Origin: a virus | Taxonomy: Duplodnaviria; Caudoviricetes | Virus record (IMG/VR): IMGVR_UViG_3300036985_009087 | Location: 1 to 49,631 of that record | DNA: 49,631 bases | Reading direction: 5' to 3' (one strand) | Part shown: positions 1 through 49,631 of the stretch, one piece after another | Position numbering within the stretch: position 1 is the stretch's first letter | How the letters are laid out: the number at the start of each line of letters is the position of its first letter | The notes under the pieces: generated by a model | Databases searched by the model: none | The model's input: only the letters and a program-made list of their open reading frames with translations | What the model was told of the DNA's origin: nothing | Made by a program: the position numbers and the translations under genes

Positions 1-2
1 TT

Positions 3-149
3 TGCGATCCAGTGCGATACTTTTTGGAATATCAGTCAAAAGACCATATCCGCGCTAATGGCGGAAAAATTTATAGGAACAATTCAACTCTCAAAAAATT
101 GTGGACCGAACAAGAATACCAAAATTTTCAGCAACAACTTCAGAAGTAA
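3..149 (+). CDS. C-terminal fragment of an upstream gene, possibly an amino acid:DNA transferase (aGPT-Pplase-like) base-modification protein; 5' truncated by window edge
   Basis: Frame 3 is open from the edge to TAA at 147-149: CDPVRYFLEYQSKDHIRANGGKIYRNNSTLKKLWTEQEYQNFQQQLQK. CDxxRY resembles the C[DE]xx[KR]Y motif of that family; it abuts the PLP-enzyme gene. Not in the ORF track. Confidence 0.35.
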   Translation, partial: CDPVRYFLEYQSKDHIRANGGKIYRNNSTLKKLWTEQEYQNFQQQLQK

Positions 150-955
150 ACCAAGACGCTGTCTATACTCGCGACCAGTATTTGGAGATGGTTGGCGACT
201 TCAAGAGTTCTTTCCCGACGCCGGTCATCGAGACGCACGAAAACCGCTATGTCGTACGCGAAGATTTGCTTGACGTCGGGACGAAAGCACGAGCCGGCGA
301 GTTTTTAATTGCGACATGTCCTAGCGACACCATCGTATATGTTCAGCCGCGCTGCGGTTTTGCCGGAATTTCATTGACCAAGCTCTGTAAAATGTACGGC
401 AAAAAGCTTGTTTTGTTTATGCCGTCGTCAAAAGAAGTATCCAACCATCAAGCCTGGTGCATCGAACACGGCTGCGACTACCACTTCTACAGGATTGCAG
501 CGATGCCTAACCTAAATCTGATTGCGGCTAAGTGGGCAGAGGAGAACGATGCATTTTTTGTGCCTCTTGGTTTGCGGCATAAACTCGTCACGGCTATGAT
601 GGTCAAGGTCGCGTACGAGCTTTGTGAACCGGATTCCTTTTGGACGGCGTTCTCTACAGGAGTTCTCAATCGAGCGTTGCAAATTGCTTGGCCGAATGCC
701 GAAGCTAACGGTGTAGCGGTGGCTAGAAATATCCATGAAGGGGAAAAGGGTCGAGCTAAAATCGTCGGACACTATCGCGCGTTCTCCCAAGATAGCTTAA
801 CGCTTCCACCATTTCCGTCTGCGTCTAACTACGATGCCAAAGTTTGGGAATTCACCGAGCCTGGCGATTTGTTTTGGAATGTGGCCGGAGAAGTCAAGAG
901 CAACATTAACCCGAAAACAATTAACTCCTACAGAGACTGGAACAAAAAACAATGA
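101..955 (+). CDS. PLP-dependent enzyme (fold type II, cysteine synthase/Trp synthase beta-like) of the kind found in phage DNA hypermodification clusters
   Basis: VVREDLLDVGTKAR (Schiff-base Lys), G-F-A-G-I-S-L segment, FSTGVL phosphate-binding loop, YDAKVW and FWNVAG C-terminal motifs. GTG start uncertain. Confidence 0.75.
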   Translation: MDRTRIPKFSATTSEVNQDAVYTRDQYLEMVGDFKSSFPTPVIETHENRYVVREDLLDVGTKARAGEFLIATCPSDTIVYVQPRCGFAGISLTKLCKMYGKKLVLFMPSSKEVSNHQAWCIEHGCDYHFYRIAAMPNLNLIAAKWAEENDAFFVPLGLRHKLVTAMMVKVAYELCEPDSFWTAFSTGVLNRALQIAWPNAEANGVAVARNIHEGEKGRAKIVGHYRAFSQDSLTLPPFPSASNYDAKVWEFTEPGDLFWNVAGEVKSNINPKTINSYRDWNKKQ

Positions 956-1578
956 GTGCTAACCATCATTGCTTAAACGCGTCAATTCCTCAGCATCTTT
1001 ATGGCTACGTGAACCGTCTTTTTTTGACGGGCTACGACCCAGAAGAAGAACTTAATTACGAGCCGTGCGTCATTTTTGGCGTGACGTCGATTCCTTCACG
1101 CGCGTTGCATTTTTCAATTTTATGCGAAAGCGGGGCGCAGTGGGCAAGAGTCCCATTACATATGTTACGCTGGGAAATTCCGGCAATAGACAAAGCACCA
1201 GAGCATCCACTCTCCGAGTTGCAAATGTGGGATTCTCACGGTTGGGATTTTAGCGTTTGCCGTTACGAGTATTTGCGCGAACTCGGTTGCCAATACCGCA
1301 AGCGCAACGGCATGTTATTGCCCGCGTCGTATTGGTTCACCCTCGATCACACTGACAACGGATACAGTCAGTATCCGCCTGAGCATAAGTGCTACCATTT
1401 GCTTTTGATTGAAGATGGATCTGGACAAATTGCGGCGCAACCAAATAATCGCATCGTGTGGCACGATGATAGTTTTGTCAAGCCAGGACATAGTCTGGAC
1501 TACAAAGTCGTAACGCGCGAAACTTATCACGCCGAGATTGGAAGCAATCCCCAAGACACCGCTTTTACAACTGAGTAA
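952..1578 (+). CDS. Conserved phage hypothetical protein
   Basis: 208-aa ORF, ATG overlapping upstream stop; conserved-looking motifs (LQMWD, EHKxxH, AAQPNNRIVW); no function recognised. Confidence 0.7.
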   Translation: MSANHHCLNASIPQHLYGYVNRLFLTGYDPEEELNYEPCVIFGVTSIPSRALHFSILCESGAQWARVPLHMLRWEIPAIDKAPEHPLSELQMWDSHGWDFSVCRYEYLRELGCQYRKRNGMLLPASYWFTLDHTDNGYSQYPPEHKCYHLLLIEDGSGQIAAQPNNRIVWHDDSFVKPGHSLDYKVVTRETYHAEIGSNPQDTAFTTE

Positions 1579-1583
1579 ATTTT

Positions 1584-1636
1584 TTAAAAAAAATGTTTAC
1601 TTAGCAGCTGGCTATGATAAAACCGACATTGTCATG
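1584..1636 (+). promoter_or_regulatory. Early promoter, copy 1 of a repeated motif
   Basis: A-tract, TTTACT (1596-1601), AGCAGC spacer core, TG-A-TAAAAC (1615-1623), then GTCATGAG start; similar to elements at ~11420, ~12620 and ~13630. Confidence 0.55.
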
Positions 1637-1927
1637 AGCACCACAAATACCCAACTCACCATCAAGCAAAATTTCAAGCGCCGCTTCCATAAATACGAGC
1701 ACGCACCGATAGAGTTCGACCCCGTAATCCCAGCGGGCACCGTCGTCGAATATCAGCATGGCGACATCCGAGCCGACTATCGGGTTGATGAATCCACTGG
1801 CGACATCGTTACCTCTAAGCACTCTACCTGCGCCCTCCAATATGTTCCTATCCTCTGGAAAGGCCGGGCCGGTTTTGTTTGCACTATTGACATGGCGGTC
1901 CTTAACTAAAACCGACATTGTCATGAG
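1618..1927 (+). repeat. 21-bp perfect direct repeat TAAAACCGACATTGTCATGAG (1618-1638 and 1907-1927)
   Basis: Read directly; each copy contains a start codon followed by similar MSTT(N/T) coding sequence. Confidence 0.9.
1634..1909 (+). CDS. Small hypothetical early protein (91 aa)
   Basis: Start re-assigned to the ATG in the GTCATGAG motif downstream of the promoter (MSTTNTQLTIK...). Confidence 0.65.
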   Translation: MSTTNTQLTIKQNFKRRFHKYEHAPIEFDPVIPAGTVVEYQHGDIRADYRVDESTGDIVTSKHSTCALQYVPILWKGRAGFVCTIDMAVLN

Positions 1928-1988
1928 TACAACAACCAACCAAGTTACTTTTTACGATGCACCAAACATCATGCTACACGAACAATGA
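1923..1988 (+). CDS. 21-aa mini-ORF or gene remnant translationally coupled to dCMP deaminase
   Basis: MSTTTNQVTFYDAPNIMLHEQ* starts in the second repeat copy; its TGA overlaps the deaminase ATG (ATGA). Confidence 0.4.
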   Translation: MSTTTNQVTFYDAPNIMLHEQ

Positions 1989-2437
1989 AACGCTTACCGA
2001 TAGACAACTACGCGATGGCTATTGCTTTTGCTGCGTCCATGCGCAGCGAAGATCCATCCAGGAAAGTTGGCGCAGTGGCGCTAGACTGGGAAAACCGGGT
2101 CATAGCCACAAGTTATAACGGGCTTCCGAAAGGATTCCAAGAACCGGATTCTTTCTGGGAAGACCACGACAAACGTCGTAAGTTTGTGGTACACGCTGAG
2201 ACTAATCTTTGTTCATTGACGGTGCGCGGTCAAGTTCTCACGGTAGCGGTAACAACGATGCCTTGCGCAGCTTGCGCCATAAACCTTGTGGCTCATGGCG
2301 TCAAAAAGGTTATTTACGGCGAAGACTATCCGCGCGATCCCGTAGGACGAGAAATCCTCGAGCATTACTGCGTAGAATTAACTCACGTTCCGCACAATGT
2401 TTTAACCCACATCAATTTTAGTCAACAACCATTATGA
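1985..2437 (+). CDS. dCMP deaminase (ComEB/deoxycytidylate deaminase family)
   Basis: SEDPSRKVGA, YNG, HAETN and PCAAC zinc-binding motifs. Confidence 0.92.
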   Translation: MKRLPIDNYAMAIAFAASMRSEDPSRKVGAVALDWENRVIATSYNGLPKGFQEPDSFWEDHDKRRKFVVHAETNLCSLTVRGQVLTVAVTTMPCAACAINLVAHGVKKVIYGEDYPRDPVGREILEHYCVELTHVPHNVLTHINFSQQPL

Positions 2438-3594
2438 GTACACTAAACCATAGCGAGCGCGAGCATTCGCGCATATCCCCATCAGGACTAAAGTCCTTGC
2501 AGGTTTGTCCGGGTTATCAATCCGATGGCAAAGAAAACGCAGCTTCTAAACGCGGTACTAGTTTGCACGAAATCATGGAACTCGGCAAAATTCCGGATAA
2601 TTGCACGCTACCTCCTGAAGACATTGCCGTGGCAAATCAAGTTTTAGAATTGCTAAAAGAGATTGACGCTCAAAGCGAGTATGAACCTATTGTGGAAATA
2701 CTTGTTCGTTACGACGCGCTAAAGCTCAAAGACTTTGAGCAAGGTCATATTGACCGAGTATTAGTTCTTGACACGAATCCTGAAGGCGAACCTACTAAGC
2801 TAGAATTGGTCGACTTTAAGTTTGGACAATGGGAGGTTGATTCACTTCACGAAAATATCCAGTTCAGGGCTTACGCTCTAGGTCTTTTCTTGCAATTTCC
2901 TGCAGTACAAGTTATCCGATTACGACTCGTTCAACCAGCACTGAACATCAATACTACGTACGATTTAACTCGCTCAAAAGACTACGAGTTGATTGTCACG
3001 CAAGTTAAGTCAATCGTCAAGCGCAAGCATCACTACGACGAAACTAAAGATGCAAGCATGCTCAAACCCGAATCGCAATGCGCATTCTGTGCGGCTCAAG
3101 CGACTTGCAAAAAGTGGCAAGAGCACATGGTTCGAGTAGCCAACGAGAGTAACTTTCTCGGCACGCAAGTCGTACCGATCGAAAAAGTAGATGATCCGTA
3201 CTCGGCCGAGCCGAATGAAGTCGTTAGAATCTTCCGCTGGATCAAACCCATGGAAGATTACCTGAAAAAAGTCAAAAAATTGGCTTTGGCTTGTTATGAC
3301 AATGGTAGATTTTCGGACGAGTTCACGCTTATCGAAAAGTCAGGCGACGTGACAGTCGTCGACCCGATCCTTGCCCGCGACTTATTACAGCAGCACTACG
3401 GCATTGATCCGATGGAATACTTGGCATCTTGTGAGATTTCTTTAACCAAAATACGCGAGTTAGTTGGCGCAAAAGCTTCTCAAGGCAATAAAGGAAAAGA
3501 TCAAGAAGAAGCCATCAAACTTCTTTCTGATAACGGGATCATACAATATGGCCCTGAAATCCGATATGTCCAGTTATCGCGTAAACGCAAATGA
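2434..3594 (+). CDS. PD-(D/E)XK exonuclease, DUF2800/Cas4-like
   Basis: HSRISPS...CPG, GTxLHE, GHID, VDFKFG, NIQFRAYALG, CxFCxxxxxC. Confidence 0.85.
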   Translation: MSTLNHSEREHSRISPSGLKSLQVCPGYQSDGKENAASKRGTSLHEIMELGKIPDNCTLPPEDIAVANQVLELLKEIDAQSEYEPIVEILVRYDALKLKDFEQGHIDRVLVLDTNPEGEPTKLELVDFKFGQWEVDSLHENIQFRAYALGLFLQFPAVQVIRLRLVQPALNINTTYDLTRSKDYELIVTQVKSIVKRKHHYDETKDASMLKPESQCAFCAAQATCKKWQEHMVRVANESNFLGTQVVPIEKVDDPYSAEPNEVVRIFRWIKPMEDYLKKVKKLALACYDNGRFSDEFTLIEKSGDVTVVDPILARDLLQQHYGIDPMEYLASCEISLTKIRELVGAKASQGNKGKDQEEAIKLLSDNGIIQYGPEIRYVQLSRKRK

Positions 3595-3833
3595 CGCTAA
3601 CTAACTTTCAAAAGATGCTAGCCGACGAGGATTTACTCCCGGCGTGCATCGTAGACCATGAAACAACTTTCGCACAAATGAAGTTCACTGACTTGGATGT
3701 CGTGCAACTCGTCTTTGCGACTAGAGAATTTAGCCCGGATTTCGACGTGGAATTCGGGTCAGCTGACGAAATGTCGGTTGGCCAATGGCTAAAACTGGCT
3801 GAATGCCAGGAAACCAACAAACAAACTAAATAA
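3591..3833 (+). CDS. Acyl-carrier-protein-like small acidic protein lacking the phosphopantetheine Ser
   Basis: TTFAQMKFTDLDVVQLVFA...FDVEF...ADEMSVGQWL aligns by eye with ACP SFVEDLGADSLDTVELVMA...FDTEI...AEKITTVQAAI. Confidence 0.5.
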   Translation: MTLTNFQKMLADEDLLPACIVDHETTFAQMKFTDLDVVQLVFATREFSPDFDVEFGSADEMSVGQWLKLAECQETNKQTK

Positions 3834-3847
3834 CACACATACATAAT

Positions 3848-4825
3848 ATGGCAGTTGTACCAATGAAGTTGTCGCTGAAAAAGAAAACAGCAGACGTGAC
3901 ACCCGCACAAAACGCAGTTCAAGAAGAACCCGTAGCTCCAAAAAGACTTACTAAAAAAGTTGAAGACGAGCAAATGGATTTATTCGAAGACGCTCCGGCA
4001 AAACCTGTAGTCCAAGTTAAACCTGAACCTGTAGAAGAAGTTCAGAAATTGAAAAAAGCCGCGATCGTTGAAAAAACTCTGGCGCCTAAAGTTAAAGAAG
4101 TTGACGAAGTCGACGAAGAACTTGAAATCATTAGTTCCGATCCGACGGACCGCGCTTTGGCCAATTTCTCGCCAATGGCAATGGGAACGATCGATGGCGC
4201 AATCACAGAGCGCGATCTTTTGCGCCCGCGTATCACCATGGTTCAAGCCAATTCGTCAGATTTGGAAGAACGAGGATATACCGTTGGCCAAATCGTTCTG
4301 AATGGACAGGTGTTGATCTGGGACAAAGGTTTCGATCCTCTTAACTTGGTCCTCGTAACAGGTCGTAAAAAGTTTATTCAAAAACTTTCCGACGAGGAAT
4401 ACAAAGAAGGAGTTATTCCGATGATCTTTGAAAATCCTAAGGACGCAGAAGCCGCCGGATTTACTACCGAGTGGGAAAATAATGAACCTCCAACCGTTGA
4501 CCCGGCGTTGTTCTGCTTGTTCCTCTTGCAACAACCGGATTACATCGAACCAGATCCGATTTTCAGCATGGAGTTTGACGGTAAAGCATACACGCTTGCA
4601 GAAATGCGTTTTTCAGGCGTTAACTTCCGTAGTTCCAGTGCGGGCCGTTGGCTAATGACGCAAACGCGCACATCGCTTGCGCCCGATAGTCGGCATTTTT
4701 CAATCGGTATGACATGCTCTCGTGAAAAACAGAAATCCGGGAATATTGTTACGGTTGCTTCATTCCGCAATCAAGGGCGCCACAAAAATCCACGATTCAT
4801 AGAGTGGGTTATGTCGCTCGCATAA
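3848..4825 (+). CDS. Replication-module protein, probable ssDNA-binding protein with low-complexity N-terminus
   Basis: Lies between DUF2800 nuclease and PolA, the slot usually held by SSB; PRITMVQ motif; function inferred from synteny only. Confidence 0.45.
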   Translation: MAVVPMKLSLKKKTADVTPAQNAVQEEPVAPKRLTKKVEDEQMDLFEDAPAKPVVQVKPEPVEEVQKLKKAAIVEKTLAPKVKEVDEVDEELEIISSDPTDRALANFSPMAMGTIDGAITERDLLRPRITMVQANSSDLEERGYTVGQIVLNGQVLIWDKGFDPLNLVLVTGRKKFIQKLSDEEYKEGVIPMIFENPKDAEAAGFTTEWENNEPPTVDPALFCLFLLQQPDYIEPDPIFSMEFDGKAYTLAEMRFSGVNFRSSSAGRWLMTQTRTSLAPDSRHFSIGMTCSREKQKSGNIVTVASFRNQGRHKNPRFIEWVMSLA

Positions 4826-4828
4826 TTT

Positions 4829-4915
4829 GGGCGCTAGTTCCTTAGGGCTTCGGGACTAGCGGCTCATGACACCCGAGCTGGCAGACCTCGGTCAAAAGCT
4901 GTCTGCCTATTTTTT
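4829..4915 (+). ncRNA. Structured intergenic RNA: hairpin plus H-type pseudoknot ending in a U-tract
   Basis: Stem GCTAGTTCC(4833-41)/GGGACTAGC(4852-60); crossed stems CCGAG(4873-77)/CTCGG(4887-91) and GGCAGAC(4880-86)/GTCTGCC(4901-07); then TATTTTTT. Confidence 0.55.
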
Positions 4916-5557
4916 ATGAACCAACCCGCAATTTACCGATTTAGAATTGTAGATTTTCCTGACCACGAAGACAGCGTTACAGGTTTTCACTTTTCATTTT
5001 TAGCAAACCTGACCGACATAGCCACACTCCCTAATCTTCCTTGGACGACGATCTTTGTGGATTCTCCAGAAGAAGCCGGCGAACCTTTGGCCTGGCGAAT
5101 GAATGCCACAGACCAATCTACATTCGTGGAGTTGGAAACAATTTCAGATGCCGGTATGTCTACTATGTTAGACGAAGCTCGGAAAGCTTGGCAAAATTTA
5201 ATCGCTACAACTTTTAAGAATGCTCGCTACATGTCATTGTTAGGAGCGCACCGCGAAGTCATTGACAGAGTCCAAGAACCGATTAAAAAGCGGCGCGTTA
5301 AAGTCTACACGCTGCAAAATGATTTTCTAGCCAAAATGTACGCGATAGGATCCGCGGATATCGTTCGTATAGCGGGAGTCCTTTCAAGGAAAGATAGCGA
5401 AGACGATGCCGATCATTTTATCGGGGCCATAAAACTTGAACATTTTTTGTGGGGACTAAACGAAACCCGTCTCGAAGAATGGCAACAACAGCGTTACGAC
5501 AAGGCCATTGCCGGAGATTACAGTTTGTTTGCTAGTAAATACAAGCCACAAGAATGA
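4916..5557 (+). CDS. Hypothetical protein
   Basis: 213-aa ORF whose stop overlaps the polymerase start (ATGA). Confidence 0.7.
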   Translation: MNQPAIYRFRIVDFPDHEDSVTGFHFSFLANLTDIATLPNLPWTTIFVDSPEEAGEPLAWRMNATDQSTFVELETISDAGMSTMLDEARKAWQNLIATTFKNARYMSLLGAHREVIDRVQEPIKKRRVKVYTLQNDFLAKMYAIGSADIVRIAGVLSRKDSEDDADHFIGAIKLEHFLWGLNETRLEEWQQQRYDKAIAGDYSLFASKYKPQE

Positions 5558-7341
5558 AAAAACCATTTGTAGCCATTGACTTTGAAACTTCTTTTTTCCC
5601 TAAACGGAAGATCGGCTTAAAAACCATGGGCGTCGATCAATATCTTTGGCACCCGGAAGTTGAAATTTATCTAGTCTCGGTTTATTCCGATATTTTAGAG
5701 CCTTTTGTTGGTCACCCATACGATATGGATTGGAGTCTTATCAAAGACTTTGATTGGGTCAGTCATAATGCCGGATTTGATCGCCGGGTTTTCCGTAGAC
5801 TTTGCCATTTAAGACCGGAAATTGCTGAGGGCGAAACAAAGTACTGGCAATGTACGGCAAACTTGTCTACGTGGTTTGGCCACCCAAGAGACTTAAAGAA
5901 AGCATGCGCCGCAGTGTTTAATAGCGACATTAGCAAAGACGCTCGGAAAAAGATGGAAAACAAAGCCTATACCGAGTTAAAACATTCAAGCGATTGGAAT
6001 GAAATTTTAGATTACGCCGCTCGCGACGCGTATTGGTGTTGGCGTCTTTGGGATGAACTCGCCGACGCATGGCCTCAAATCGAGAAAGACATATCGGATA
6101 TGACGACTCGGCAAGTCATGCGCGGTTTACCTTGCGATAAAGAGTATCTCGATCGATCAATCAAAAAACTTGAGCGCGAATGCTGGGAAGCAAAGAATAA
6201 TATTCCATGGGCTAGTAACTCCAACGACAAAGCCGTATTAAGTCCTATTGCCTTGGCCGAAGAATGCCGCAAGATTAATGTGGCTCCGCCTAAGTCGATG
6301 GCTGAAGACAATCCTGAAACGCAGCAATGGGAAATAGACAATCTGTCCATTCCGTGGGTCAAAGAAATGCGCCGATATCGGAAAGCAAATTTGTTACTGA
6401 CAAAACTAAGTACGATGAAAAACCGTCTTCGGCCGTACGATGGTCGTTTTGACTTCAGCCAAAAATACTGCGGAGCCCATACAAAGCGCACTTCCGGCGA
6501 CCAAGGATTCAATGTTCAAGGTTTTCAGCGTGATCCATACATGTGCAGCGATAACGAGCGCGTGGATATGCGCCGGGTCATCCATTCAATGGATGGCGGC
6601 AAACTCATTATCGCCGATCTTGCGCAAATCGAACCTAGGACGTTAGCTTGGATTACCGATGACCGAGCTAAAATTGAACTAATCAATAAAGGCGTTTCGG
6701 TCTACGAAGTTCACGCGATTCAAACGTTGGGTTGGTCCGGCGGAAATCTTAAAAAGGAAGACCCTAAAACGTATGCGCTTTGCAAAATGCGCGTCCTTGG
6801 ACTTAGTTATGGCTGCGGATGGCAAAGATTCATTGACTATTGCTTCAACCAGTTCGGATACGAGCTTAGCGATCGTGATTCAAAGATGCAAGTCAACGAT
6901 TTTCGCCGTAAAGAACGGTTGATTGTCGGTTTATGGAATCAACTACAAAGCAAGCTTGAAAATTCAGCCGGTCAAGATTTAGAAATTGAGTTGCCTTCTT
7001 GGAATACTTTAAAGTATCGCGATGTGCGCAAAGTTGCCGGTCAGATTACGGCTACTCTTGCGACTGGACGCGTCAACAAAATTTGGGGCAGTCTGGCTGT
7101 TGAGAATATTATTCAATCTACGGCGAGAGATTGTTTTTACGAGAAGCTCATACAAATCGAAAATGCCGGGATTCCAACGTTGTTTAGCGTGCACGATGAA
7201 GTCATTACGGATGAAATTCCGGAAGATCAACAAAAAGATGCGCTAGAAACCGTCGAAAGTATTATGCGCGGCGAATGCGCGTGGATGCCTGGAATTGCCT
7301 TAGACTCAGAAATCACCGTTAGTCCCTTCTATTTAAAATGA
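5554..7341 (+). CDS. polA: DNA polymerase family A with 3'-5' exonuclease domain
   Basis: ExoI DFET, ExoII HNAGFD, ExoIII YAARD; motif A DLAQIEPR; motif B KMRVLGLSYG; ENIIQSTARD; motif C VHDE. Confidence 0.95.
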   Translation: MKKPFVAIDFETSFFPKRKIGLKTMGVDQYLWHPEVEIYLVSVYSDILEPFVGHPYDMDWSLIKDFDWVSHNAGFDRRVFRRLCHLRPEIAEGETKYWQCTANLSTWFGHPRDLKKACAAVFNSDISKDARKKMENKAYTELKHSSDWNEILDYAARDAYWCWRLWDELADAWPQIEKDISDMTTRQVMRGLPCDKEYLDRSIKKLERECWEAKNNIPWASNSNDKAVLSPIALAEECRKINVAPPKSMAEDNPETQQWEIDNLSIPWVKEMRRYRKANLLLTKLSTMKNRLRPYDGRFDFSQKYCGAHTKRTSGDQGFNVQGFQRDPYMCSDNERVDMRRVIHSMDGGKLIIADLAQIEPRTLAWITDDRAKIELINKGVSVYEVHAIQTLGWSGGNLKKEDPKTYALCKMRVLGLSYGCGWQRFIDYCFNQFGYELSDRDSKMQVNDFRRKERLIVGLWNQLQSKLENSAGQDLEIELPSWNTLKYRDVRKVAGQITATLATGRVNKIWGSLAVENIIQSTARDCFYEKLIQIENAGIPTLFSVHDEVITDEIPEDQQKDALETVESIMRGECAWMPGIALDSEITVSPFYLK

Positions 7342-7841
7342 ACAAACCAATACCAAAATCCCTGCCACAACCACTACCGCACTTCACGGTTTCCGTGATT
7401 CCTTTGGATCCAGAAAACTTGACTACGGCGTTACTCTACCGAGGCGAAGGAGTGCGCTCTGCTAAAAATTGTCTGGCCATTCCATCCGGACTTTTAGAAC
7501 ATGGCGAATCTTTTGAAGAGTCTATCGTGCGAGAACTAGAAGAAGAACTTGGCATACCCGCGGATGCTTGCGGATTCCTTAAATTTCACTCACTTTACCG
7601 GAATATTTTACCAGACGGTTTTGATTGGGTAATCGGAATTTGGAGTATAGAAGTTTCTAACTTGGCGGATCTCGCGAAAAACTGTGAACCCGACAAACAC
7701 GATTACGTGAAAGTGGTGAAACTTTATGAACTTTGGGATTGGCTTAATAATGAAAAGTCTCTTGAATTTGCGCCTAATTTAGCGGAAAACTTAAAACCCG
7801 TTGTCCGCGAAATTCTAATAAATGCCCCGATCGGAAAATGA
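7338..7841 (+). CDS. Nudix hydrolase
   Basis: Nudix box GLLEHGESFEESIVRELEEELG; EPDKH motif. Confidence 0.92.
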   Translation: MNKPIPKSLPQPLPHFTVSVIPLDPENLTTALLYRGEGVRSAKNCLAIPSGLLEHGESFEESIVRELEEELGIPADACGFLKFHSLYRNILPDGFDWVIGIWSIEVSNLADLAKNCEPDKHDYVKVVKLYELWDWLNNEKSLEFAPNLAENLKPVVREILINAPIGK

Positions 7842-8530
7842 ACCCAATCATCATCATTGAAGGCCCGGATGGTTGCGGTAAAACAACATGGTGCAAACAC
7901 TACCAAGCCATGTTCGGTGGAAAGTATATGCATCTTGGATTGCATAAAAATCTATACGCTTATCAGACTATGAGCTTAGTTCGCGCGGTGTATTGGGCGA
8001 AAAAAGTTCCGGTACTCATCGATAGGCATTGGCCTTCGGAACAAATCTACGGATCTGTTTACCGCGGGGCATGTTTGCGTAAAGAAGCCGCTCGGTTAGA
8101 AAAGTTTTGCGAGAGTATTGGTGTTTTTTATGTCGTGGCCATTGGCGATGATGCCGATTCTATGGCAAATTGGCACCAAGAAACTTCGGCTCAGCGTCCT
8201 GAAATGTACTCGCCTGACTCGGACTACCGAAAAGTACTAAATGGCTATCTTGATTGGTGGTCAGGTAAAAGTACTTGCGCCATAAATATCGGCCATTGCG
8301 CTGAAACTAAGCCTATGTGCGCTAAATTTTTTTCGGCCATCCAGTATAACCGCGAAGGGTTTAACGGCCAGACCGGTATTAACAACCATATTCATATTAC
8401 CCAGGTTTTAGCTACAAACTGGCGTAATTTTCGGCTTTCATTAAAAGACAGCAACACCCTCACTAAAAACCAACTCATCGAAGAATGCGGATATGAAGCC
8501 CCAAAAAACAGCAACCAGCGCATGGTTTGA
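7838..8530 (+). CDS. Deoxynucleoside monophosphate (thymidylate-like) kinase
   Basis: IIIIEGPDGCGKTT P-loop; IDRHWPSEQIY motif. Confidence 0.85.
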   Translation: MNPIIIIEGPDGCGKTTWCKHYQAMFGGKYMHLGLHKNLYAYQTMSLVRAVYWAKKVPVLIDRHWPSEQIYGSVYRGACLRKEAARLEKFCESIGVFYVVAIGDDADSMANWHQETSAQRPEMYSPDSDYRKVLNGYLDWWSGKSTCAINIGHCAETKPMCAKFFSAIQYNREGFNGQTGINNHIHITQVLATNWRNFRLSLKDSNTLTKNQLIEECGYEAPKNSNQRMV

Positions 8531-9314
8531 CCTAATAGCAAAAATTACTGCTTCAGGTCAAATTCACAAACCTAGAAACCTCCCTATTCGGGAAATTATC
8601 GGAAATCAAGTCAAATTTGACATGAAGCATCCGATCGTCTTAACTAAGGCTAGAAATCTTAACTACAAGTTTATGGCTGCCGAAGCTTGGTGGATGCTTA
8701 GCGGCCGCAATGACACGGCTTCTATTGGAGAATACTGCAAAGCGATTCTAAAGTTTTCGGATGATGGCAAAACCTTTTTCGGCGCTTACGGCCCGAAAAT
8801 TTCGTCTCAGATTGACTATGTGGTCGGCAAGTTGAAGCAAGACCGCGAAAGTCGGCAAGCCGTCATAAACATCTGGAGAGAAAATCCACCGGAAACTAAA
8901 GACACGCCTTGCACAATTTCTGCGCAGTGGTTGATTAGAAATGGCGAGTTACACTGCATCGACACTATGCGTTCAAATGACGCGTGGCTAGGTTTTCCTT
9001 ACGACGTATTCAACTTCTCGATGTTATCCTGGCATATCATTAATGAGCTCCAAAAAGACGGGTTTAATGATCTTAAACTTGGCACTTTCACGCTGAATGC
9101 CGGATCGCACCATCTTTACGAGCCGGATTGTGAAAAGATTTATGCCCTATCGCTGATAGAGTGGTCTGGCAGTATAGACTTCAATATTTGCGCCGGCGGA
9201 GAATCCTGGCCAATCCTGGATCAACTGGCGTGGGTTTTAGGTAAAACTGAAAATCCAGAAGGCTCAAAAAGCGCATTTTTCACGGAGTTCAAATCGAAAC
9301 TTGTCTCCAAATGA
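8493..9314 (+). CDS. Thymidylate synthase homolog, probably a dCMP-type hydroxymethylase/methylase
   Basis: AYGPK, SRQAVINIW, catalytic DTPCT, MRSNDAWLGFPYD, GSHHLYE; Asp at the substrate-specificity position. Confidence 0.85.
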   Translation: MKPQKTATSAWFDLIAKITASGQIHKPRNLPIREIIGNQVKFDMKHPIVLTKARNLNYKFMAAEAWWMLSGRNDTASIGEYCKAILKFSDDGKTFFGAYGPKISSQIDYVVGKLKQDRESRQAVINIWRENPPETKDTPCTISAQWLIRNGELHCIDTMRSNDAWLGFPYDVFNFSMLSWHIINELQKDGFNDLKLGTFTLNAGSHHLYEPDCEKIYALSLIEWSGSIDFNICAGGESWPILDQLAWVLGKTENPEGSKSAFFTEFKSKLVSK

Positions 9315-11422
9315 AATTAGCCACCATCCAGAATCTGCAATGCCAGGACGTTTCGTTTGACCATCCGTGGACGTTCGAACCGAAAGTTCCGACTTTCAAA
9401 AATAAAAAAGCTTACAAAGAGTGGCTCGGTCAAGAAAACACGGAGCACATGCTTTACGGTGGTTTTACCGGACTCATAGCGTCCCTTAGAATCCACAAAG
9501 ATGCTAATGCCATACACTCGATGCAAGCTTTGGTGGCAGACTATGACGCCGAGATAAGTTTATCGGATATCGAGTCGATGCTTTCGCGGTGTGAGGCTAC
9601 TGCCCCAAATTGGGTTCACAAAACTCCTTCTGGAGGAGCCCGACTAGTTTGGTTAATCGAACGTCCGGTCTTGGTGGCTTCAATGCCAATATTAAACAAG
9701 GCCCTGAAAATGGCGGCGAAACAACTCGACTTGAAAGGACTCTTGCCGGGTTTTGACTATCAAAACGCGTTCTTAAATCCATCCATCTACTATGACGTCG
9801 GCAAGGACTGGATGGTTGTGGAAGGATCTGAGCCGCTTAAAGCAGCGCTAGCCGAAGGTTGGATGCTCAAATCTTCAGATAATATCGAATGGCGTGGAGA
9901 AACTATCCCGTTGGATGTTGTCGAGAAAAAAGTCCATGAGATGTTTCCAAATCGGTGGAACGGTCCGTTTTCTGAAGGTTCTAGAGGTTGCCGCTTTTGG
10001 GATCCAATGGCGGATAACCCTTCTTCGGCAATTGTGCGTCCTACTGGAATGCAATGTTTCACCGGTCCGTCAGGTTTTGTGCCATGGTCAAAGATTTTCG
10101 GTTCTAAATTTGTCGATCAATATACCGTCGAGAGACTCGGCGACATAGTCGACGGGATTTGGTATGATGGTTCGTCCTATTGGTACGAGTCGGCGGACAA
10201 AAAATGGGAAGCTCGGTCTGAACGCGAAATGTCGCGCTGGCTTAAAGTAGAACAAGGACTTTCAGGTGAAAAAGAGAAGAACGCGACGTTTTCCGAAGTC
10301 GACCACGCGTTATTCACAATAGACCAGCATAAACGCGTTATTGGCGCGGCCCCTTTTGTTTACCTTCCGGCAGGCATGATTGAGTTCATGAAAAAGCGCG
10401 TATTGAATACGGCTAGGGTCAAACCATTACCTCCAGCTCCACCCGTTGATGACTGGGCGCATGGTTTTCCATGGCTCGCGTCTTTCCTAGAAAAGTTCTT
10501 TTCTTGCGAAGACCAGTTGATGCACTTTTTGAGTTGGCTAAAACGGTTCTACGTTTCCGCCCTCGAAGGGGCTCCAAAACAGGGACAAGCGCTGTTTATT
10601 GCCGGTGAACCGGGTCAAGGAAAAACCTTACTTTCAAACCGCATCATTTCGGGTTTAGTCGGCGGGCACCAAGACGCGACTCAATTTTTACTAGGGGCTT
10701 CTAATTTTAACAAAGAACTTTTCCATCACGGTCTGTGGACGGTCGACGACGCAACTCCAGGTGACAATGCCGCGGACCATAAAAAGTTTTCCAGTCTGTT
10801 AAAGAAAGTCACCGCGAATACGACATTCGAGTATCACGCCAAATTCCAAGATTCAGTAATGGTCGAATGGACAGGCCGCGTAATCATTACTGGCAATTTG
10901 GACGCCGAGTCACTAAGGATTTTGCCAGATTTAGACACCTCGATCCTCGACAAGATTATGCTTTTCAAGGCCGCGACTATCGATAAAAAATTTCCTGACC
11001 GCCATGAGTTGCAAAATACGATCAATCGCGAGTTGCCTTACTTAGGCGCGTGGTTAACCGAATACCAAATTCCCGAAGAGTACTTCGGAGAGACGCAGCG
11101 CTACGGCGTAAAAAGTTATCATCATCCAGAATTACGGCATGCGGCGGGCGAATCCACGGATGCCGCGGTACTCGATGAAATATTAGATTCGTTTTTAGAG
11201 CAGCGAAAAAAGAATCGCGAACCCATTCCTTGGAGTGGTACTGCCACACAACTCATGCAGGACATTTTTGTCGACGACATTTTAAAAGGCATCGTTGGCC
11301 GCAATTCAGCGCGGTGGTTCGGAATTAATCTTGGAAAGCTTGAAGCGCGCGGCCGAGGCATAGAATCGAAGCGTTCCAACGGGAAAAAAATCTATATCGT
11401 AGGCCTAGAGAAAAAAAGTTGA
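9311..11422 (+). CDS. Primase-helicase (PrimPol-like N-terminus plus SF3/D5-like ATPase)
   Basis: VADYD and TPSGGARLVW primase-like motifs; Walker A GEPGQGKT, Walker B VDD, motif C ITGN. Confidence 0.85.
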   Translation: MKLATIQNLQCQDVSFDHPWTFEPKVPTFKNKKAYKEWLGQENTEHMLYGGFTGLIASLRIHKDANAIHSMQALVADYDAEISLSDIESMLSRCEATAPNWVHKTPSGGARLVWLIERPVLVASMPILNKALKMAAKQLDLKGLLPGFDYQNAFLNPSIYYDVGKDWMVVEGSEPLKAALAEGWMLKSSDNIEWRGETIPLDVVEKKVHEMFPNRWNGPFSEGSRGCRFWDPMADNPSSAIVRPTGMQCFTGPSGFVPWSKIFGSKFVDQYTVERLGDIVDGIWYDGSSYWYESADKKWEARSEREMSRWLKVEQGLSGEKEKNATFSEVDHALFTIDQHKRVIGAAPFVYLPAGMIEFMKKRVLNTARVKPLPPAPPVDDWAHGFPWLASFLEKFFSCEDQLMHFLSWLKRFYVSALEGAPKQGQALFIAGEPGQGKTLLSNRIISGLVGGHQDATQFLLGASNFNKELFHHGLWTVDDATPGDNAADHKKFSSLLKKVTANTTFEYHAKFQDSVMVEWTGRVIITGNLDAESLRILPDLDTSILDKIMLFKAATIDKKFPDRHELQNTINRELPYLGAWLTEYQIPEEYFGETQRYGVKSYHHPELRHAAGESTDAAVLDEILDSFLEQRKKNREPIPWSGTATQLMQDIFVDDILKGIVGRNSARWFGINLGKLEARGRGIESKRSNGKKIYIVGLEKKS

Positions 11423-11473
11423 AAAAAAAGTATGTACGATAGCTAGCAGCCTGATAGCATAGCTCTCGTCATG
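11421..11473 (+). promoter_or_regulatory. Early promoter, copy 2
   Basis: AAAAAAAAGTATGTACGATAGCTAGCAGCCTGATAGCAT: -35-like TGTACG, 16 nt, extended -10 TG-A-TAGCAT; GTCATGAG start. Confidence 0.65.
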
Positions 11474-12403
11474 AGCATACCAGACATACAAATCGGTTCA
11501 CCTGTCGCCGTCAAGGTCCAAGGTGAAGTAGTCAACGCCACCTACCAAGGCTGGTCAAACAAATACAGCCTCGCTATTGTCGAGGTCAACGGGCAACGGC
11601 TTTACCGCAAGTTGCAAAACTCACCTACTTCTTCGAAGCAAACCGTAGTTCCAAAGAAATCGCGCTTCGATATCAACACGCGCTTCGACTTCATCGAGCA
11701 AGTCGTCGACATGGTGGTGTCTGGCGAATCGAAGTCTGTGATCATCACCGGCGACGGTGGCCTTGGAAAAACGCACACCGTTATGGACCGCTTGACTAGT
11801 CAAGGTCTTGAGTGCGCGGATGTCGTGCTTGACAGTGACGACGAAGAAGACGACGGTACAACTAGACGCGGTGCCGGCGACTACGTCGTCATCAAAGGTT
11901 TTGTGACAAGCCGAGCGCTTTACGATCTTCTCTATGAGAACCGCGACCGGCTCATCGTATTTGACGACTGCGATTCTGTCTGGGAAGTGCCTACTTCGGT
12001 ATCGCTGCTCAAAGCGGCTTTGGATTCTTACGACAAGCGCACGATCTCCTGGCTCACGGCCACGTCTCCTGATATACCGCGCTCCTTTGAGTTTACCGGC
12101 CGCGTCATATTCGTGTCGAACTTGCATCTTGGCGAACTCGACCAAGCTGTACTTAGTCGCTGTCTCTATGTGGACGTCAGCATGACGACCGAAGAAAAAA
12201 TCGAGCGCATCCGCCATGTAGCTCCCCGCGTCCGACCTGACATGACGAAAGATGCCAAAGACGAAGTCATCGAACTACTCGACTCCGTCCGAGATCAGAT
12301 CGGCGACCTCAATATCCGCACCTTCCTCAAAGCCTGCGAAATCCGCAATCGCAATTCCGCCAATTGGCGCGACCTCATCGAGTACGTAGTCACCGCATTC
12401 TAA
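11471..12403 (+). CDS. P-loop (AAA-like) ATPase with small N-terminal beta domain
   Basis: IITGDGGLGKT Walker A, IVFDDCD Walker B, VIFVSN, AVLSR arginine finger. Confidence 0.85.
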   Translation: MSIPDIQIGSPVAVKVQGEVVNATYQGWSNKYSLAIVEVNGQRLYRKLQNSPTSSKQTVVPKKSRFDINTRFDFIEQVVDMVVSGESKSVIITGDGGLGKTHTVMDRLTSQGLECADVVLDSDDEEDDGTTRRGAGDYVVIKGFVTSRALYDLLYENRDRLIVFDDCDSVWEVPTSVSLLKAALDSYDKRTISWLTATSPDIPRSFEFTGRVIFVSNLHLGELDQAVLSRCLYVDVSMTTEEKIERIRHVAPRVRPDMTKDAKDEVIELLDSVRDQIGDLNIRTFLKACEIRNRNSANWRDLIEYVVTAF

Positions 12404-12430
12404 TCAAACCAACCACAAAAAAATAATACC

Positions 12431-12595
12431 ATGAAACAACCATACGAAAAACTCGGCTTGTCCGAAACAGCATTCCTCTTGGCGTATAGTCAAGGCTACC
12501 GCGAAGCGTTCAACAAACCTGAATGCTCATATAAAAAAGGAACGGCGCTTCGCCGCGCATACGACAAAGGTCGCAGAGAAGCTAAGAAGTTCTAA
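12431..12595 (+). CDS. 54-aa protein with Rmf-like (ribosome modulation factor fold) signature
   Basis: Translated by hand: MKQPYEKLGLSETAFLLAYSQGYREAFNKPECSYKKGTALRRAYDKGRREAKKF. Below the ORF-track cutoff. Confidence 0.6.
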   Translation: MKQPYEKLGLSETAFLLAYSQGYREAFNKPECSYKKGTALRRAYDKGRREAKKF

Positions 12596-12623
12596 TTTGG
12601 CCGGTCGCGGCCTAAAACTTTTT

Positions 12624-12739
12624 TAAAAAAAGTATGTACACTAGCTAGCAGCTTGATAGTTTCATCCTTGAAGCGAGGGTGACCGAGCTTCAAAAACCAA
12701 CCAACAAAAACCAACCAACAAAAATAGAAAGCAAATAAA
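12624..12739 (+). promoter_or_regulatory. Early promoter, copy 3, with 5' stem-loop and A/C-rich leader
   Basis: AAAAAAAGTATGTACACTAGCTAGCAGCTTGATAGTTT, near-identical to copy 2; stem TTGAAGC(12668-74)/GCTTCAA(12687-93); tandem CAAAAACCAACCAA x2 (12691-12718). Confidence 0.65.
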
Positions 12740-13585
12740 ATGAACATCCGCATCACACCTGACAGCATCCGCAACCTCGCTCCCTTGAGCAACGACCAAC
12801 TCAGCACAATGGCGCCCGCCATCTTCTCCAAGAAAGCAGCGCCTGACGTTAGCGACCGCTACTCGTTTGTGTCCACCGCTGAGATCCTCCCGGTTCTTCG
12901 CGACCACGGCTTCCAACCAGTCGCCGCTGCTCAGCGCGGTAGCCGCAACTTCGGTGTCCACCGCGTTGAACTCTTCCACGAGAATCACCTCAAGGGTCTC
13001 ACTTCCGGCAAGCTTGAAGAAGCTCCTCGCTGGATTCTCAACAACAGCCACGACCGCACAACTCGCCTCAATCTGATCGGCGGTTTCTTCCGGTTCGCTT
13101 GCTCAAACGGCATGATCGTCGCTTCTGGCGTCACTGCGTCACTTCGTATGCTCCACATCTCGCTGGACGATGCGGCTATCCGCACGGCAATTAGCGGCAT
13201 GTCGCAAATGCTCGACGAGACCACGAGCCGCGTGGCTGACTTCCGCAATCGCAAACTCAGCAAGATCGAGCAAAACCTCCTGGCTAACTATGCGGCCGAA
13301 GTCCGCTACGCCGGTTGGAATTCGGTCCCAGTCGAAGCCAAAGACTTTTTGGCTGTGCGCCGTAACGAGGACCGCGGCGAAGATCTGTGGACGGTGTTCA
13401 ACCGCGTCCAAGAAAACAGCACCCGCGGAGGTATCGCGACTCGCAATGGCCGCGTCACCCGCCCGCTCAAATCGTTCTACGCTGACGTAACCGTTAATCG
13501 TCGCCTTTGGGCCGGTGCTGAAGCCATCTTTGAAGGTGGTGCTTCAGGTATCCAAGCCCTCCGCAAAGAACTCGCCAAAAACTAA
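12740..13585 (+). CDS. DUF932/DUF945 family protein
   Basis: APAIF, SDRYSFVST, LNNSHD, GFFRFACSNGMI, DLWTVFNRVQEN. Confidence 0.9.
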   Translation: MNIRITPDSIRNLAPLSNDQLSTMAPAIFSKKAAPDVSDRYSFVSTAEILPVLRDHGFQPVAAAQRGSRNFGVHRVELFHENHLKGLTSGKLEEAPRWILNNSHDRTTRLNLIGGFFRFACSNGMIVASGVTASLRMLHISLDDAAIRTAISGMSQMLDETTSRVADFRNRKLSKIEQNLLANYAAEVRYAGWNSVPVEAKDFLAVRRNEDRGEDLWTVFNRVQENSTRGGIATRNGRVTRPLKSFYADVTVNRRLWAGAEAIFEGGASGIQALRKELAKN

Positions 13586-13592
13586 CTGGCCA

Positions 13593-13633
13593 GAAGGGTC
13601 CGGGGTAAATTCCCCGGGCCCTTCATTTTTTTT
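13593..13633 (+). terminator. Rho-independent terminator
   Basis: GAAGGGTCCGGGG-TAAATT-CCCCGGGCCCTTC stem (one G-U pair) followed by a T-tract. Confidence 0.85.
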
Positions 13634-13634
13634 G

Positions 13635-13676
13635 TTTACACCCTATAAGCAGCTAGCTATATTCTCCACTGTCATG
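13635..13676 (+). promoter_or_regulatory. Sigma70-like early promoter, copy 4
   Basis: TTTACA-17 nt (containing AGCAGCTAGC)-TATATT, then GTCATGAG start 10 nt later. Confidence 0.65.
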
Positions 13677-14411
13677 AGTACACAAAACACCAATAGCCAA
13701 ATCCTAGACAAAATCCGCAATCTCCTCAAAATGGCCGACCCCGCCAACGGTGCTACGACCAATGAAATGGAAATTGCTTTCAAAAAAGCCCGCGAATTAA
13801 TGACTCGCCACGGTATTGAGCAGATGCAACTCAACGAAAATCCCGAGGACAACACGATCGGCCAAGAACGCATCAATACTGGCCGCCGCAAACGCGACGA
13901 GGACCGCTGGATTCCTGCCGTAATCCACCAGGTCTTCGACGTCAAAGTTATCTACTCTGCGCAGTGGGACTCGGCGGCCGGTAAAACTGGTAGCTACCGG
14001 CATGTCTACGTATTCATCGGTGAAAGTCTCGATGTGCAAGCCGCCAAAATTGCTTTGCCTTTGGTTTACGAAGCCATGAAAACAGGTCTAAACCGGTACC
14101 TTAAAATGATGGACGTCTCGTGGAATTCTACGGTGGCCAACTCATTCTTTCGCGGAGTCGCTGACGGTTTCATCAAAGAATCAACGCATGGTCGCCAAGC
14201 CGCAATGCGTAAATTCAAGCAAGAAGAACAAGATCGCTTTGCGATCGTTCTCGCCGACAAGAAAAAACGCATCTCTGCCTGGGTCGACCAGAATATGAAT
14301 GTGACTGCCGGACGCCGTAGTACTAGTCGTGCTCGGCATGATGAGTCCGCTCACCACTACGGTCGCCAAGTCGGCGCCGCAATTGACTTCACCACGAAGA
14401 TTGCCGCCTGA
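13674..14411 (+). CDS. DUF2786 domain protein
   Basis: ILDKIRNLLKMA...EMEIAFKKARELMTRHGI; SFFRG and G-x-x-x-G C-terminal motifs; start moved to the ATG after the terminator and promoter. Confidence 0.85.
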   Translation: MSTQNTNSQILDKIRNLLKMADPANGATTNEMEIAFKKARELMTRHGIEQMQLNENPEDNTIGQERINTGRRKRDEDRWIPAVIHQVFDVKVIYSAQWDSAAGKTGSYRHVYVFIGESLDVQAAKIALPLVYEAMKTGLNRYLKMMDVSWNSTVANSFFRGVADGFIKESTHGRQAAMRKFKQEEQDRFAIVLADKKKRISAWVDQNMNVTAGRRSTSRARHDESAHHYGRQVGAAIDFTTKIAA

Positions 14412-17400
14412 CTTCGCGCATCGCGTCGCGTACCATATCTTCCCATTCCTCTTCGGTTGACGAAGAGCGGTAGACACCCCGCCGCCTGAGAAGTTCCTCA
14501 GCGCGGCGGCGATCGTTTAACCAGGCGTCACGGTTAAAAGAGCCGTCGTCGTTAGAATACCGAGGGTTATATCCTGGCATATAGGACGCTTGAGATAATG
14601 GGCCTCTGTCTGTATTAGGTAATGCTGTTTCGGCAAGACCTGGACCATCCTGGTTAATAGGAGGCCCCATTTCTTCGGGTATAAAGTCCGAATCTAGCAA
14701 AACTTGGCTGAGGTCTTTTGGAAGTGCTTTTGAGCCTGCACCAGCAACTGATTCGAGCTTGATGTAAGTTGTGCCTCCTTTGTTTTGATTCGAAACAACA
14801 CGGAATTCTGTGTTTGGTGCTATGGCAATTTCAGATTCAATATTTTCGCCAGTAATTCCACCAACATCTATTGCGTTTGCTCCTTTTTTAAGATCAATTG
14901 TGTAATAAACAAGCCTGTCACTCTTGTTCAACTTTGTCTGGAATTTACTTTCAACTTTGTCCTTGTCCAGTGAAGCTGATGTTATTCCTCTGTCGCTTAA
15001 AATGTCTCCTTTTTTGAGTTGGAAAATTTCATCTCGCTTGCCAACTGGAAGAACAACACCTCTGTATACAGTTTGATCTTCTGGCAAAACTGATTTTTGG
15101 AATGCAGAAAGAAGATCTTCTATGTATTTTTGCCCCAATTCATCATTCCAATAATCTTTGTATTTTGGTTGGCCATATCTAAGGACTGACTGAATGTTTG
15201 AATATCCACCAACTTCAGAACTGTAAGTTCCATTCTGATATTCCTTTACTGCATCAACTTCTTCTTGAGAAATCGGCATATAGGAAATGTTCGGCGGCAC
15301 CACGCTGCGCATTTCGTCGCCGGATTTTTTCCACTTTCCAGGAGAATAGTTTCCGAACTTTAGTGGTTTTTCGTCAAATAACTTTTCGCGAACGCGGGCA
15401 GCATCTTCAGATACGGTGTGCGAGTAAAGGTATTTTTTCTTAAGCTGTTTTGCGATCTTTGCAATTTCGCGGTATAGAGCCTGGCCGTAACCGCGTCCTC
15501 GATATTTTTCTTCGACCCAACTTCTTCCTATAGTGATCGTGCTTGGACTGTCATGCAGATAAATATCGGCATCTCCGATCAACTTTCCATTTGGCAGTAG
15601 AATCCCTACCCGAGCGACTTCAAAAAATTCTAATTGCTCGTCAGTTGGCTTATTGACTTTGTATTTTGGTAGATTTTTCTTTGTGCGGTTAAGCGCCGCT
15701 TGAGTTGGCATGAAACTTGGAATCCCTTGCGCAACTTTACTAAGTGATTCTCCCTTGCCAAAATAGCGGTGGACATTGAGTGGATTTGTATTTTTTACAA
15801 GTACTTTGATAGAACCCGACTCGCTAGATCCTAAAGCCTCGGCTTCGACATCGTCAGCCACAAAAGCTTCATTTAATAGTTTTACTAAGGTCGACGTATC
15901 ATTCGAATCCACCGCGTTTCTAACCTGACTGGATTTTTCGTAATACGACTCGTATTCTTCTGGATTACGCCAATTCCTTCTAGCATGAGCCATTAATTTA
16001 TTCTCGGTAGAATCCGGATCTAACTCGATCGTAAAATCTCGGTCGGCGTAAATTGATGTCTCGACTCTTTCCGGGGTCGAATCTTCTCCGTAATCCCGAT
16101 AAATTGCGGCTATCGTCACCAGTTTTTTTCCAGGCCGCGCGATAAGCTCAGATTCATTGACATAGCGACTACTAGCGTTTAGTTCGGAAACGTCAATGGC
16201 CACGGAGTCTGAATCCAATACCGTCGACAATACTAACCCGTAGTCTCCTGGAAAACCTTTGCGATTATCTTTTTCGGCTTCAGATTTATTGCGCAGCCAT
16301 TGCATTGTCGACGCAAAACTATCCATTCCGGTATTGCTTATCTTTGTGGCAAATCTGACGGCGACTTTAGGATCCGTTGACCAAGACTCGTATGCCGATG
16401 AATCGACTTCTAGCGTGTCTCCTACTTTCAACCCTTCGATAAGAGGACCGTTTAGTGCAATTCCTCTAAAAGATTCTACAGGTTCTCCGGTGTACGGTGC
16501 CGCGCCTTCGATACGCCAGAGTTCATTGCTCTGCCGGTTTTCGTTAACATAGTTGCTGATAATCTCGGCGATTTCTTTAGTGTTAAAACTTTTCGGGTCA
16601 TTAAGAAGTCTAGTGACCGATGAACGCGCGCGTTTTATATCTGCGGCATCCCCATTTTTAACGGATCTATTCAATTCCCGCAACCACGAACTAAGTTCTG
16701 AACTAGGTAAAGATCTTCCTTGTCGGGGTTTTTGCTCTTGCATGAACACCGAAAATACCGGGTCCGCGGCGATAGCGGCGAAATCATTTTCATTACCGGT
16801 TTTTACATATCGGGCGACCATGTCTTTAAGTCGGTTTCGATCCCGAAATGCGGCGTTTACGCTCTGCATGTGTTCCGGCGTTAATCCAACTTCGCTTAAG
16901 ACCGTCGGCATGAAAGATCCAGCGGGTCCGCCAAAGTCAGAGGATAGTCGCAGGTCTCTATCAACATTTCGACTATATGCTCTAACATCCCGGGCATTTG
17001 CAATGAGATTAAAGGCCGCCATGAGATCGGGAGCATTGCTAAACTTAGAAAACAGGAGTTCGTCGGTATTATGGATAGCGTTATTTAAACGGTCCATATA
17101 GAAAAGCCGCTGATCTCGCGTTTGAGCGCCTTCTAAACCTTTTAAGAATTCGGTAACAAAATTCCAAACGTCATTTCTGCAGCGCATATCACTGCGGTAT
17201 GTTCCGCGCATAAGTTCATCTAGTTGACTAGCGGACTTCGCGTTTTTCAAAGCTTCCTTTGTGACAAAAGGATCTACGCGGCCTCGGCGAATATACTTGT
17301 TGATTTGATTTTTGACAAGATCCGAAAACACATTAAGGTAGAGATCTTTGTATTTTTTGATGTACTCGTTCTGCAGAGACCGTCCGTATTCATTTCCAGG

Positions 17401-20400
17401 ATCTCCTTCAGTCGAGATATAATACAGATTGTAGAGAGTCTTCGGCGTCAATCTAGACTCTGATTTTTCTCCACTCTCAAGCCCATATTCTTCGCTAGGC
17501 ATGAAAGATGCCGGAGGATTTTTATGCCCGTCTGCTTTCGACCATTGCAAATATTCTTTGTAGAGTTCTGGTTCAAAACTTGTGGCTTGTATGATGGAGT
17601 TTAAATCCTGCATAGTCGCCAATTCTAAAGCTTTTTGGAAACTCTCAGCGGATATGCCTTGAAGCATATTCCAAGCACTCTCGTGAATTTTCAGGACTTC
17701 TTCGCCATACGCGTTTGAGAATGTGTGGATACTTGTTTCTTTAGCCGAATCTTTGAGGGCTGTTTTTATAAGCTTAAAAAGCTGCAATTTCCAAGGGTCT
17801 CCTCCGACTTGTAATTTCTCAAATTGCGAAACTTTTGGTGGCCATGCGACGCCTTCTTTCCAATATTCTAAGATATTTTTCTTGCTGCCGTACGCGTCGT
17901 ACGCGTCGTTAAACGAGAACAAATCGTCCGTGGCAAAACTGCTTTCGCCGTCCTCGGTTTCCGTCTGGTCGGTTTCCAGCTGGTAGAGTTCTTTTTCGCC
18001 GGTCGGTTCTTGTAAACTCTTATTGATCTTGGTTTCGACAAGAGGAACCCAAACGCCGCTAGAATTTTTGTATTCCAGAAATTCTGGCGGAATAGTCTCC
18101 AAGGCGCCCATGTCATCGGTCGAAAGATAAATTTCACCATTGAAAGGATCAAACTGAAGTCCCATTGGAGTAGTCTTGCTGTATGTTCCGTAGGCTTCTA
18201 CCAGTTTGTTTTTATTGACGCGAAGTAGAAAACTTGTTTCTGAGTAGCGGTCGTCGTAAACTTGGGTATTTTTTGGAGTATTTCCGAAATAAACTCCCGG
18301 GCCGGAATAACCATCTTCAGATGGTAATAGTCCTTTTTCGGTAATTGAAGCTATGACGTCCGGATCATTTGCAGTTAAATGGTAAATATAGGGGTCGGTC
18401 GTGCCGAAAATAGGTTCATTCGCCGGAGTCGGTGGCTTCTTATTTGAGACAGGCTTAATGCCGGAAGTTAAAGCTTCATTGGTAACGGCCTCTATAAATT
18501 TATAGAATTTTGGTAGTTTGCCGAAATGTATTTGACTAGTGTCGAAACCTGATTTTTTAAGTACTTTATCAACATCAGTTTCAATTTCGCCGGTATCCGG
18601 ATTGACAATGGCTTTTAAAACCGGGATAAGGTCGTCCATCGAATAAGCTCCGCCAAAATACCCTTTATTTTGCTGGTCCCAATATTCCGACATGAGCGTC
18701 TGCCTGCTTTTTTCAAGCCACGTATCGATAGCCGAAGGAATCCCGAAAGTTTTCCATCCCAAATAATTATCAGCATCCGATGGCGCGGGTTCAATATAGG
18801 CGTCGGTAATTTGCTTGGCTAAGTCTACGCCGACAATACCCGGTAATTCTTTTGCTGTAATTCCGTTTGGCCAAGACCAGTTTGTCTGTAGTACATTTAA
18901 ACCGTCTTGATTAAATGCATGGATAAAATAATTTCCCGCTTGGTTTACCGTAACGTTTATATTATCCCAGTTTTCTTTGTTAGCTTCTTTGCCATTTGCT
19001 TTTATGACGGCGTTAATTTTAGACTCAGGTGATGTTACCGCTGGAGTTGGGTAATGCGCTGTTGAGAATGCTTGAAGGACCCAAGTATGCGCGATCGTTG
19101 TTGGAGGCGGCGGGATAATTCCGGTTTTTTTCCAAACTTGTTGTAAGTTTTGCGCAACTTCACCGGTATCCGGATTAATTATTGCGTCCAGTATGACTTG
19201 TTTTTCGAAATCGGAAAAGTATCCGGCGTTTTCCGACATCATTGCGGCTTTCCAGTCTTCCGCGGATTCAAATTGGTCGGGCAATACTCCTTCTAGTACG
19301 GGTTTAGGAATATTTAATTGGGCTAAAGCTGATTGTTCATACGGCGGAAGCGTTGCGTTCTCGTCGGCGTGTTCTGCAACAGAATCTTTTATGGTTCTGT
19401 CGATAGCTGCGACTATTTCTTTAGTCATGCCGTAGTTTAGAAGCGATTCATCCGACATTCCACCAGTTAAAACACTATGCGGAATACCTTCAGCTATTCC
19501 GTTTTCGTATACTTCTATGGCTTTTAAAATCATCTTTTCTCCGACATAAGCCGCATCCTCATCGGCGTACCCGCTTACTAAGTTGCTTACATCGTAATAA
19601 CTCAAGCCAAAGTCTTTAAAATTATCGGCAACGTATTTATCAAGTGCCGAAGGATCTATTTCTTTTGGCACTGTTGGAGCGGTCTTTTCTTCCGACGCGT
19701 TCATGAATGCATCTGTGTATGCATCTGATATCCATTTAGTGGTAGCCGGGTGATGTTTTGCGTAATCTTCAAAAGTGTAGTCTGGTGGTTGGCCCAAAAT
19801 TTTCATTAAGGCTTGCACCTTTTCTTTATTGCTAAAAGCGGACATTTTTCCGGCACTCTCAGCTATAAGATCTAAAATTTGTGATGTTTGGTCGTCGCTT
19901 AGAAAAAATTTAGGGTGACCGTTTGCTACTTCTGTCCATTTCTTTTTCCAAGCACTTGCTTCGGGCTTTGCCTGGGATTTAAGTTTTATGGCTTCTCCAA
20001 TTGCCGCTTTAATAAAATCCACCTGTTGACTATACGTAGCATTTACGCCAGATTTATTTTGGATAAATGACAAATCCGTAGTCAACTCGCCTGTTTTTTC
20101 GTCAACGATAGCTTCAAGAAGTTTTTGAGCCTGGTCTTGGCTGTAAACAGGTCCGGTATTAGACTTATAGATGTTTTGCGTTTGCAGCGCATCGAGCATC
20201 TGCGATTTCCATTTCTTTTTCCAAGCACTTGCTTCGGGCTTTGCCGGAGATTTGAGTTTTACGCCAGCCTCTAAAGCTCTAAAATTTTCTTTTAGCTTGT
20301 CTTTAAGTTCTTTGGCTGTAGTTCCGGAAATTTCGAATAACGTTTCATCCGGATTATAATAGAATTCGACAGGTTCTTTCGGCCCTTTTTTACTAATGGC

Positions 20401-23400
20401 AATGGTTTTTACGGGTAAAGTTGTATGATGTTCAGCAACGTTTGTGGCAATGTATGTTGCCATTCCAGTTGGAGTAGAAACCTGAAATTCAGTTTGTTGA
20501 CCAGTAGTCTTTCCGATCAGTGTCTCTCCTAGAAAATTTAAGTGGGATTCAGTAAAAGGTTGTTTTTTCTTGATTCCTAAAGAGGCTTTAATAAAATCGG
20601 AGTAAAGCAGAGCAATATCGTTGTGGTCTTCAACGGAAGTTGGGACAAGACCTTCGGCTAATGGATCAATTTCGTCAATCGCCGCGCCGCTTTCGTCTAC
20701 AGCAACTAAAATTGTGCTGCTATAAGGGTCTCCTTGTGGGTCGTATCCGCTACTATTTTCTAGTTTAAAAGAATACTCGCCAACCCGAAACGTATTTTTC
20801 TTGCCGGTAACTAAATCTTGTGCGCCTTGCAAAATTTCACCATCTGATATTTTTACCCCGGCGTCGGTTTGTTGCGGTTCATCGGAGTTGTTTATCAACT
20901 GGGCATTTTCTACGGCCGACTGTTCTGCTAGTTTTTGATTTTTGACATTCTCAAAAATCTGTTTTATTTCTTTAGACGCCAACACGCCTACGGGTCTTGC
21001 ACCCATTTTTTCGGAGATCAGTAACTGCGCTAGTTCGATAAAAGCTTTTGGCGGAAGTGCGTTTACTGTTTTTTGAACGCCATTCTGGTTAATAAGTTGA
21101 GTAATAGGATGGACGTATGTTTTTAAATTGCGCGATAAATACCTGCTTAACTCTACCGAAAAATCTTTACCAGATTCTTTTTTAGCTGAAACGCCAATTC
21201 TTGAATAAATCGAGTTTCCGGGTTTCATTTTTTCGATAAACTCCGTAAGTTCTTTAACCGTTTCAGGTGTAACTTCATCGGCAGCCGCTTTCTGAAGAAA
21301 TTCTTTTGTCGGCGCGTTGACGTTTCCAAAATTCTTAAGAACTATAAGGCCCAATTTTTTCAAATCTGAAGAAACTAGTGGAAGTAATTCGCGAGGATTT
21401 TTCAAGTGGTATTTGAAATCCAGCATTTCCATAACCCACTGGTACCCGCCATCCTTTGCGTACTTTTCAATTTTGTTGAAAACGGTATTGGTATTATGCT
21501 GCAAGTCGTAAACTTTGTCGATGGCGAAGGCTATTTTTTCCGGCGTATTGGCATAGTGCAGCAAAACAAAAGCTTCGGCGATTTGAGCCCATTTTTCTCC
21601 GCCATAGCTGGAATTCCAAATTCCTTCGCGGAATACTTTTGCCATTTCTAAAGCCAGATCTTTCCTGCGCGCTTTAGAAAAATCTTTTCCTGCGTAATTC
21701 TCTAGTGCCCGAGTAGCGGCTTGCCAAGATTTTTTACGGATATTTTCCGAAGTTTCGAATTCTTTTGGTACACCGGGTATGCGACCTACATACGGACTTG
21801 GAGCGTCATACGCAGAAAAGTATTTGATATATTGATTCATGATCGGGCCATAGATGGCCGGATCTTGAGCTCTCTTAATTGCGTGCCGTATTTCAGCGGA
21901 GAGCGAAAAGAATACTTGGTCGAGTAAATGCTCTTTTAAGAAAGTTTGTAGACGGTCTTGCGTGACTTTTACGATAGGACGGTAATCTTCAGATTGGAGG
22001 AAACTAATGGCTTCTGGGTTTTCTCCAGAATATTTTGCTAGACTCGCTTCACTAAGACCCGCCAGATTTCCTTGAAACGGAACATCGGAAAAACCAGAAA
22101 GATAATTGATAAGATAGAAATCTGCCATTAACGTCCTAGGATCGCTAGGAACCGTATAATTCAAATTCGGCATGAAGTTGATCTTCATCTTGCCGTAGTC
22201 AACTGGCAATTTTGGAGATGCCGATTCTTGAAAATGGTTTATGCGGTCAACCCTTGCTGACATAATCAACCGGTCTGGTGAATCTTGTCCTTTTTTAGCT
22301 TTGATCTTGGTCCGCATCGGGTTTAAAGCCTCTGTGCCTTTGTCAAATAAGTTAAAGAAGTCGTTGACACGATTTTTCTTCAACTCGGCTACGGCATCGT
22401 CTGCGTCTAATCTTTCTCCAACGTACTGATTTGACGAGTTTTTGCCATCGCCTGTCAAACCCGCGTTGTGGTTGTTCAAGACTTTAAGTAGATCTTGCCA
22501 AAAGCTAAAAGTATCGCCATTCCAGAGTGTCAAATTTTCAGGAAATTTTGAAGACCAAACATTCAACTTATCAAACATCCGGCTAACCGAAATTGAAGTG
22601 AACAAGAAGTTTTGCTTTTGGCTGATACGCCAGCTTAAAGGCACAATGTCTCGAACGCGCGGGGCTAGTGAACGCGCTTTTCCTCCGCGGTAGACAGCCT
22701 GATAATCAATAATTGCCCGAGTTCCGTCTTTGCGTTGCAACATGGCATTGCCTTCGGCAATAATTCGTTTCAGTCTAGCCGGAACAAGATTGTTAGGCAA
22801 GTTCAGAACGGCTTGTAACTGCGCAGGACTTAAAACACCAGTTAGAACACCGTTGTTATCCACATCGCGCATTTTAGGCATGCCATCCTCAGGAGCACTA
22901 ATAATAGCATCATAAATAATCTTGCCGCGTTTAGTTGCTCGAGCATTAGCTTCGCGTGGAGAAATTACAACAGGCGTCCCATCCGGATTCCGCCGAATCC
23001 TAAAGTCAGTTTCAACTTTGGATCCATTAGGCAAAGCACTCAAATTTACTGGTTGACCAAGAACAATCTCATTACCGGCTTCATCCACGATCTTCCCGTC
23101 TTTCATGTAGTACTGGGCGATATATGGATCAAGTCCTACTCCGTCAGGGAGGACAACTTCGGATATTTTATTACCCGCATCGTCGTAAGCCGCCAGAACC
23201 TGATCTTTAACGAATCGATCGTCGGAAATATATTGTTCCTGAAGGGCCGGACTTGACATGACTACGGCCCATGGAATATCTCCGTCATCCCGTACTTTTT
23301 CGGTACCATCAGGATTTAGTCCGTCAGTTTCGAAGGTGTACGACCCAATTTCATCGCGTAACAAACGCGTGACGCGGCGCATCAGTGCCGAAGATTCTGG

Positions 23401-26199
23401 GTCGATCTTTGCTCCTAAAGCTGTCGAAAATTGGCCTTGGCTATCGAATATAATTCCGCGACTGCGCAAAGCCTCTTTTAATTGCTTCAAAGATCCGTTC
23501 CGAGTTTTTGCTTCAATCCAGTCTACAATAGCTTGACCGGGTGAATCAGCCGCTGCGCGCAGACCGCCTTTAACATTTCCGGATGTCGCGTAGTTTTCTA
23601 CGACCATTTCCTCACGAACATACTCTAAGAATTTATCGACGCTGTCGAATTGATCTATAAACGATTGTCCTCCCATGCGAGCAGCATAGTTTTGACCATA
23701 CCGCATAACCTCGGCTTCGCTATAGATACCGGGAATTTCGGCAATAACTTGGCCGTTGTCGTCTTTAATTTTCCGCCCGAACATTTGCTGTTCGAGTTGC
23801 TCTAAACCTAAAGCGTCGCGGACTTCTTTAAACTGTTTTAATACGTGGAAACTTTCATGCCGCAGGGTGTGGCCAGGATTGAAACCTTCTCTTCCAAGAT
23901 GGGAAAGAAGGTTTCCATTCAAAGCCACAATAGGAGAGTCCAGGTTTGCCGGAATCAAATGCGCAGGCTGATTAATGTAATGATTTTTGTGAAGTGCAAA
24001 GCCGCGCGTACTTTTTGCCGCTTCCACCATATCGCTAGCGAGCTTAATGGTCTGGTCGGCTTTTTGCAGTAATTCGGCTTCATTCGGTTCTAATGTTAGT
24101 TTGCCGGCAATTTGACTACGGAAGAATTCTGCATCAGCTAAAGTTTTTCCCCAAATTTTACGAATTTCCTCTTCGGCATTTGCGTCGTCTAGAATTTTAA
24201 AGCTTGGGCTGCCTAAACCGGCTTGGTTTCCTATAGCTTTAAGTTGTTCTAAAGCGTCTGCAAAATCTAACGTGACTTGGCGCTGAACTTCGTCGGTAAA
24301 CTGCTTGTTGTTCTTATTCTTATCCAGCAAATTCCGGTGGTTGATTAGCGTATTCATCTCGTCTTGCCAGAATTTCCACTCTTGACCATTTTTAGTCGAA
24401 TCGCGATAAGTCTGGAATTGCTTTATTTGCCCGTCGAGTGTCGCAATCCGAGCATTAACATCAGAAAACACGTTTATCTTAGACTTTACGTTTTCATCCG
24501 CTAAATCCATGAATCTTGCAATATCGGCGTCCTCGTCTGCGCGACGCGATCCCGGATCCGGATCAATAAACTGATCTATTTTTGTACTGAAGTTAGTCGT
24601 CGGATCAAGAAGAGCACTTACTCGGCCGACCGGATCTGAACCCATGACAAGGCCGATGCCTACGCCAGTTCCAAGTGACTGGCCGAGTTGCGTAGGGTTC
24701 TCAATTTCAGGCAACCCTAACATAACGTTTAACGCCGCGCCACTAGTTCCAGCTCGAGTCATTGCGCCAGTATAACGGCCAATCCAATCGGCGGATCGCG
24801 CGCGCATAAGACCGCCTTTTGTCGTGCCAAAAAACCGGCGATTAAACTCGCTAGAACGGGCATCTCCACCTATTTTTTCAGCTAGTCCTTTCCGACCGCG
24901 CATTCCTTGTTTGTCAATTTGGCGGCCCGCATCTCTAAGTAAACGTCCAGTTCCGGTTAAAATTTTTCCAGAAAGGTACGTCGGAACTTGTGGGACTAAG
25001 CTAATATTTTTCAGTAAAGTGTCAGGATCGCCGGTCAAAACTTGACTAAGTTTACGTCCGGCTATGTTTGAAAACTCCGAAGCTTTTTCCAAACCCATGC
25101 CGACGGCTTCAACAGGATGCAAACCTTTAATCGTCCCGGTCAAAGCTTTGGCTGTTAAATCTGTACCTTTACGGAACGGTTTTGCGATAACTTTCGAGAC
25201 CGGTCGAACTAGTCTATTCGGTAATCCGATTGGGTTAAAGATTTCCCCGGCCAGAGCCATTTCTTTATCCGGCACAATGGACTTTTCAAGGATGCTCTTT
25301 CGGTAATCTTCTTGCGCAACGTCTAGTTGCTCTGGGGTTAATTCGACACCTTGTAATGCCGAAGTCGTGGCTATAATCGGCTTAACAAGTGGGTTTTCTG
25401 CTAATAAGGCCGCAGCGCGATCAGGATTTTCTTTAGTTTTTGCCGCGGCTTCGCGCGTCATGTAGGTCCGGTTTGCAAAATCTTTAAAGGATTCTTTTTC
25501 GGTCTTTGTACCTAAAGCTTCTTGGACTCGGTCGGTAAAAGAACTTCCAAAGTTGTAAAATTTGGTAGCGGATCCGGCAGTTTCCTCTAGATCATTAGCC
25601 AGACCAGAAGCTACAGAACGAAGCGCAAGTTCTGCGTCTGCCGCTTCTTTGGCTTGTTGCGCATTTCTATCCCAAGGATGAAAAAATTTACTACCGGCAA
25701 GTGGACGGCCTGCGCCCGGACCAAATTGCGTAGCATAAAGACGTTCTCCGCCTAACGCCGTAGAAACTTTATTAACTACTTCGGATGCCGCGTCAACAGG
25801 CAAACCAACAATGTCCGATAATGCTCCGGCAGGATTTGCTACGACTTGATCAACCGCGGCTTCTTTTGTAAATTTACCAAGTCCTATCCCGGTATCTACG
25901 ACCATTTTGGCGACCCTAGGAAGAAAATTTGTGGCGACTTCGACAGCTTGGTCTGCTAAAGGTTGTTCCCGCTGCTTCTCAAATACAACTTTCAGTTGTT
26001 CTTGATCGAGTTCTGGATCGCCTTCGTTATAGCGTTTGTATAACGAATCTGGATCTTTGTCTTTTTTACGGCGTATGATTTCTGAAGTCGGTACTTTAGA
26101 CTTCAGCTTTTCGCGTATTTGTTCGGATGCACTAACTGACGAAGGAGGCTGTTGGCCTCCTTCTCTCAGACGTTTTCGGATTTCTTCAGAAGCGAGCAT
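14389..26199 (-). CDS. Giant (3936 aa) polyvalent internal virion/ejection protein with HExxH metallopeptidase motif, three ADP-ribosyltransferase-like domains and a GNAT domain
   Basis: HESFH (23845-23859); YHLT..GL.P..GPGVYF..GE..IPPEFL (~18040-18400); FRG..SWST..ESE (~16130-16480); VEEKYRGRGYGQALY (~15470-15520); VYRG..TSAS..ESE (~14750-15250); last gene of the morphogenesis arm. Confidence 0.85.
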   Translation of the reverse strand: MLASEEIRKRLREGGQQPPSSVSASEQIREKLKSKVPTSEIIRRKKDKDPDSLYKRYNEGDPELDQEQLKVVFEKQREQPLADQAVEVATNFLPRVAKMVVDTGIGLGKFTKEAAVDQVVANPAGALSDIVGLPVDAASEVVNKVSTALGGERLYATQFGPGAGRPLAGSKFFHPWDRNAQQAKEAADAELALRSVASGLANDLEETAGSATKFYNFGSSFTDRVQEALGTKTEKESFKDFANRTYMTREAAAKTKENPDRAAALLAENPLVKPIIATTSALQGVELTPEQLDVAQEDYRKSILEKSIVPDKEMALAGEIFNPIGLPNRLVRPVSKVIAKPFRKGTDLTAKALTGTIKGLHPVEAVGMGLEKASEFSNIAGRKLSQVLTGDPDTLLKNISLVPQVPTYLSGKILTGTGRLLRDAGRQIDKQGMRGRKGLAEKIGGDARSSEFNRRFFGTTKGGLMRARSADWIGRYTGAMTRAGTSGAALNVMLGLPEIENPTQLGQSLGTGVGIGLVMGSDPVGRVSALLDPTTNFSTKIDQFIDPDPGSRRADEDADIARFMDLADENVKSKINVFSDVNARIATLDGQIKQFQTYRDSTKNGQEWKFWQDEMNTLINHRNLLDKNKNNKQFTDEVQRQVTLDFADALEQLKAIGNQAGLGSPSFKILDDANAEEEIRKIWGKTLADAEFFRSQIAGKLTLEPNEAELLQKADQTIKLASDMVEAAKSTRGFALHKNHYINQPAHLIPANLDSPIVALNGNLLSHLGREGFNPGHTLRHESFHVLKQFKEVRDALGLEQLEQQMFGRKIKDDNGQVIAEIPGIYSEAEVMRYGQNYAARMGGQSFIDQFDSVDKFLEYVREEMVVENYATSGNVKGGLRAAADSPGQAIVDWIEAKTRNGSLKQLKEALRSRGIIFDSQGQFSTALGAKIDPESSALMRRVTRLLRDEIGSYTFETDGLNPDGTEKVRDDGDIPWAVVMSSPALQEQYISDDRFVKDQVLAAYDDAGNKISEVVLPDGVGLDPYIAQYYMKDGKIVDEAGNEIVLGQPVNLSALPNGSKVETDFRIRRNPDGTPVVISPREANARATKRGKIIYDAIISAPEDGMPKMRDVDNNGVLTGVLSPAQLQAVLNLPNNLVPARLKRIIAEGNAMLQRKDGTRAIIDYQAVYRGGKARSLAPRVRDIVPLSWRISQKQNFLFTSISVSRMFDKLNVWSSKFPENLTLWNGDTFSFWQDLLKVLNNHNAGLTGDGKNSSNQYVGERLDADDAVAELKKNRVNDFFNLFDKGTEALNPMRTKIKAKKGQDSPDRLIMSARVDRINHFQESASPKLPVDYGKMKINFMPNLNYTVPSDPRTLMADFYLINYLSGFSDVPFQGNLAGLSEASLAKYSGENPEAISFLQSEDYRPIVKVTQDRLQTFLKEHLLDQVFFSLSAEIRHAIKRAQDPAIYGPIMNQYIKYFSAYDAPSPYVGRIPGVPKEFETSENIRKKSWQAATRALENYAGKDFSKARRKDLALEMAKVFREGIWNSSYGGEKWAQIAEAFVLLHYANTPEKIAFAIDKVYDLQHNTNTVFNKIEKYAKDGGYQWVMEMLDFKYHLKNPRELLPLVSSDLKKLGLIVLKNFGNVNAPTKEFLQKAAADEVTPETVKELTEFIEKMKPGNSIYSRIGVSAKKESGKDFSVELSRYLSRNLKTYVHPITQLINQNGVQKTVNALPPKAFIELAQLLISEKMGARPVGVLASKEIKQIFENVKNQKLAEQSAVENAQLINNSDEPQQTDAGVKISDGEILQGAQDLVTGKKNTFRVGEYSFKLENSSGYDPQGDPYSSTILVAVDESGAAIDEIDPLAEGLVPTSVEDHNDIALLYSDFIKASLGIKKKQPFTESHLNFLGETLIGKTTGQQTEFQVSTPTGMATYIATNVAEHHTTLPVKTIAISKKGPKEPVEFYYNPDETLFEISGTTAKELKDKLKENFRALEAGVKLKSPAKPEASAWKKKWKSQMLDALQTQNIYKSNTGPVYSQDQAQKLLEAIVDEKTGELTTDLSFIQNKSGVNATYSQQVDFIKAAIGEAIKLKSQAKPEASAWKKKWTEVANGHPKFFLSDDQTSQILDLIAESAGKMSAFSNKEKVQALMKILGQPPDYTFEDYAKHHPATTKWISDAYTDAFMNASEEKTAPTVPKEIDPSALDKYVADNFKDFGLSYYDVSNLVSGYADEDAAYVGEKMILKAIEVYENGIAEGIPHSVLTGGMSDESLLNYGMTKEIVAAIDRTIKDSVAEHADENATLPPYEQSALAQLNIPKPVLEGVLPDQFESAEDWKAAMMSENAGYFSDFEKQVILDAIINPDTGEVAQNLQQVWKKTGIIPPPPTTIAHTWVLQAFSTAHYPTPAVTSPESKINAVIKANGKEANKENWDNINVTVNQAGNYFIHAFNQDGLNVLQTNWSWPNGITAKELPGIVGVDLAKQITDAYIEPAPSDADNYLGWKTFGIPSAIDTWLEKSRQTLMSEYWDQQNKGYFGGAYSMDDLIPVLKAIVNPDTGEIETDVDKVLKKSGFDTSQIHFGKLPKFYKFIEAVTNEALTSGIKPVSNKKPPTPANEPIFGTTDPYIYHLTANDPDVIASITEKGLLPSEDGYSGPGVYFGNTPKNTQVYDDRYSETSFLLRVNKNKLVEAYGTYSKTTPMGLQFDPFNGEIYLSTDDMGALETIPPEFLEYKNSSGVWVPLVETKINKSLQEPTGEKELYQLETDQTETEDGESSFATDDLFSFNDAYDAYGSKKNILEYWKEGVAWPPKVSQFEKLQVGGDPWKLQLFKLIKTALKDSAKETSIHTFSNAYGEEVLKIHESAWNMLQGISAESFQKALELATMQDLNSIIQATSFEPELYKEYLQWSKADGHKNPPASFMPSEEYGLESGEKSESRLTPKTLYNLYYISTEGDPGNEYGRSLQNEYIKKYKDLYLNVFSDLVKNQINKYIRRGRVDPFVTKEALKNAKSASQLDELMRGTYRSDMRCRNDVWNFVTEFLKGLEGAQTRDQRLFYMDRLNNAIHNTDELLFSKFSNAPDLMAAFNLIANARDVRAYSRNVDRDLRLSSDFGGPAGSFMPTVLSEVGLTPEHMQSVNAAFRDRNRLKDMVARYVKTGNENDFAAIAADPVFSVFMQEQKPRQGRSLPSSELSSWLRELNRSVKNGDAADIKRARSSVTRLLNDPKSFNTKEIAEIISNYVNENRQSNELWRIEGAAPYTGEPVESFRGIALNGPLIEGLKVGDTLEVDSSAYESWSTDPKVAVRFATKISNTGMDSFASTMQWLRNKSEAEKDNRKGFPGDYGLVLSTVLDSDSVAIDVSELNASSRYVNESELIARPGKKLVTIAAIYRDYGEDSTPERVETSIYADRDFTIELDPDSTENKLMAHARRNWRNPEEYESYYEKSSQVRNAVDSNDTSTLVKLLNEAFVADDVEAEALGSSESGSIKVLVKNTNPLNVHRYFGKGESLSKVAQGIPSFMPTQAALNRTKKNLPKYKVNKPTDEQLEFFEVARVGILLPNGKLIGDADIYLHDSPSTITIGRSWVEEKYRGRGYGQALYREIAKIAKQLKKKYLYSHTVSEDAARVREKLFDEKPLKFGNYSPGKWKKSGDEMRSVVPPNISYMPISQEEVDAVKEYQNGTYSSEVGGYSNIQSVLRYGQPKYKDYWNDELGQKYIEDLLSAFQKSVLPEDQTVYRGVVLPVGKRDEIFQLKKGDILSDRGITSASLDKDKVESKFQTKLNKSDRLVYYTIDLKKGANAIDVGGITGENIESEIAIAPNTEFRVVSNQNKGGTTYIKLESVAGAGSKALPKDLSQVLLDSDFIPEEMGPPINQDGPGLAETALPNTDRGPLSQASYMPGYNPRYSNDDGSFNRDAWLNDRRRAEELLRRRGVYRSSSTEEEWEDMVRDAMREVRRQSSW
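19936..20245. repeat. 37-bp perfect direct repeat within the giant ORF (19936-19972, 20209-20245)
   Basis: CCATTTCTTTTTCCAAGCACTTGCTTCGGGCTTTGCC twice, 273 bp apart; encodes AKPEASAWKKKW. Confidence 0.95.
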
Positions 26200-27563
26200 T
26201 ATTCTTGTTTAGCTTGTTGAATTATCAGTCCTTCTAATTTTTTATACAACTCTGAATACTCTTTTGAAGCAGGATCTACCTTAACAATTCGTTGGTCAAG
26301 TTCATTAATTTGATCTTGTAATTGGGTCTTTACCGCTGCACTTTTGAAATATCCAGAAACGTCAAAACCGCCGTCTTTGGCCGAATTTAGATAGTTGCTT
26401 CTCGAAGACTTAAGTTTCTTTTCAAGTTGTTCCATTAAACCCTCGGCAAGTTCGGATTCCGTTCTTACATTCGGCACCATCGATTTGTAGCGCGCCACGT
26501 CTTCATTTGTCAAAACGCCAACTTCGCCAAAGACTGATCTAGCTAATCCTGGGACAATGCTTTCAACAAGTTTATTGAGTCTTTGCGCCCCAACGTCGTA
26601 AGGATTTTTTTCCTTGAAAATACCGACTAACGGTCCGCGGGTTACATCTTTCATCCGCGTTTTAATGTCTTGCAGTGATGCTCCTAACTCGTCATATTGA
26701 GCCATTCTTGTCACAAAAGTGTCGGTTACTGGTCTCCCTTCGCCTTTTGGTTTTACAGTTACGGTTCCACTTGGAGTTTTATAAGTTTGCGACGTAATTT
26801 CGGATCCCTCAGGTATTTTTACTGCGCCTAAGGGAGAATCACTTTTATCGTATGGATCGCCTACACGTTTGCCAGTAATCCGATCCATGAGTATAACTTT
26901 GTTGGTTCCTTTAATAGGCACTTCTACGAATGGCGATGGGAGTTCGGATTGCGCCAATGGCGCGGCACTTGCAGGCGCTCCCGCTTGTCGATTATCGTAC
27001 GAAAATTGTTCGACTGCTTTTCCAGGTTTTTCTGTAAAACCAAATCCAAATTTACTGCCAGACGGAATATCTTGCGGAAATAACGAGGCGCCTACATCAC
27101 CTAATGACGTAGTTCCGGTAGGCAAAGCTTCTGGCGGTAAAGGACTGTAGTAGTTTGCCGCAGTTTGTTCGCGCCGTTCTTTATCTATTTGAAGTTTCGT
27201 TAGCGTGTCTTTGAGCGTATTATCTTCGGACTTTAAGTCGGCGAGATAGACATTTTGTAAAAACTGGTTGAGATCTTCTTCTTCCTCTAGCTTGGCTTTT
27301 TCTTTTAATAGTTCTTTTTCGTGTTCTTGCTCGAATCTTTGAGATATGCCTTCGGCTACACCTTTGACGCCGAGAGTGACGCCAGACAAGAGATTTTCAG
27401 TTGCTTGCTGTTGACCTCTCATCCAAGTGTCAATTCCTGGATCAGGAAGATTCCCAACATCAGGAACAAGACTGGCACCACTAACAAAATCAAATCTTGG
27501 TCCTTGGACTGTCGCAAGACTTTGCCTTTGTGGTGTTGAAAACTGAAATCCTCCTGTTTGCAT
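26199..27563 (-). CDS. Probable internal virion/ejection protein
   Basis: 454 aa, coiled-coil rich, GVLTNEDV motif; directly upstream of and coupled to the giant protein. Confidence 0.6.
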   Translation of the reverse strand: MQTGGFQFSTPQRQSLATVQGPRFDFVSGASLVPDVGNLPDPGIDTWMRGQQQATENLLSGVTLGVKGVAEGISQRFEQEHEKELLKEKAKLEEEEDLNQFLQNVYLADLKSEDNTLKDTLTKLQIDKERREQTAANYYSPLPPEALPTGTTSLGDVGASLFPQDIPSGSKFGFGFTEKPGKAVEQFSYDNRQAGAPASAAPLAQSELPSPFVEVPIKGTNKVILMDRITGKRVGDPYDKSDSPLGAVKIPEGSEITSQTYKTPSGTVTVKPKGEGRPVTDTFVTRMAQYDELGASLQDIKTRMKDVTRGPLVGIFKEKNPYDVGAQRLNKLVESIVPGLARSVFGEVGVLTNEDVARYKSMVPNVRTESELAEGLMEQLEKKLKSSRSNYLNSAKDGGFDVSGYFKSAAVKTQLQDQINELDQRIVKVDPASKEYSELYKKLEGLIIQQAKQE

Positions 27564-27565
27564 AA

Positions 27566-28114
27566 TTACATTCCTCCGAATCTTGTCTGTGGTGATGAAA
27601 ATGTCAGATTGGCAGCACGATTGATCGATTCTCCAAATTTTGTGAATGCTGATGTGTTTCTCGGGAGACCAAGAACTGTTGTTTTTGCAATAGCTGGAGC
27701 TGGCTCTTTCCCTAGATTTATTTCTTCAATAAATGCCTGACCACCTGTTGCTCTTCCTGCATAAGACCTAGATCTTTCCTCAAATTCTTTACGTCTTTTT
27801 TCACCTTCTTTTTTACTTTCACCTTCATACCTAGACTGTTCAGCTCTGGCATCGCTTGCTTTCTTCTCGCCAGCAAGTCTTGCTTTTTCTGCTGCAGCAA
27901 TTTCATCCATGGCTGTGGCTGCAGTGTATGGATTGGCTTGCTGTGTTGGCAGTTGCCTTTGCTGTGGCTGTGGCTGTGGCTGTGGCTGTGGCTGTGGCTG
28001 TGGCTGTGGCTTTGGCTGTGGCTGTGGCTTTGGAACATACTTTTGGTATCCTGTGTTCTGCTTTCCTTTATCCGTTAGCCAAGGAAAAGGGTCTGCATTT
28101 TTATTTTTAGCCAT
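27566..28114 (-). CDS. Low-complexity putative internal virion protein with (PQ)n tract
   Basis: 182 aa, co-oriented and tightly packed; ends FSSPQTRFGGM. Confidence 0.7.
   Translation of the reverse strand: MAKNKNADPFPWLTDKGKQNTGYQKYVPKPQPQPKPQPQPQPQPQPQPQPQQRQLPTQQANPYTAATAMDEIAAAEKARLAGEKKASDARAEQSRYEGESKKEGEKRRKEFEERSRSYAGRATGGQAFIEEINLGKEPAPAIAKTTVLGLPRNTSAFTKFGESINRAANLTFSSPQTRFGGM
27961..28033. repeat. Hexanucleotide tandem repeat (GCTGTG)n, about 12 units, encoding Pro-Gln
   Basis: Read directly; two units are GCTTTG (Pro-Lys). Confidence 0.95.
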
Positions 28115-28117
28115 AAA

Positions 28118-28618
28118 TTATAGCCCTCCAATTCGAGCTTGCTGCGTTGGATACATCATATTTGCTGGCTTTACGATGCTTGTTCCGAATGGCGTCAATC
28201 CAGGAGCAGGAGCAGAGGATTTTGATTTATCGCCAATTCTCTGGTTGATGGCAGAAGTCGTGGAATCTACCATTGTGCTGTCTGATGGTGCTCCACCTGC
28301 CTGATTTGCAAAAGTTTCTGTTGCTCCTTTATATTGATCTAAAGAAGTAGAGTCTTTTGCCATTTGCTTTTCATTCCAGAGCTCTTGATCGCGCTTTGCT
28401 TCATCAATTTTTCGCTGTGCTTCTTCAGCTTTGCGCGTTTCATCATACTGTTTGCGCGTATCTTCGTATTGCCGTGCGTTCTCTTTGCGCTGATTTGCCA
28501 TTTCAGTTGCCCAAATCTGCATCGAGTTGTCCTGCTGCTGAATAGGCTGTTGATACTGTTGATTGTTATTGTTATTATTGCTACCACTTCTGCTTTTTGA
28601 TTTGCTTCTTCCGCCCAT
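28118..28618 (-). CDS. Low-complexity putative internal virion protein (MGG start)
   Basis: 166 aa, N/Q-rich, coiled coil; GGAGGAG SD upstream; ends YPTQQARIGGL. Confidence 0.75.
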   Translation of the reverse strand: MGGRSKSKSRSGSNNNNNNQQYQQPIQQQDNSMQIWATEMANQRKENARQYEDTRKQYDETRKAEEAQRKIDEAKRDQELWNEKQMAKDSTSLDQYKGATETFANQAGGAPSDSTMVDSTTSAINQRIGDKSKSSAPAPGLTPFGTSIVKPANMMYPTQQARIGGL

Positions 28619-28646
28619 AACTACTCCTCCTTATTATTTTGTTTCA

Positions 28647-29000
28647 TTAAAATCCAATCCTGCGTTGTGTTGGATTGGAAAAGTTCGTTCCAGAAAACAA
28701 TCCACCTCCAGAAGTCCCTGTCTGAGGAGTGAATCCTGCAGCTTTATAACTTGCTGGAGAATTTGTCATAATTGGAGCATTTTGATCAGGAGAGTATCCA
28801 GACCTTTGACTCATTATTCCTTTGGCAGCAGAGTCAAATGCAGTATTGGCATATTGTCCTGCCATTTTATATGGATCATATCCATATTTTTGTTGATACT
28901 CTGCTGACATTCCTGTTGCTGCTGGCATTGCAGCTGCTGAGTTTGGCACAGATGCTGAAGTTGTAGCTGCAGGTGGTGGTGTTGATGATGATCCGCCCAT
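28647..29000 (-). CDS. Low-complexity putative internal virion protein (MGG start)
   Basis: 117 aa, A/S/T/P-rich; ends FSNPTQRRIGF. Confidence 0.7.
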   Translation of the reverse strand: MGGSSSTPPPAATTSASVPNSAAAMPAATGMSAEYQQKYGYDPYKMAGQYANTAFDSAAKGIMSQRSGYSPDQNAPIMTNSPASYKAAGFTPQTGTSGGGLFSGTNFSNPTQRRIGF

Positions 29001-29023
29001 ATTTTTATTTATTGTTGGTTTGA

Positions 29024-29311
29024 TTAATAATTTATTTTTCCGCTAGGACTAACTTTCCCGTGATATCGTTTTGCCCAAGCATCGGCTTGAGGAATATCCG
29101 AGAAAGATGGGTAATTGTTAATTCCAAATTTCATAGCAGTTGATACTGCTTGATCATCAGTTAATTTTTTGCCTTCCACCATTGTTGGAATGACATATTG
29201 CTTATTGTCTATCCCAAAAGTTCCAAGAAGTACATTACTCTGACTGCCATCTTGGTTTTGCACAGATGGATGCTTTGTCGGAAATCCTTTGTATGTTGCG
29301 CTTCCACCCAT
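29024..29311 (-). CDS. Small protein (MGG start) with a compact globular domain
   Basis: 95 aa; NQDGSQSN...VIPTMVEGK...YPSF..A..WA pattern. Confidence 0.7.
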   Translation of the reverse strand: MGGSATYKGFPTKHPSVQNQDGSQSNVLLGTFGIDNKQYVIPTMVEGKKLTDDQAVSTAMKFGINNYPSFSDIPQADAWAKRYHGKVSPSGKINY

Positions 29312-29352
29312 ATTACTTCATCGATTTTGCGCCTTTGCGTATAGTCCTGGTT

Positions 29353-30162
29353 TCATAATTCAGTCCTCAATCCGCAGTATGGAATTTTTGGTTCACAAGT
29401 TTGAACAAATTCAGAAACATTTGGAATCACACGACCACCAAGCTTAGGACATGGGACATAATCAGGAGTGCTGTTGCTTATGCAGTTTGTGCAAGTGTGA
29501 TAATAGTCGCTATTGAGGTGCTTGTCTAATTTTGTTTTTATGATCCCATCAATGATTTCATAGCGATTTTTGTCAAATGGAATATCATTATTCAGCGTGT
29601 AGTCTGAAATGTTTTTCTCTGTCCATTCCTTCAATGGAAACCAAATGTCTGCAGAATTTGGAATGCGTTGAATGTCGAGTTGCAAAGGAATTGGACCACT
29701 CAGCGGATCAACATCGCAGCTTTTGTGGCCACATATCAAACTGTCCCACAGAAACTCTATGTTGTCAACTTTTGGACGCAACAACCACTCAACTCCACAA
29801 ACATAATCTTTGCCATCTTCATGTGGCTCTGTTCCGCGAGCAATGATGAGATTTTCTTGCCCTATGGAATATGATTCCATAAAATCAATGCGATCTTTTC
29901 CATAACACAATCCGACAGACTTTGGCGAGGAATCATAAACTGTCAGATTTAAGTCCTGCGATATTTTATTTTGGAATTCCCACTTTGCTTTCATCCACGG
30001 CAGAGTCCACTGAATGCAGTCAATGTTTTTGTTGAGGACATTCTTGATTATAAAAAGAAGAACAGTGCTGTCTTTTCCTCCAGACCAAAGCAGTGCAGGT
30101 CGTTTCGATTTCTCGAAAACTAAAAGCAACGACTCGAGTGTTTTTTCTATCAATGTCATCAT
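29353..30162 (-). CDS. PAPS reductase-like / PP-loop adenine nucleotide alpha-hydrolase
   Basis: LLWSGGKDSTVLL PP-loop; FPLKEWT; C-terminal CTNC...CPK. Confidence 0.8.
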   Translation of the reverse strand: MMTLIEKTLESLLLVFEKSKRPALLWSGGKDSTVLLFIIKNVLNKNIDCIQWTLPWMKAKWEFQNKISQDLNLTVYDSSPKSVGLCYGKDRIDFMESYSIGQENLIIARGTEPHEDGKDYVCGVEWLLRPKVDNIEFLWDSLICGHKSCDVDPLSGPIPLQLDIQRIPNSADIWFPLKEWTEKNISDYTLNNDIPFDKNRYEIIDGIIKTKLDKHLNSDYYHTCTNCISNSTPDYVPCPKLGGRVIPNVSEFVQTCEPKIPYCGLRTEL

Positions 30163-30989
30163 TAGAAAATAATAGCAGCACCAGCGAGTGCTCCAGCAGC
30201 ACCAATGCCAGCACCCATTAGTGCAGTTTTGTTTCCTTCGCCAGCCACCGCAGCAGAATTCTCAGCTTGGAGATTCTGAGATCTCTGTTGAGCTTTAAGT
30301 TGAGCATTCTGACCTTTCCTTGCTGCATCCATTTGGCCAAATTGTTGGAAAGCATTCACTGTATTGTTGGACTGATTGCCCATCATACTTAAAATCTGAG
30401 CACGATAAGCATCACGCGCATTGGCATTTTCTGCAGCAAGCTGAGATTCGTAACTTGCTAGCTGACCTGGATCAAGACCTGCGAGTTGCATTGGATTTGC
30501 AGCCAAAAGCCTAGCTGCACGATCCTGTGATGCTGCACGATTTGCATAATAGTCCTCGCGACTTCTGTCTGCCAATGCAGAGCGAGCGAATCCTGAGCGA
30601 AGATTGGCACCTGTTGAAATGACATCAGACAGACCTTGTTTCAGCCACATATTGGAAAGCTCTTTGCTTGGGCCACCCTCAAGATCTTCAGCTGTTTGGC
30701 GTGTCAATCCCCTACGCACCTCAGCCAAGCGAGGATCCATTCGCTCCTCAAGAGCTCGTGATTTTAGGGCATTAATTTCAGCCTCTCGAGCAGCACCTCT
30801 TTGCATTGTGTCAACTTGACGCTCGCGAATTTCTGGCGCCATCCTTATGGCCATATCAGTGATCCCTGAGCCAAGACCGAGCCCAGAAATCATATTTCTT
30901 GTATACATTGGATCGTCTTGGACTCCTGCACCTCCAGGACCATCAATGTTCGTCTTGTCAAGTTTTACTTTTGGCGTTCCTCCTCCCAT
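30162..30989 (-). CDS. Probable DNA pilot/ejection protein (MGG start)
   Basis: Helical Q/A/R-rich body with C-terminal glycine-zipper MGAGIGAAGALAGAAIIF. Confidence 0.6.
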   Translation of the reverse strand: MGGGTPKVKLDKTNIDGPGGAGVQDDPMYTRNMISGLGLGSGITDMAIRMAPEIRERQVDTMQRGAAREAEINALKSRALEERMDPRLAEVRRGLTRQTAEDLEGGPSKELSNMWLKQGLSDVISTGANLRSGFARSALADRSREDYYANRAASQDRAARLLAANPMQLAGLDPGQLASYESQLAAENANARDAYRAQILSMMGNQSNNTVNAFQQFGQMDAARKGQNAQLKAQQRSQNLQAENSAAVAGEGNKTALMGAGIGAAGALAGAAIIF

Positions 30990-30991
30990 AA

Positions 30992-31375
30992 TTATTCTCC
31001 TATTGTTGCGTATATTTCTCGATCTATTTTTTGAAATCCTTGTGCTTCAATCATCGCCTTTGGAAATGTGCTCCTTGTTTCGTCAAGTGGCACACCAATG
31101 AATCCTTCGCCAGCACTCACAAACTGGCAGTGTGCCTTGAATCCTTGAACAACTTCAATAATTCCTCTCGGAGTTACAACTCCTGGATGGAATGCTGGGA
31201 AGGCCACAGGAAGGTAAACTATGTCAGCGTAGCCGAATGTTTTGTCGTCACGCTCGAATGCGAACAACTTGGCATTGCGTTGTGGCACGATCACATGATC
31301 AAAACTCGCAGCAAATTGCTGCATCTTTGCAAAGTCTTCACTGAATGGGGAAACTTCTACGAATTTTGTTTTCAT
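30992..31375 (-). CDS. Hypothetical virion-module protein, possibly degenerate GNAT-like (T7 gp13 position)
   Basis: 127 aa ending ..MIEAQGFQKI..; lies between tail fibre and ejection genes; fold is inference. Confidence 0.45.
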   Translation of the reverse strand: MKTKFVEVSPFSEDFAKMQQFAASFDHVIVPQRNAKLFAFERDDKTFGYADIVYLPVAFPAFHPGVVTPRGIIEVVQGFKAHCQFVSAGEGFIGVPLDETRSTFPKAMIEAQGFQKIDREIYATIGE

Positions 31376-32604
31376 CAGCGTGTGGCAGTGACGACAAGAC
31401 TAACATCATGAACAATATTTGTTGCAGCAACAGCAGTGGCTGTCACTATTTGAAATCCAAAACCTGTTTTCGTTTTAACTAAATTATATAATCCAGCAGT
31501 TACTGACAAGTAAGCTTGGGCAGTTCCATTTGTTCCAACCATTCCACCTACGCAGTATGAGGAGTCTGTGAATGAATTTATAAATGACAAAGTGTAATTT
31601 GAAATTGCATTTCTTGTCAATGTTGCATTATAACTTGCACGGATGCCAGTGCCAATGAATGTAAATGTACTTGCAGACTGCACTGCTGTTGCTGCACCAG
31701 AAAGCATCTTGAATTCAAGTTGAGTGGCAGAAATTGCACGAGTAATTTCAATTCCAAGAGTTGAAACATTCACTCCGCCAAGAGTTGCTCCAGCAATACT
31801 TGCAATACTTGGAATTTTAAAAATCATACCAACAAAACGATCTCCTTGAAATGTCGTTGAGTTTGTCATGGTCCAGGTGCCTAGGTTGCTTCCCAAAACA
31901 GTTGCAAGGGTTGATCCTGTGGCTGCAACGATGGTGCCTGAAGCTGCTATAACACCAGCTGTGCAAGTTAGTGTTCCAGCTTCAATTACTCCTGGGTCAA
32001 AATTTATCGAAGCAGAATTGACACGCTTCCTGACATTCTTTGTGTAATCCGCATCATCGCTAAGATTCTGGTATTTTATTGTCAGGTTAGCAGCTTTTAA
32101 AGTTGCAGGAGTTACTGCAGTTGTCGCTTCAGTTCCAGCATCTACTGCTGCCTGTGTAGCAAGGAACATGACACCTTTCACTGTTTCAGAAGCTGGTGGA
32201 TAGGAAAATCCAGTCCCTCCAAGTGTGTATGATCCAGGAGGAATGCCTGTGATGACAAGATCAATGGCAAAGAATGCAGCAGTCGTGCTCACCTTAACGA
32301 CAATTGGAGATGTCTGAGAATAAACAGCAAAAAGAATGCCTGTGCTTGTTATGATGCCAATTTCCTGGCAAGTGTATGTGTCGGTCGTCTCGTCGGAAAC
32401 TGTAAAATGGATCGTGTCAGAAGAAGGATTGGAAAATCCTGAAGGAGTCAAAGATTTTATCGGAGCTTGAAGTGCTGTCTGAGTTGGTTGAGGTGTGTAT
32501 CCAGAGTTCCCAATTTGAACTGTAGAAAGGACAACTGGACCAAGAGTTCCTGCCTGTGCAATTGCAGCTCTGCCAACATTTGTTATTACAAAATTTAGTG
32601 CCAT
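31375..32604 (-). CDS. Tail fibre protein
   Basis: N-terminal ITNVGRAAIAQA...EIGI...LFAVY tail-collar-like domain; ASETVKGV..ATQA..AGT...VTPATL fibre repeat. Confidence 0.8.
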   Translation of the reverse strand: MALNFVITNVGRAAIAQAGTLGPVVLSTVQIGNSGYTPQPTQTALQAPIKSLTPSGFSNPSSDTIHFTVSDETTDTYTCQEIGIITSTGILFAVYSQTSPIVVKVSTTAAFFAIDLVITGIPPGSYTLGGTGFSYPPASETVKGVMFLATQAAVDAGTEATTAVTPATLKAANLTIKYQNLSDDADYTKNVRKRVNSASINFDPGVIEAGTLTCTAGVIAASGTIVAATGSTLATVLGSNLGTWTMTNSTTFQGDRFVGMIFKIPSIASIAGATLGGVNVSTLGIEITRAISATQLEFKMLSGAATAVQSASTFTFIGTGIRASYNATLTRNAISNYTLSFINSFTDSSYCVGGMVGTNGTAQAYLSVTAGLYNLVKTKTGFGFQIVTATAVAATNIVHDVSLVVTATR

Positions 32605-32650
32605 TTTATTATTTATATCATTTGGTTATAATTTCAAAAAGAAAACACAA

Positions 32651-33178
32651 TTATGTATATGTTTTTGAAAAAGGTGTTCCAGAAACGACAGTTGTTGGTG
32701 TTGTCCCATCGCCCCAATTTACAGCTGTGTTTGGATTATCCGTTGTAATTATCATATTTGAAATTGAAAGTGCCGTCCCAGGAACAGAATTTAGTGTCCA
32801 GAAAATTGGCGAAGAAACAAAATCAAATCGCTCCCATGTGATCTGTCTTGATATTGAAAAATTATTAACTTCAGCGTCCAAATCAACATCAACTCTTTCA
32901 AGCGAGCCAGACGGGATTGGAGGTATAACTGGAACTTGCGTTGTTGAAGAAATTGAATTCTGAGGAATAATTATTTTTTCTTCCGCAAGTTGAATTAGGA
33001 ATCTCTGGAGTTTGTTTCTGTTTAATGAAGTTATTGAGCAAGGAAGACAATCATCATCATTTGCTCCTTTTATTGCTATAGATGAATAGAGAGCAATCGG
33101 AGGTCTGTCCGAAAACGGACTTATAAAAGCACTCGCTTGAGTTCCAGAATAGTTTTTTATGTCTGTTGCAGAAGGCAT
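32651..33178 (-). CDS. Hypothetical tail-module protein
   Basis: 175 aa; C-terminal VNWGDG..SKTY PKD-like motif. Confidence 0.6.
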   Translation of the reverse strand: MPSATDIKNYSGTQASAFISPFSDRPPIALYSSIAIKGANDDDCLPCSITSLNRNKLQRFLIQLAEEKIIIPQNSISSTTQVPVIPPIPSGSLERVDVDLDAEVNNFSISRQITWERFDFVSSPIFWTLNSVPGTALSISNMIITTDNPNTAVNWGDGTTPTTVVSGTPFSKTYT

Positions 33179-33179
33179 A

Positions 33180-36100
33180 TTATTGGCATGTTACTCCAGA
33201 ATCAACATACTCCTGAGCTATGAGCAATGCTCTATTGTCCGCATCAACTTGGCTAATTTCGCTCCTGTAAACTCCACCAATTGAATAAGAAAATAATGAT
33301 TCAAGGAAATTTCCTGCTGAGCCAATCCTTACGAATCTGCTTGCATCTTCTCCATCGAATTGTGTGAATTTTCCAACAGCGATAATATTTCCACCACTTA
33401 TTATGATCTGATTCACAACATCATCAAATCCTGCTCCTGGATTGAATGAAAGATCAATTGCTCCTGCTGGAGATATTTTTACTATCCTGTTTATTGAATT
33501 TCCATTGTATGATGTGAATGATCCTGCTGCATAAACAGCACCTGTGCTATCAATGATAATGGACTTTGCAGCTGTCCCAGAACTAAACCCACTCCCGACA
33601 TTGAAAGAGGTGTCAACATTTCCATTTGCCAACAACCTAACTATGTTCTTGTTGGAATTTATTCCGACAGAAGAAAATATTATTTTTCCATCTGTTTGAA
33701 GAGCCAAAGCATAAAAATTGTTGTCTGGAGCATTGTGCTCGTAATGAGTAAATGTTGCATCATTAGTTCCATTTGCATTTAATCTATTGACAGAAACTTT
33801 TGAATTCGTCCCATATCCAGCAATTATAATTTTCCCGTCTGGCTGTTCTATAAAATCCTTAACAGCAACAAATGGGATGGTGAATGCTTGTGAAACTGTC
33901 CCATCTGCATTCAGTTTTACAAATGGAGAGGCCAATGAAGTTCCATTGTAACTTGTAAATGTTCCAGAGACGAATATTTTCTGGCCATCGTTGGCAATTT
34001 TAACTTTCCTTGCAGTGCCTGTTGCAAATCCTGTCCCAAAAGTTGGAGTTGGAGAAAGACTTCCACTTGTTGTTATTTTTGCTATACAACTACGATTTTC
34101 ACCTGCATATTTTGCAAAATCCCCAACACAGATTGTGGATCCATCTGCAAAATTAGCAATTGAATAAACATTGTAATTCAGTGAAGGGTCTGCTGGATTG
34201 AATGGCATATTCACAAACCCATTTGCATTTATGTTTGAAGCTGTAAAATTTGTAATTCTTCCGCCAGTTATTAAATCTTTTGCAGTTATTTTTCCTTGAA
34301 CTCGAGTATTGTCATACCAGAAGTTCCCAACAAGAATGAATCTGTCTGGAATTATGCAAAGTGAATTTATTTCTTCATTTATTGTGCTTGTGCAAGTTCC
34401 ATTTACAAATTTTACACCATCGTAGTAGCAAGGATATTCCTCAATAACTACAGCGAGTTGATTTTCGGCTGTTTGTTGTGCAATTGAAAGAGCGAAAGTG
34501 TCAGCGTCTTCCTGAGAAACTTTTGATCTGTATGTTGCAATGGCAGTTACAGAAGTTATCCCTGTCACGGAAGGAGAAGGGCAAATCCGCTCTGCTTTGT
34601 ATGACTGCGTAGAGACGAATATATTTGAAACTGCTCTTTCGAATCTTTCACCAACTGGTATAAAATCTGAAGCTATTTCATATAAGTGATTTATTCCACT
34701 CTCATCAACTATGCATGCTTTTGTTTCATTCTTTTCACACTTTCCATCAGAAGGCTCTGGATATGGCTCCATGAATATCCTTATAGATTCCACAGCCAAC
34801 TGTCCGCACCACCTGACTAACAAGCTGAATGCTTTGTCTATGCTTTCTACATTTTCACTTTCACAAGTTGGACAGTTATTTTCTAAATTTCCATACTCTG
34901 TCAAAAGTCTTCTATTTTGCTTTCTCAGAGTTCCAAGTTCTGCAGATTCTTCGGACGAAATGTTCGCTCCTGTATCTTCAATTAAAATTGGAGCAATTAT
35001 TTCTTTACACAAAACATTTTTATAAGCTCCGCGCATCCCTCTATAATCAACTCTAAAGGAAACGTCGCCTGCAATCTCAATCAGATTCAGGTCTGAATAA
35101 AGGAAAACTTTTAGGTCGTGTCCATCGCCCATCAGTCTTGTTTCAAACTCGCAATAGATTGGACGCTTGTAATATGCAAGTTCATTGTCAGCACCAAGCT
35201 CAAAGAATGAGTCTTCTCGCTCAGGCATGAATGCTTCCCATATATGGTTATGACTTCCGTCAGAAAGTGAATTGTAGTCAACAGAAGCAGCAAATGCTCG
35301 TCGTCTGTTACTTATGTTTGCAGACACCCATTGAACTGGCCTGATGCCTGTCCAGACGCTTGACCATGCAGGAATTTTCTCTGCAGACGCTTCACTCATC
35401 GTCGCGTAATCCAAAACAAATGTCTCTGAATTCAAATTTTCATTCACTGGAGCAGAAACAAGAAGATAGTTCTCAAAACTGACAGAACATATTCCTGATT
35501 GATCTGAGTTTAATGATTGTTTGCTGAATGCCATCTCAGCATCACGGAAATTAATCTGACTTGTCAAATTTGATGAAGCAGCAGCATCAGAAGAAACAAG
35601 ACCACCAGAGCTATACCACCACATCAAACCTGATTGGAAAACAATGCTCCTTCCTGCCACGCATCCTGTGCTTGGAAATAGTATGGATTGAAAATTAGCA
35701 GTTGTTGCCCATTTTTCCCTGTCCCTTATTCCAGACTGAATAACTTCGCTCCTGCTGTCAGTAAAAATAGAAAGAATTTCTGCTCTATTTTCACCAACGA
35801 ATCCAACGAGTCCTGTTATATTTTTAGAAAAAAGGAAATCTCCACGACTTGTGCCATCAATTCTTTCAGAAAAAGACAAAGGATCAAACAAGTCTGAAGC
35901 AACAAGGACTTTTCCTCTAGCGACCCATAGTCTTCCGCCAGAAAATGCCATCCATGTTCCTTTTGGTGTTTGGAGAAAAGGCTCAGCCTCTTTGAGATGA
36001 GAGGATTCGTATCCATCCCAATAGGCTGCATCATTCAGCCCATCCTGGATCATCAAAACATTGTAGCTCGGAATAAGTTGTATTGTTTGATTTGCGAGAG

Positions 36101-36500
36101 TCGTCACAGTTTTCTCTGCAACGCAAAAATAAATCATTGCGACATTTTTATCGAAGCTCAAATTCTGAATTTTAAAAAAATCCCAGTCTTTAGGTTGTGC
36201 TAGGGGGAATGGTGCTGCATAGATTGATCCATCAACAGCAAAAACAAGATAGTCAGTTTCAGAGTCTGAATTTTTTGTAGATATAAAATGGCAAAGACCT
36301 TGAAGATTTCCTGCTGGCAGAGTTAATTGGTGCGCAAATCCTGGACGTGTCTGTGCAATGCCACCACGATTAACAACATTTACTGCTCGTCGATATTGGT
36401 CTGGTCTTAATAGCCAAGGATGGCGGACAGTATTCATGCCAGCTGTCCAGCCAGCATCAACACTCACAAGTCTTCCTGCAGATATATTTGGTGACTGCAT
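33180..36500 (-). CDS. Tail nozzle/tubular protein B-like with C-terminal delta-60 (DUF5122-like) beta-propeller
   Basis: N-terminal GMN...NVVNRGG..QTRPG; repeats QPDGKIIIAG, LQTDGKIIF, IVRLLANGNVDTSF, AGSFTSYNG; flanked by two YRSx[VI]SQxDAD motifs. Confidence 0.65.
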   Translation of the reverse strand: MQSPNISAGRLVSVDAGWTAGMNTVRHPWLLRPDQYRRAVNVVNRGGIAQTRPGFAHQLTLPAGNLQGLCHFISTKNSDSETDYLVFAVDGSIYAAPFPLAQPKDWDFFKIQNLSFDKNVAMIYFCVAEKTVTTLANQTIQLIPSYNVLMIQDGLNDAAYWDGYESSHLKEAEPFLQTPKGTWMAFSGGRLWVARGKVLVASDLFDPLSFSERIDGTSRGDFLFSKNITGLVGFVGENRAEILSIFTDSRSEVIQSGIRDREKWATTANFQSILFPSTGCVAGRSIVFQSGLMWWYSSGGLVSSDAAASSNLTSQINFRDAEMAFSKQSLNSDQSGICSVSFENYLLVSAPVNENLNSETFVLDYATMSEASAEKIPAWSSVWTGIRPVQWVSANISNRRRAFAASVDYNSLSDGSHNHIWEAFMPEREDSFFELGADNELAYYKRPIYCEFETRLMGDGHDLKVFLYSDLNLIEIAGDVSFRVDYRGMRGAYKNVLCKEIIAPILIEDTGANISSEESAELGTLRKQNRRLLTEYGNLENNCPTCESENVESIDKAFSLLVRWCGQLAVESIRIFMEPYPEPSDGKCEKNETKACIVDESGINHLYEIASDFIPVGERFERAVSNIFVSTQSYKAERICPSPSVTGITSVTAIATYRSKVSQEDADTFALSIAQQTAENQLAVVIEEYPCYYDGVKFVNGTCTSTINEEINSLCIIPDRFILVGNFWYDNTRVQGKITAKDLITGGRITNFTASNINANGFVNMPFNPADPSLNYNVYSIANFADGSTICVGDFAKYAGENRSCIAKITTSGSLSPTPTFGTGFATGTARKVKIANDGQKIFVSGTFTSYNGTSLASPFVKLNADGTVSQAFTIPFVAVKDFIEQPDGKIIIAGYGTNSKVSVNRLNANGTNDATFTHYEHNAPDNNFYALALQTDGKIIFSSVGINSNKNIVRLLANGNVDTSFNVGSGFSSGTAAKSIIIDSTGAVYAAGSFTSYNGNSINRIVKISPAGAIDLSFNPGAGFDDVVNQIIISGGNIIAVGKFTQFDGEDASRFVRIGSAGNFLESLFSYSIGGVYRSEISQVDADNRALLIAQEYVDSGVTCQ

Positions 36501-36501
36501 T

Positions 36502-39486
36502 TTATATCAAAAGATCGTCTGGATTTGACATTATGTCTGCATTAATCTGCATAGGATAAACCCTAGCACCATCAATTGCTCTGTTTCTTTTGTTTAAATA
36601 TTCAACAGAAATTTGCCTATATCTTTCAGACTCATCAGCAAACTTTCTCATTAGAAGTTCTTGCGATTGAACCATCATCAAAATTGCCATTTTTGAGTCG
36701 AGGTTTATAAAATCGTATTCAGTTATGAGATTATAACTCCTACGGCGATATTTCATTCTGATCCACTTTGCGTTTTCTCTTATCTGAATTCTCCTGTAAA
36801 GTGGGTTTGTTTCAAATGATGGTATATTGCCAAGGAATGCAATATTGTCTGGCCTTCCTGTGTCCCAAGCATACAATCTTTTAAATCCATCTGAAACTGG
36901 GACTTGAACTTGAGTTATTTGTAAAACATTCACAACTGGCACTTGCTTGTATATTCTATGGGTGCCTGTTCCAGTTGAAAAATATGTCACTCTCCCAGCT
37001 TCAGATGCTATGTTTTCAGATTGAACTTTGCTTCCATAAAGTTCAATTGTTTCAGAAGTTATCGGTCTTACAAAATATGGTTCATCTGGCAAAAGAGGAT
37101 CTGGCAAGTCTCCTTCTGATTCAATTGTTACTTCATCACCAATTGAATAAGACTGATTATTTAAATCCAGCGTTGCCGCAGCATCAACAGCCAGCTCTCT
37201 TGCAACTCTTAGCTTGTGGCTCCCGCTTCCAATTCCAGAAAACTGAATTTGTGTATTTGAAGTTGTATAAACTTCTATCTGGTCATTCACGACAGACACC
37301 TTAAACTGTGCTCCTGGAATTAAAGGTTGTGGTAGTGTTCCTGTCGTTGTAAATGTTGCAGGGACAAGGTTTCCTAAAAATGCAGAAAACTCTATGTCAA
37401 GTTGATTATCTCTGGGAATAATTTGAGCAGTCCTTTCTGTAAATGCATAAAGTTCTCCGATGCCAAGAGATATTGGCACTATTATTCCTGTCGTTGAGCT
37501 GGTTGCTATCGATTGTGCATAGGTCTGGAAAAGTTGAATCCTGGTTTCGCCAAGTTTCCTTAAATAGAAAAAATTCTGAAGATCAATCTGTGGCGATGTG
37601 ACAGGAACTGCTCCTGTGGTGAATATTCTTATTGCAGAACCTGTTGCAAATTGACTTGTTTTTAGTTGCCACTCTTGTGTAAATCCAACAGAAAATGATC
37701 TGTTAATTAACAGAAAAAGTGAACCTGCTCCTGTTGATGTTATTGATATTGGTTCTGGGATTGATGAACTGACAGTAAATGTTGTTGCCGTCATTGGAGC
37801 ACCAACTGCAGCTTCTGCTCTATAAACTGTGTCGGAAGTTAGTGGTGCAGGAAGAGTTCCTGTTGTTTGAAATTGCACAAAACTTCCGCTTGCTGGCTCG
37901 AACTGAATTACTGGAACTGATGTGTAGCCTGTGCCACCTGTTATGATATTAACTGCAACAATTTTCCCGCCAGAAACTGTGGCAGCTGCAGAAGCTCCTG
38001 TCCCTCCTCCTCCAGTTATTCGAACAAGTGGCGAAACTTGATATCCAGAGCCGGCATTTGTTATTCCGATTGAAGTTAGCGTTAAATTTGTAAGCGTCGC
38101 AGTTCCTGTAGCTCCTGATCCAGAAGGATTGCTCAAATTGTGTGGAACACTTGTCGTTATGTTTGCTGCAGAACCAAGTGTTACTGCTGATATTGGAATA
38201 ATTTTTGAAACAATATTTATCCCAGAACCAAGCGTCGTCATGACTATCGAATTTGTATTTGTTGTCGAGTCTGCTATCGTCCCGTGAATTGTTATTTTGT
38301 AGTCATCGATCTTTCTTACATAATATGTCGTGTTTTCGACAAGTGGTGCTGGCAAATCTCCTCCAGAGTTCTTTATGGTTATAGAATCTCCTGTTATAAA
38401 ATTATGAGCAATGGAGAAATTAAGAGTTGTGACAGGAGAAAGACTTAACAATTGTCTCAACTTGAGATCTACTCCTGGATTGGTAACATTCACAGGACCT
38501 GACTCAAGTTTTGCATCTTGAAGTTCTTTGTATATGTTAAAATTCTCAGTGCCAGAAGTTTTTGTGTAAAAAATATCAGATGAGTTTATCTCAGGAGGAT
38601 ATGTTGCTGCTCCGAATGAAACAACATCATAGTCAACAAGGCCATTGGCGCCAATTGTTCTAACCATTGTTCTTGCAGTAACAGATCTTTCATCAACAAG
38701 GTTTATTGACGAAGTTGACGAAAGTCTTGTTATTTCAATTGGACTTTGATTCAGTTGAGCATCAAGTCTTGTGTCGTGAATCGTTACTGAATTTGGATCG
38801 GTTGCTCGGATGTAATAATAAAATCCATTGTTCAGTGGCTGGGGAAATAGACCTGATCCTGCATTGGCTTGCATTCTAACTCCAGTTATCAACTTGTGAT
38901 CTTCAACTGAGCTAAAATATTTCATCACAGATGTTTTAAATATCCTAGCCTGCCGCCTTGTTATTGGCCTTGCAGTTGGAAGTCCAGTGGCAAAAACAAA
39001 TGGAACAAAAATCCCATCAACCCACTCACCTGCCTCGTTTTGTTCAGTTAAATTGTTTCCGAATTCATCAAATCCAATTATTCTTGCAATGAGATTTTCA
39101 TCAGACCTTAAATCGCATCTTGCGATAATTGGCCCAGGAATTTTTATGTCCATGGTTGTTGGGACAACTCCAATGTCGTCCCAGACCCAAGGAACAGTGC
39201 GTTCGTCTGTCAATCCATCGCCATTGAGATGGAATCTGAAATATTCATCTCTCCCAAAAACTGGAATACCATCAATCGTAACTGCCAAAGGAGTTTCAAC
39301 TTCCCTAGGGAGTGTGACTGTGCTACCATCATTGAATGTCCTTATGTCAAGGACACCAATGTTTGCATTCCAGTCGCCTTCATCTTGGAGTGCTCTTACT
39401 GCATCAGTAAGACGCTTTAGTGCTTTTTCACGATCGCACCTCCCAAGAATTTCGATGACATCATCAAGTATCTCAGATACGAACAT
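36502..39486 (-). CDS. Tail adaptor/tubular protein A-like with inserted repeated beta domains
   Basis: Helical N- and C-termini; about seven repeats of H.(L/F).TG....G.LP.PL....YY(V/I)R; one ITNAGSGY...GGGGTGA sheath/fibre-like repeat. Confidence 0.6.
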   Translation of the reverse strand: MFVSEILDDVIEILGRCDREKALKRLTDAVRALQDEGDWNANIGVLDIRTFNDGSTVTLPREVETPLAVTIDGIPVFGRDEYFRFHLNGDGLTDERTVPWVWDDIGVVPTTMDIKIPGPIIARCDLRSDENLIARIIGFDEFGNNLTEQNEAGEWVDGIFVPFVFATGLPTARPITRRQARIFKTSVMKYFSSVEDHKLITGVRMQANAGSGLFPQPLNNGFYYYIRATDPNSVTIHDTRLDAQLNQSPIEITRLSSTSSINLVDERSVTARTMVRTIGANGLVDYDVVSFGAATYPPEINSSDIFYTKTSGTENFNIYKELQDAKLESGPVNVTNPGVDLKLRQLLSLSPVTTLNFSIAHNFITGDSITIKNSGGDLPAPLVENTTYYVRKIDDYKITIHGTIADSTTNTNSIVMTTLGSGINIVSKIIPISAVTLGSAANITTSVPHNLSNPSGSGATGTATLTNLTLTSIGITNAGSGYQVSPLVRITGGGGTGASAAATVSGGKIVAVNIITGGTGYTSVPVIQFEPASGSFVQFQTTGTLPAPLTSDTVYRAEAAVGAPMTATTFTVSSSIPEPISITSTGAGSLFLLINRSFSVGFTQEWQLKTSQFATGSAIRIFTTGAVPVTSPQIDLQNFFYLRKLGETRIQLFQTYAQSIATSSTTGIIVPISLGIGELYAFTERTAQIIPRDNQLDIEFSAFLGNLVPATFTTTGTLPQPLIPGAQFKVSVVNDQIEVYTTSNTQIQFSGIGSGSHKLRVARELAVDAAATLDLNNQSYSIGDEVTIESEGDLPDPLLPDEPYFVRPITSETIELYGSKVQSENIASEAGRVTYFSTGTGTHRIYKQVPVVNVLQITQVQVPVSDGFKRLYAWDTGRPDNIAFLGNIPSFETNPLYRRIQIRENAKWIRMKYRRRSYNLITEYDFINLDSKMAILMMVQSQELLMRKFADESERYRQISVEYLNKRNRAIDGARVYPMQINADIMSNPDDLLI

Positions 39487-39494
39487 TTTGAAAA

Positions 39495-39728
39495 TTACAT
39501 TCCAAGACGCGAATCAGACATTCCAGAAAGCTCTTGGCCGAATCCTTCAAGGCCGGGAGCTTCTGCACCAAGGCCAAGACCTTTCATCTTTTCAGCGGCT
39601 TTTGCGCCTTTCATGTCGGCTTTGATTTTTGCTTCTGCACCATCGAGCGCAGAACCAAGTTGAGCGATGAATTCTTTTGCCATCTGAAATGTGCTCATTG
39701 GCATAGTGATTGTGATTTCTTCTTCCAT
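39495..39728 (-). CDS. Small hypothetical protein
   Basis: 77 aa, co-oriented, tightly packed. Confidence 0.65.
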   Translation of the reverse strand: MEEEITITMPMSTFQMAKEFIAQLGSALDGAEAKIKADMKGAKAAEKMKGLGLGAEAPGLEGFGQELSGMSDSRLGM

Positions 39729-39730
39729 AG

Positions 39731-40105
39731 TTAGTCCTCTTTTTCTGTTTCTGTTTCTTTTTCTTTTTCTTTTTCTACTTCTTTTTCTGACTCAGACAGG
39801 CCGTCTTCGATCTCGTCTTCGCCTGTTGAATTTTCTTTTGCCGAATCAAACTCAATTCCCATAACGTCGATGTCTAAAGCATAAGATTCTTTAACCTCGC
39901 CATCTTGATTCTCGCGCTCGCTTTCATTTTTTGAAACAACGCGATACTTAATTTTTGCGGTTCCTTCTGTCCCAACGTCAGGAGCGTCTTTAAGTCCAGG
40001 AATGTCATTTAGATAAAGACCGGGATAGTAAGAAGACTTATCTTTCGCCGGAGATTCTTCCATTACCATCTCAATTGATTCTCGTTTTTTTCCAAGGTCG
40101 ATCAT
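39731..40105 (-). CDS. Acidic hypothetical protein
   Basis: 124 aa, E/D-rich tail, YYPGLYL motif. Confidence 0.7.
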   Translation of the reverse strand: MIDLGKKRESIEMVMEESPAKDKSSYYPGLYLNDIPGLKDAPDVGTEGTAKIKYRVVSKNESERENQDGEVKESYALDIDVMGIEFDSAKENSTGEDEIEDGLSESEKEVEKEKEKETETEKED

Positions 40106-40141
40106 AGTTTTATTATTATTGTTTTGTGGGTTATGGGAATA

Positions 40142-40684
40142 TTATTTACCTTCTAGTAGAAGATACGGGATCGTTTTTTGATTGTATCTACTCATTTCCG
40201 AATAGACGAGATTGATGAATCCATCCCATTGTGGTGGGTAGATCGTTTGGCAACCTTCGGATGACGTTGTTCGATAACCTCCTCGATGGATATTAATAGC
40301 AATGCCCATGTCGTCCCCGGTAATGTCTCGCGTAACTGGTAGTTCTTCTTTTGGGTTAGCAGGTCGTAATGCCGGGTAACCGCCTCCGGGTTTAGAGATA
40401 CCATGATTGCCTTTGCGGTACCTGTGAATACCCGTTTTAAGAACCGCGATACCTTTTTTGTAAACCGAAGGATCTGTGTTGGCATTGAAAGTAGCATGGA
40501 CTGACGGGGAAATTAAAATTATGGCATCGTCGTAGATACCTCGATCGTTTTTTCCTTTTTCTCCCATGCTATCAAAGTAGTATCCGCGAATCCCGACCAA
40601 CGAAACAAGATCTTCAATCCCGGCTTTGATAACCATAGCCAAGGTTTTTTCTTTTGCTTGTTGCGGTCGGGAATTTGGAATCAT
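40142..40684 (-). CDS. Putative endolysin with L,D-transpeptidase-like His/Cys motif
   Basis: LVGIRGY..YDD..NTDP..INIHRGG..SSEGCQTI; follows holin-like genes. Confidence 0.65.
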   Translation of the reverse strand: MIPNSRPQQAKEKTLAMVIKAGIEDLVSLVGIRGYYFDSMGEKGKNDRGIYDDAIILISPSVHATFNANTDPSVYKKGIAVLKTGIHRYRKGNHGISKPGGGYPALRPANPKEELPVTRDITGDDMGIAINIHRGGYRTTSSEGCQTIYPPQWDGFINLVYSEMSRYNQKTIPYLLLEGK

Positions 40685-40857
40685 TTTCCTTTGCGAATTA
40701 CGTTAATTAGTCCGACTAAACCTAACCCCGCAATAAGAATTGCTTCTTGAAGTTGCGGTTCAATTTTCACTCCGACTGCAGTAGCAATCAGAATCAGCCC
40801 ACGCCAAGTGGAGTTTTCGCTTAGTTTGTTGATTAACACGTTGATTACGTTTTTCAT
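40681..40857 (-). CDS. Holin-like protein, two TM segments (58 aa)
   Basis: Hand-translated: MKNVINVLINKLSENSTWRGLILIATAVGVKIEPQLQEAILIAGLGLVGLINVIRKGK; overlaps both neighbours by ATGA. Confidence 0.75.
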   Translation of the reverse strand: MKNVINVLINKLSENSTWRGLILIATAVGVKIEPQLQEAILIAGLGLVGLINVIRKGK

Positions 40858-41006
40858 TTTTTGGTTCCTTTTGGTTCTGGGAGTTCATATGTGAATCTTC
40901 CGTATTCCGTTTCAAAAGATATTCCGAGTGTTGTGCAGCTCGTCAAGAATGCTGCCAGCAGAATTGAAAATAATATAATAATGGCTGATGCTATTTTTTT
41001 GTTCAT
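40854..41006 (-). CDS. Small lipoprotein (spanin-like candidate, 50 aa)
   Basis: Hand-translated: MNKKIASAIIILFSILLAAFLTSCTTLGISFETEYGRFTYELPEPKGTKK; signal peptide with lipobox LTSC. Confidence 0.7.
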   Translation of the reverse strand: MNKKIASAIIILFSILLAAFLTSCTTLGISFETEYGRFTYELPEPKGTKK

Positions 41007-41317
41007 AACAAGTCGAGTCTTTTTTCAAGTCGCTCCATAACGACTGTGTTTCTTGATATAGTTGAATGTGCAGTAGAAATAACTTCAAGCATTTCTTTAT
41101 TGTTCTGTTTTAGATGCTCAACAAAATCATGATTCTGCTTTTCAAATTTTAGCTGCTGATTGTCTATTCTCATTTGAAGATCGTCGAATCTTTTCATGAA
41201 GAATTTTGCCATGAGCACAATAAAAACTATCCCTATAACCAACAGAGCCACAAACATCCAACGATCACTCTGGGTTGATGCGTATGTTACTGTTTCGGTA
41301 AAATCTGACACATTCAT
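41003..41317 (-). CDS. Single-TM coiled-coil membrane protein (BhlA/UviB-like holin or inner spanin)
   Basis: Start at MNVSDF overlapping the upstream stop (TAATG); TM WMFVALLVIGIVFIVLM followed by coiled coil. Confidence 0.65.
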   Translation of the reverse strand: MNVSDFTETVTYASTQSDRWMFVALLVIGIVFIVLMAKFFMKRFDDLQMRIDNQQLKFEKQNHDFVEHLKQNNKEMLEVISTAHSTISRNTVVMERLEKRLDLL

Positions 41318-44300
41318 TAGCTTATTGTTAAAGTTGAATTTGCTGGGTTGTAAACTCCAGTTCTTCCTGCGGCACCAGTTAGTGATACAGTTGCATAGGA
41401 GTTGGCTGTTGCTCCAGGGAAAAATCGCCATGTTGACCCGATGGCAGGAATGGCTGTAAAAGCCACAGCAAGTGTCGTAGAGGTAAAAGTCCCTGTCGCA
41501 GTCGTCGCGCCACTTGTAACGACCCTTGTAAGTGTGCCGCCAGCTATGTTAGTTTGTCCTGTGTAGCTGTGAGCCAGATTTCCAAGATTCAAAGTCCCTG
41601 AATCCTGTTTTGTCAAAGTCCCTGTCGTAAGAGTTATGATTGCTCCTGTCGATAGTGTTGTTGTTCCTGCACCACCAAAAAGAACACTTCTTGTTGCACC
41701 TCCAATTGCTGCTGTGATTGTTAGTACTCCAAGAGCAGGATGAATTTCAGCATCTGCAGTAAGTGTTATGGCTCCTGACATGGTGTTGTTGCCAGACCGA
41801 TTGACAAGTGCACCTTCTGTCAAAGTTCCTGTCCCAGCAATTGAAATTGGCCTTGCAAATGTTATTGCTCCTGCCAATTCAAGTTGTGCATTTGAAAGAA
41901 CACTTATTGCTGCTGTCCCGAGAGCTCCAGCATTGCTAACTTGCAAAGCACCACTTTGAACACTAACGGATCCTGTTAAAGAATTTGCTGCAGATAAAAC
42001 AACAGTTCCTGTTCCAAGTTTAACAAATGATCCTGTTGTAAGAGTTATTATGCCAGAAATTGTGATCGTTCCAGGAGTTGAAAGAGTAAGTGTTCTTGTT
42101 GCACCACCAATAGCTCCTGTGATTGTTAGAGCTCCAGAAGAGGTTGATATCTTTGAATTGGCAGCAAGTGTTATTGCTCCAGAAAGTGTGTTATTCCCAG
42201 AAAGATTATTTATTGCACCACTGGCCAAATAGCCATCTCCAGAGATTGTTATTGGCTCTGCTGCTAAAGTGATGTTGTTTGAAATTGCGAGTGTTGATCC
42301 TGAAGCGACAGTTGTTGCTACTGCCACCGAGCCAAGTGCTGCTGCACTTTTTATTTCAAGAGTGCCAGATGATATTGTTGTTGATCCTGTAAATGTGTTG
42401 GCTCCAGAAAGAGTCCAGGTTCCTGTTTCATTTTTTAGAATTGACAAAGTTGCAGTTCCTGTTGCTGGAGCTGTCACCAAGTTGTCTCTTATAACTCCTG
42501 CTATTTCTCCTTGTCCTGTTCCTGCAAGTGTAAGAGTTCTATTTGCCCCAACTCCTGATGTTGCATTTGTTTGCGAATTGAAATTTGTGCCATTGAGTGT
42601 TAATTTTCCAGAGCCACTGGCAGAAATTGTTCCACCAACTGTGTCTGTTGCTGCTGGAGGTGCTGAATTTCTTCCAATTTGAAATGTCCTATTTGAATTT
42701 GCTGCTTCACCAATATAAATAAGAGTTGCAATTGATCCATCAGCATTTCCAAAAGCTAACGGAAGTGAAGATGCACCAACAGAGGAAGGAACGGACAAGT
42801 CTGCAATTGATGATATTGTGCAATTTCCAGACTGAATTGTCAATTGTCCAGAAAATGTATTTGCATTTGTCAAATTCAAATTTCCACTAACAAGAGTCAA
42901 TGTTCCTGCTCCAGAAATTACTCCTGAGAAATTCGTAAATCCAGAGGCCTCTGTCCGAATGAACAAAGATGCTGAATTTGATACATTGCCAAGGATATTT
43001 AATGTTCCAGCAGTAATTGTCATTCTTGAAGATGATCCTAGAGCAATTGTTCCTTGGATATTGTTTATTCCTGAAATATTACGAATAACGCCTGCATTTG
43101 CAATTCCAGATCCATCTGCAACTATGTTATTTGCTATAGTTATGCCATTTAAAATTTCAAGAGCAGCACCAGCCAATATTATTGTCTGGGAAGGTGCAAT
43201 TCCAAGAGATGAAGAGTTTGTGGCTTGTATTACACCTGCAGATATTGTGAGATTTCCAGAAAATGTATTTGCTGCACTTAATTGAAGTGTTCCAACACCT
43301 GTCTTTTTTATTGTGCCAGCTCCAGAAATAATTCCAGACAGTGCTAGTGTTGTTGCATTTGTTATTTCAATTATTCCACCAGCAACTCCTAAAAGTATCT
43401 TCTTCGAAGATGTTGTTGCTGCTCCTGTGTAAATTAAAGTTGACTCAGATGTTGTCCCGACACTTATTGGAGAAATTCCTGCGCCAAGTGGACCTGCAAC
43501 ACCTTCATCATTAAAATTTCCAACAGAAATGATGCCACTGGCAACACGAAGTTGTCCTGTGAATGTGTTTGTTCCAGACAGAACAAGTTTATTTGTTCCA
43601 ATTTTCGCAACGCCAATAGTGCCAGATCCTGTTCCTGTTGAATCAGGAATTACATCGGAAATCGTAAAAGTTGACCCTGCTGCATTTGTCGTATCAAAAG
43701 CAATAGCTGACCCTGCTTTAAAGCCATTGTTTGTTATTGACGACATCAAAAGCAAAATAGGAGCAATATCAGATGTTGCAAATTGTCCTGTTCCTCCGAC
43801 ATTGATTGCAAAAGTTCCTCCTGAATTTACGATTATTTTATCCTTTGTCCAGTTTGCAGGAACGCCTGAGTAAAGAGCAACCAATTTTGAAAACAATGCA
43901 ATTCCTGCACTCAAAGTTGTTTTTCCAGTATATGAATTCGTCCCAGAAAAAATAACAAGCGAGGTTCCATTTTTTGTTATTTCGCCAGAACCTGAAATGT
44001 TAATTGGAACTGTGATCGTAGCTGTCCCTGCAAAATCAAGAATTCCAGCATTCGATATTGATGCAGTTGAAAGTGATCCTGAAGTTTGTCTCGATATTGA
44101 CAGAATCCCTCCAGCAATTATTGATGTTGCTCCAGAATATGTGTTGTCATTTGAAAATGTAACAAGTCCTGCAATATTAACTGGCCCTGTGCCAGAAATT
44201 ATGCCAGAAATCGTCTGTGCTGTTGGAGATATTATGGAAAACTGAGAATTGTTGATTACATTGCCAACATAATTCCCATTTCCAAGCACACCTGTCTCAA

Positions 44301-44658
44301 TTTCAAAGACACCTTCTGTTATTTCTGTTGCTCCAGAGTACAAATTTACTCCTTTGAGTGATAATTTTCCTGTTCCGATCTTTTTAATCCCACCTAAGCC
44401 AACAACTGGTTGTGTTATTGAGCAGTCAGACGCATTTCCAGCAATTAAAAGTATTGGTTGGGAGGTTTTGTTGGACAAATTCAACCTTTGGCCAGCAAAA
44501 CCATCTATGAATGTTATAAGATTTGTGTTTCTGAGCGTCAATTCTACCAACTTTGGGAATTCAGAAATATAAACAAAGCTATTGATCGACTGGGAAAAAG
44601 ACCCGAAGTCAATTTTCGTGATATTTTCAGATCCAGTTATCGATGCAGAAAGTGGCAT
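41317..44658 (-). CDS. Autotransporter-associated beta-strand repeat (PATR) protein; probable fibre/adhesin
   Basis: More than ten repeats of K.G.G.L.LSG.NT(F/Y)(S/T)G...I..G.L; no C-terminal beta-barrel or signal peptide. Confidence 0.8.
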   Translation of the reverse strand: MPLSASITGSENITKIDFGSFSQSINSFVYISEFPKLVELTLRNTNLITFIDGFAGQRLNLSNKTSQPILLIAGNASDCSITQPVVGLGGIKKIGTGKLSLKGVNLYSGATEITEGVFEIETGVLGNGNYVGNVINNSQFSIISPTAQTISGIISGTGPVNIAGLVTFSNDNTYSGATSIIAGGILSISRQTSGSLSTASISNAGILDFAGTATITVPINISGSGEITKNGTSLVIFSGTNSYTGKTTLSAGIALFSKLVALYSGVPANWTKDKIIVNSGGTFAINVGGTGQFATSDIAPILLLMSSITNNGFKAGSAIAFDTTNAAGSTFTISDVIPDSTGTGSGTIGVAKIGTNKLVLSGTNTFTGQLRVASGIISVGNFNDEGVAGPLGAGISPISVGTTSESTLIYTGAATTSSKKILLGVAGGIIEITNATTLALSGIISGAGTIKKTGVGTLQLSAANTFSGNLTISAGVIQATNSSSLGIAPSQTIILAGAALEILNGITIANNIVADGSGIANAGVIRNISGINNIQGTIALGSSSRMTITAGTLNILGNVSNSASLFIRTEASGFTNFSGVISGAGTLTLVSGNLNLTNANTFSGQLTIQSGNCTISSIADLSVPSSVGASSLPLAFGNADGSIATLIYIGEAANSNRTFQIGRNSAPPAATDTVGGTISASGSGKLTLNGTNFNSQTNATSGVGANRTLTLAGTGQGEIAGVIRDNLVTAPATGTATLSILKNETGTWTLSGANTFTGSTTISSGTLEIKSAAALGSVAVATTVASGSTLAISNNITLAAEPITISGDGYLASGAINNLSGNNTLSGAITLAANSKISTSSGALTITGAIGGATRTLTLSTPGTITISGIITLTTGSFVKLGTGTVVLSAANSLTGSVSVQSGALQVSNAGALGTAAISVLSNAQLELAGAITFARPISIAGTGTLTEGALVNRSGNNTMSGAITLTADAEIHPALGVLTITAAIGGATRSVLFGGAGTTTLSTGAIITLTTGTLTKQDSGTLNLGNLAHSYTGQTNIAGGTLTRVVTSGATTATGTFTSTTLAVAFTAIPAIGSTWRFFPGATANSYATVSLTGAAGRTGVYNPANSTLTIS

Positions 44659-44660
44659 TT

Positions 44661-44876
44661 TTAAATTTCAGAATCTTCTTGATCTGGGTATTTAAGATCC
44701 AGTAGTATAATTTGATCTTCACACTCTTGTTCAGTTCCTACAAAAAGAATGTTTTGAGTTGCGATTGATTGGTCTGTTTGCTCATACAAGACAATTAGTT
44801 TATCGGCATAAACCAACTTCCAATTGCCTGTAGAGGCATCGTAAGACCAACCATTTGTGTCAGGTGGGATTATCAT
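44661..44876 (-). CDS. Small acidic hypothetical protein (fibre chaperone-like position)
   Basis: 71 aa between the two PATR genes, overlapping the upstream stop. Confidence 0.6.
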   Translation of the reverse strand: MIIPPDTNGWSYDASTGNWKLVYADKLIVLYEQTDQSIATQNILFVGTEQECEDQIILLDLKYPDQEDSEI

Positions 44877-45745
44877 GGAACTGTAACTGAAAGTGTTGAG
44901 TTAGCGGAAGTATAAATTGCCGTTGATCCAACGGGAAGTCCAGACAGTGTAACTGCGGCATAAGTTTGATTTGTAACTCCTTGGAAAAAACGAAATGTGG
45001 TTACTCCAGATGGAGGGGCGACATCGAACGAGACTACCAACGAGAGTCCGCCAGACTGAAATGTTGCTGTAGCCGTTGACGCGCCAACAGTCTTTTTAGC
45101 GAGGATAAAACCTGATTGTATATTTGTGGAACCAGTATAAGTAAGTGTGCCGTCAAGGTTTAAAAATCCATTTCCTCCCTTGTTTAAACTTCCTGCTCCA
45201 GATATATTGCCAGACACTGTTATTGTGTTCGCTCCCGAAGTGCGAAACTGTAGCGTTCCAGAGGTTAATACAAAATTGTTCGGCAAAGTTATATTGCCGC
45301 CAGACTGGAGTGCGCCCCCGATAGCACTAACAAAAGTCCCTGTTCCAAAAGCATTTGATACATTAAAGAAGATTGATCCAGCGTTAAATAGTGTGCCACC
45401 CGAATAAGTGTTGCTTACGCCAATATTTAGGGTTGCAGCACCCGATTTTATGAATGAACCATTTCCGCTTATTACCCCATTTAAAGTTGACGAATTTATT
45501 ATTTCAAACGCACCTTCATTTATTTTGATTGTTCCTGTGTGAGTTGCGCCTGTTCCACTTAATCGAAGTGTTCCTGTCCCGTTTTTTTCCAAATTGAGAG
45601 AACCAAGTTGTGCTGATTGCACTTGCGTAGGCGCATAGCACATGAACTGTAAGGTGCTTGGTGTCGCAGACGCAATTGCTGATACGCCTAAAGTAAAACC
45701 AGTCCCTGTACCAACTGTTGCCGAAATGGAATCCGTTAATTTCAA
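44873..45745 (-). CDS. Short PATR-repeat protein, paralog of 41317-44658
   Basis: Three K.G.G.L.L..TY.G repeats; shared C-terminal domain (RFF.G.T...YA.V.L.G...Y..ANSTL). TTG start. Confidence 0.75.
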   Translation of the reverse strand: MKLTDSISATVGTGTGFTLGVSAIASATPSTLQFMCYAPTQVQSAQLGSLNLEKNGTGTLRLSGTGATHTGTIKINEGAFEIINSSTLNGVISGNGSFIKSGAATLNIGVSNTYSGGTLFNAGSIFFNVSNAFGTGTFVSAIGGALQSGGNITLPNNFVLTSGTLQFRTSGANTITVSGNISGAGSLNKGGNGFLNLDGTLTYTGSTNIQSGFILAKKTVGASTATATFQSGGLSLVVSFDVAPPSGVTTFRFFQGVTNQTYAAVTLSGLPVGSTAIYTSANSTLSVTVP

Positions 45746-46206
45746 AGTACAATAATGTAAAGTGTGTTCTGGGAAGGAGTTGCAATTGCGTCGTATGCCG
45801 CTTGCGTTATCCGCACCATGTTGAGCAATTGGGTTCCTCCTTGTGCCACAGTTGTGTCGCTTAAAACTCCAGCGTTAGAAAGAGTGCCAGCAGACAATGA
45901 CAATCCAGTTCCGATCGAAATTTCCTGCGCAATCCCTGTTCCTGCCGCAGATCGACCAAGCAACCGATTTGTCGCCATGTTGGTTGAGATAACTGGAGTC
46001 GCGCCACCAGTGCTTGCGATTGGTGAGGTTGCTGTAACAGATGTTACTGTTCCGCTACCTCCACCTCCAGCAGTAGCCTGTTCAATGGCTACAATGAGCA
46101 AACGACGCCATTCAGCAGTGTCCAGAATTGGAGGGATCTCAGTCGGATCAATACCTGCAGCAAGCAGTGTAAGTTTGCGAAATTCAGCAGTGTCGATTGC
46201 GCTCAT
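45742..46206 (-). CDS. Head/tail fibre-like structural protein
   Basis: GGGGSGTVTSV, LLGRS.AGTG..QEISIGTGLSLSAGTL, TQAAYDAI...TLYII motifs; N-terminal (I/L)DTAE(F/W)R(K/R)L duplication. Confidence 0.7.
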   Translation of the reverse strand: MSAIDTAEFRKLTLLAAGIDPTEIPPILDTAEWRRLLIVAIEQATAGGGGSGTVTSVTATSPIASTGGATPVISTNMATNRLLGRSAAGTGIAQEISIGTGLSLSAGTLSNAGVLSDTTVAQGGTQLLNMVRITQAAYDAIATPSQNTLYIIVL

Positions 46207-46221
46207 AGGGATATATAATTA

Positions 46222-46254
46222 TGGCCATGGAGAGAATTAAACTCTCCATGGCCA
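46222..46254 (-). terminator. Perfect 13-bp inverted repeat downstream of the capsid gene (terminator/stabiliser)
   Basis: TGGCCATGGAGAG-AATTAAA-CTCTCCATGGCCA; only an AT-rich, not pure U, tail. Confidence 0.7.
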
Positions 46255-46268
46255 ATTTGATTCAGTGA

Positions 46269-47480
46269 TTACAGACCTGTGGAAGAACTTCCGACACAGT
46301 TCTCAAGACCTGTGGCAAAAGTGCAACGCTTGTAAGCAAACGGAACAACAGCATGTGGGCGGATCGGCTGATAGGCACGGCTGATCTGGTAGATGTGTTG
46401 ACCGAAATCAAGGAACAAGTTGCAATCGTTATCGCGCTGAGCAACCCACTCAAGCTCACCCATTGAGAGTTGTGGCGCGAACTTGAATGTTCCCTCGCCA
46501 CTGAAACGCTCTGGAGTGAGACGAGCAAAGCTGTCTCCACCGACCACGAAACCAATCTCGTAGTTCGCATTGATCCAAGCAGGATTGCGACGTGCACCTT
46601 TACCATTGGTAACAGTGACGCCGATTTCTGGCTCGATCAGGACTGGGCGACCTTGCGCATTAAAAGTATTGAAGCGCAGAGGTTGTGAGTCGATTCCGAG
46701 AGCAAAGCCACGATATCCCTGGAACTGATAACCAGTCAGAGCCTCGTTGCCAAGCTTGAATGAACCAGCTGTGACATAGTTGAGGTCTTCTTTGACATCA
46801 GCATCATTGCGGAAAGCCTCGATTTGATCGATGGAAGCAATCACCATGAAGTAATCTCCGTTTGCGGTGCTGAAAGGCTCGACAAGAAGATCTTCACGAA
46901 GGAGCGATCCCAACTTGTAGAGAGTTTTGAAATTCATCTGCGCATCAGGAAGCGCATTGTAGAATTTCGTGTCGATGGCTTGAGACTCTCCAGTGACAAG
47001 AGTGTCAAAGGAAAGACCTTTTTTAGCCAAGAACTTGACACCAGAACGATTCAGAAGAGTCGAACGGATATCACTGTTCATGATTTGAAGGATGCCTTTT
47101 TCCAAAGCCATTTGGGCTTGGAGGTATGCACCCTTGAACGCTGTGCGTGAGGTCTTGACACAAACACGAGGACCACGACCACGCAGAGACTGCAGCTGGT
47201 ATTGGTATTCGGTTGAGCCGACTTCATCAGCATTTGCTCCAATTCCACAAAGCTCAACATCATTTGTGAATGTTGGAGTTGCGAGACTGGACTGCATCAC
47301 TGCGCGTTCTTGAACAACAGAGCGAACAACATCCGAAACATTCGGAATGGTGCCACCCTTGAGGACGTTAATGTAGGGAGATTTGCGAGCAAGAACCTTG
47401 CCAATCTGTCCTACGATTCGGTTTGTGTCTTTTGCGGCGAAATTTTGGACCGCAGACAAGTCAATACAATCGTTTGCCAT
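46269..47480 (-). CDS. Probable major capsid protein
   Basis: 403 aa; heads the structural gene block; long upstream leader and downstream hairpin; composition typical of HK97-fold MCPs. No diagnostic motif checked. Confidence 0.7.
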   Translation of the reverse strand: MANDCIDLSAVQNFAAKDTNRIVGQIGKVLARKSPYINVLKGGTIPNVSDVVRSVVQERAVMQSSLATPTFTNDVELCGIGANADEVGSTEYQYQLQSLRGRGPRVCVKTSRTAFKGAYLQAQMALEKGILQIMNSDIRSTLLNRSGVKFLAKKGLSFDTLVTGESQAIDTKFYNALPDAQMNFKTLYKLGSLLREDLLVEPFSTANGDYFMVIASIDQIEAFRNDADVKEDLNYVTAGSFKLGNEALTGYQFQGYRGFALGIDSQPLRFNTFNAQGRPVLIEPEIGVTVTNGKGARRNPAWINANYEIGFVVGGDSFARLTPERFSGEGTFKFAPQLSMGELEWVAQRDNDCNLFLDFGQHIYQISRAYQPIRPHAVVPFAYKRCTFATGLENCVGSSSTGL

Positions 47481-47696
47481 AATAGTATTTTATTTGAGTT
47501 TTGTGCTTTGTGATGTCGTTAAACATCGTTGAGGTTGAATTTTGATGACATGATTGCCATCACCATTTTTCGTCCTCGGCACGCTAGGACTTTGTTGCGG
47601 CCAGTCTGCAGCAGTAGGTCTGATGCTCCCCAATTGCTATCGGCAATCGCTCGTGACGAATCCATACGATTAAACCATTTTTTCGGACACCTAAAT
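47481..47696 (-). promoter_or_regulatory. 216-bp non-coding leader of the capsid gene with several hairpins
   Basis: Minus-strand stems ATTGC/GCAAT, GTCCT/AGGAC, TGATGGCA/TGTCATCA, GATGT/ACATC; A-rich start region without SD. Confidence 0.45.
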
Positions 47697-48413
47697 TTAC
47701 TGCTTAGACAATAATTTTCTTTTTACCAAATTTATAGCCGTGTCATCTTTTACTCCGTGCAACCAGACGCAACCAGATTGGGTAAGATGGTCGAATTCTT
47801 TTTCAGAAAGTTCTTTTTTTCGGTAAAGATTTTGAATAACGTTTGATTTTTTCCACCCAATCCTTTCGAATTCGTCGGCAAACCATGTATCCCAAGCTTG
47901 ATTCTCTGAGCATCCAATAAATTTACCGCTCATTCTCGAAATCATAGGATGGAACATAGCGTTGCCGTTAATATGCCCGACTTCATGCTCGCCGTTGTCA
48001 TGCCAGCAGCCAACCACAGCATAATCCTTGTCCCATTCAGCGATCAACTTTTCCTGCCAGTCTTTGGAAATTGGCAGAGCATCAACTTCTGTTGTTAAAA
48101 TGAATTTGTATCTCCACTTCTTTTTTTCATGCTCATTTGCTGAATGATCCATCAAATCGCACCAGACTCCATTTGAACCACCAGGAAAGCCAACCTCACG
48201 ACGTGAAGACCTATGAATGTGGACTGTCTCGAAACATTCCTCCATTATGCTTTCCAATTTTTTGCTAGCAGGACAATCTCGTCTGTAAACAATGCAGCAA
48301 TCTGCACAACCAAAGTGCTGATCTCCTGCCATGTCGGCAAGCAATCTTGCAATCTTTATGGCTTGTGGAATTTCATCTTGATAAACTTGCAATGCGTATA
48401 GGAATGTTTTCAT
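47697..48413 (-). CDS. Putative GT-A-like glycosyltransferase
   Basis: FILTTEVDALP (ExD), HINGNAMF, WD, WLHGVKD motifs; clustered with another GT and a methyltransferase. Confidence 0.55.
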   Translation of the reverse strand: MKTFLYALQVYQDEIPQAIKIARLLADMAGDQHFGCADCCIVYRRDCPASKKLESIMEECFETVHIHRSSRREVGFPGGSNGVWCDLMDHSANEHEKKKWRYKFILTTEVDALPISKDWQEKLIAEWDKDYAVVGCWHDNGEHEVGHINGNAMFHPMISRMSGKFIGCSENQAWDTWFADEFERIGWKKSNVIQNLYRKKELSEKEFDHLTQSGCVWLHGVKDDTAINLVKRKLLSKQ

Positions 48414-49102
48414 TTCAGTATTTCTTGTATTTGTTGTTTTGCACTTTCAATTCCACCCCATGACCAATGTTGTGTTATGAACACGTCCATTTCGCTAGGA
48501 AGCAACCAAGTGAATTTTTCGTTATGCAGCTTGTTTGCCCACTGACCGACAGTGTTAAACTCGCTAAATTGTCTGAATGGCTGCGAACATACCCATGTTT
48601 CCAGATCGTGTTTCTGGTTCTGTTTTATCCATTTTCTAAATTCAGGATAAATCCAAGATGGATAGATTATTGGCATCCTGCGCATGTATTCTCGCGTGTC
48701 AAACCAACCAAGAGTTATTCTGGCTATCTCTTGCCAAGGCGACTGAACATTTTCCTCATAAAGTATAACTGGCTTATCGTGCCTGAAGAAATCCTCAGGA
48801 CGAGTTTCTTTTGTGAATATGCAATCGCTATCAACATGAAGAATGTAATCTGCTTTGCAGAAATTGTCAGCATACAACTTTGTCACTTGCTGGGCCAAGT
48901 ATCCTTCACAGTTGTCGCATGTCCCGTGAACCAGCTCGTCCTGGCAGAAATTTATTTTTTCTTTGTCGCCATGTGGAACAACTATGACGACAGAGTTGAA
49001 TCCTTTGCAGAATTTCCTGATGCTCTGAAGACAATAGTAAAGCCACTCAAAGTCTTTTTCGTAAGAACGAATGAAGATGTCTACCTTGAGTTCGGTTTGC
49101 AT
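48410..49102 (-). CDS. GT-A-like glycosyltransferase (DUF6492-like)
   Basis: DIFIRSY, GYLAQQVTKL, ILHVDSD (DxD), FSEFNTVG. Confidence 0.7.
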   Translation of the reverse strand: MQTELKVDIFIRSYEKDFEWLYYCLQSIRKFCKGFNSVVIVVPHGDKEKINFCQDELVHGTCDNCEGYLAQQVTKLYADNFCKADYILHVDSDCIFTKETRPEDFFRHDKPVILYEENVQSPWQEIARITLGWFDTREYMRRMPIIYPSWIYPEFRKWIKQNQKHDLETWVCSQPFRQFSEFNTVGQWANKLHNEKFTWLLPSEMDVFITQHWSWGGIESAKQQIQEILK

Positions 49103-49629
49103 AAGATATCATACTGGGCACCGACTTCTGGGAACTCTTGAATGGAATAATTCATCGATAAAATGAGGGAATAAATTTCTCCTTCACAAGTGCCATTTTG
49201 CTCAAGTGCACCAGCATTAATTTCAATCCACATCACTGGCCTGAATTTTTCAATCATCTTCTGAGCACCAATCAGAGCTTTCAACTCATGGCCTTCAACA
49301 TCCATCTTCAAGAAGTTCAACTTGTCAATTGAAAGAGTGTCCAGAGGAACAGTTTGAATTTTGTCCATTCCGCTCCTGGAAATTCTTCCTGCTCCTGCAT
49401 TGTCACTCTTTGAATAATTTGCAAATTCATACTTGTCAGAAACTCCGACATTAAAATTCAATGCCTCTGGACAATTGTGCTTGAGGCACTCGAATGCTTC
49501 TGGGCTCGGCTCAAAAGCATAGACCTGTCCTGTTGGCCCAACTGCTTTTATGTAAGCAGCAGTGTGATCGCCAATGAATGCCCCAGCATCAATGACATTG
49601 TCTCCTGACTTGATGTGTTGGAGGATTAT
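49081..49629 (-). CDS. FkbM family SAM-dependent methyltransferase; 5' truncated by window edge
   Basis: Frame stays open to the edge: VIDAGAFIGDHT..VYAFEPSP; C-terminal LKMDVEGHE..LIGA..I...RP. Confidence 0.9.
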   Translation of the reverse strand: MILQHIKSGDNVIDAGAFIGDHTAAYIKAVGPTGQVYAFEPSPEAFECLKHNCPEALNFNVGVSDKYEFANYSKSDNAGAGRISRSGMDKIQTVPLDTLSIDKLNFLKMDVEGHELKALIGAQKMIEKFRPVMWIEINAGALEQNGTCEGEIYSLILSMNYSIQEFPEVGAQYDILCKPNSR

Positions 49630-49631
49630 CG

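Follow-up and report, generated by a model that had tools for sequence, protein, structure and literature searches.

The window, the whole 49,631-nt stretch of DNA analysed here, is a 49.6-kb contig representing an incomplete phage genome, with no capsid or portal gene among its annotations. The last gene of its late block, a block of tail and putative internal virion protein genes, lies downstream of tail-fibre and tail-like genes, in an order kept across related loci, and encodes a giant protein (Table 1). Judged from gene order, this protein is likely packaged in the virion and injected. It joins a GNAT acetyltransferase and a VIP2-like ADP-ribosyltransferase (ART), both recognized by Pfam, and such a union of diverse conflict domains is a polyvalent trait. 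Its architecture varies among relatives (72 segment clusters in 31 homologs), and its best BFVD fold matches carry the label polyvalent. No match to a cultured relative was found among GenBank phages, and a search of GTDB genomes by two patterns found no relative. Contigs X7 and X12, which resemble the genome of a close relative, L001, were left out as independent relatives. In one related locus the gene is split by a frameshift near aa 1700–1740, away from any motif.

Table 1. Features of the giant gene and its product, in window coordinates
Feature	Position	Strand	Basis or remark
Giant polyvalent protein gene	14389..26199	(-)	3936 aa; ORF call; gene order kept across related loci
Conserved core, aa 1-1344, ending N-F-M-P	22168..26199	(-)	Homolog alignments
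Predicted zincin-like metallopeptidase	23581..24033	(-)	HESFH aa 781-785 (23845-23859) and E864
WYL-like Sm/SH3 barrel with helical insertion, aa ~1110-1340	22180..22872	(-)	Model; directly before motif 1
Junction motif 1, NFMP, core end	22168..22179	(-)	Distant-homolog protein alignments stop here
Segment 1, 1557 aa, motif-free	17503..22173	(-)	HNT domain 1, variable repeat-bearing middle, putative H-Y-E ART, helical domain
HNT domain 1	21298..22173	(-)	Starts 1 aa past motif in 22/24 matches
Putative H-Y-E ART	18025..18417	(-)	Residue pattern only; no match in Pfam
Junction motif 2, SFMP	17497..17508	(-)	Motif scan
HNT domain 2 cassette, 197 aa	16912..17502	(-)	Ends <=2 aa from motif in 12/13 matches
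Junction motif 3, SFMP	16906..16917	(-)	Motif scan
400-aa cassette	15712..16911	(-)	Putative R-S-E ART at 16075-16524
Junction motif 4, SFMP	15706..15717	(-)	Motif scan
GNAT acetyltransferase cassette, 144 aa	15280..15711	(-)	PF00583
Junction motif 5, SYMP	15274..15285	(-)	Motif scan; L001 DNA identity ends <=7 nt after
VIP2-like ADP-ribosyltransferase cassette	14689..15273	(-)	PF03496
Decayed junction motif, DFIP	14677..14688	(-)	DFMP in close relative L001; TTTATACCC vs TTTATGCCC
34-aa mini-module between two motifs	14581..14682	(-)	Cluster c3, 29-39 aa, in 10/31 homologs
Junction motif 6, SYMP	14575..14586	(-)	Motif scan
Charged C-terminal module, 63 aa	14392..14580	(-)	Starts 1 aa past motif in 16/17 matches

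The protein carries six copies of a short tag, [SN][FY]MP, at residues 1341, 2898, 3095, 3495, 3639 and 3872, exactly where an earlier note on this DNA had placed them, and these make up six of its seven Met-Pro dipeptides. Chance would supply 0.033 copies, and none of 20,000 shuffles gave more than two. The pattern was picked after the protein had been inspected, and it holds up in relatives: [FY]MP occurs 137 times in 31 homologs (7.3 expected) and, across 151 proteins, 255 times in the 182,650 aa downstream of the core versus six times in 175,777 aa of core. The form proposed for the window protein is correct there, but the family-wide form is broader, [AIPV]-[RSQNK]-[FY]-M-P. The DNA of the copies also reads as had been described, four as TTCATGCC and two as TATATGCC. 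The six are not the full set, a decayed seventh, DFIP (aa 3838–3841), having been overlooked. The VIP2-like cassette in fact has DFIP as its right border, after which the mini-module follows, and DNA identity to L001 picks up again about 15 nt before this motif. The other 37 ORFs of the window contain only two copies of [FY]MP in 11,853 aa, and the neighbouring late proteins are without tags.

The tags lie between domains. The earlier note had named motifs inside folded domains as one of the observations that would speak against junctions; among 43 Pfam domain stretches in relatives, none contains the motif, where 12.5 were expected. Model confidence drops from 91 to 58 immediately past motif 1. 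Every motif sits at a domain boundary, as had been claimed, but boundaries without a motif also exist, since aa 1343–2899 hold several domains and no motif between them. Cargo domain borders were set by Pfam and homology. The GNAT domain (aa 3534–3601, E 3e-9 to 2e-7) and the VIP2-like ART (aa 3643–3816, E 6e-12 to 6e-11), both recognized earlier from the letters, are confirmed by Pfam, and the two HNT domains are indeed related to each other (hhalign 83.5%, E 8e-6, 78 columns). Neither HNT domain matched a Pfam family and the second had no match in the ESM Atlas; this second domain occupies different positions in relatives. The putative R-S-E ART, which likewise has no match in Pfam, shows visible R-G, S-W-S and E-S-E motifs, and its ESM Atlas lead is a DRAT cluster (0.90).

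Comparison of homologs, the check proposed for a cassette array with programmed junctions, supported that reading: module content and order both vary, and breakpoints are enriched at the motif. In 280 of 748 cases, against 44 expected, a protein alignment stops no more than 10 aa from a motif carried by one or other partner, and the 167 segments of the 31 homologs fall into the 72 clusters, 21 of which are reused in differing orders. Between close relatives the DNA changes within or beside the motif codons. L001 has two other modules in place of the VIP2-like ART, and in one relative the body of the GNAT cassette is swapped for other sequence.

Such exchange raises the question of whether recombination left the motif behind as a scar, whose DNA would be an 8-nt microhomology or the core of a site-specific crossover and whose peptide would be a tolerated linker. 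Among FMP-FMP junction pairs that share a single flank, chosen with the motif as anchor, 8/8 switch within 15 nt of it, and cassette recombination has been suggested for Verrucomicrobium polyvalent loci (PMC5512222). The motif Phe codon is TTC in 51 of 54 cases (34.5 expected) and, in a second count, in 66 of 74 (47.3 expected), compared with 63 of 88 (55 expected) for other Phe-Met pairs, a signal in the DNA for which selection on the protein does not by itself account. Accuracy selection was considered as its source and rejected (TTC at 56/92 conserved and 177/281 variable Phe positions). The scar reading is nevertheless very unlikely in our judgement: across 80 junctions neither the wobble base of Pro (29/21/17/13) nor the −1 codon is constrained, the motif Tyr codon shows no bias, and a single YLP genome spells Leu as CTG, TTG and CTC. 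Moreover, plus-strand copies in the giant genes occupy one frame in 87 of 87 cases, abrupt DNA switches fall away from motifs in 87 of 108, no integrase or recombinase is annotated among the 38 window ORFs (of an incomplete genome), and no stand-alone ORF below 900 aa matched any module. The microhomology proposed earlier is partly supported, as a second layer: the crossovers at the codons and the TTC bias speak for it, the switches elsewhere and the absence of an annotated recombinase against it.

Integrons are distinguished by a long DNA site, an integrase and silent cassettes. Like polymorphic-toxin cassettes (as cited in PMC5512222), they swap variable modules at a shared short sequence. 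Here, in contrast, a single reading frame runs through every cassette, and no long or integron-type DNA site conserved beyond coding needs was found, information being limited to eight coding bases; no integrase is annotated in this incomplete genome, and silent cassettes are absent nearby. Flanks are free and most switches lie off the motif; "integron-like" was an overstatement.

The tag is read as peptide. It comes in clade dialects (FMP, FSP, FLP, FQP, FAP and FMA), and the same module ends adopt them. Matches to a protein's own dialect number 277, compared with 178.5±13 after permutation (128 proteins); of the GQP-x-type module ends, 19 of 26 show the dialect of their host (5.2 permuted), as do 39 of 66 DIR-type ends (22.1 permuted). 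On the core tree the dialects track clades, with 12 changes among 114 rows. When the link was assessed on independent pairs it was not significant, with a mean of 4.2 pairs pointing the same way, none the opposite way and 7.8 showing no difference (p 0.06–0.25). In one clade four of five cores have FMP at their end while FQP serves the cargo; the tags of the cargo are therefore not simply copied from the core.

The dialects also bear on the suggestion that the motif ATG is an internal start from which modules would be made as separate nested proteins. An ATG does stand at the domain start in every window motif, and the TTC bias directly ahead of it is without an explanation. Because Met-less versions (FSP, FLP, FQP, FAP) are in use, internal starts are excluded as a general rule. 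Shine-Dalgarno-like words show no excess (10 of 80 motif ATGs versus 161 of 1348 other internal ATGs) and stop codons do not separate the modules, leaving this explanation with a nearly negligible probability.

The core that precedes the first tag matched no Pfam family. Searches gave 14 homologs of its aa 720–1345 and 403 representatives of the core at E<=0.001, and in the alignment N1341 is kept in 56 of 56 rows and P1344 in 54 of 56. In both structural models H781, E782 and H785 sit in one helix and E864, the third ligand, in a helix further along. Two strands are modelled ahead of the HExxH helix, the zincin fold having a three-stranded sheet; the zinc site is intact in 124 of 128 cores (HExxH in 116, HExxxH in eight). 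Fold matches to zincins are weak (Certhrax, Z 5.3/4.0; lethal factor catalytic region, Z 4.2). The isolated zincin gave nothing at Z>=5 in VIA, Foldseek matched neither model to the PDB at E<=0.001, and a PDB sequence search returned coiled-coil-type noise only. Directly before the tag, the modelled barrel, for which Pfam gave no match, has Y1166, R1316 and D1318 in 55 of 56 alignment rows, and its R-x-D-R-I presumably resembles the corresponding WYL sequence. In VIA, WYL proteins take the first nine places among 48,161 chains (rmsd 2.0–3.9 over 77–97 residues), at middling Z values of 5.6–6.8 against the tool's mark of 8, so that the WYL-like assignment of aa ~1110–1340 is a lead. The WYL domain has an Sm fold (PMC6789036).

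We think it probable, by a modest degree, that the giant protein is a self-processing polyvalent protein whose tag is a cleavage site for the zinc metallopeptidase predicted in its own core, with swaps kept at the tag. The conserved core would end in a tag that recurs at the seams between swappable effector modules, and cleavage there would release separate effectors. Ordinary, non-site-specific recombination may strike many places along the array; a swap at the tag would preserve the frame, break up no domain and still let the incoming module be released, and the shared 8-nt TTCATGCC may assist crossovers there. Protease activity of the HExxH...E domain, its role as tag reader, and the position and timing of the cut are what we infer. 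A downstream tag is absent in three of four proteins with degraded zinc sites, compared with 14 of 124 with intact ones (Fisher p 0.007, post hoc). Counting against self-cleavage are the tagless yet multi-domain stretch in segment 1, the weak zincin match, the TTC bias, the result on independent pairs, the cases of N4, of phi24B gp47 and of proteins ending just past the core tag that are described below, and protein P0109, which retains three to four tags although its zinc site is degraded (HEAGE). Prediction of a complex between the core (aa 691–1360) and a 35-aa junction peptide scored 0.00 and was counted neither way.

Retention of tags in P0109 would equally suit an uncleaved docking or threading signal, by which a virion or core domain, possibly the WYL-like barrel, orders packaging, unfolding or ejection. 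Such a signal accounts equally well for peptide-level conservation and clade dialects, and the N4 virion RNA polymerase, which has a zincin-like domain, is reported to be packaged uncut (PMC5512222). The tag is kept in proteins ending 2–8 aa past it; three of these, with intact sites, end 3–4 aa past the core tag, at a true stop or a contig break, which could make the first tag a structural one. A DNA search for a "core-only" protein found none. The docking reading is unlikely, however: its reader is a candidate only, neither the 1,340-aa core nor the neighbouring late proteins carry tags, and in three of four cases where the zinc site is lost, tags or cargo are lost too.

The tag might instead be cut by another protease, phage-encoded elsewhere or of the host, with the zincin aimed at, for example, the cell envelope. 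Because the contig is incomplete, a head protease may be missing from it; phage zincins have been proposed to digest peptidoglycan (10.1101/2020.03.07.982082), as has the domain of phi24B gp47 (10.64898/2026.04.10.717836), and P0109 keeps tags without an intact zinc site. Yet a head protease should mark other virion proteins, and [FY]MP is scarce in the other window ORFs; the dialects follow core-tree clades, though whole-phage ancestry predicts the same. We regard a separate protease as distinctly unlikely.

Self-cleavage by a domain of the HExxH...E type, together with cassette recombination, was proposed for the polyvalent class in 2017 (Iyer et al., PMC5512222). Those phage-type proteins with a zincin-like MPTase are likewise giant and multidomain, and the window protein resembles them in its GNAT and ART modules. 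Their description in the text on polyvalent proteins names no junction peptide ("linker" has 0 occurrences there) and no cut sites, whereas the present family has a defined tag with dialects that differ by clade, crossovers that could be mapped, and a WYL-like barrel next to its zincin. In the literature searched, which excludes most subscription papers, no publication describing a junction peptide for polyvalent proteins turned up. The N4 virion RNA polymerase and the crAss-like gp65–67 are giant injected proteins that likewise have HExxH or zincin domains, and cleavage of fused forms has been proposed for the latter, ejection polyproteins (PMC13434306; 10.1101/2020.03.07.982082). The text describing them mentions no repeated tag, and Pfam found no RNA polymerase domain in the window protein.

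If self-cleavage holds, the protein would work like MARTX toxins, chains of variable effectors that an internal protease cuts at several short sites between domains (PMC2900308). MARTX, however, are secreted bacterial toxins with an InsP6-activated cysteine protease that cuts at Leu, and the present phage protein, with its predicted zinc protease, aromatic-x-Pro tag and putative cleavage, is not a member; a Pfam scan of its full length at E<=1 matched no MARTX cysteine protease domain or repeat. A phage counterpart is a tentative and on balance doubtful idea: the WYL-like barrel, meeting nucleic acid at DNA entry, would switch on the protease, which would free each payload by cutting at a private three-residue code, the code would co-evolve with it, imported modules would be rewritten to the host phage's dialect, and the codons would be a preferred crossover point.

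To the class and the self-cleavage idea already described (PMC5512222), the family adds concrete candidates for the cut sites and for the catalytic residue (E782), along with naturally occurring specificity variants and zinc-site losses, which make the proposal directly testable. Should no cleavage occur, a conserved, clade-specific inter-domain tag would need another reader. The tag also allows hundreds of giant proteins that lack annotation to be divided into clean modules, and many of these probably target bacterial defences or serve host takeover. The cargo of relatives includes ART-PolyVal, Kinase-PolyVal, PBECR5, zeta kinase and C5 methylase domains.

The window, a phage contig of 49.6 kb, is incomplete, with replication and nucleotide genes on the plus strand of its left arm and tail and late genes on the minus strand of its right arm. 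The six [SN][FY]MP peptides that the earlier note had located in the giant protein were recovered at the same positions; they account for six of its seven Met-Pro pairs. Chance would give 0.033 such peptides, and none of 20,000 shuffles of the protein held more than two. The other 37 ORFs checked in the window contain two [FY]MP in 11,853 aa. Relatives of the conserved core (aa 1-1344) numbered 14 by word search, 23 loci from contigs of viruses and metagenomes with 11 added later, and 403 representatives at 50% clustering, 150 of them among the matches listed; one homolog carries the source label Terrimicrobiaceae. In the 31 homologs retained once 7 duplicates or fragments were removed, 137 copies of [FY]MP were counted where 7.3 would be expected; they share the consensus [AIPV]-[RSQNK]-[FY]-M-P-[AGS]. 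The core end was placed in 151 of 161 proteins (five partial or duplicate and five lacking a matching pattern were excluded). The cores of these 151 proteins (175,777 aa) contain 6 [FY]MP, and the sequence after them (182,650 aa) contains 255. The junction motif is a real feature. Two tags in L019, a related locus, are separated by just 8 aa.

Features of the giant gene and its surroundings in the window
Feature	Coordinates	Strand	Remark
Giant gene	26199-14389	-	last late gene, 3936 aa
WYL-like barrel with long helical insertion	22180-22872	-	end of conserved core, just before first motif
Internal repeats, segment 1	18430-20232	-	KSxAKPEASAWKKKW x2, I[IV]NPDTGE x2
Decayed seventh site, DFIP	14677-14688	-	DFMP in related locus L001; absent from the earlier note's list
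Mini-module, 29-39 aa	14581-14682	-	between two tags, just before conserved 63-aa charged tail
Nucleotide gene group	101-2437, 7338-9314	+
PAPS-reductase/QueC-like gene	29353-30162	-	within cluster of small Met-Gly-Gly late proteins
Small low-complexity proteins with Met-Gly-Gly start	27566-31375	-	several; long Pro-Gln run in one neighbour
Two tail-region proteins	41317-45745	-	autotransporter passenger repeats

The proposal that the motif marks domain boundaries held in a Pfam scan of 49 proteins, most chosen for high motif number, where it fell inside 0 of 43 non-redundant domain stretches against 12.5 expected. With a widened motif pattern, HNT1 starts one residue past a motif in 22 of 24 matches, its relative HNT2 ends at one in 12/13, and 16 of 17 matches to the tail module begin at one. 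Module content and order vary, in line with the cassette array that the earlier note proposed: the 31 homologs, cut at the motif, yielded 167 segments that group into 72 clusters, and 21 clusters recur in different orders. Of the internal ends of alignments, 748 in all, 280 have a motif no more than 10 aa away in one partner or the other, where 44 would be expected. The converse fails, since aa 1343-2899 comprise several domains that vary among close relatives and contain no motif; the internal repeats coincide with this variable, tag-free stretch. The GNAT and VIP2-like ART modules it had named are Pfam matches, and its two HNT domains are related to one another; its R-S-E ART label has a residue pattern and an Atlas lead behind it, and its H-Y-E ART label a residue pattern. 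The mini-module (cluster c3) is also present in L001, L004-L010, P0003, P0004 and P0012. In a tight clade (P0005-P0011, L013) most members have 0-1 downstream tags over 1,400-1,800 aa, and P0010 has five. In L030 a frameshift (about 13400-13800) breaks the giant gene inside a module and away from tags, through sequencing error or a real split.

Identity between the window and L001 ends no more than 7 nt past SYMP 3640 and returns some 15 nt ahead of the decayed site, indicating that these two sites bound the VIP2-like ART as a cassette. In comparisons among L004-L010, anchored on the motif, identity starts or stops at TTCATGCC; the 60 nt upstream are the same in L004 and L006, and from 10 nt past the motif start the two are unrelated. 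In an unanchored test, 21 of 108 abrupt switches lay near a motif in both genes against at most 5.4 expected, and 87 lay elsewhere. In sequencing run X6, a single low-depth contig matches the ART side of the window across SYMP 3640 and departs at 15312, where its letters match an L001-type GNAT end, a third module combination; a contig in run X2 departs from the window at the decayed site. From these comparisons, module exchange is enriched at the motif and does not require it. The motif's Phe codon is TTC in 51 of 54 cases against 34.5 expected per genome, a bias weaker in other Phe-Met pairs and missing for motif Tyr, which we read as homogenisation through crossovers in the 8-nt match. That the motif itself is a recombination scar we consider quite unlikely.

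The Pro wobble base varies freely (29/21/17/13) across 80 distinct junctions, as does the codon preceding the motif, and information is limited to coding bases; in one YLP genome, Leu is encoded by three different codons. Versions differ by clade (FMP, FLP/YLP, FSP, FQP, FAP, FMA). The suggestion that the motif ATG serves as an internal start is excluded as a general rule because Met-less dialects (FSP, FLP, FQP, FAP) exist, and Shine-Dalgarno-like words are not enriched (10 of 80 motif ATGs against 161 of 1348 other internal ATGs); we regard internal starts as very improbable. In 128 proteins the cargo motif matches the core-end version 277 times against 178.5±13 permuted, and module ends assigned by pattern, not by alignment, agree with the version of their host in 19 of 26 (GQP-x type; 5.2 permuted) and 39 of 66 cases (DIR type; 22.1 permuted), all three permutations ignoring kinship. 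A FastTree tree of 114 cores shows 12 changes of cargo dialect and 33 of core-end dialect, the two agreeing in 61/78; among independent pairs a mean of 4.2 went the same way and 0 opposite, which is not significant (p 0.06-0.25).

A candidate reader lies in the core, where HESFH (aa 781-785) and E864 occupy separate helices in two models (pLDDT 84). The HExxH form occurs in 116 of 128 near-complete cores and HExxxH, a variant described in PMC5512222, in 8. The zincin fold match is weak (long model, Certhrax Z 5.3 and lethal factor catalytic region Z 4.2; isolated domain, best Z 4.0). Four cores have a degraded zinc site: two terminate 2 and 8 aa past the core motif, one lacks tags throughout its 615 aa of cargo, against 1-2 in its three nearest relatives, and P0109 retains 3-4. 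Downstream tags are missing from 3 of these 4 against 14/124 others (p 0.007, post hoc, truncation possible). Five core-only proteins (P0083, P0092, P0106, P0147, P0150) finish 2-8 aa past the core tag, as real stops or because the assembly broke at a hypervariable junction; in two of them a zinc ligand is lost. The most likely reading, which we favour with moderate confidence, is that the predicted core zincin cuts the tag, which would release the modules either inside the head or following entry; swaps located there would survive because frame, folds and release would all be kept. Most of the data behind zincin cleavage also fit an uncleaved docking signal, which we find rather unlikely, or cutting by another protease, which is unlikely.

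By the features testable here the giant is a polyvalent protein, and PMC5512222 proposes MPTase self-cleavage and cassette recombination for such proteins and states that N4 packages its virion RNA polymerase uncut. As far as the accessible part of PMC2900308 describes MARTX, the giant would work alike without being a member. Such a tag was not found in the available text of PMC9503650, PMC13434306, 10.1101/2020.03.07.982082 or 10.64898/2026.04.10.717836, nor was the junction peptide described in the literature searched, which left aside subscription papers and the PMC5512222 FTP alignments.

For the domain before the first motif, the top 9 of 48,161 chains are WYL proteins (Z 5.6-6.8; tool's mark, 8), and Y1166, R1316 and D1318 are nearly invariant; Pfam did not detect it. 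WYL domains are Sm folds and proposed nucleic acid sensors (PMC6789036), and the accessible text of PMC5512222 does not mention this barrel as a polyvalent-protein domain. A regulatory role in the giant is speculation.

Gene order 5' of the giant gene is conserved, running from tail genes through a 127-aa gene, several small Met-Gly-Gly-start proteins and a 420-790-aa gene. Because this order resembles podophage ejection-protein blocks, the giant may be packaged and injected. The Met-Gly-Gly pattern is common to nearly all related loci, and the PAPS-reductase/QueC-like gene occupies its place in many, not all, relatives. The nucleotide group comprises genes for a PLP-dependent enzyme, a 'ferredoxin' PHROG, dCMP deaminase, Nudix, thymidylate kinase and thymidylate synthase, a set that, by analogy, suggests possible pyrimidine base modification. 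The passenger repeats of the two tail-region proteins match PATR (E 5e-34, 1e-12).

Follow-up and report, generated by a model that had tools for sequence, protein, structure and literature searches.

Base-resolved exchange of an ADP-ribosyltransferase cassette, likely recent, at linker motifs of a polyvalent-type phage protein

Polyvalent proteins of phages have been proposed to arise by domain accretion and perhaps by cassette recombination, the latter raised for loci of Verrucomicrobium spinosum; in the sections consulted, the paper in question (Iyer et al. 2017, PMC5512222) gives no mapped junction. The locus described here raises the question of whether such an exchange can be traced to named bases. 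The window, by which we mean the whole stretch of 49,631 bases analyzed, is a virus contig; replication genes lie to the left, tail/structural genes to the right. Its giant ORF (14389–26199, minus strand, 11.8 kb) encodes a 3,936-aa protein, P0001, at the 3′ end of which a preliminary description placed a recently exchanged cassette bounded by SYMP motifs. The relevant parts of the gene are as follows.

14389–26199, minus strand: polyvalent protein gene P0001; the N-terminal trunk is conserved and is followed by linker-separated modules
22177–23001, minus strand: conserved trunk domain, function unassigned, used as lineage marker
22168–22179, minus strand: NFMP linker, which closes the conserved trunk
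17497–17508, minus strand: SFMP linker, an occurrence of the [FY]MP tripeptide
16906–16917, minus strand: SFMP linker, likewise
16144–16470, minus strand: second, native R-S-E ART-like module (FRG, SWST, ESE; hhalign probability 69%, E = 4.5e-5)
15706–15717, minus strand: SFMP linker, another occurrence of the tripeptide
15286–15714, minus strand: GNAT module, CG-rich, of the recipient lineage, variable among sisters (PF00583, E = 2.4e-7)
14702–15273, minus strand: foreign ART cassette of 570 bases (aa ∼3643–3833), an Alt/VIP2-type R-S-E ADP-ribosyltransferase, assigned by its 86.7% nucleotide identity to L005, by PF03496 (E = 5.5e-11) and by CpG
14389–14701, minus strand: native tail, comprising a 34-aa spacer, the last SYMP (14575–14586) and a 63-aa C-terminal module (92% nucleotide identity to L002)

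Pfam matches in P0001 include a GNAT domain at residues 3534–3601 and the ADP-ribosyltransferase (ART, PF03496) at residues 3643–3816. The [FY]MP tripeptide occurs six times (aa 1342, 2899, 3096, 3496, 3640 and 3873), with a degenerate DFIP at aa 3838. For the second ART-like module, a weak profile match is found in 4/4 lineage members, and the trunk domain has no match at 0.9 in the Atlas, where the best reaches at most 0.81. Elsewhere in the gene, 18373–18387 (minus strand) encodes IYHLT and then a stretch with G-L-L-P and G-V-Y-F, a combination that presumably resembles a His-type domain of the ART superfamily, although no profile matches it. Directly downstream of the giant gene lies a DUF2786/DUF7168 gene (13632–14396, plus strand) that is missing in the sister locus L002 and has a 66% nucleotide match in the distant L004. 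Two fibre-like genes with PATR repeats occupy 41317–45745 (minus strand).

The CG counts that first drew attention to the ART module are exact: 2 dinucleotides in 14881–15180, compared to 24 in 15301–15600 (observed/expected CpG 0.21 versus 1.56). The GNAT module had served as the CG-rich control, and while its count stands, the module is itself variable, being 38% identical to that of L002 and 88% identical over 144 aa to that of P0158. With amino acids held fixed, the segment from SYMP to SYMP contains 12 CG versus 36.3 ± 4.5 expected (z = −5.4). The amino-acid null under-predicts CG, with z values of −0.4 to +4.3 for the other six segments of P0001, and is therefore conservative for this segment. 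Synonymous options to form CpG are used at 12/128 positions in the segment, at 715/2130 in aa 1–3639 and at 320/3260 in 11 genes of the structural arm; elsewhere in aa 1–3639, the lowest 233-codon window holds 26 CG. In dinucleotide distance, the segment is closer to the arm (82) than to the remainder of its own gene (188).

Change-point analysis places the left switch at 15291–15237 with a codon model (95% interval) and at 15291–15207 with CpG only (best point 15273). Hence the SYMP at 15274–15285, to which the switch had been assigned, falls inside both 95% intervals after amino-acid control. The right change point depends on the model, at 14593 (14790–14553) for CpG alone and 14710 (14734–14692) for the codon model. 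The earlier statement that CG-rich sequence resumes near the last SYMP therefore describes CpG correctly but not the end of the foreign DNA, which is at 14702 instead. A 118-bp stretch of the native tail is CpG-poor too (observed/expected 0.61 here, 0.68 in the sister).

Module and flanks differ in their nearest relatives, as the preliminary description would have it. The flanks belong with L002, a sister that is CG-rich throughout, with 98.9% trunk identity and ∼90–92% nucleotide identity over most of the gene. The match of L002 to the window, at 91–92% nucleotide identity in the flanks, runs as far as 15268 and is taken up again at 14701. In the interval L002 carries a second GNAT and a FYHG-type domain, and directly inside the cassette the match falls to 19/50 and 12/50 nt. 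The cassette belongs with L005, which encodes P0007, and L001; these are CG-poor (observed/expected 0.65 and 0.70), with 43% trunk identity to the window. L005 matches 15278–14702 at 86.7% nucleotide identity, with 39 synonymous and 21 non-synonymous codon differences among 190. L001, which starts within the ART, matches 168/176 nt (95.5%) over 14877–14702 and stops at the same base, 14702, as L005. Directly outside the cassette, donor-type sequence matches at 15/34 and 11–13/52 nt. The switches between the two types fall at the following features.

15268–15285, minus strand: left junction, with the SYMP linker at 15274–15285 and the crossover zone, where sister- and donor-type sequence overlap, at 15268–15278
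14719–14730, minus strand: KALP, a linker of the donor lineage imported with the cassette, then the start of the repeated KDLSQV leader
14692–14702, minus strand: right junction; the donor match ends at 14702 and the sister resumes at 14701
14677–14688, minus strand: DFIP, a degenerate recipient linker (DFMP in L002)

At the left junction, sister- and donor-type sequence overlap by 11 nt over the M-P-I-S codons, the linker being SYMP in the recipient and KYLP (KYLP-IS) in the donor. At the right junction there is an imperfect microhomology of ∼7 nt, with one mismatch, over Leu-Asp codons. The crossover there (14702/14701) lies between the donor KALP and the recipient LDSDF[M/I]P, 17 nt past KALP, 13 nt before DFIP and ∼115 bp before the last SYMP. 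Both switch points are thus resolved to ∼10 nt, at linkers and in frame, and the two have no site in common. Exchange at SYMP bounds, as originally put forward, applies to the left end (15268–15278) but not to the right. The last SYMP (14575–14586) was rejected as the right boundary, since 14701–14587 is native and 14701–14550 matches the sister at 141/152 nt. Because L002 also carries the DLSQVTLD leader (32/38 nt identical to L001), a two-step history of the right junction is conceivable, in which insertion via the KDLSQVTLD leader common to both lineages would have been followed by deletion to the next Leu-Asp. The junction may have formed in one step or two; both fit the data equally. Internal translation starts at the linker Met were dismissed, as donor linkers carry Leu codons such as CTT and CTC.

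The discordant relatives, together with the change point at SYMP, support the original proposal of a recent exchange of a motif-bounded cassette. At the level of sequence, we regard as confirmed a real exchange, resolved to the base, at linker motifs in a polyvalent-type protein, and its recency as likely. The CpG observed/expected value is 0.35 over 14702–15273, and about 0.34 compared to 0.46 in the ART of L005. The cassette is no nearer in CpG to the recipient gene than is the L005 copy, and this lack of drift would fit a recent transfer from a CG-poor lineage.

The slot that follows GNAT-YMP is hypervariable, occupied by two other modules in P0158 and by none in P0157, which goes directly to the spacer. 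The ART is absent from 12/12 further members of the cluster, seven of which span the whole slot, and is found in 0/5 other family records. The ART allele is seen on one contig and the sister allele on 14; a 30-mer across the junction has no matches in viral contigs, a set that may exclude near-identical records, and no junction-spanning fragment occurs among shorter proteins. In the family at large, the ART subfamily scores strongly in 3/49 proteins, from three lineages, with a profile built without the rows of the window and L005. In one of these records, P0008, the ART likewise follows an FMP. The second GNAT of L002 (L002:17600–18062) opens with the donor lineage's DLSQVTLDERKAKLP leader and is 46% identical to a GNAT of P0007; with its intermediate CpG (1.21), it is likely an older import from the donor lineage.

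The cassette had also been said to share the CG-poor signature of the structural arm, and the reason is that the arm consists of donor-type DNA too.

27380–36188, minus strand: CG-poor structural arm, DNA of a donor-type (KALP-linker) lineage; CG-poor sequence continues to ∼39.5 kb

From 27361 to 36188, the arm is 99.07% identical in nucleotides to L013, with the switch near 27370–27379. After its arm, L013 has its own CG-poor polyvalent gene, with NALP/KALP linkers and 87% trunk identity to P0007. Against the sister genome G002, whose arm is CG-rich, the arm is 65–79% identical in 500-bp bins outside a CG-rich island near 40–41 kb, and 67–79% identical within 27380–36188. Because the arm is 99% identical to donor-type L013, the genome is, by sequence comparison, a mosaic of two parental lineages, with the ART a small patch of the CG-poor one. 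The arm itself is not supported as the physical source of the ART: L005 is 87% identical in the ART but only 70–76% in the arm, and ART homologues reside in polyvalent genes. The comparisons support an origin of the ART in another phage's polyvalent gene rather than in the arm.

Along the window in 500-bp bins, sequence up to ∼27.37 kb is CG-rich and 79–98% identical to G002, and sequence from 27.38 to 36.19 kb is CG-poor and 94–100% identical to L013. The CG-rich island at ∼40–41 kb is 85–92% identical to G002, and 48.5–49.5 kb is 96–98% identical to G001, the record of L001. The palindromes CCGG, GTAC and ACGT are avoided in the arm, L013, L005 and G001 (observed/expected 0.0–0.46) but not in the CG-rich part (27380–39400 compared to 1–27370), a pattern suggestive of restriction-site avoidance confined to one parent. 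L001 and L013, which could be parts of one genome, both lack CCGG but do not overlap each other. At 101–9314 (plus strand) lie genes for a PALP enzyme, dCMP deaminase, DNA polymerase A and NUDIX, along with thymidylate kinase-like and thymidylate synthase-like genes, possibly a DNA base-modification cluster. Modified DNA could be the reason that the CG-rich parent keeps its palindromes. Of this gene set, only a deaminase homologue is present in G001 (65% complete). As for hosts, the source of one relative gives it the label Terrimicrobiaceae, and a prophage/host search of GTDB genomes gave 110 pattern matches, none confirmed.

What the cassette encodes can be predicted from its motifs, to which we add a putative protease region far upstream in the protein.

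15061–15063, minus strand: Arg3713 of YRG, the ART catalytic R (invariant in 18/18 rows)
14971–14982, minus strand: TSAS motif with Ser3741 (invariant in 18/18 rows)
14830–14838, minus strand: E-x-E motif with Glu3788 and Glu3790 (invariant in 18/18 rows)
23500–24150, minus strand: zincin-like motif region, with HESFH at 23845–23859 and a downstream invariant Glu

As judged from these residues, the R-S-ExE motif is intact. The match to PF03496 scores 42.6 bits (cut-off 23.4), and profile comparison finds Vis (E = 5e-19) and VIP2 (E = 2.4e-12). A structural model of the domain (pLDDT 90.7) retrieves Vis (E = 1.5e-13, TM 0.69) and VIP2 (E = 2e-10) with Foldseek, along with C3-like folds. Its best viral structure matches include head-morphogenesis proteins, minor capsid fusions and Alt-like proteins, the Alt-like entries ranking 24, 25, 48 and 49 at 14–18% identity, below other VIP2-like proteins; we do not class the domain as a T4 Alt orthologue. 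Sequence profiles and the model thus both point to membership in the Alt/VIP2 (R-S-E) clade. E-x-E usually marks arginine-specific ARTs. The enzyme is predicted to ADP-ribosylate host proteins, and an injected, host-modifying role is suggested by analogy; the gene is on the same strand as, and downstream of, the tail/structural genes.

HExxH is kept in 25/27 full proteins, and its H, E and H and the downstream Glu are invariant in 15/15 rows. Pfam peptidase matches to this region are weak (best E = 0.0038, in 2/15 members), and Foldseek gives no match at E ≤ 0.001. We infer that the region is a candidate processing protease.

To place the linkers in a wider setting, we assembled 59 trunk-bearing sequences (33 loci and 26 proteins), from which removal of three with <300 aa after the trunk and of seven duplicates left 49, representing 21 lineages. 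In these proteins, the linker pattern, which was defined after the sequences had been seen, has a density of 3.54 per 1000 aa after the trunk, compared to 0.30 before it. Exchange candidates were taken as segments common to different lineages at ≥15 points above trunk identity. Among the ends of such segments, 30/55 lie ≤12 aa from a linker, versus 7.1 expected, although some of these segments may be conserved rather than exchanged and conserved domains stop at linkers with or without exchange. When the segments are collapsed to 13 modules, 11/25 ends lie ≤5 aa from a linker, versus 1.6 expected and a maximum of seven in 2000 shuffles. There are two other linker-to-linker cases, one with 85% identity against a core identity of 49%, the other with 78% against 59%.

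Codon choice at the linkers is also skewed. The linker Phe is TTC in 50/56 instances versus 29.5 expected (14 lineage representatives), whereas elsewhere Phe before an A-starting codon is TTC in 165/281 versus 135 expected. In ORFs of >900 aa, with a few cases outside the polyvalent gene, TTC is used in 47/48 cases of F-M-P, compared to 38/59 of other F-M (P = 7e-6). One caveat here is that linkers within one gene may share ancestry, so that TTC counts are not independent and TTC fixation may reflect common descent of the linkers. Linker DNA is homogeneous within a lineage and differs between lineages (FMP, YMP, ALP, YLP). CATG avoidance is not supported as the cause of the donor ALP/YLP linker, given a CATG observed/expected of 0.90 in G001 and the retention of FMP in L052 at 0.41.

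Comparison of the window with L002 gives 10 breakpoints inside the gene; six of them are in the central region, where the nearest linker is >1 kb away, and shuffling therefore occurs elsewhere too. This central region (18725–19988, minus strand) has repeated units (two copies of KPEASAWKKKW) and three gaps relative to L002, all far from FMP linkers, and may represent a second, repeat-driven mode of variation. Linker-bounded modules of low GC3 relative to their gene are seen in L021 (161 aa, 0.40 versus 0.75), L046 (137 aa, 0.28 versus 0.59) and L029 (130 aa, 0.47 versus 0.70). These are candidates for further recent imports.

Since the switch points lie at linkers and module and flanks have discordant relatives, the cassette was likely swapped recently at linkers. 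In its full form, the explanation we favor, and hold to be probable, is that DNA of a distant CG-poor lineage entered the polyvalent gene of a CG-rich phage by recombination at linker-codon microhomology, adding a predicted ADP-ribosylating enzyme. The competitor of most weight, though a rather improbable one, accepts the exchange and denies the linker any role as DNA: illegitimate recombination would occur anywhere, and only in-frame joins of whole domains carrying a protein-level signal, for cleavage or docking, would survive. This idea draws on the right junction, where ∼7 nt of imperfect microhomology sit off both KALP (by 17 nt) and DFIP (by 13 nt), on the divergence of motif DNA between lineages, on the L002 breakpoints far from linkers and on the retention of HExxH in nearly all full proteins. 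It accounts less well for a left crossover inside linker codons, where two linker dialects overlap by 11 nt, or for a synonymous Phe position near-fixed at linkers beyond context, which protein-level selection alone does not predict. That there was no exchange at all, the low CpG reflecting amino-acid composition or chance, is barely credible. Short stretches do fluctuate, as the CpG-poor native tail illustrates, but composition is controlled for in the z of −5.4 and the discordant relatives have sharp edges.

An assembly chimera of two co-occurring phages is unlikely to explain the cassette. The sequence is a single contig with no independent match to the junction, and between 27379 and 31480 the arm does not differ from L013, with a 16-nt exact match to both parent types at the arm junction. 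Around the cassette, in contrast, the longest exact match between donor and sister is no more than 12 nt, which is below usual assembler word lengths. Furthermore, neither of the two known donor copies is identical to the ART (8/176 nt differ in L001), the reading frame continues through both ends, and similar linker-to-linker swaps occur in other records. The doubt thus weighs more on the arm junction than on the cassette. Systems of the integron or shufflon type pair a dedicated recombinase with a fixed recombination site at both ends. A site-specific recombinase that swaps cassettes at linker DNA in this manner would be in keeping with linker DNA homogeneous within lineages and with exchange ends clustered at linkers, but it is very improbable: donor and recipient do not have the same conserved core, itself only ∼8 nt long, the right junction falls outside the motif, and the two junctions share no site. 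No recombinase family was found in 33 ORFs of the window (Pfam), which may be an incomplete genome, or in 32 sequences (PHROGs). One candidate, 3848–4825, was dropped because it matches only unnamed viral clusters.

The protein resembles polyvalent proteins, as described in the sections consulted of PMC5512222, in that unrelated domains are strung into one giant chain next to structural genes, with HExxH and an ART adjoining a GNAT. At 3,936 aa, with an ART, a GNAT and a second ART-like module, and with an architecture that varies among sisters, it has the large, variable architecture of the class. A Pfam scan of P0001 gave no ART-PolyVal, PcfJ or LPD family match; among 14 sequences scanned, relatives carry zeta-toxin domains, with ART-PolyVal in two and PcfJ in four. 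The R-S-E clade fold and motifs of the cassette are those of T4 Alt and of MuF-fused Alt/VIP2 ARTs (PMC5512222 and PMC9503650, both in part). Unlike these, it spans ∼190 aa in the interior of a 3,936-aa protein, as a cassette that is neither stand-alone nor MuF-terminal. Where PMC5512222 treats the Alt/VIP2 clade, it is said to be absent from genuine polyvalent proteins; contrary to that statement, the polyvalent-type protein described here contains an Alt/VIP2-type ART. The main text of the same paper contains no 'FMP', 'short motif' or 'shuffling', although its supplementary files may show the motif. In the polyvalent-protein literature, judged by titles and listings, no account of this linker was found, the one 'FMP motif' being that of an unrelated adenovirus paper.

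A near-identical mosaic segment in a diverged background is familiar from phage mosaicism (PMC2327257 and PMC10684548, in the sections consulted). Joints made by lambda Red in very short identical blocks are documented in the former (Martinsohn et al. 2008), but unlike the homeologous mosaicism treated there, the flanks in our case are non-homologous apart from the linker codons. The relevant part of PMC10684548 reports recent cross-family mosaicism for receptor-binding proteins alone and is silent on polyvalent proteins and linkers, a comparison that must be read with the taxonomic distance of our two lineages unassigned. As in polymorphic toxin cassettes and MuF toxins (PMC3482391 and PMC5576092, from the portions at hand), enzymatic modules are replaced by recombination; those toxins are variable C-terminally and come with partner immunity genes, whereas this cassette is internal and one of several slots.

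The favored explanation would involve several steps. Both lineages may have co-infected one host, as the mosaic of both in this genome suggests; linker codons would then have supplied 7–11 nt of microhomology and set the frame, and selection would keep joins that leave whole domains. T4 Alt is packaged and injected, and modifies RNA polymerase (PMC5512222, in excerpt). By analogy with Alt and other polyvalent proteins, P0001 would be packaged and injected. An MPTase with HExxH and a downstream Glu is predicted to autoproteolyse polyvalent proteins, according to the same excerpt, and the linker may perhaps serve also as a cleavage site for the protein's own HExxH domain, making it a candidate motif at which the predicted autoprocessing would cut.

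Both phage mosaicism and ART effectors are already known. What this locus adds is one exchange resolved to ∼10 bases per end, with both parent types found, which makes domain swapping testable at named bases. Tentatively, we raise the further possibility that the [FY]MP/[AYF]LP linker is doubly coded: its near-fixed codons would act as an in-frame crossover site across 43% trunk identity and different dialects, and its peptide as an HExxH cut site that frees each enzyme. If so, injected effectors would be traded within the family in plug-and-play fashion, and the present genome would represent a fresh swap for which both parent types have been found.
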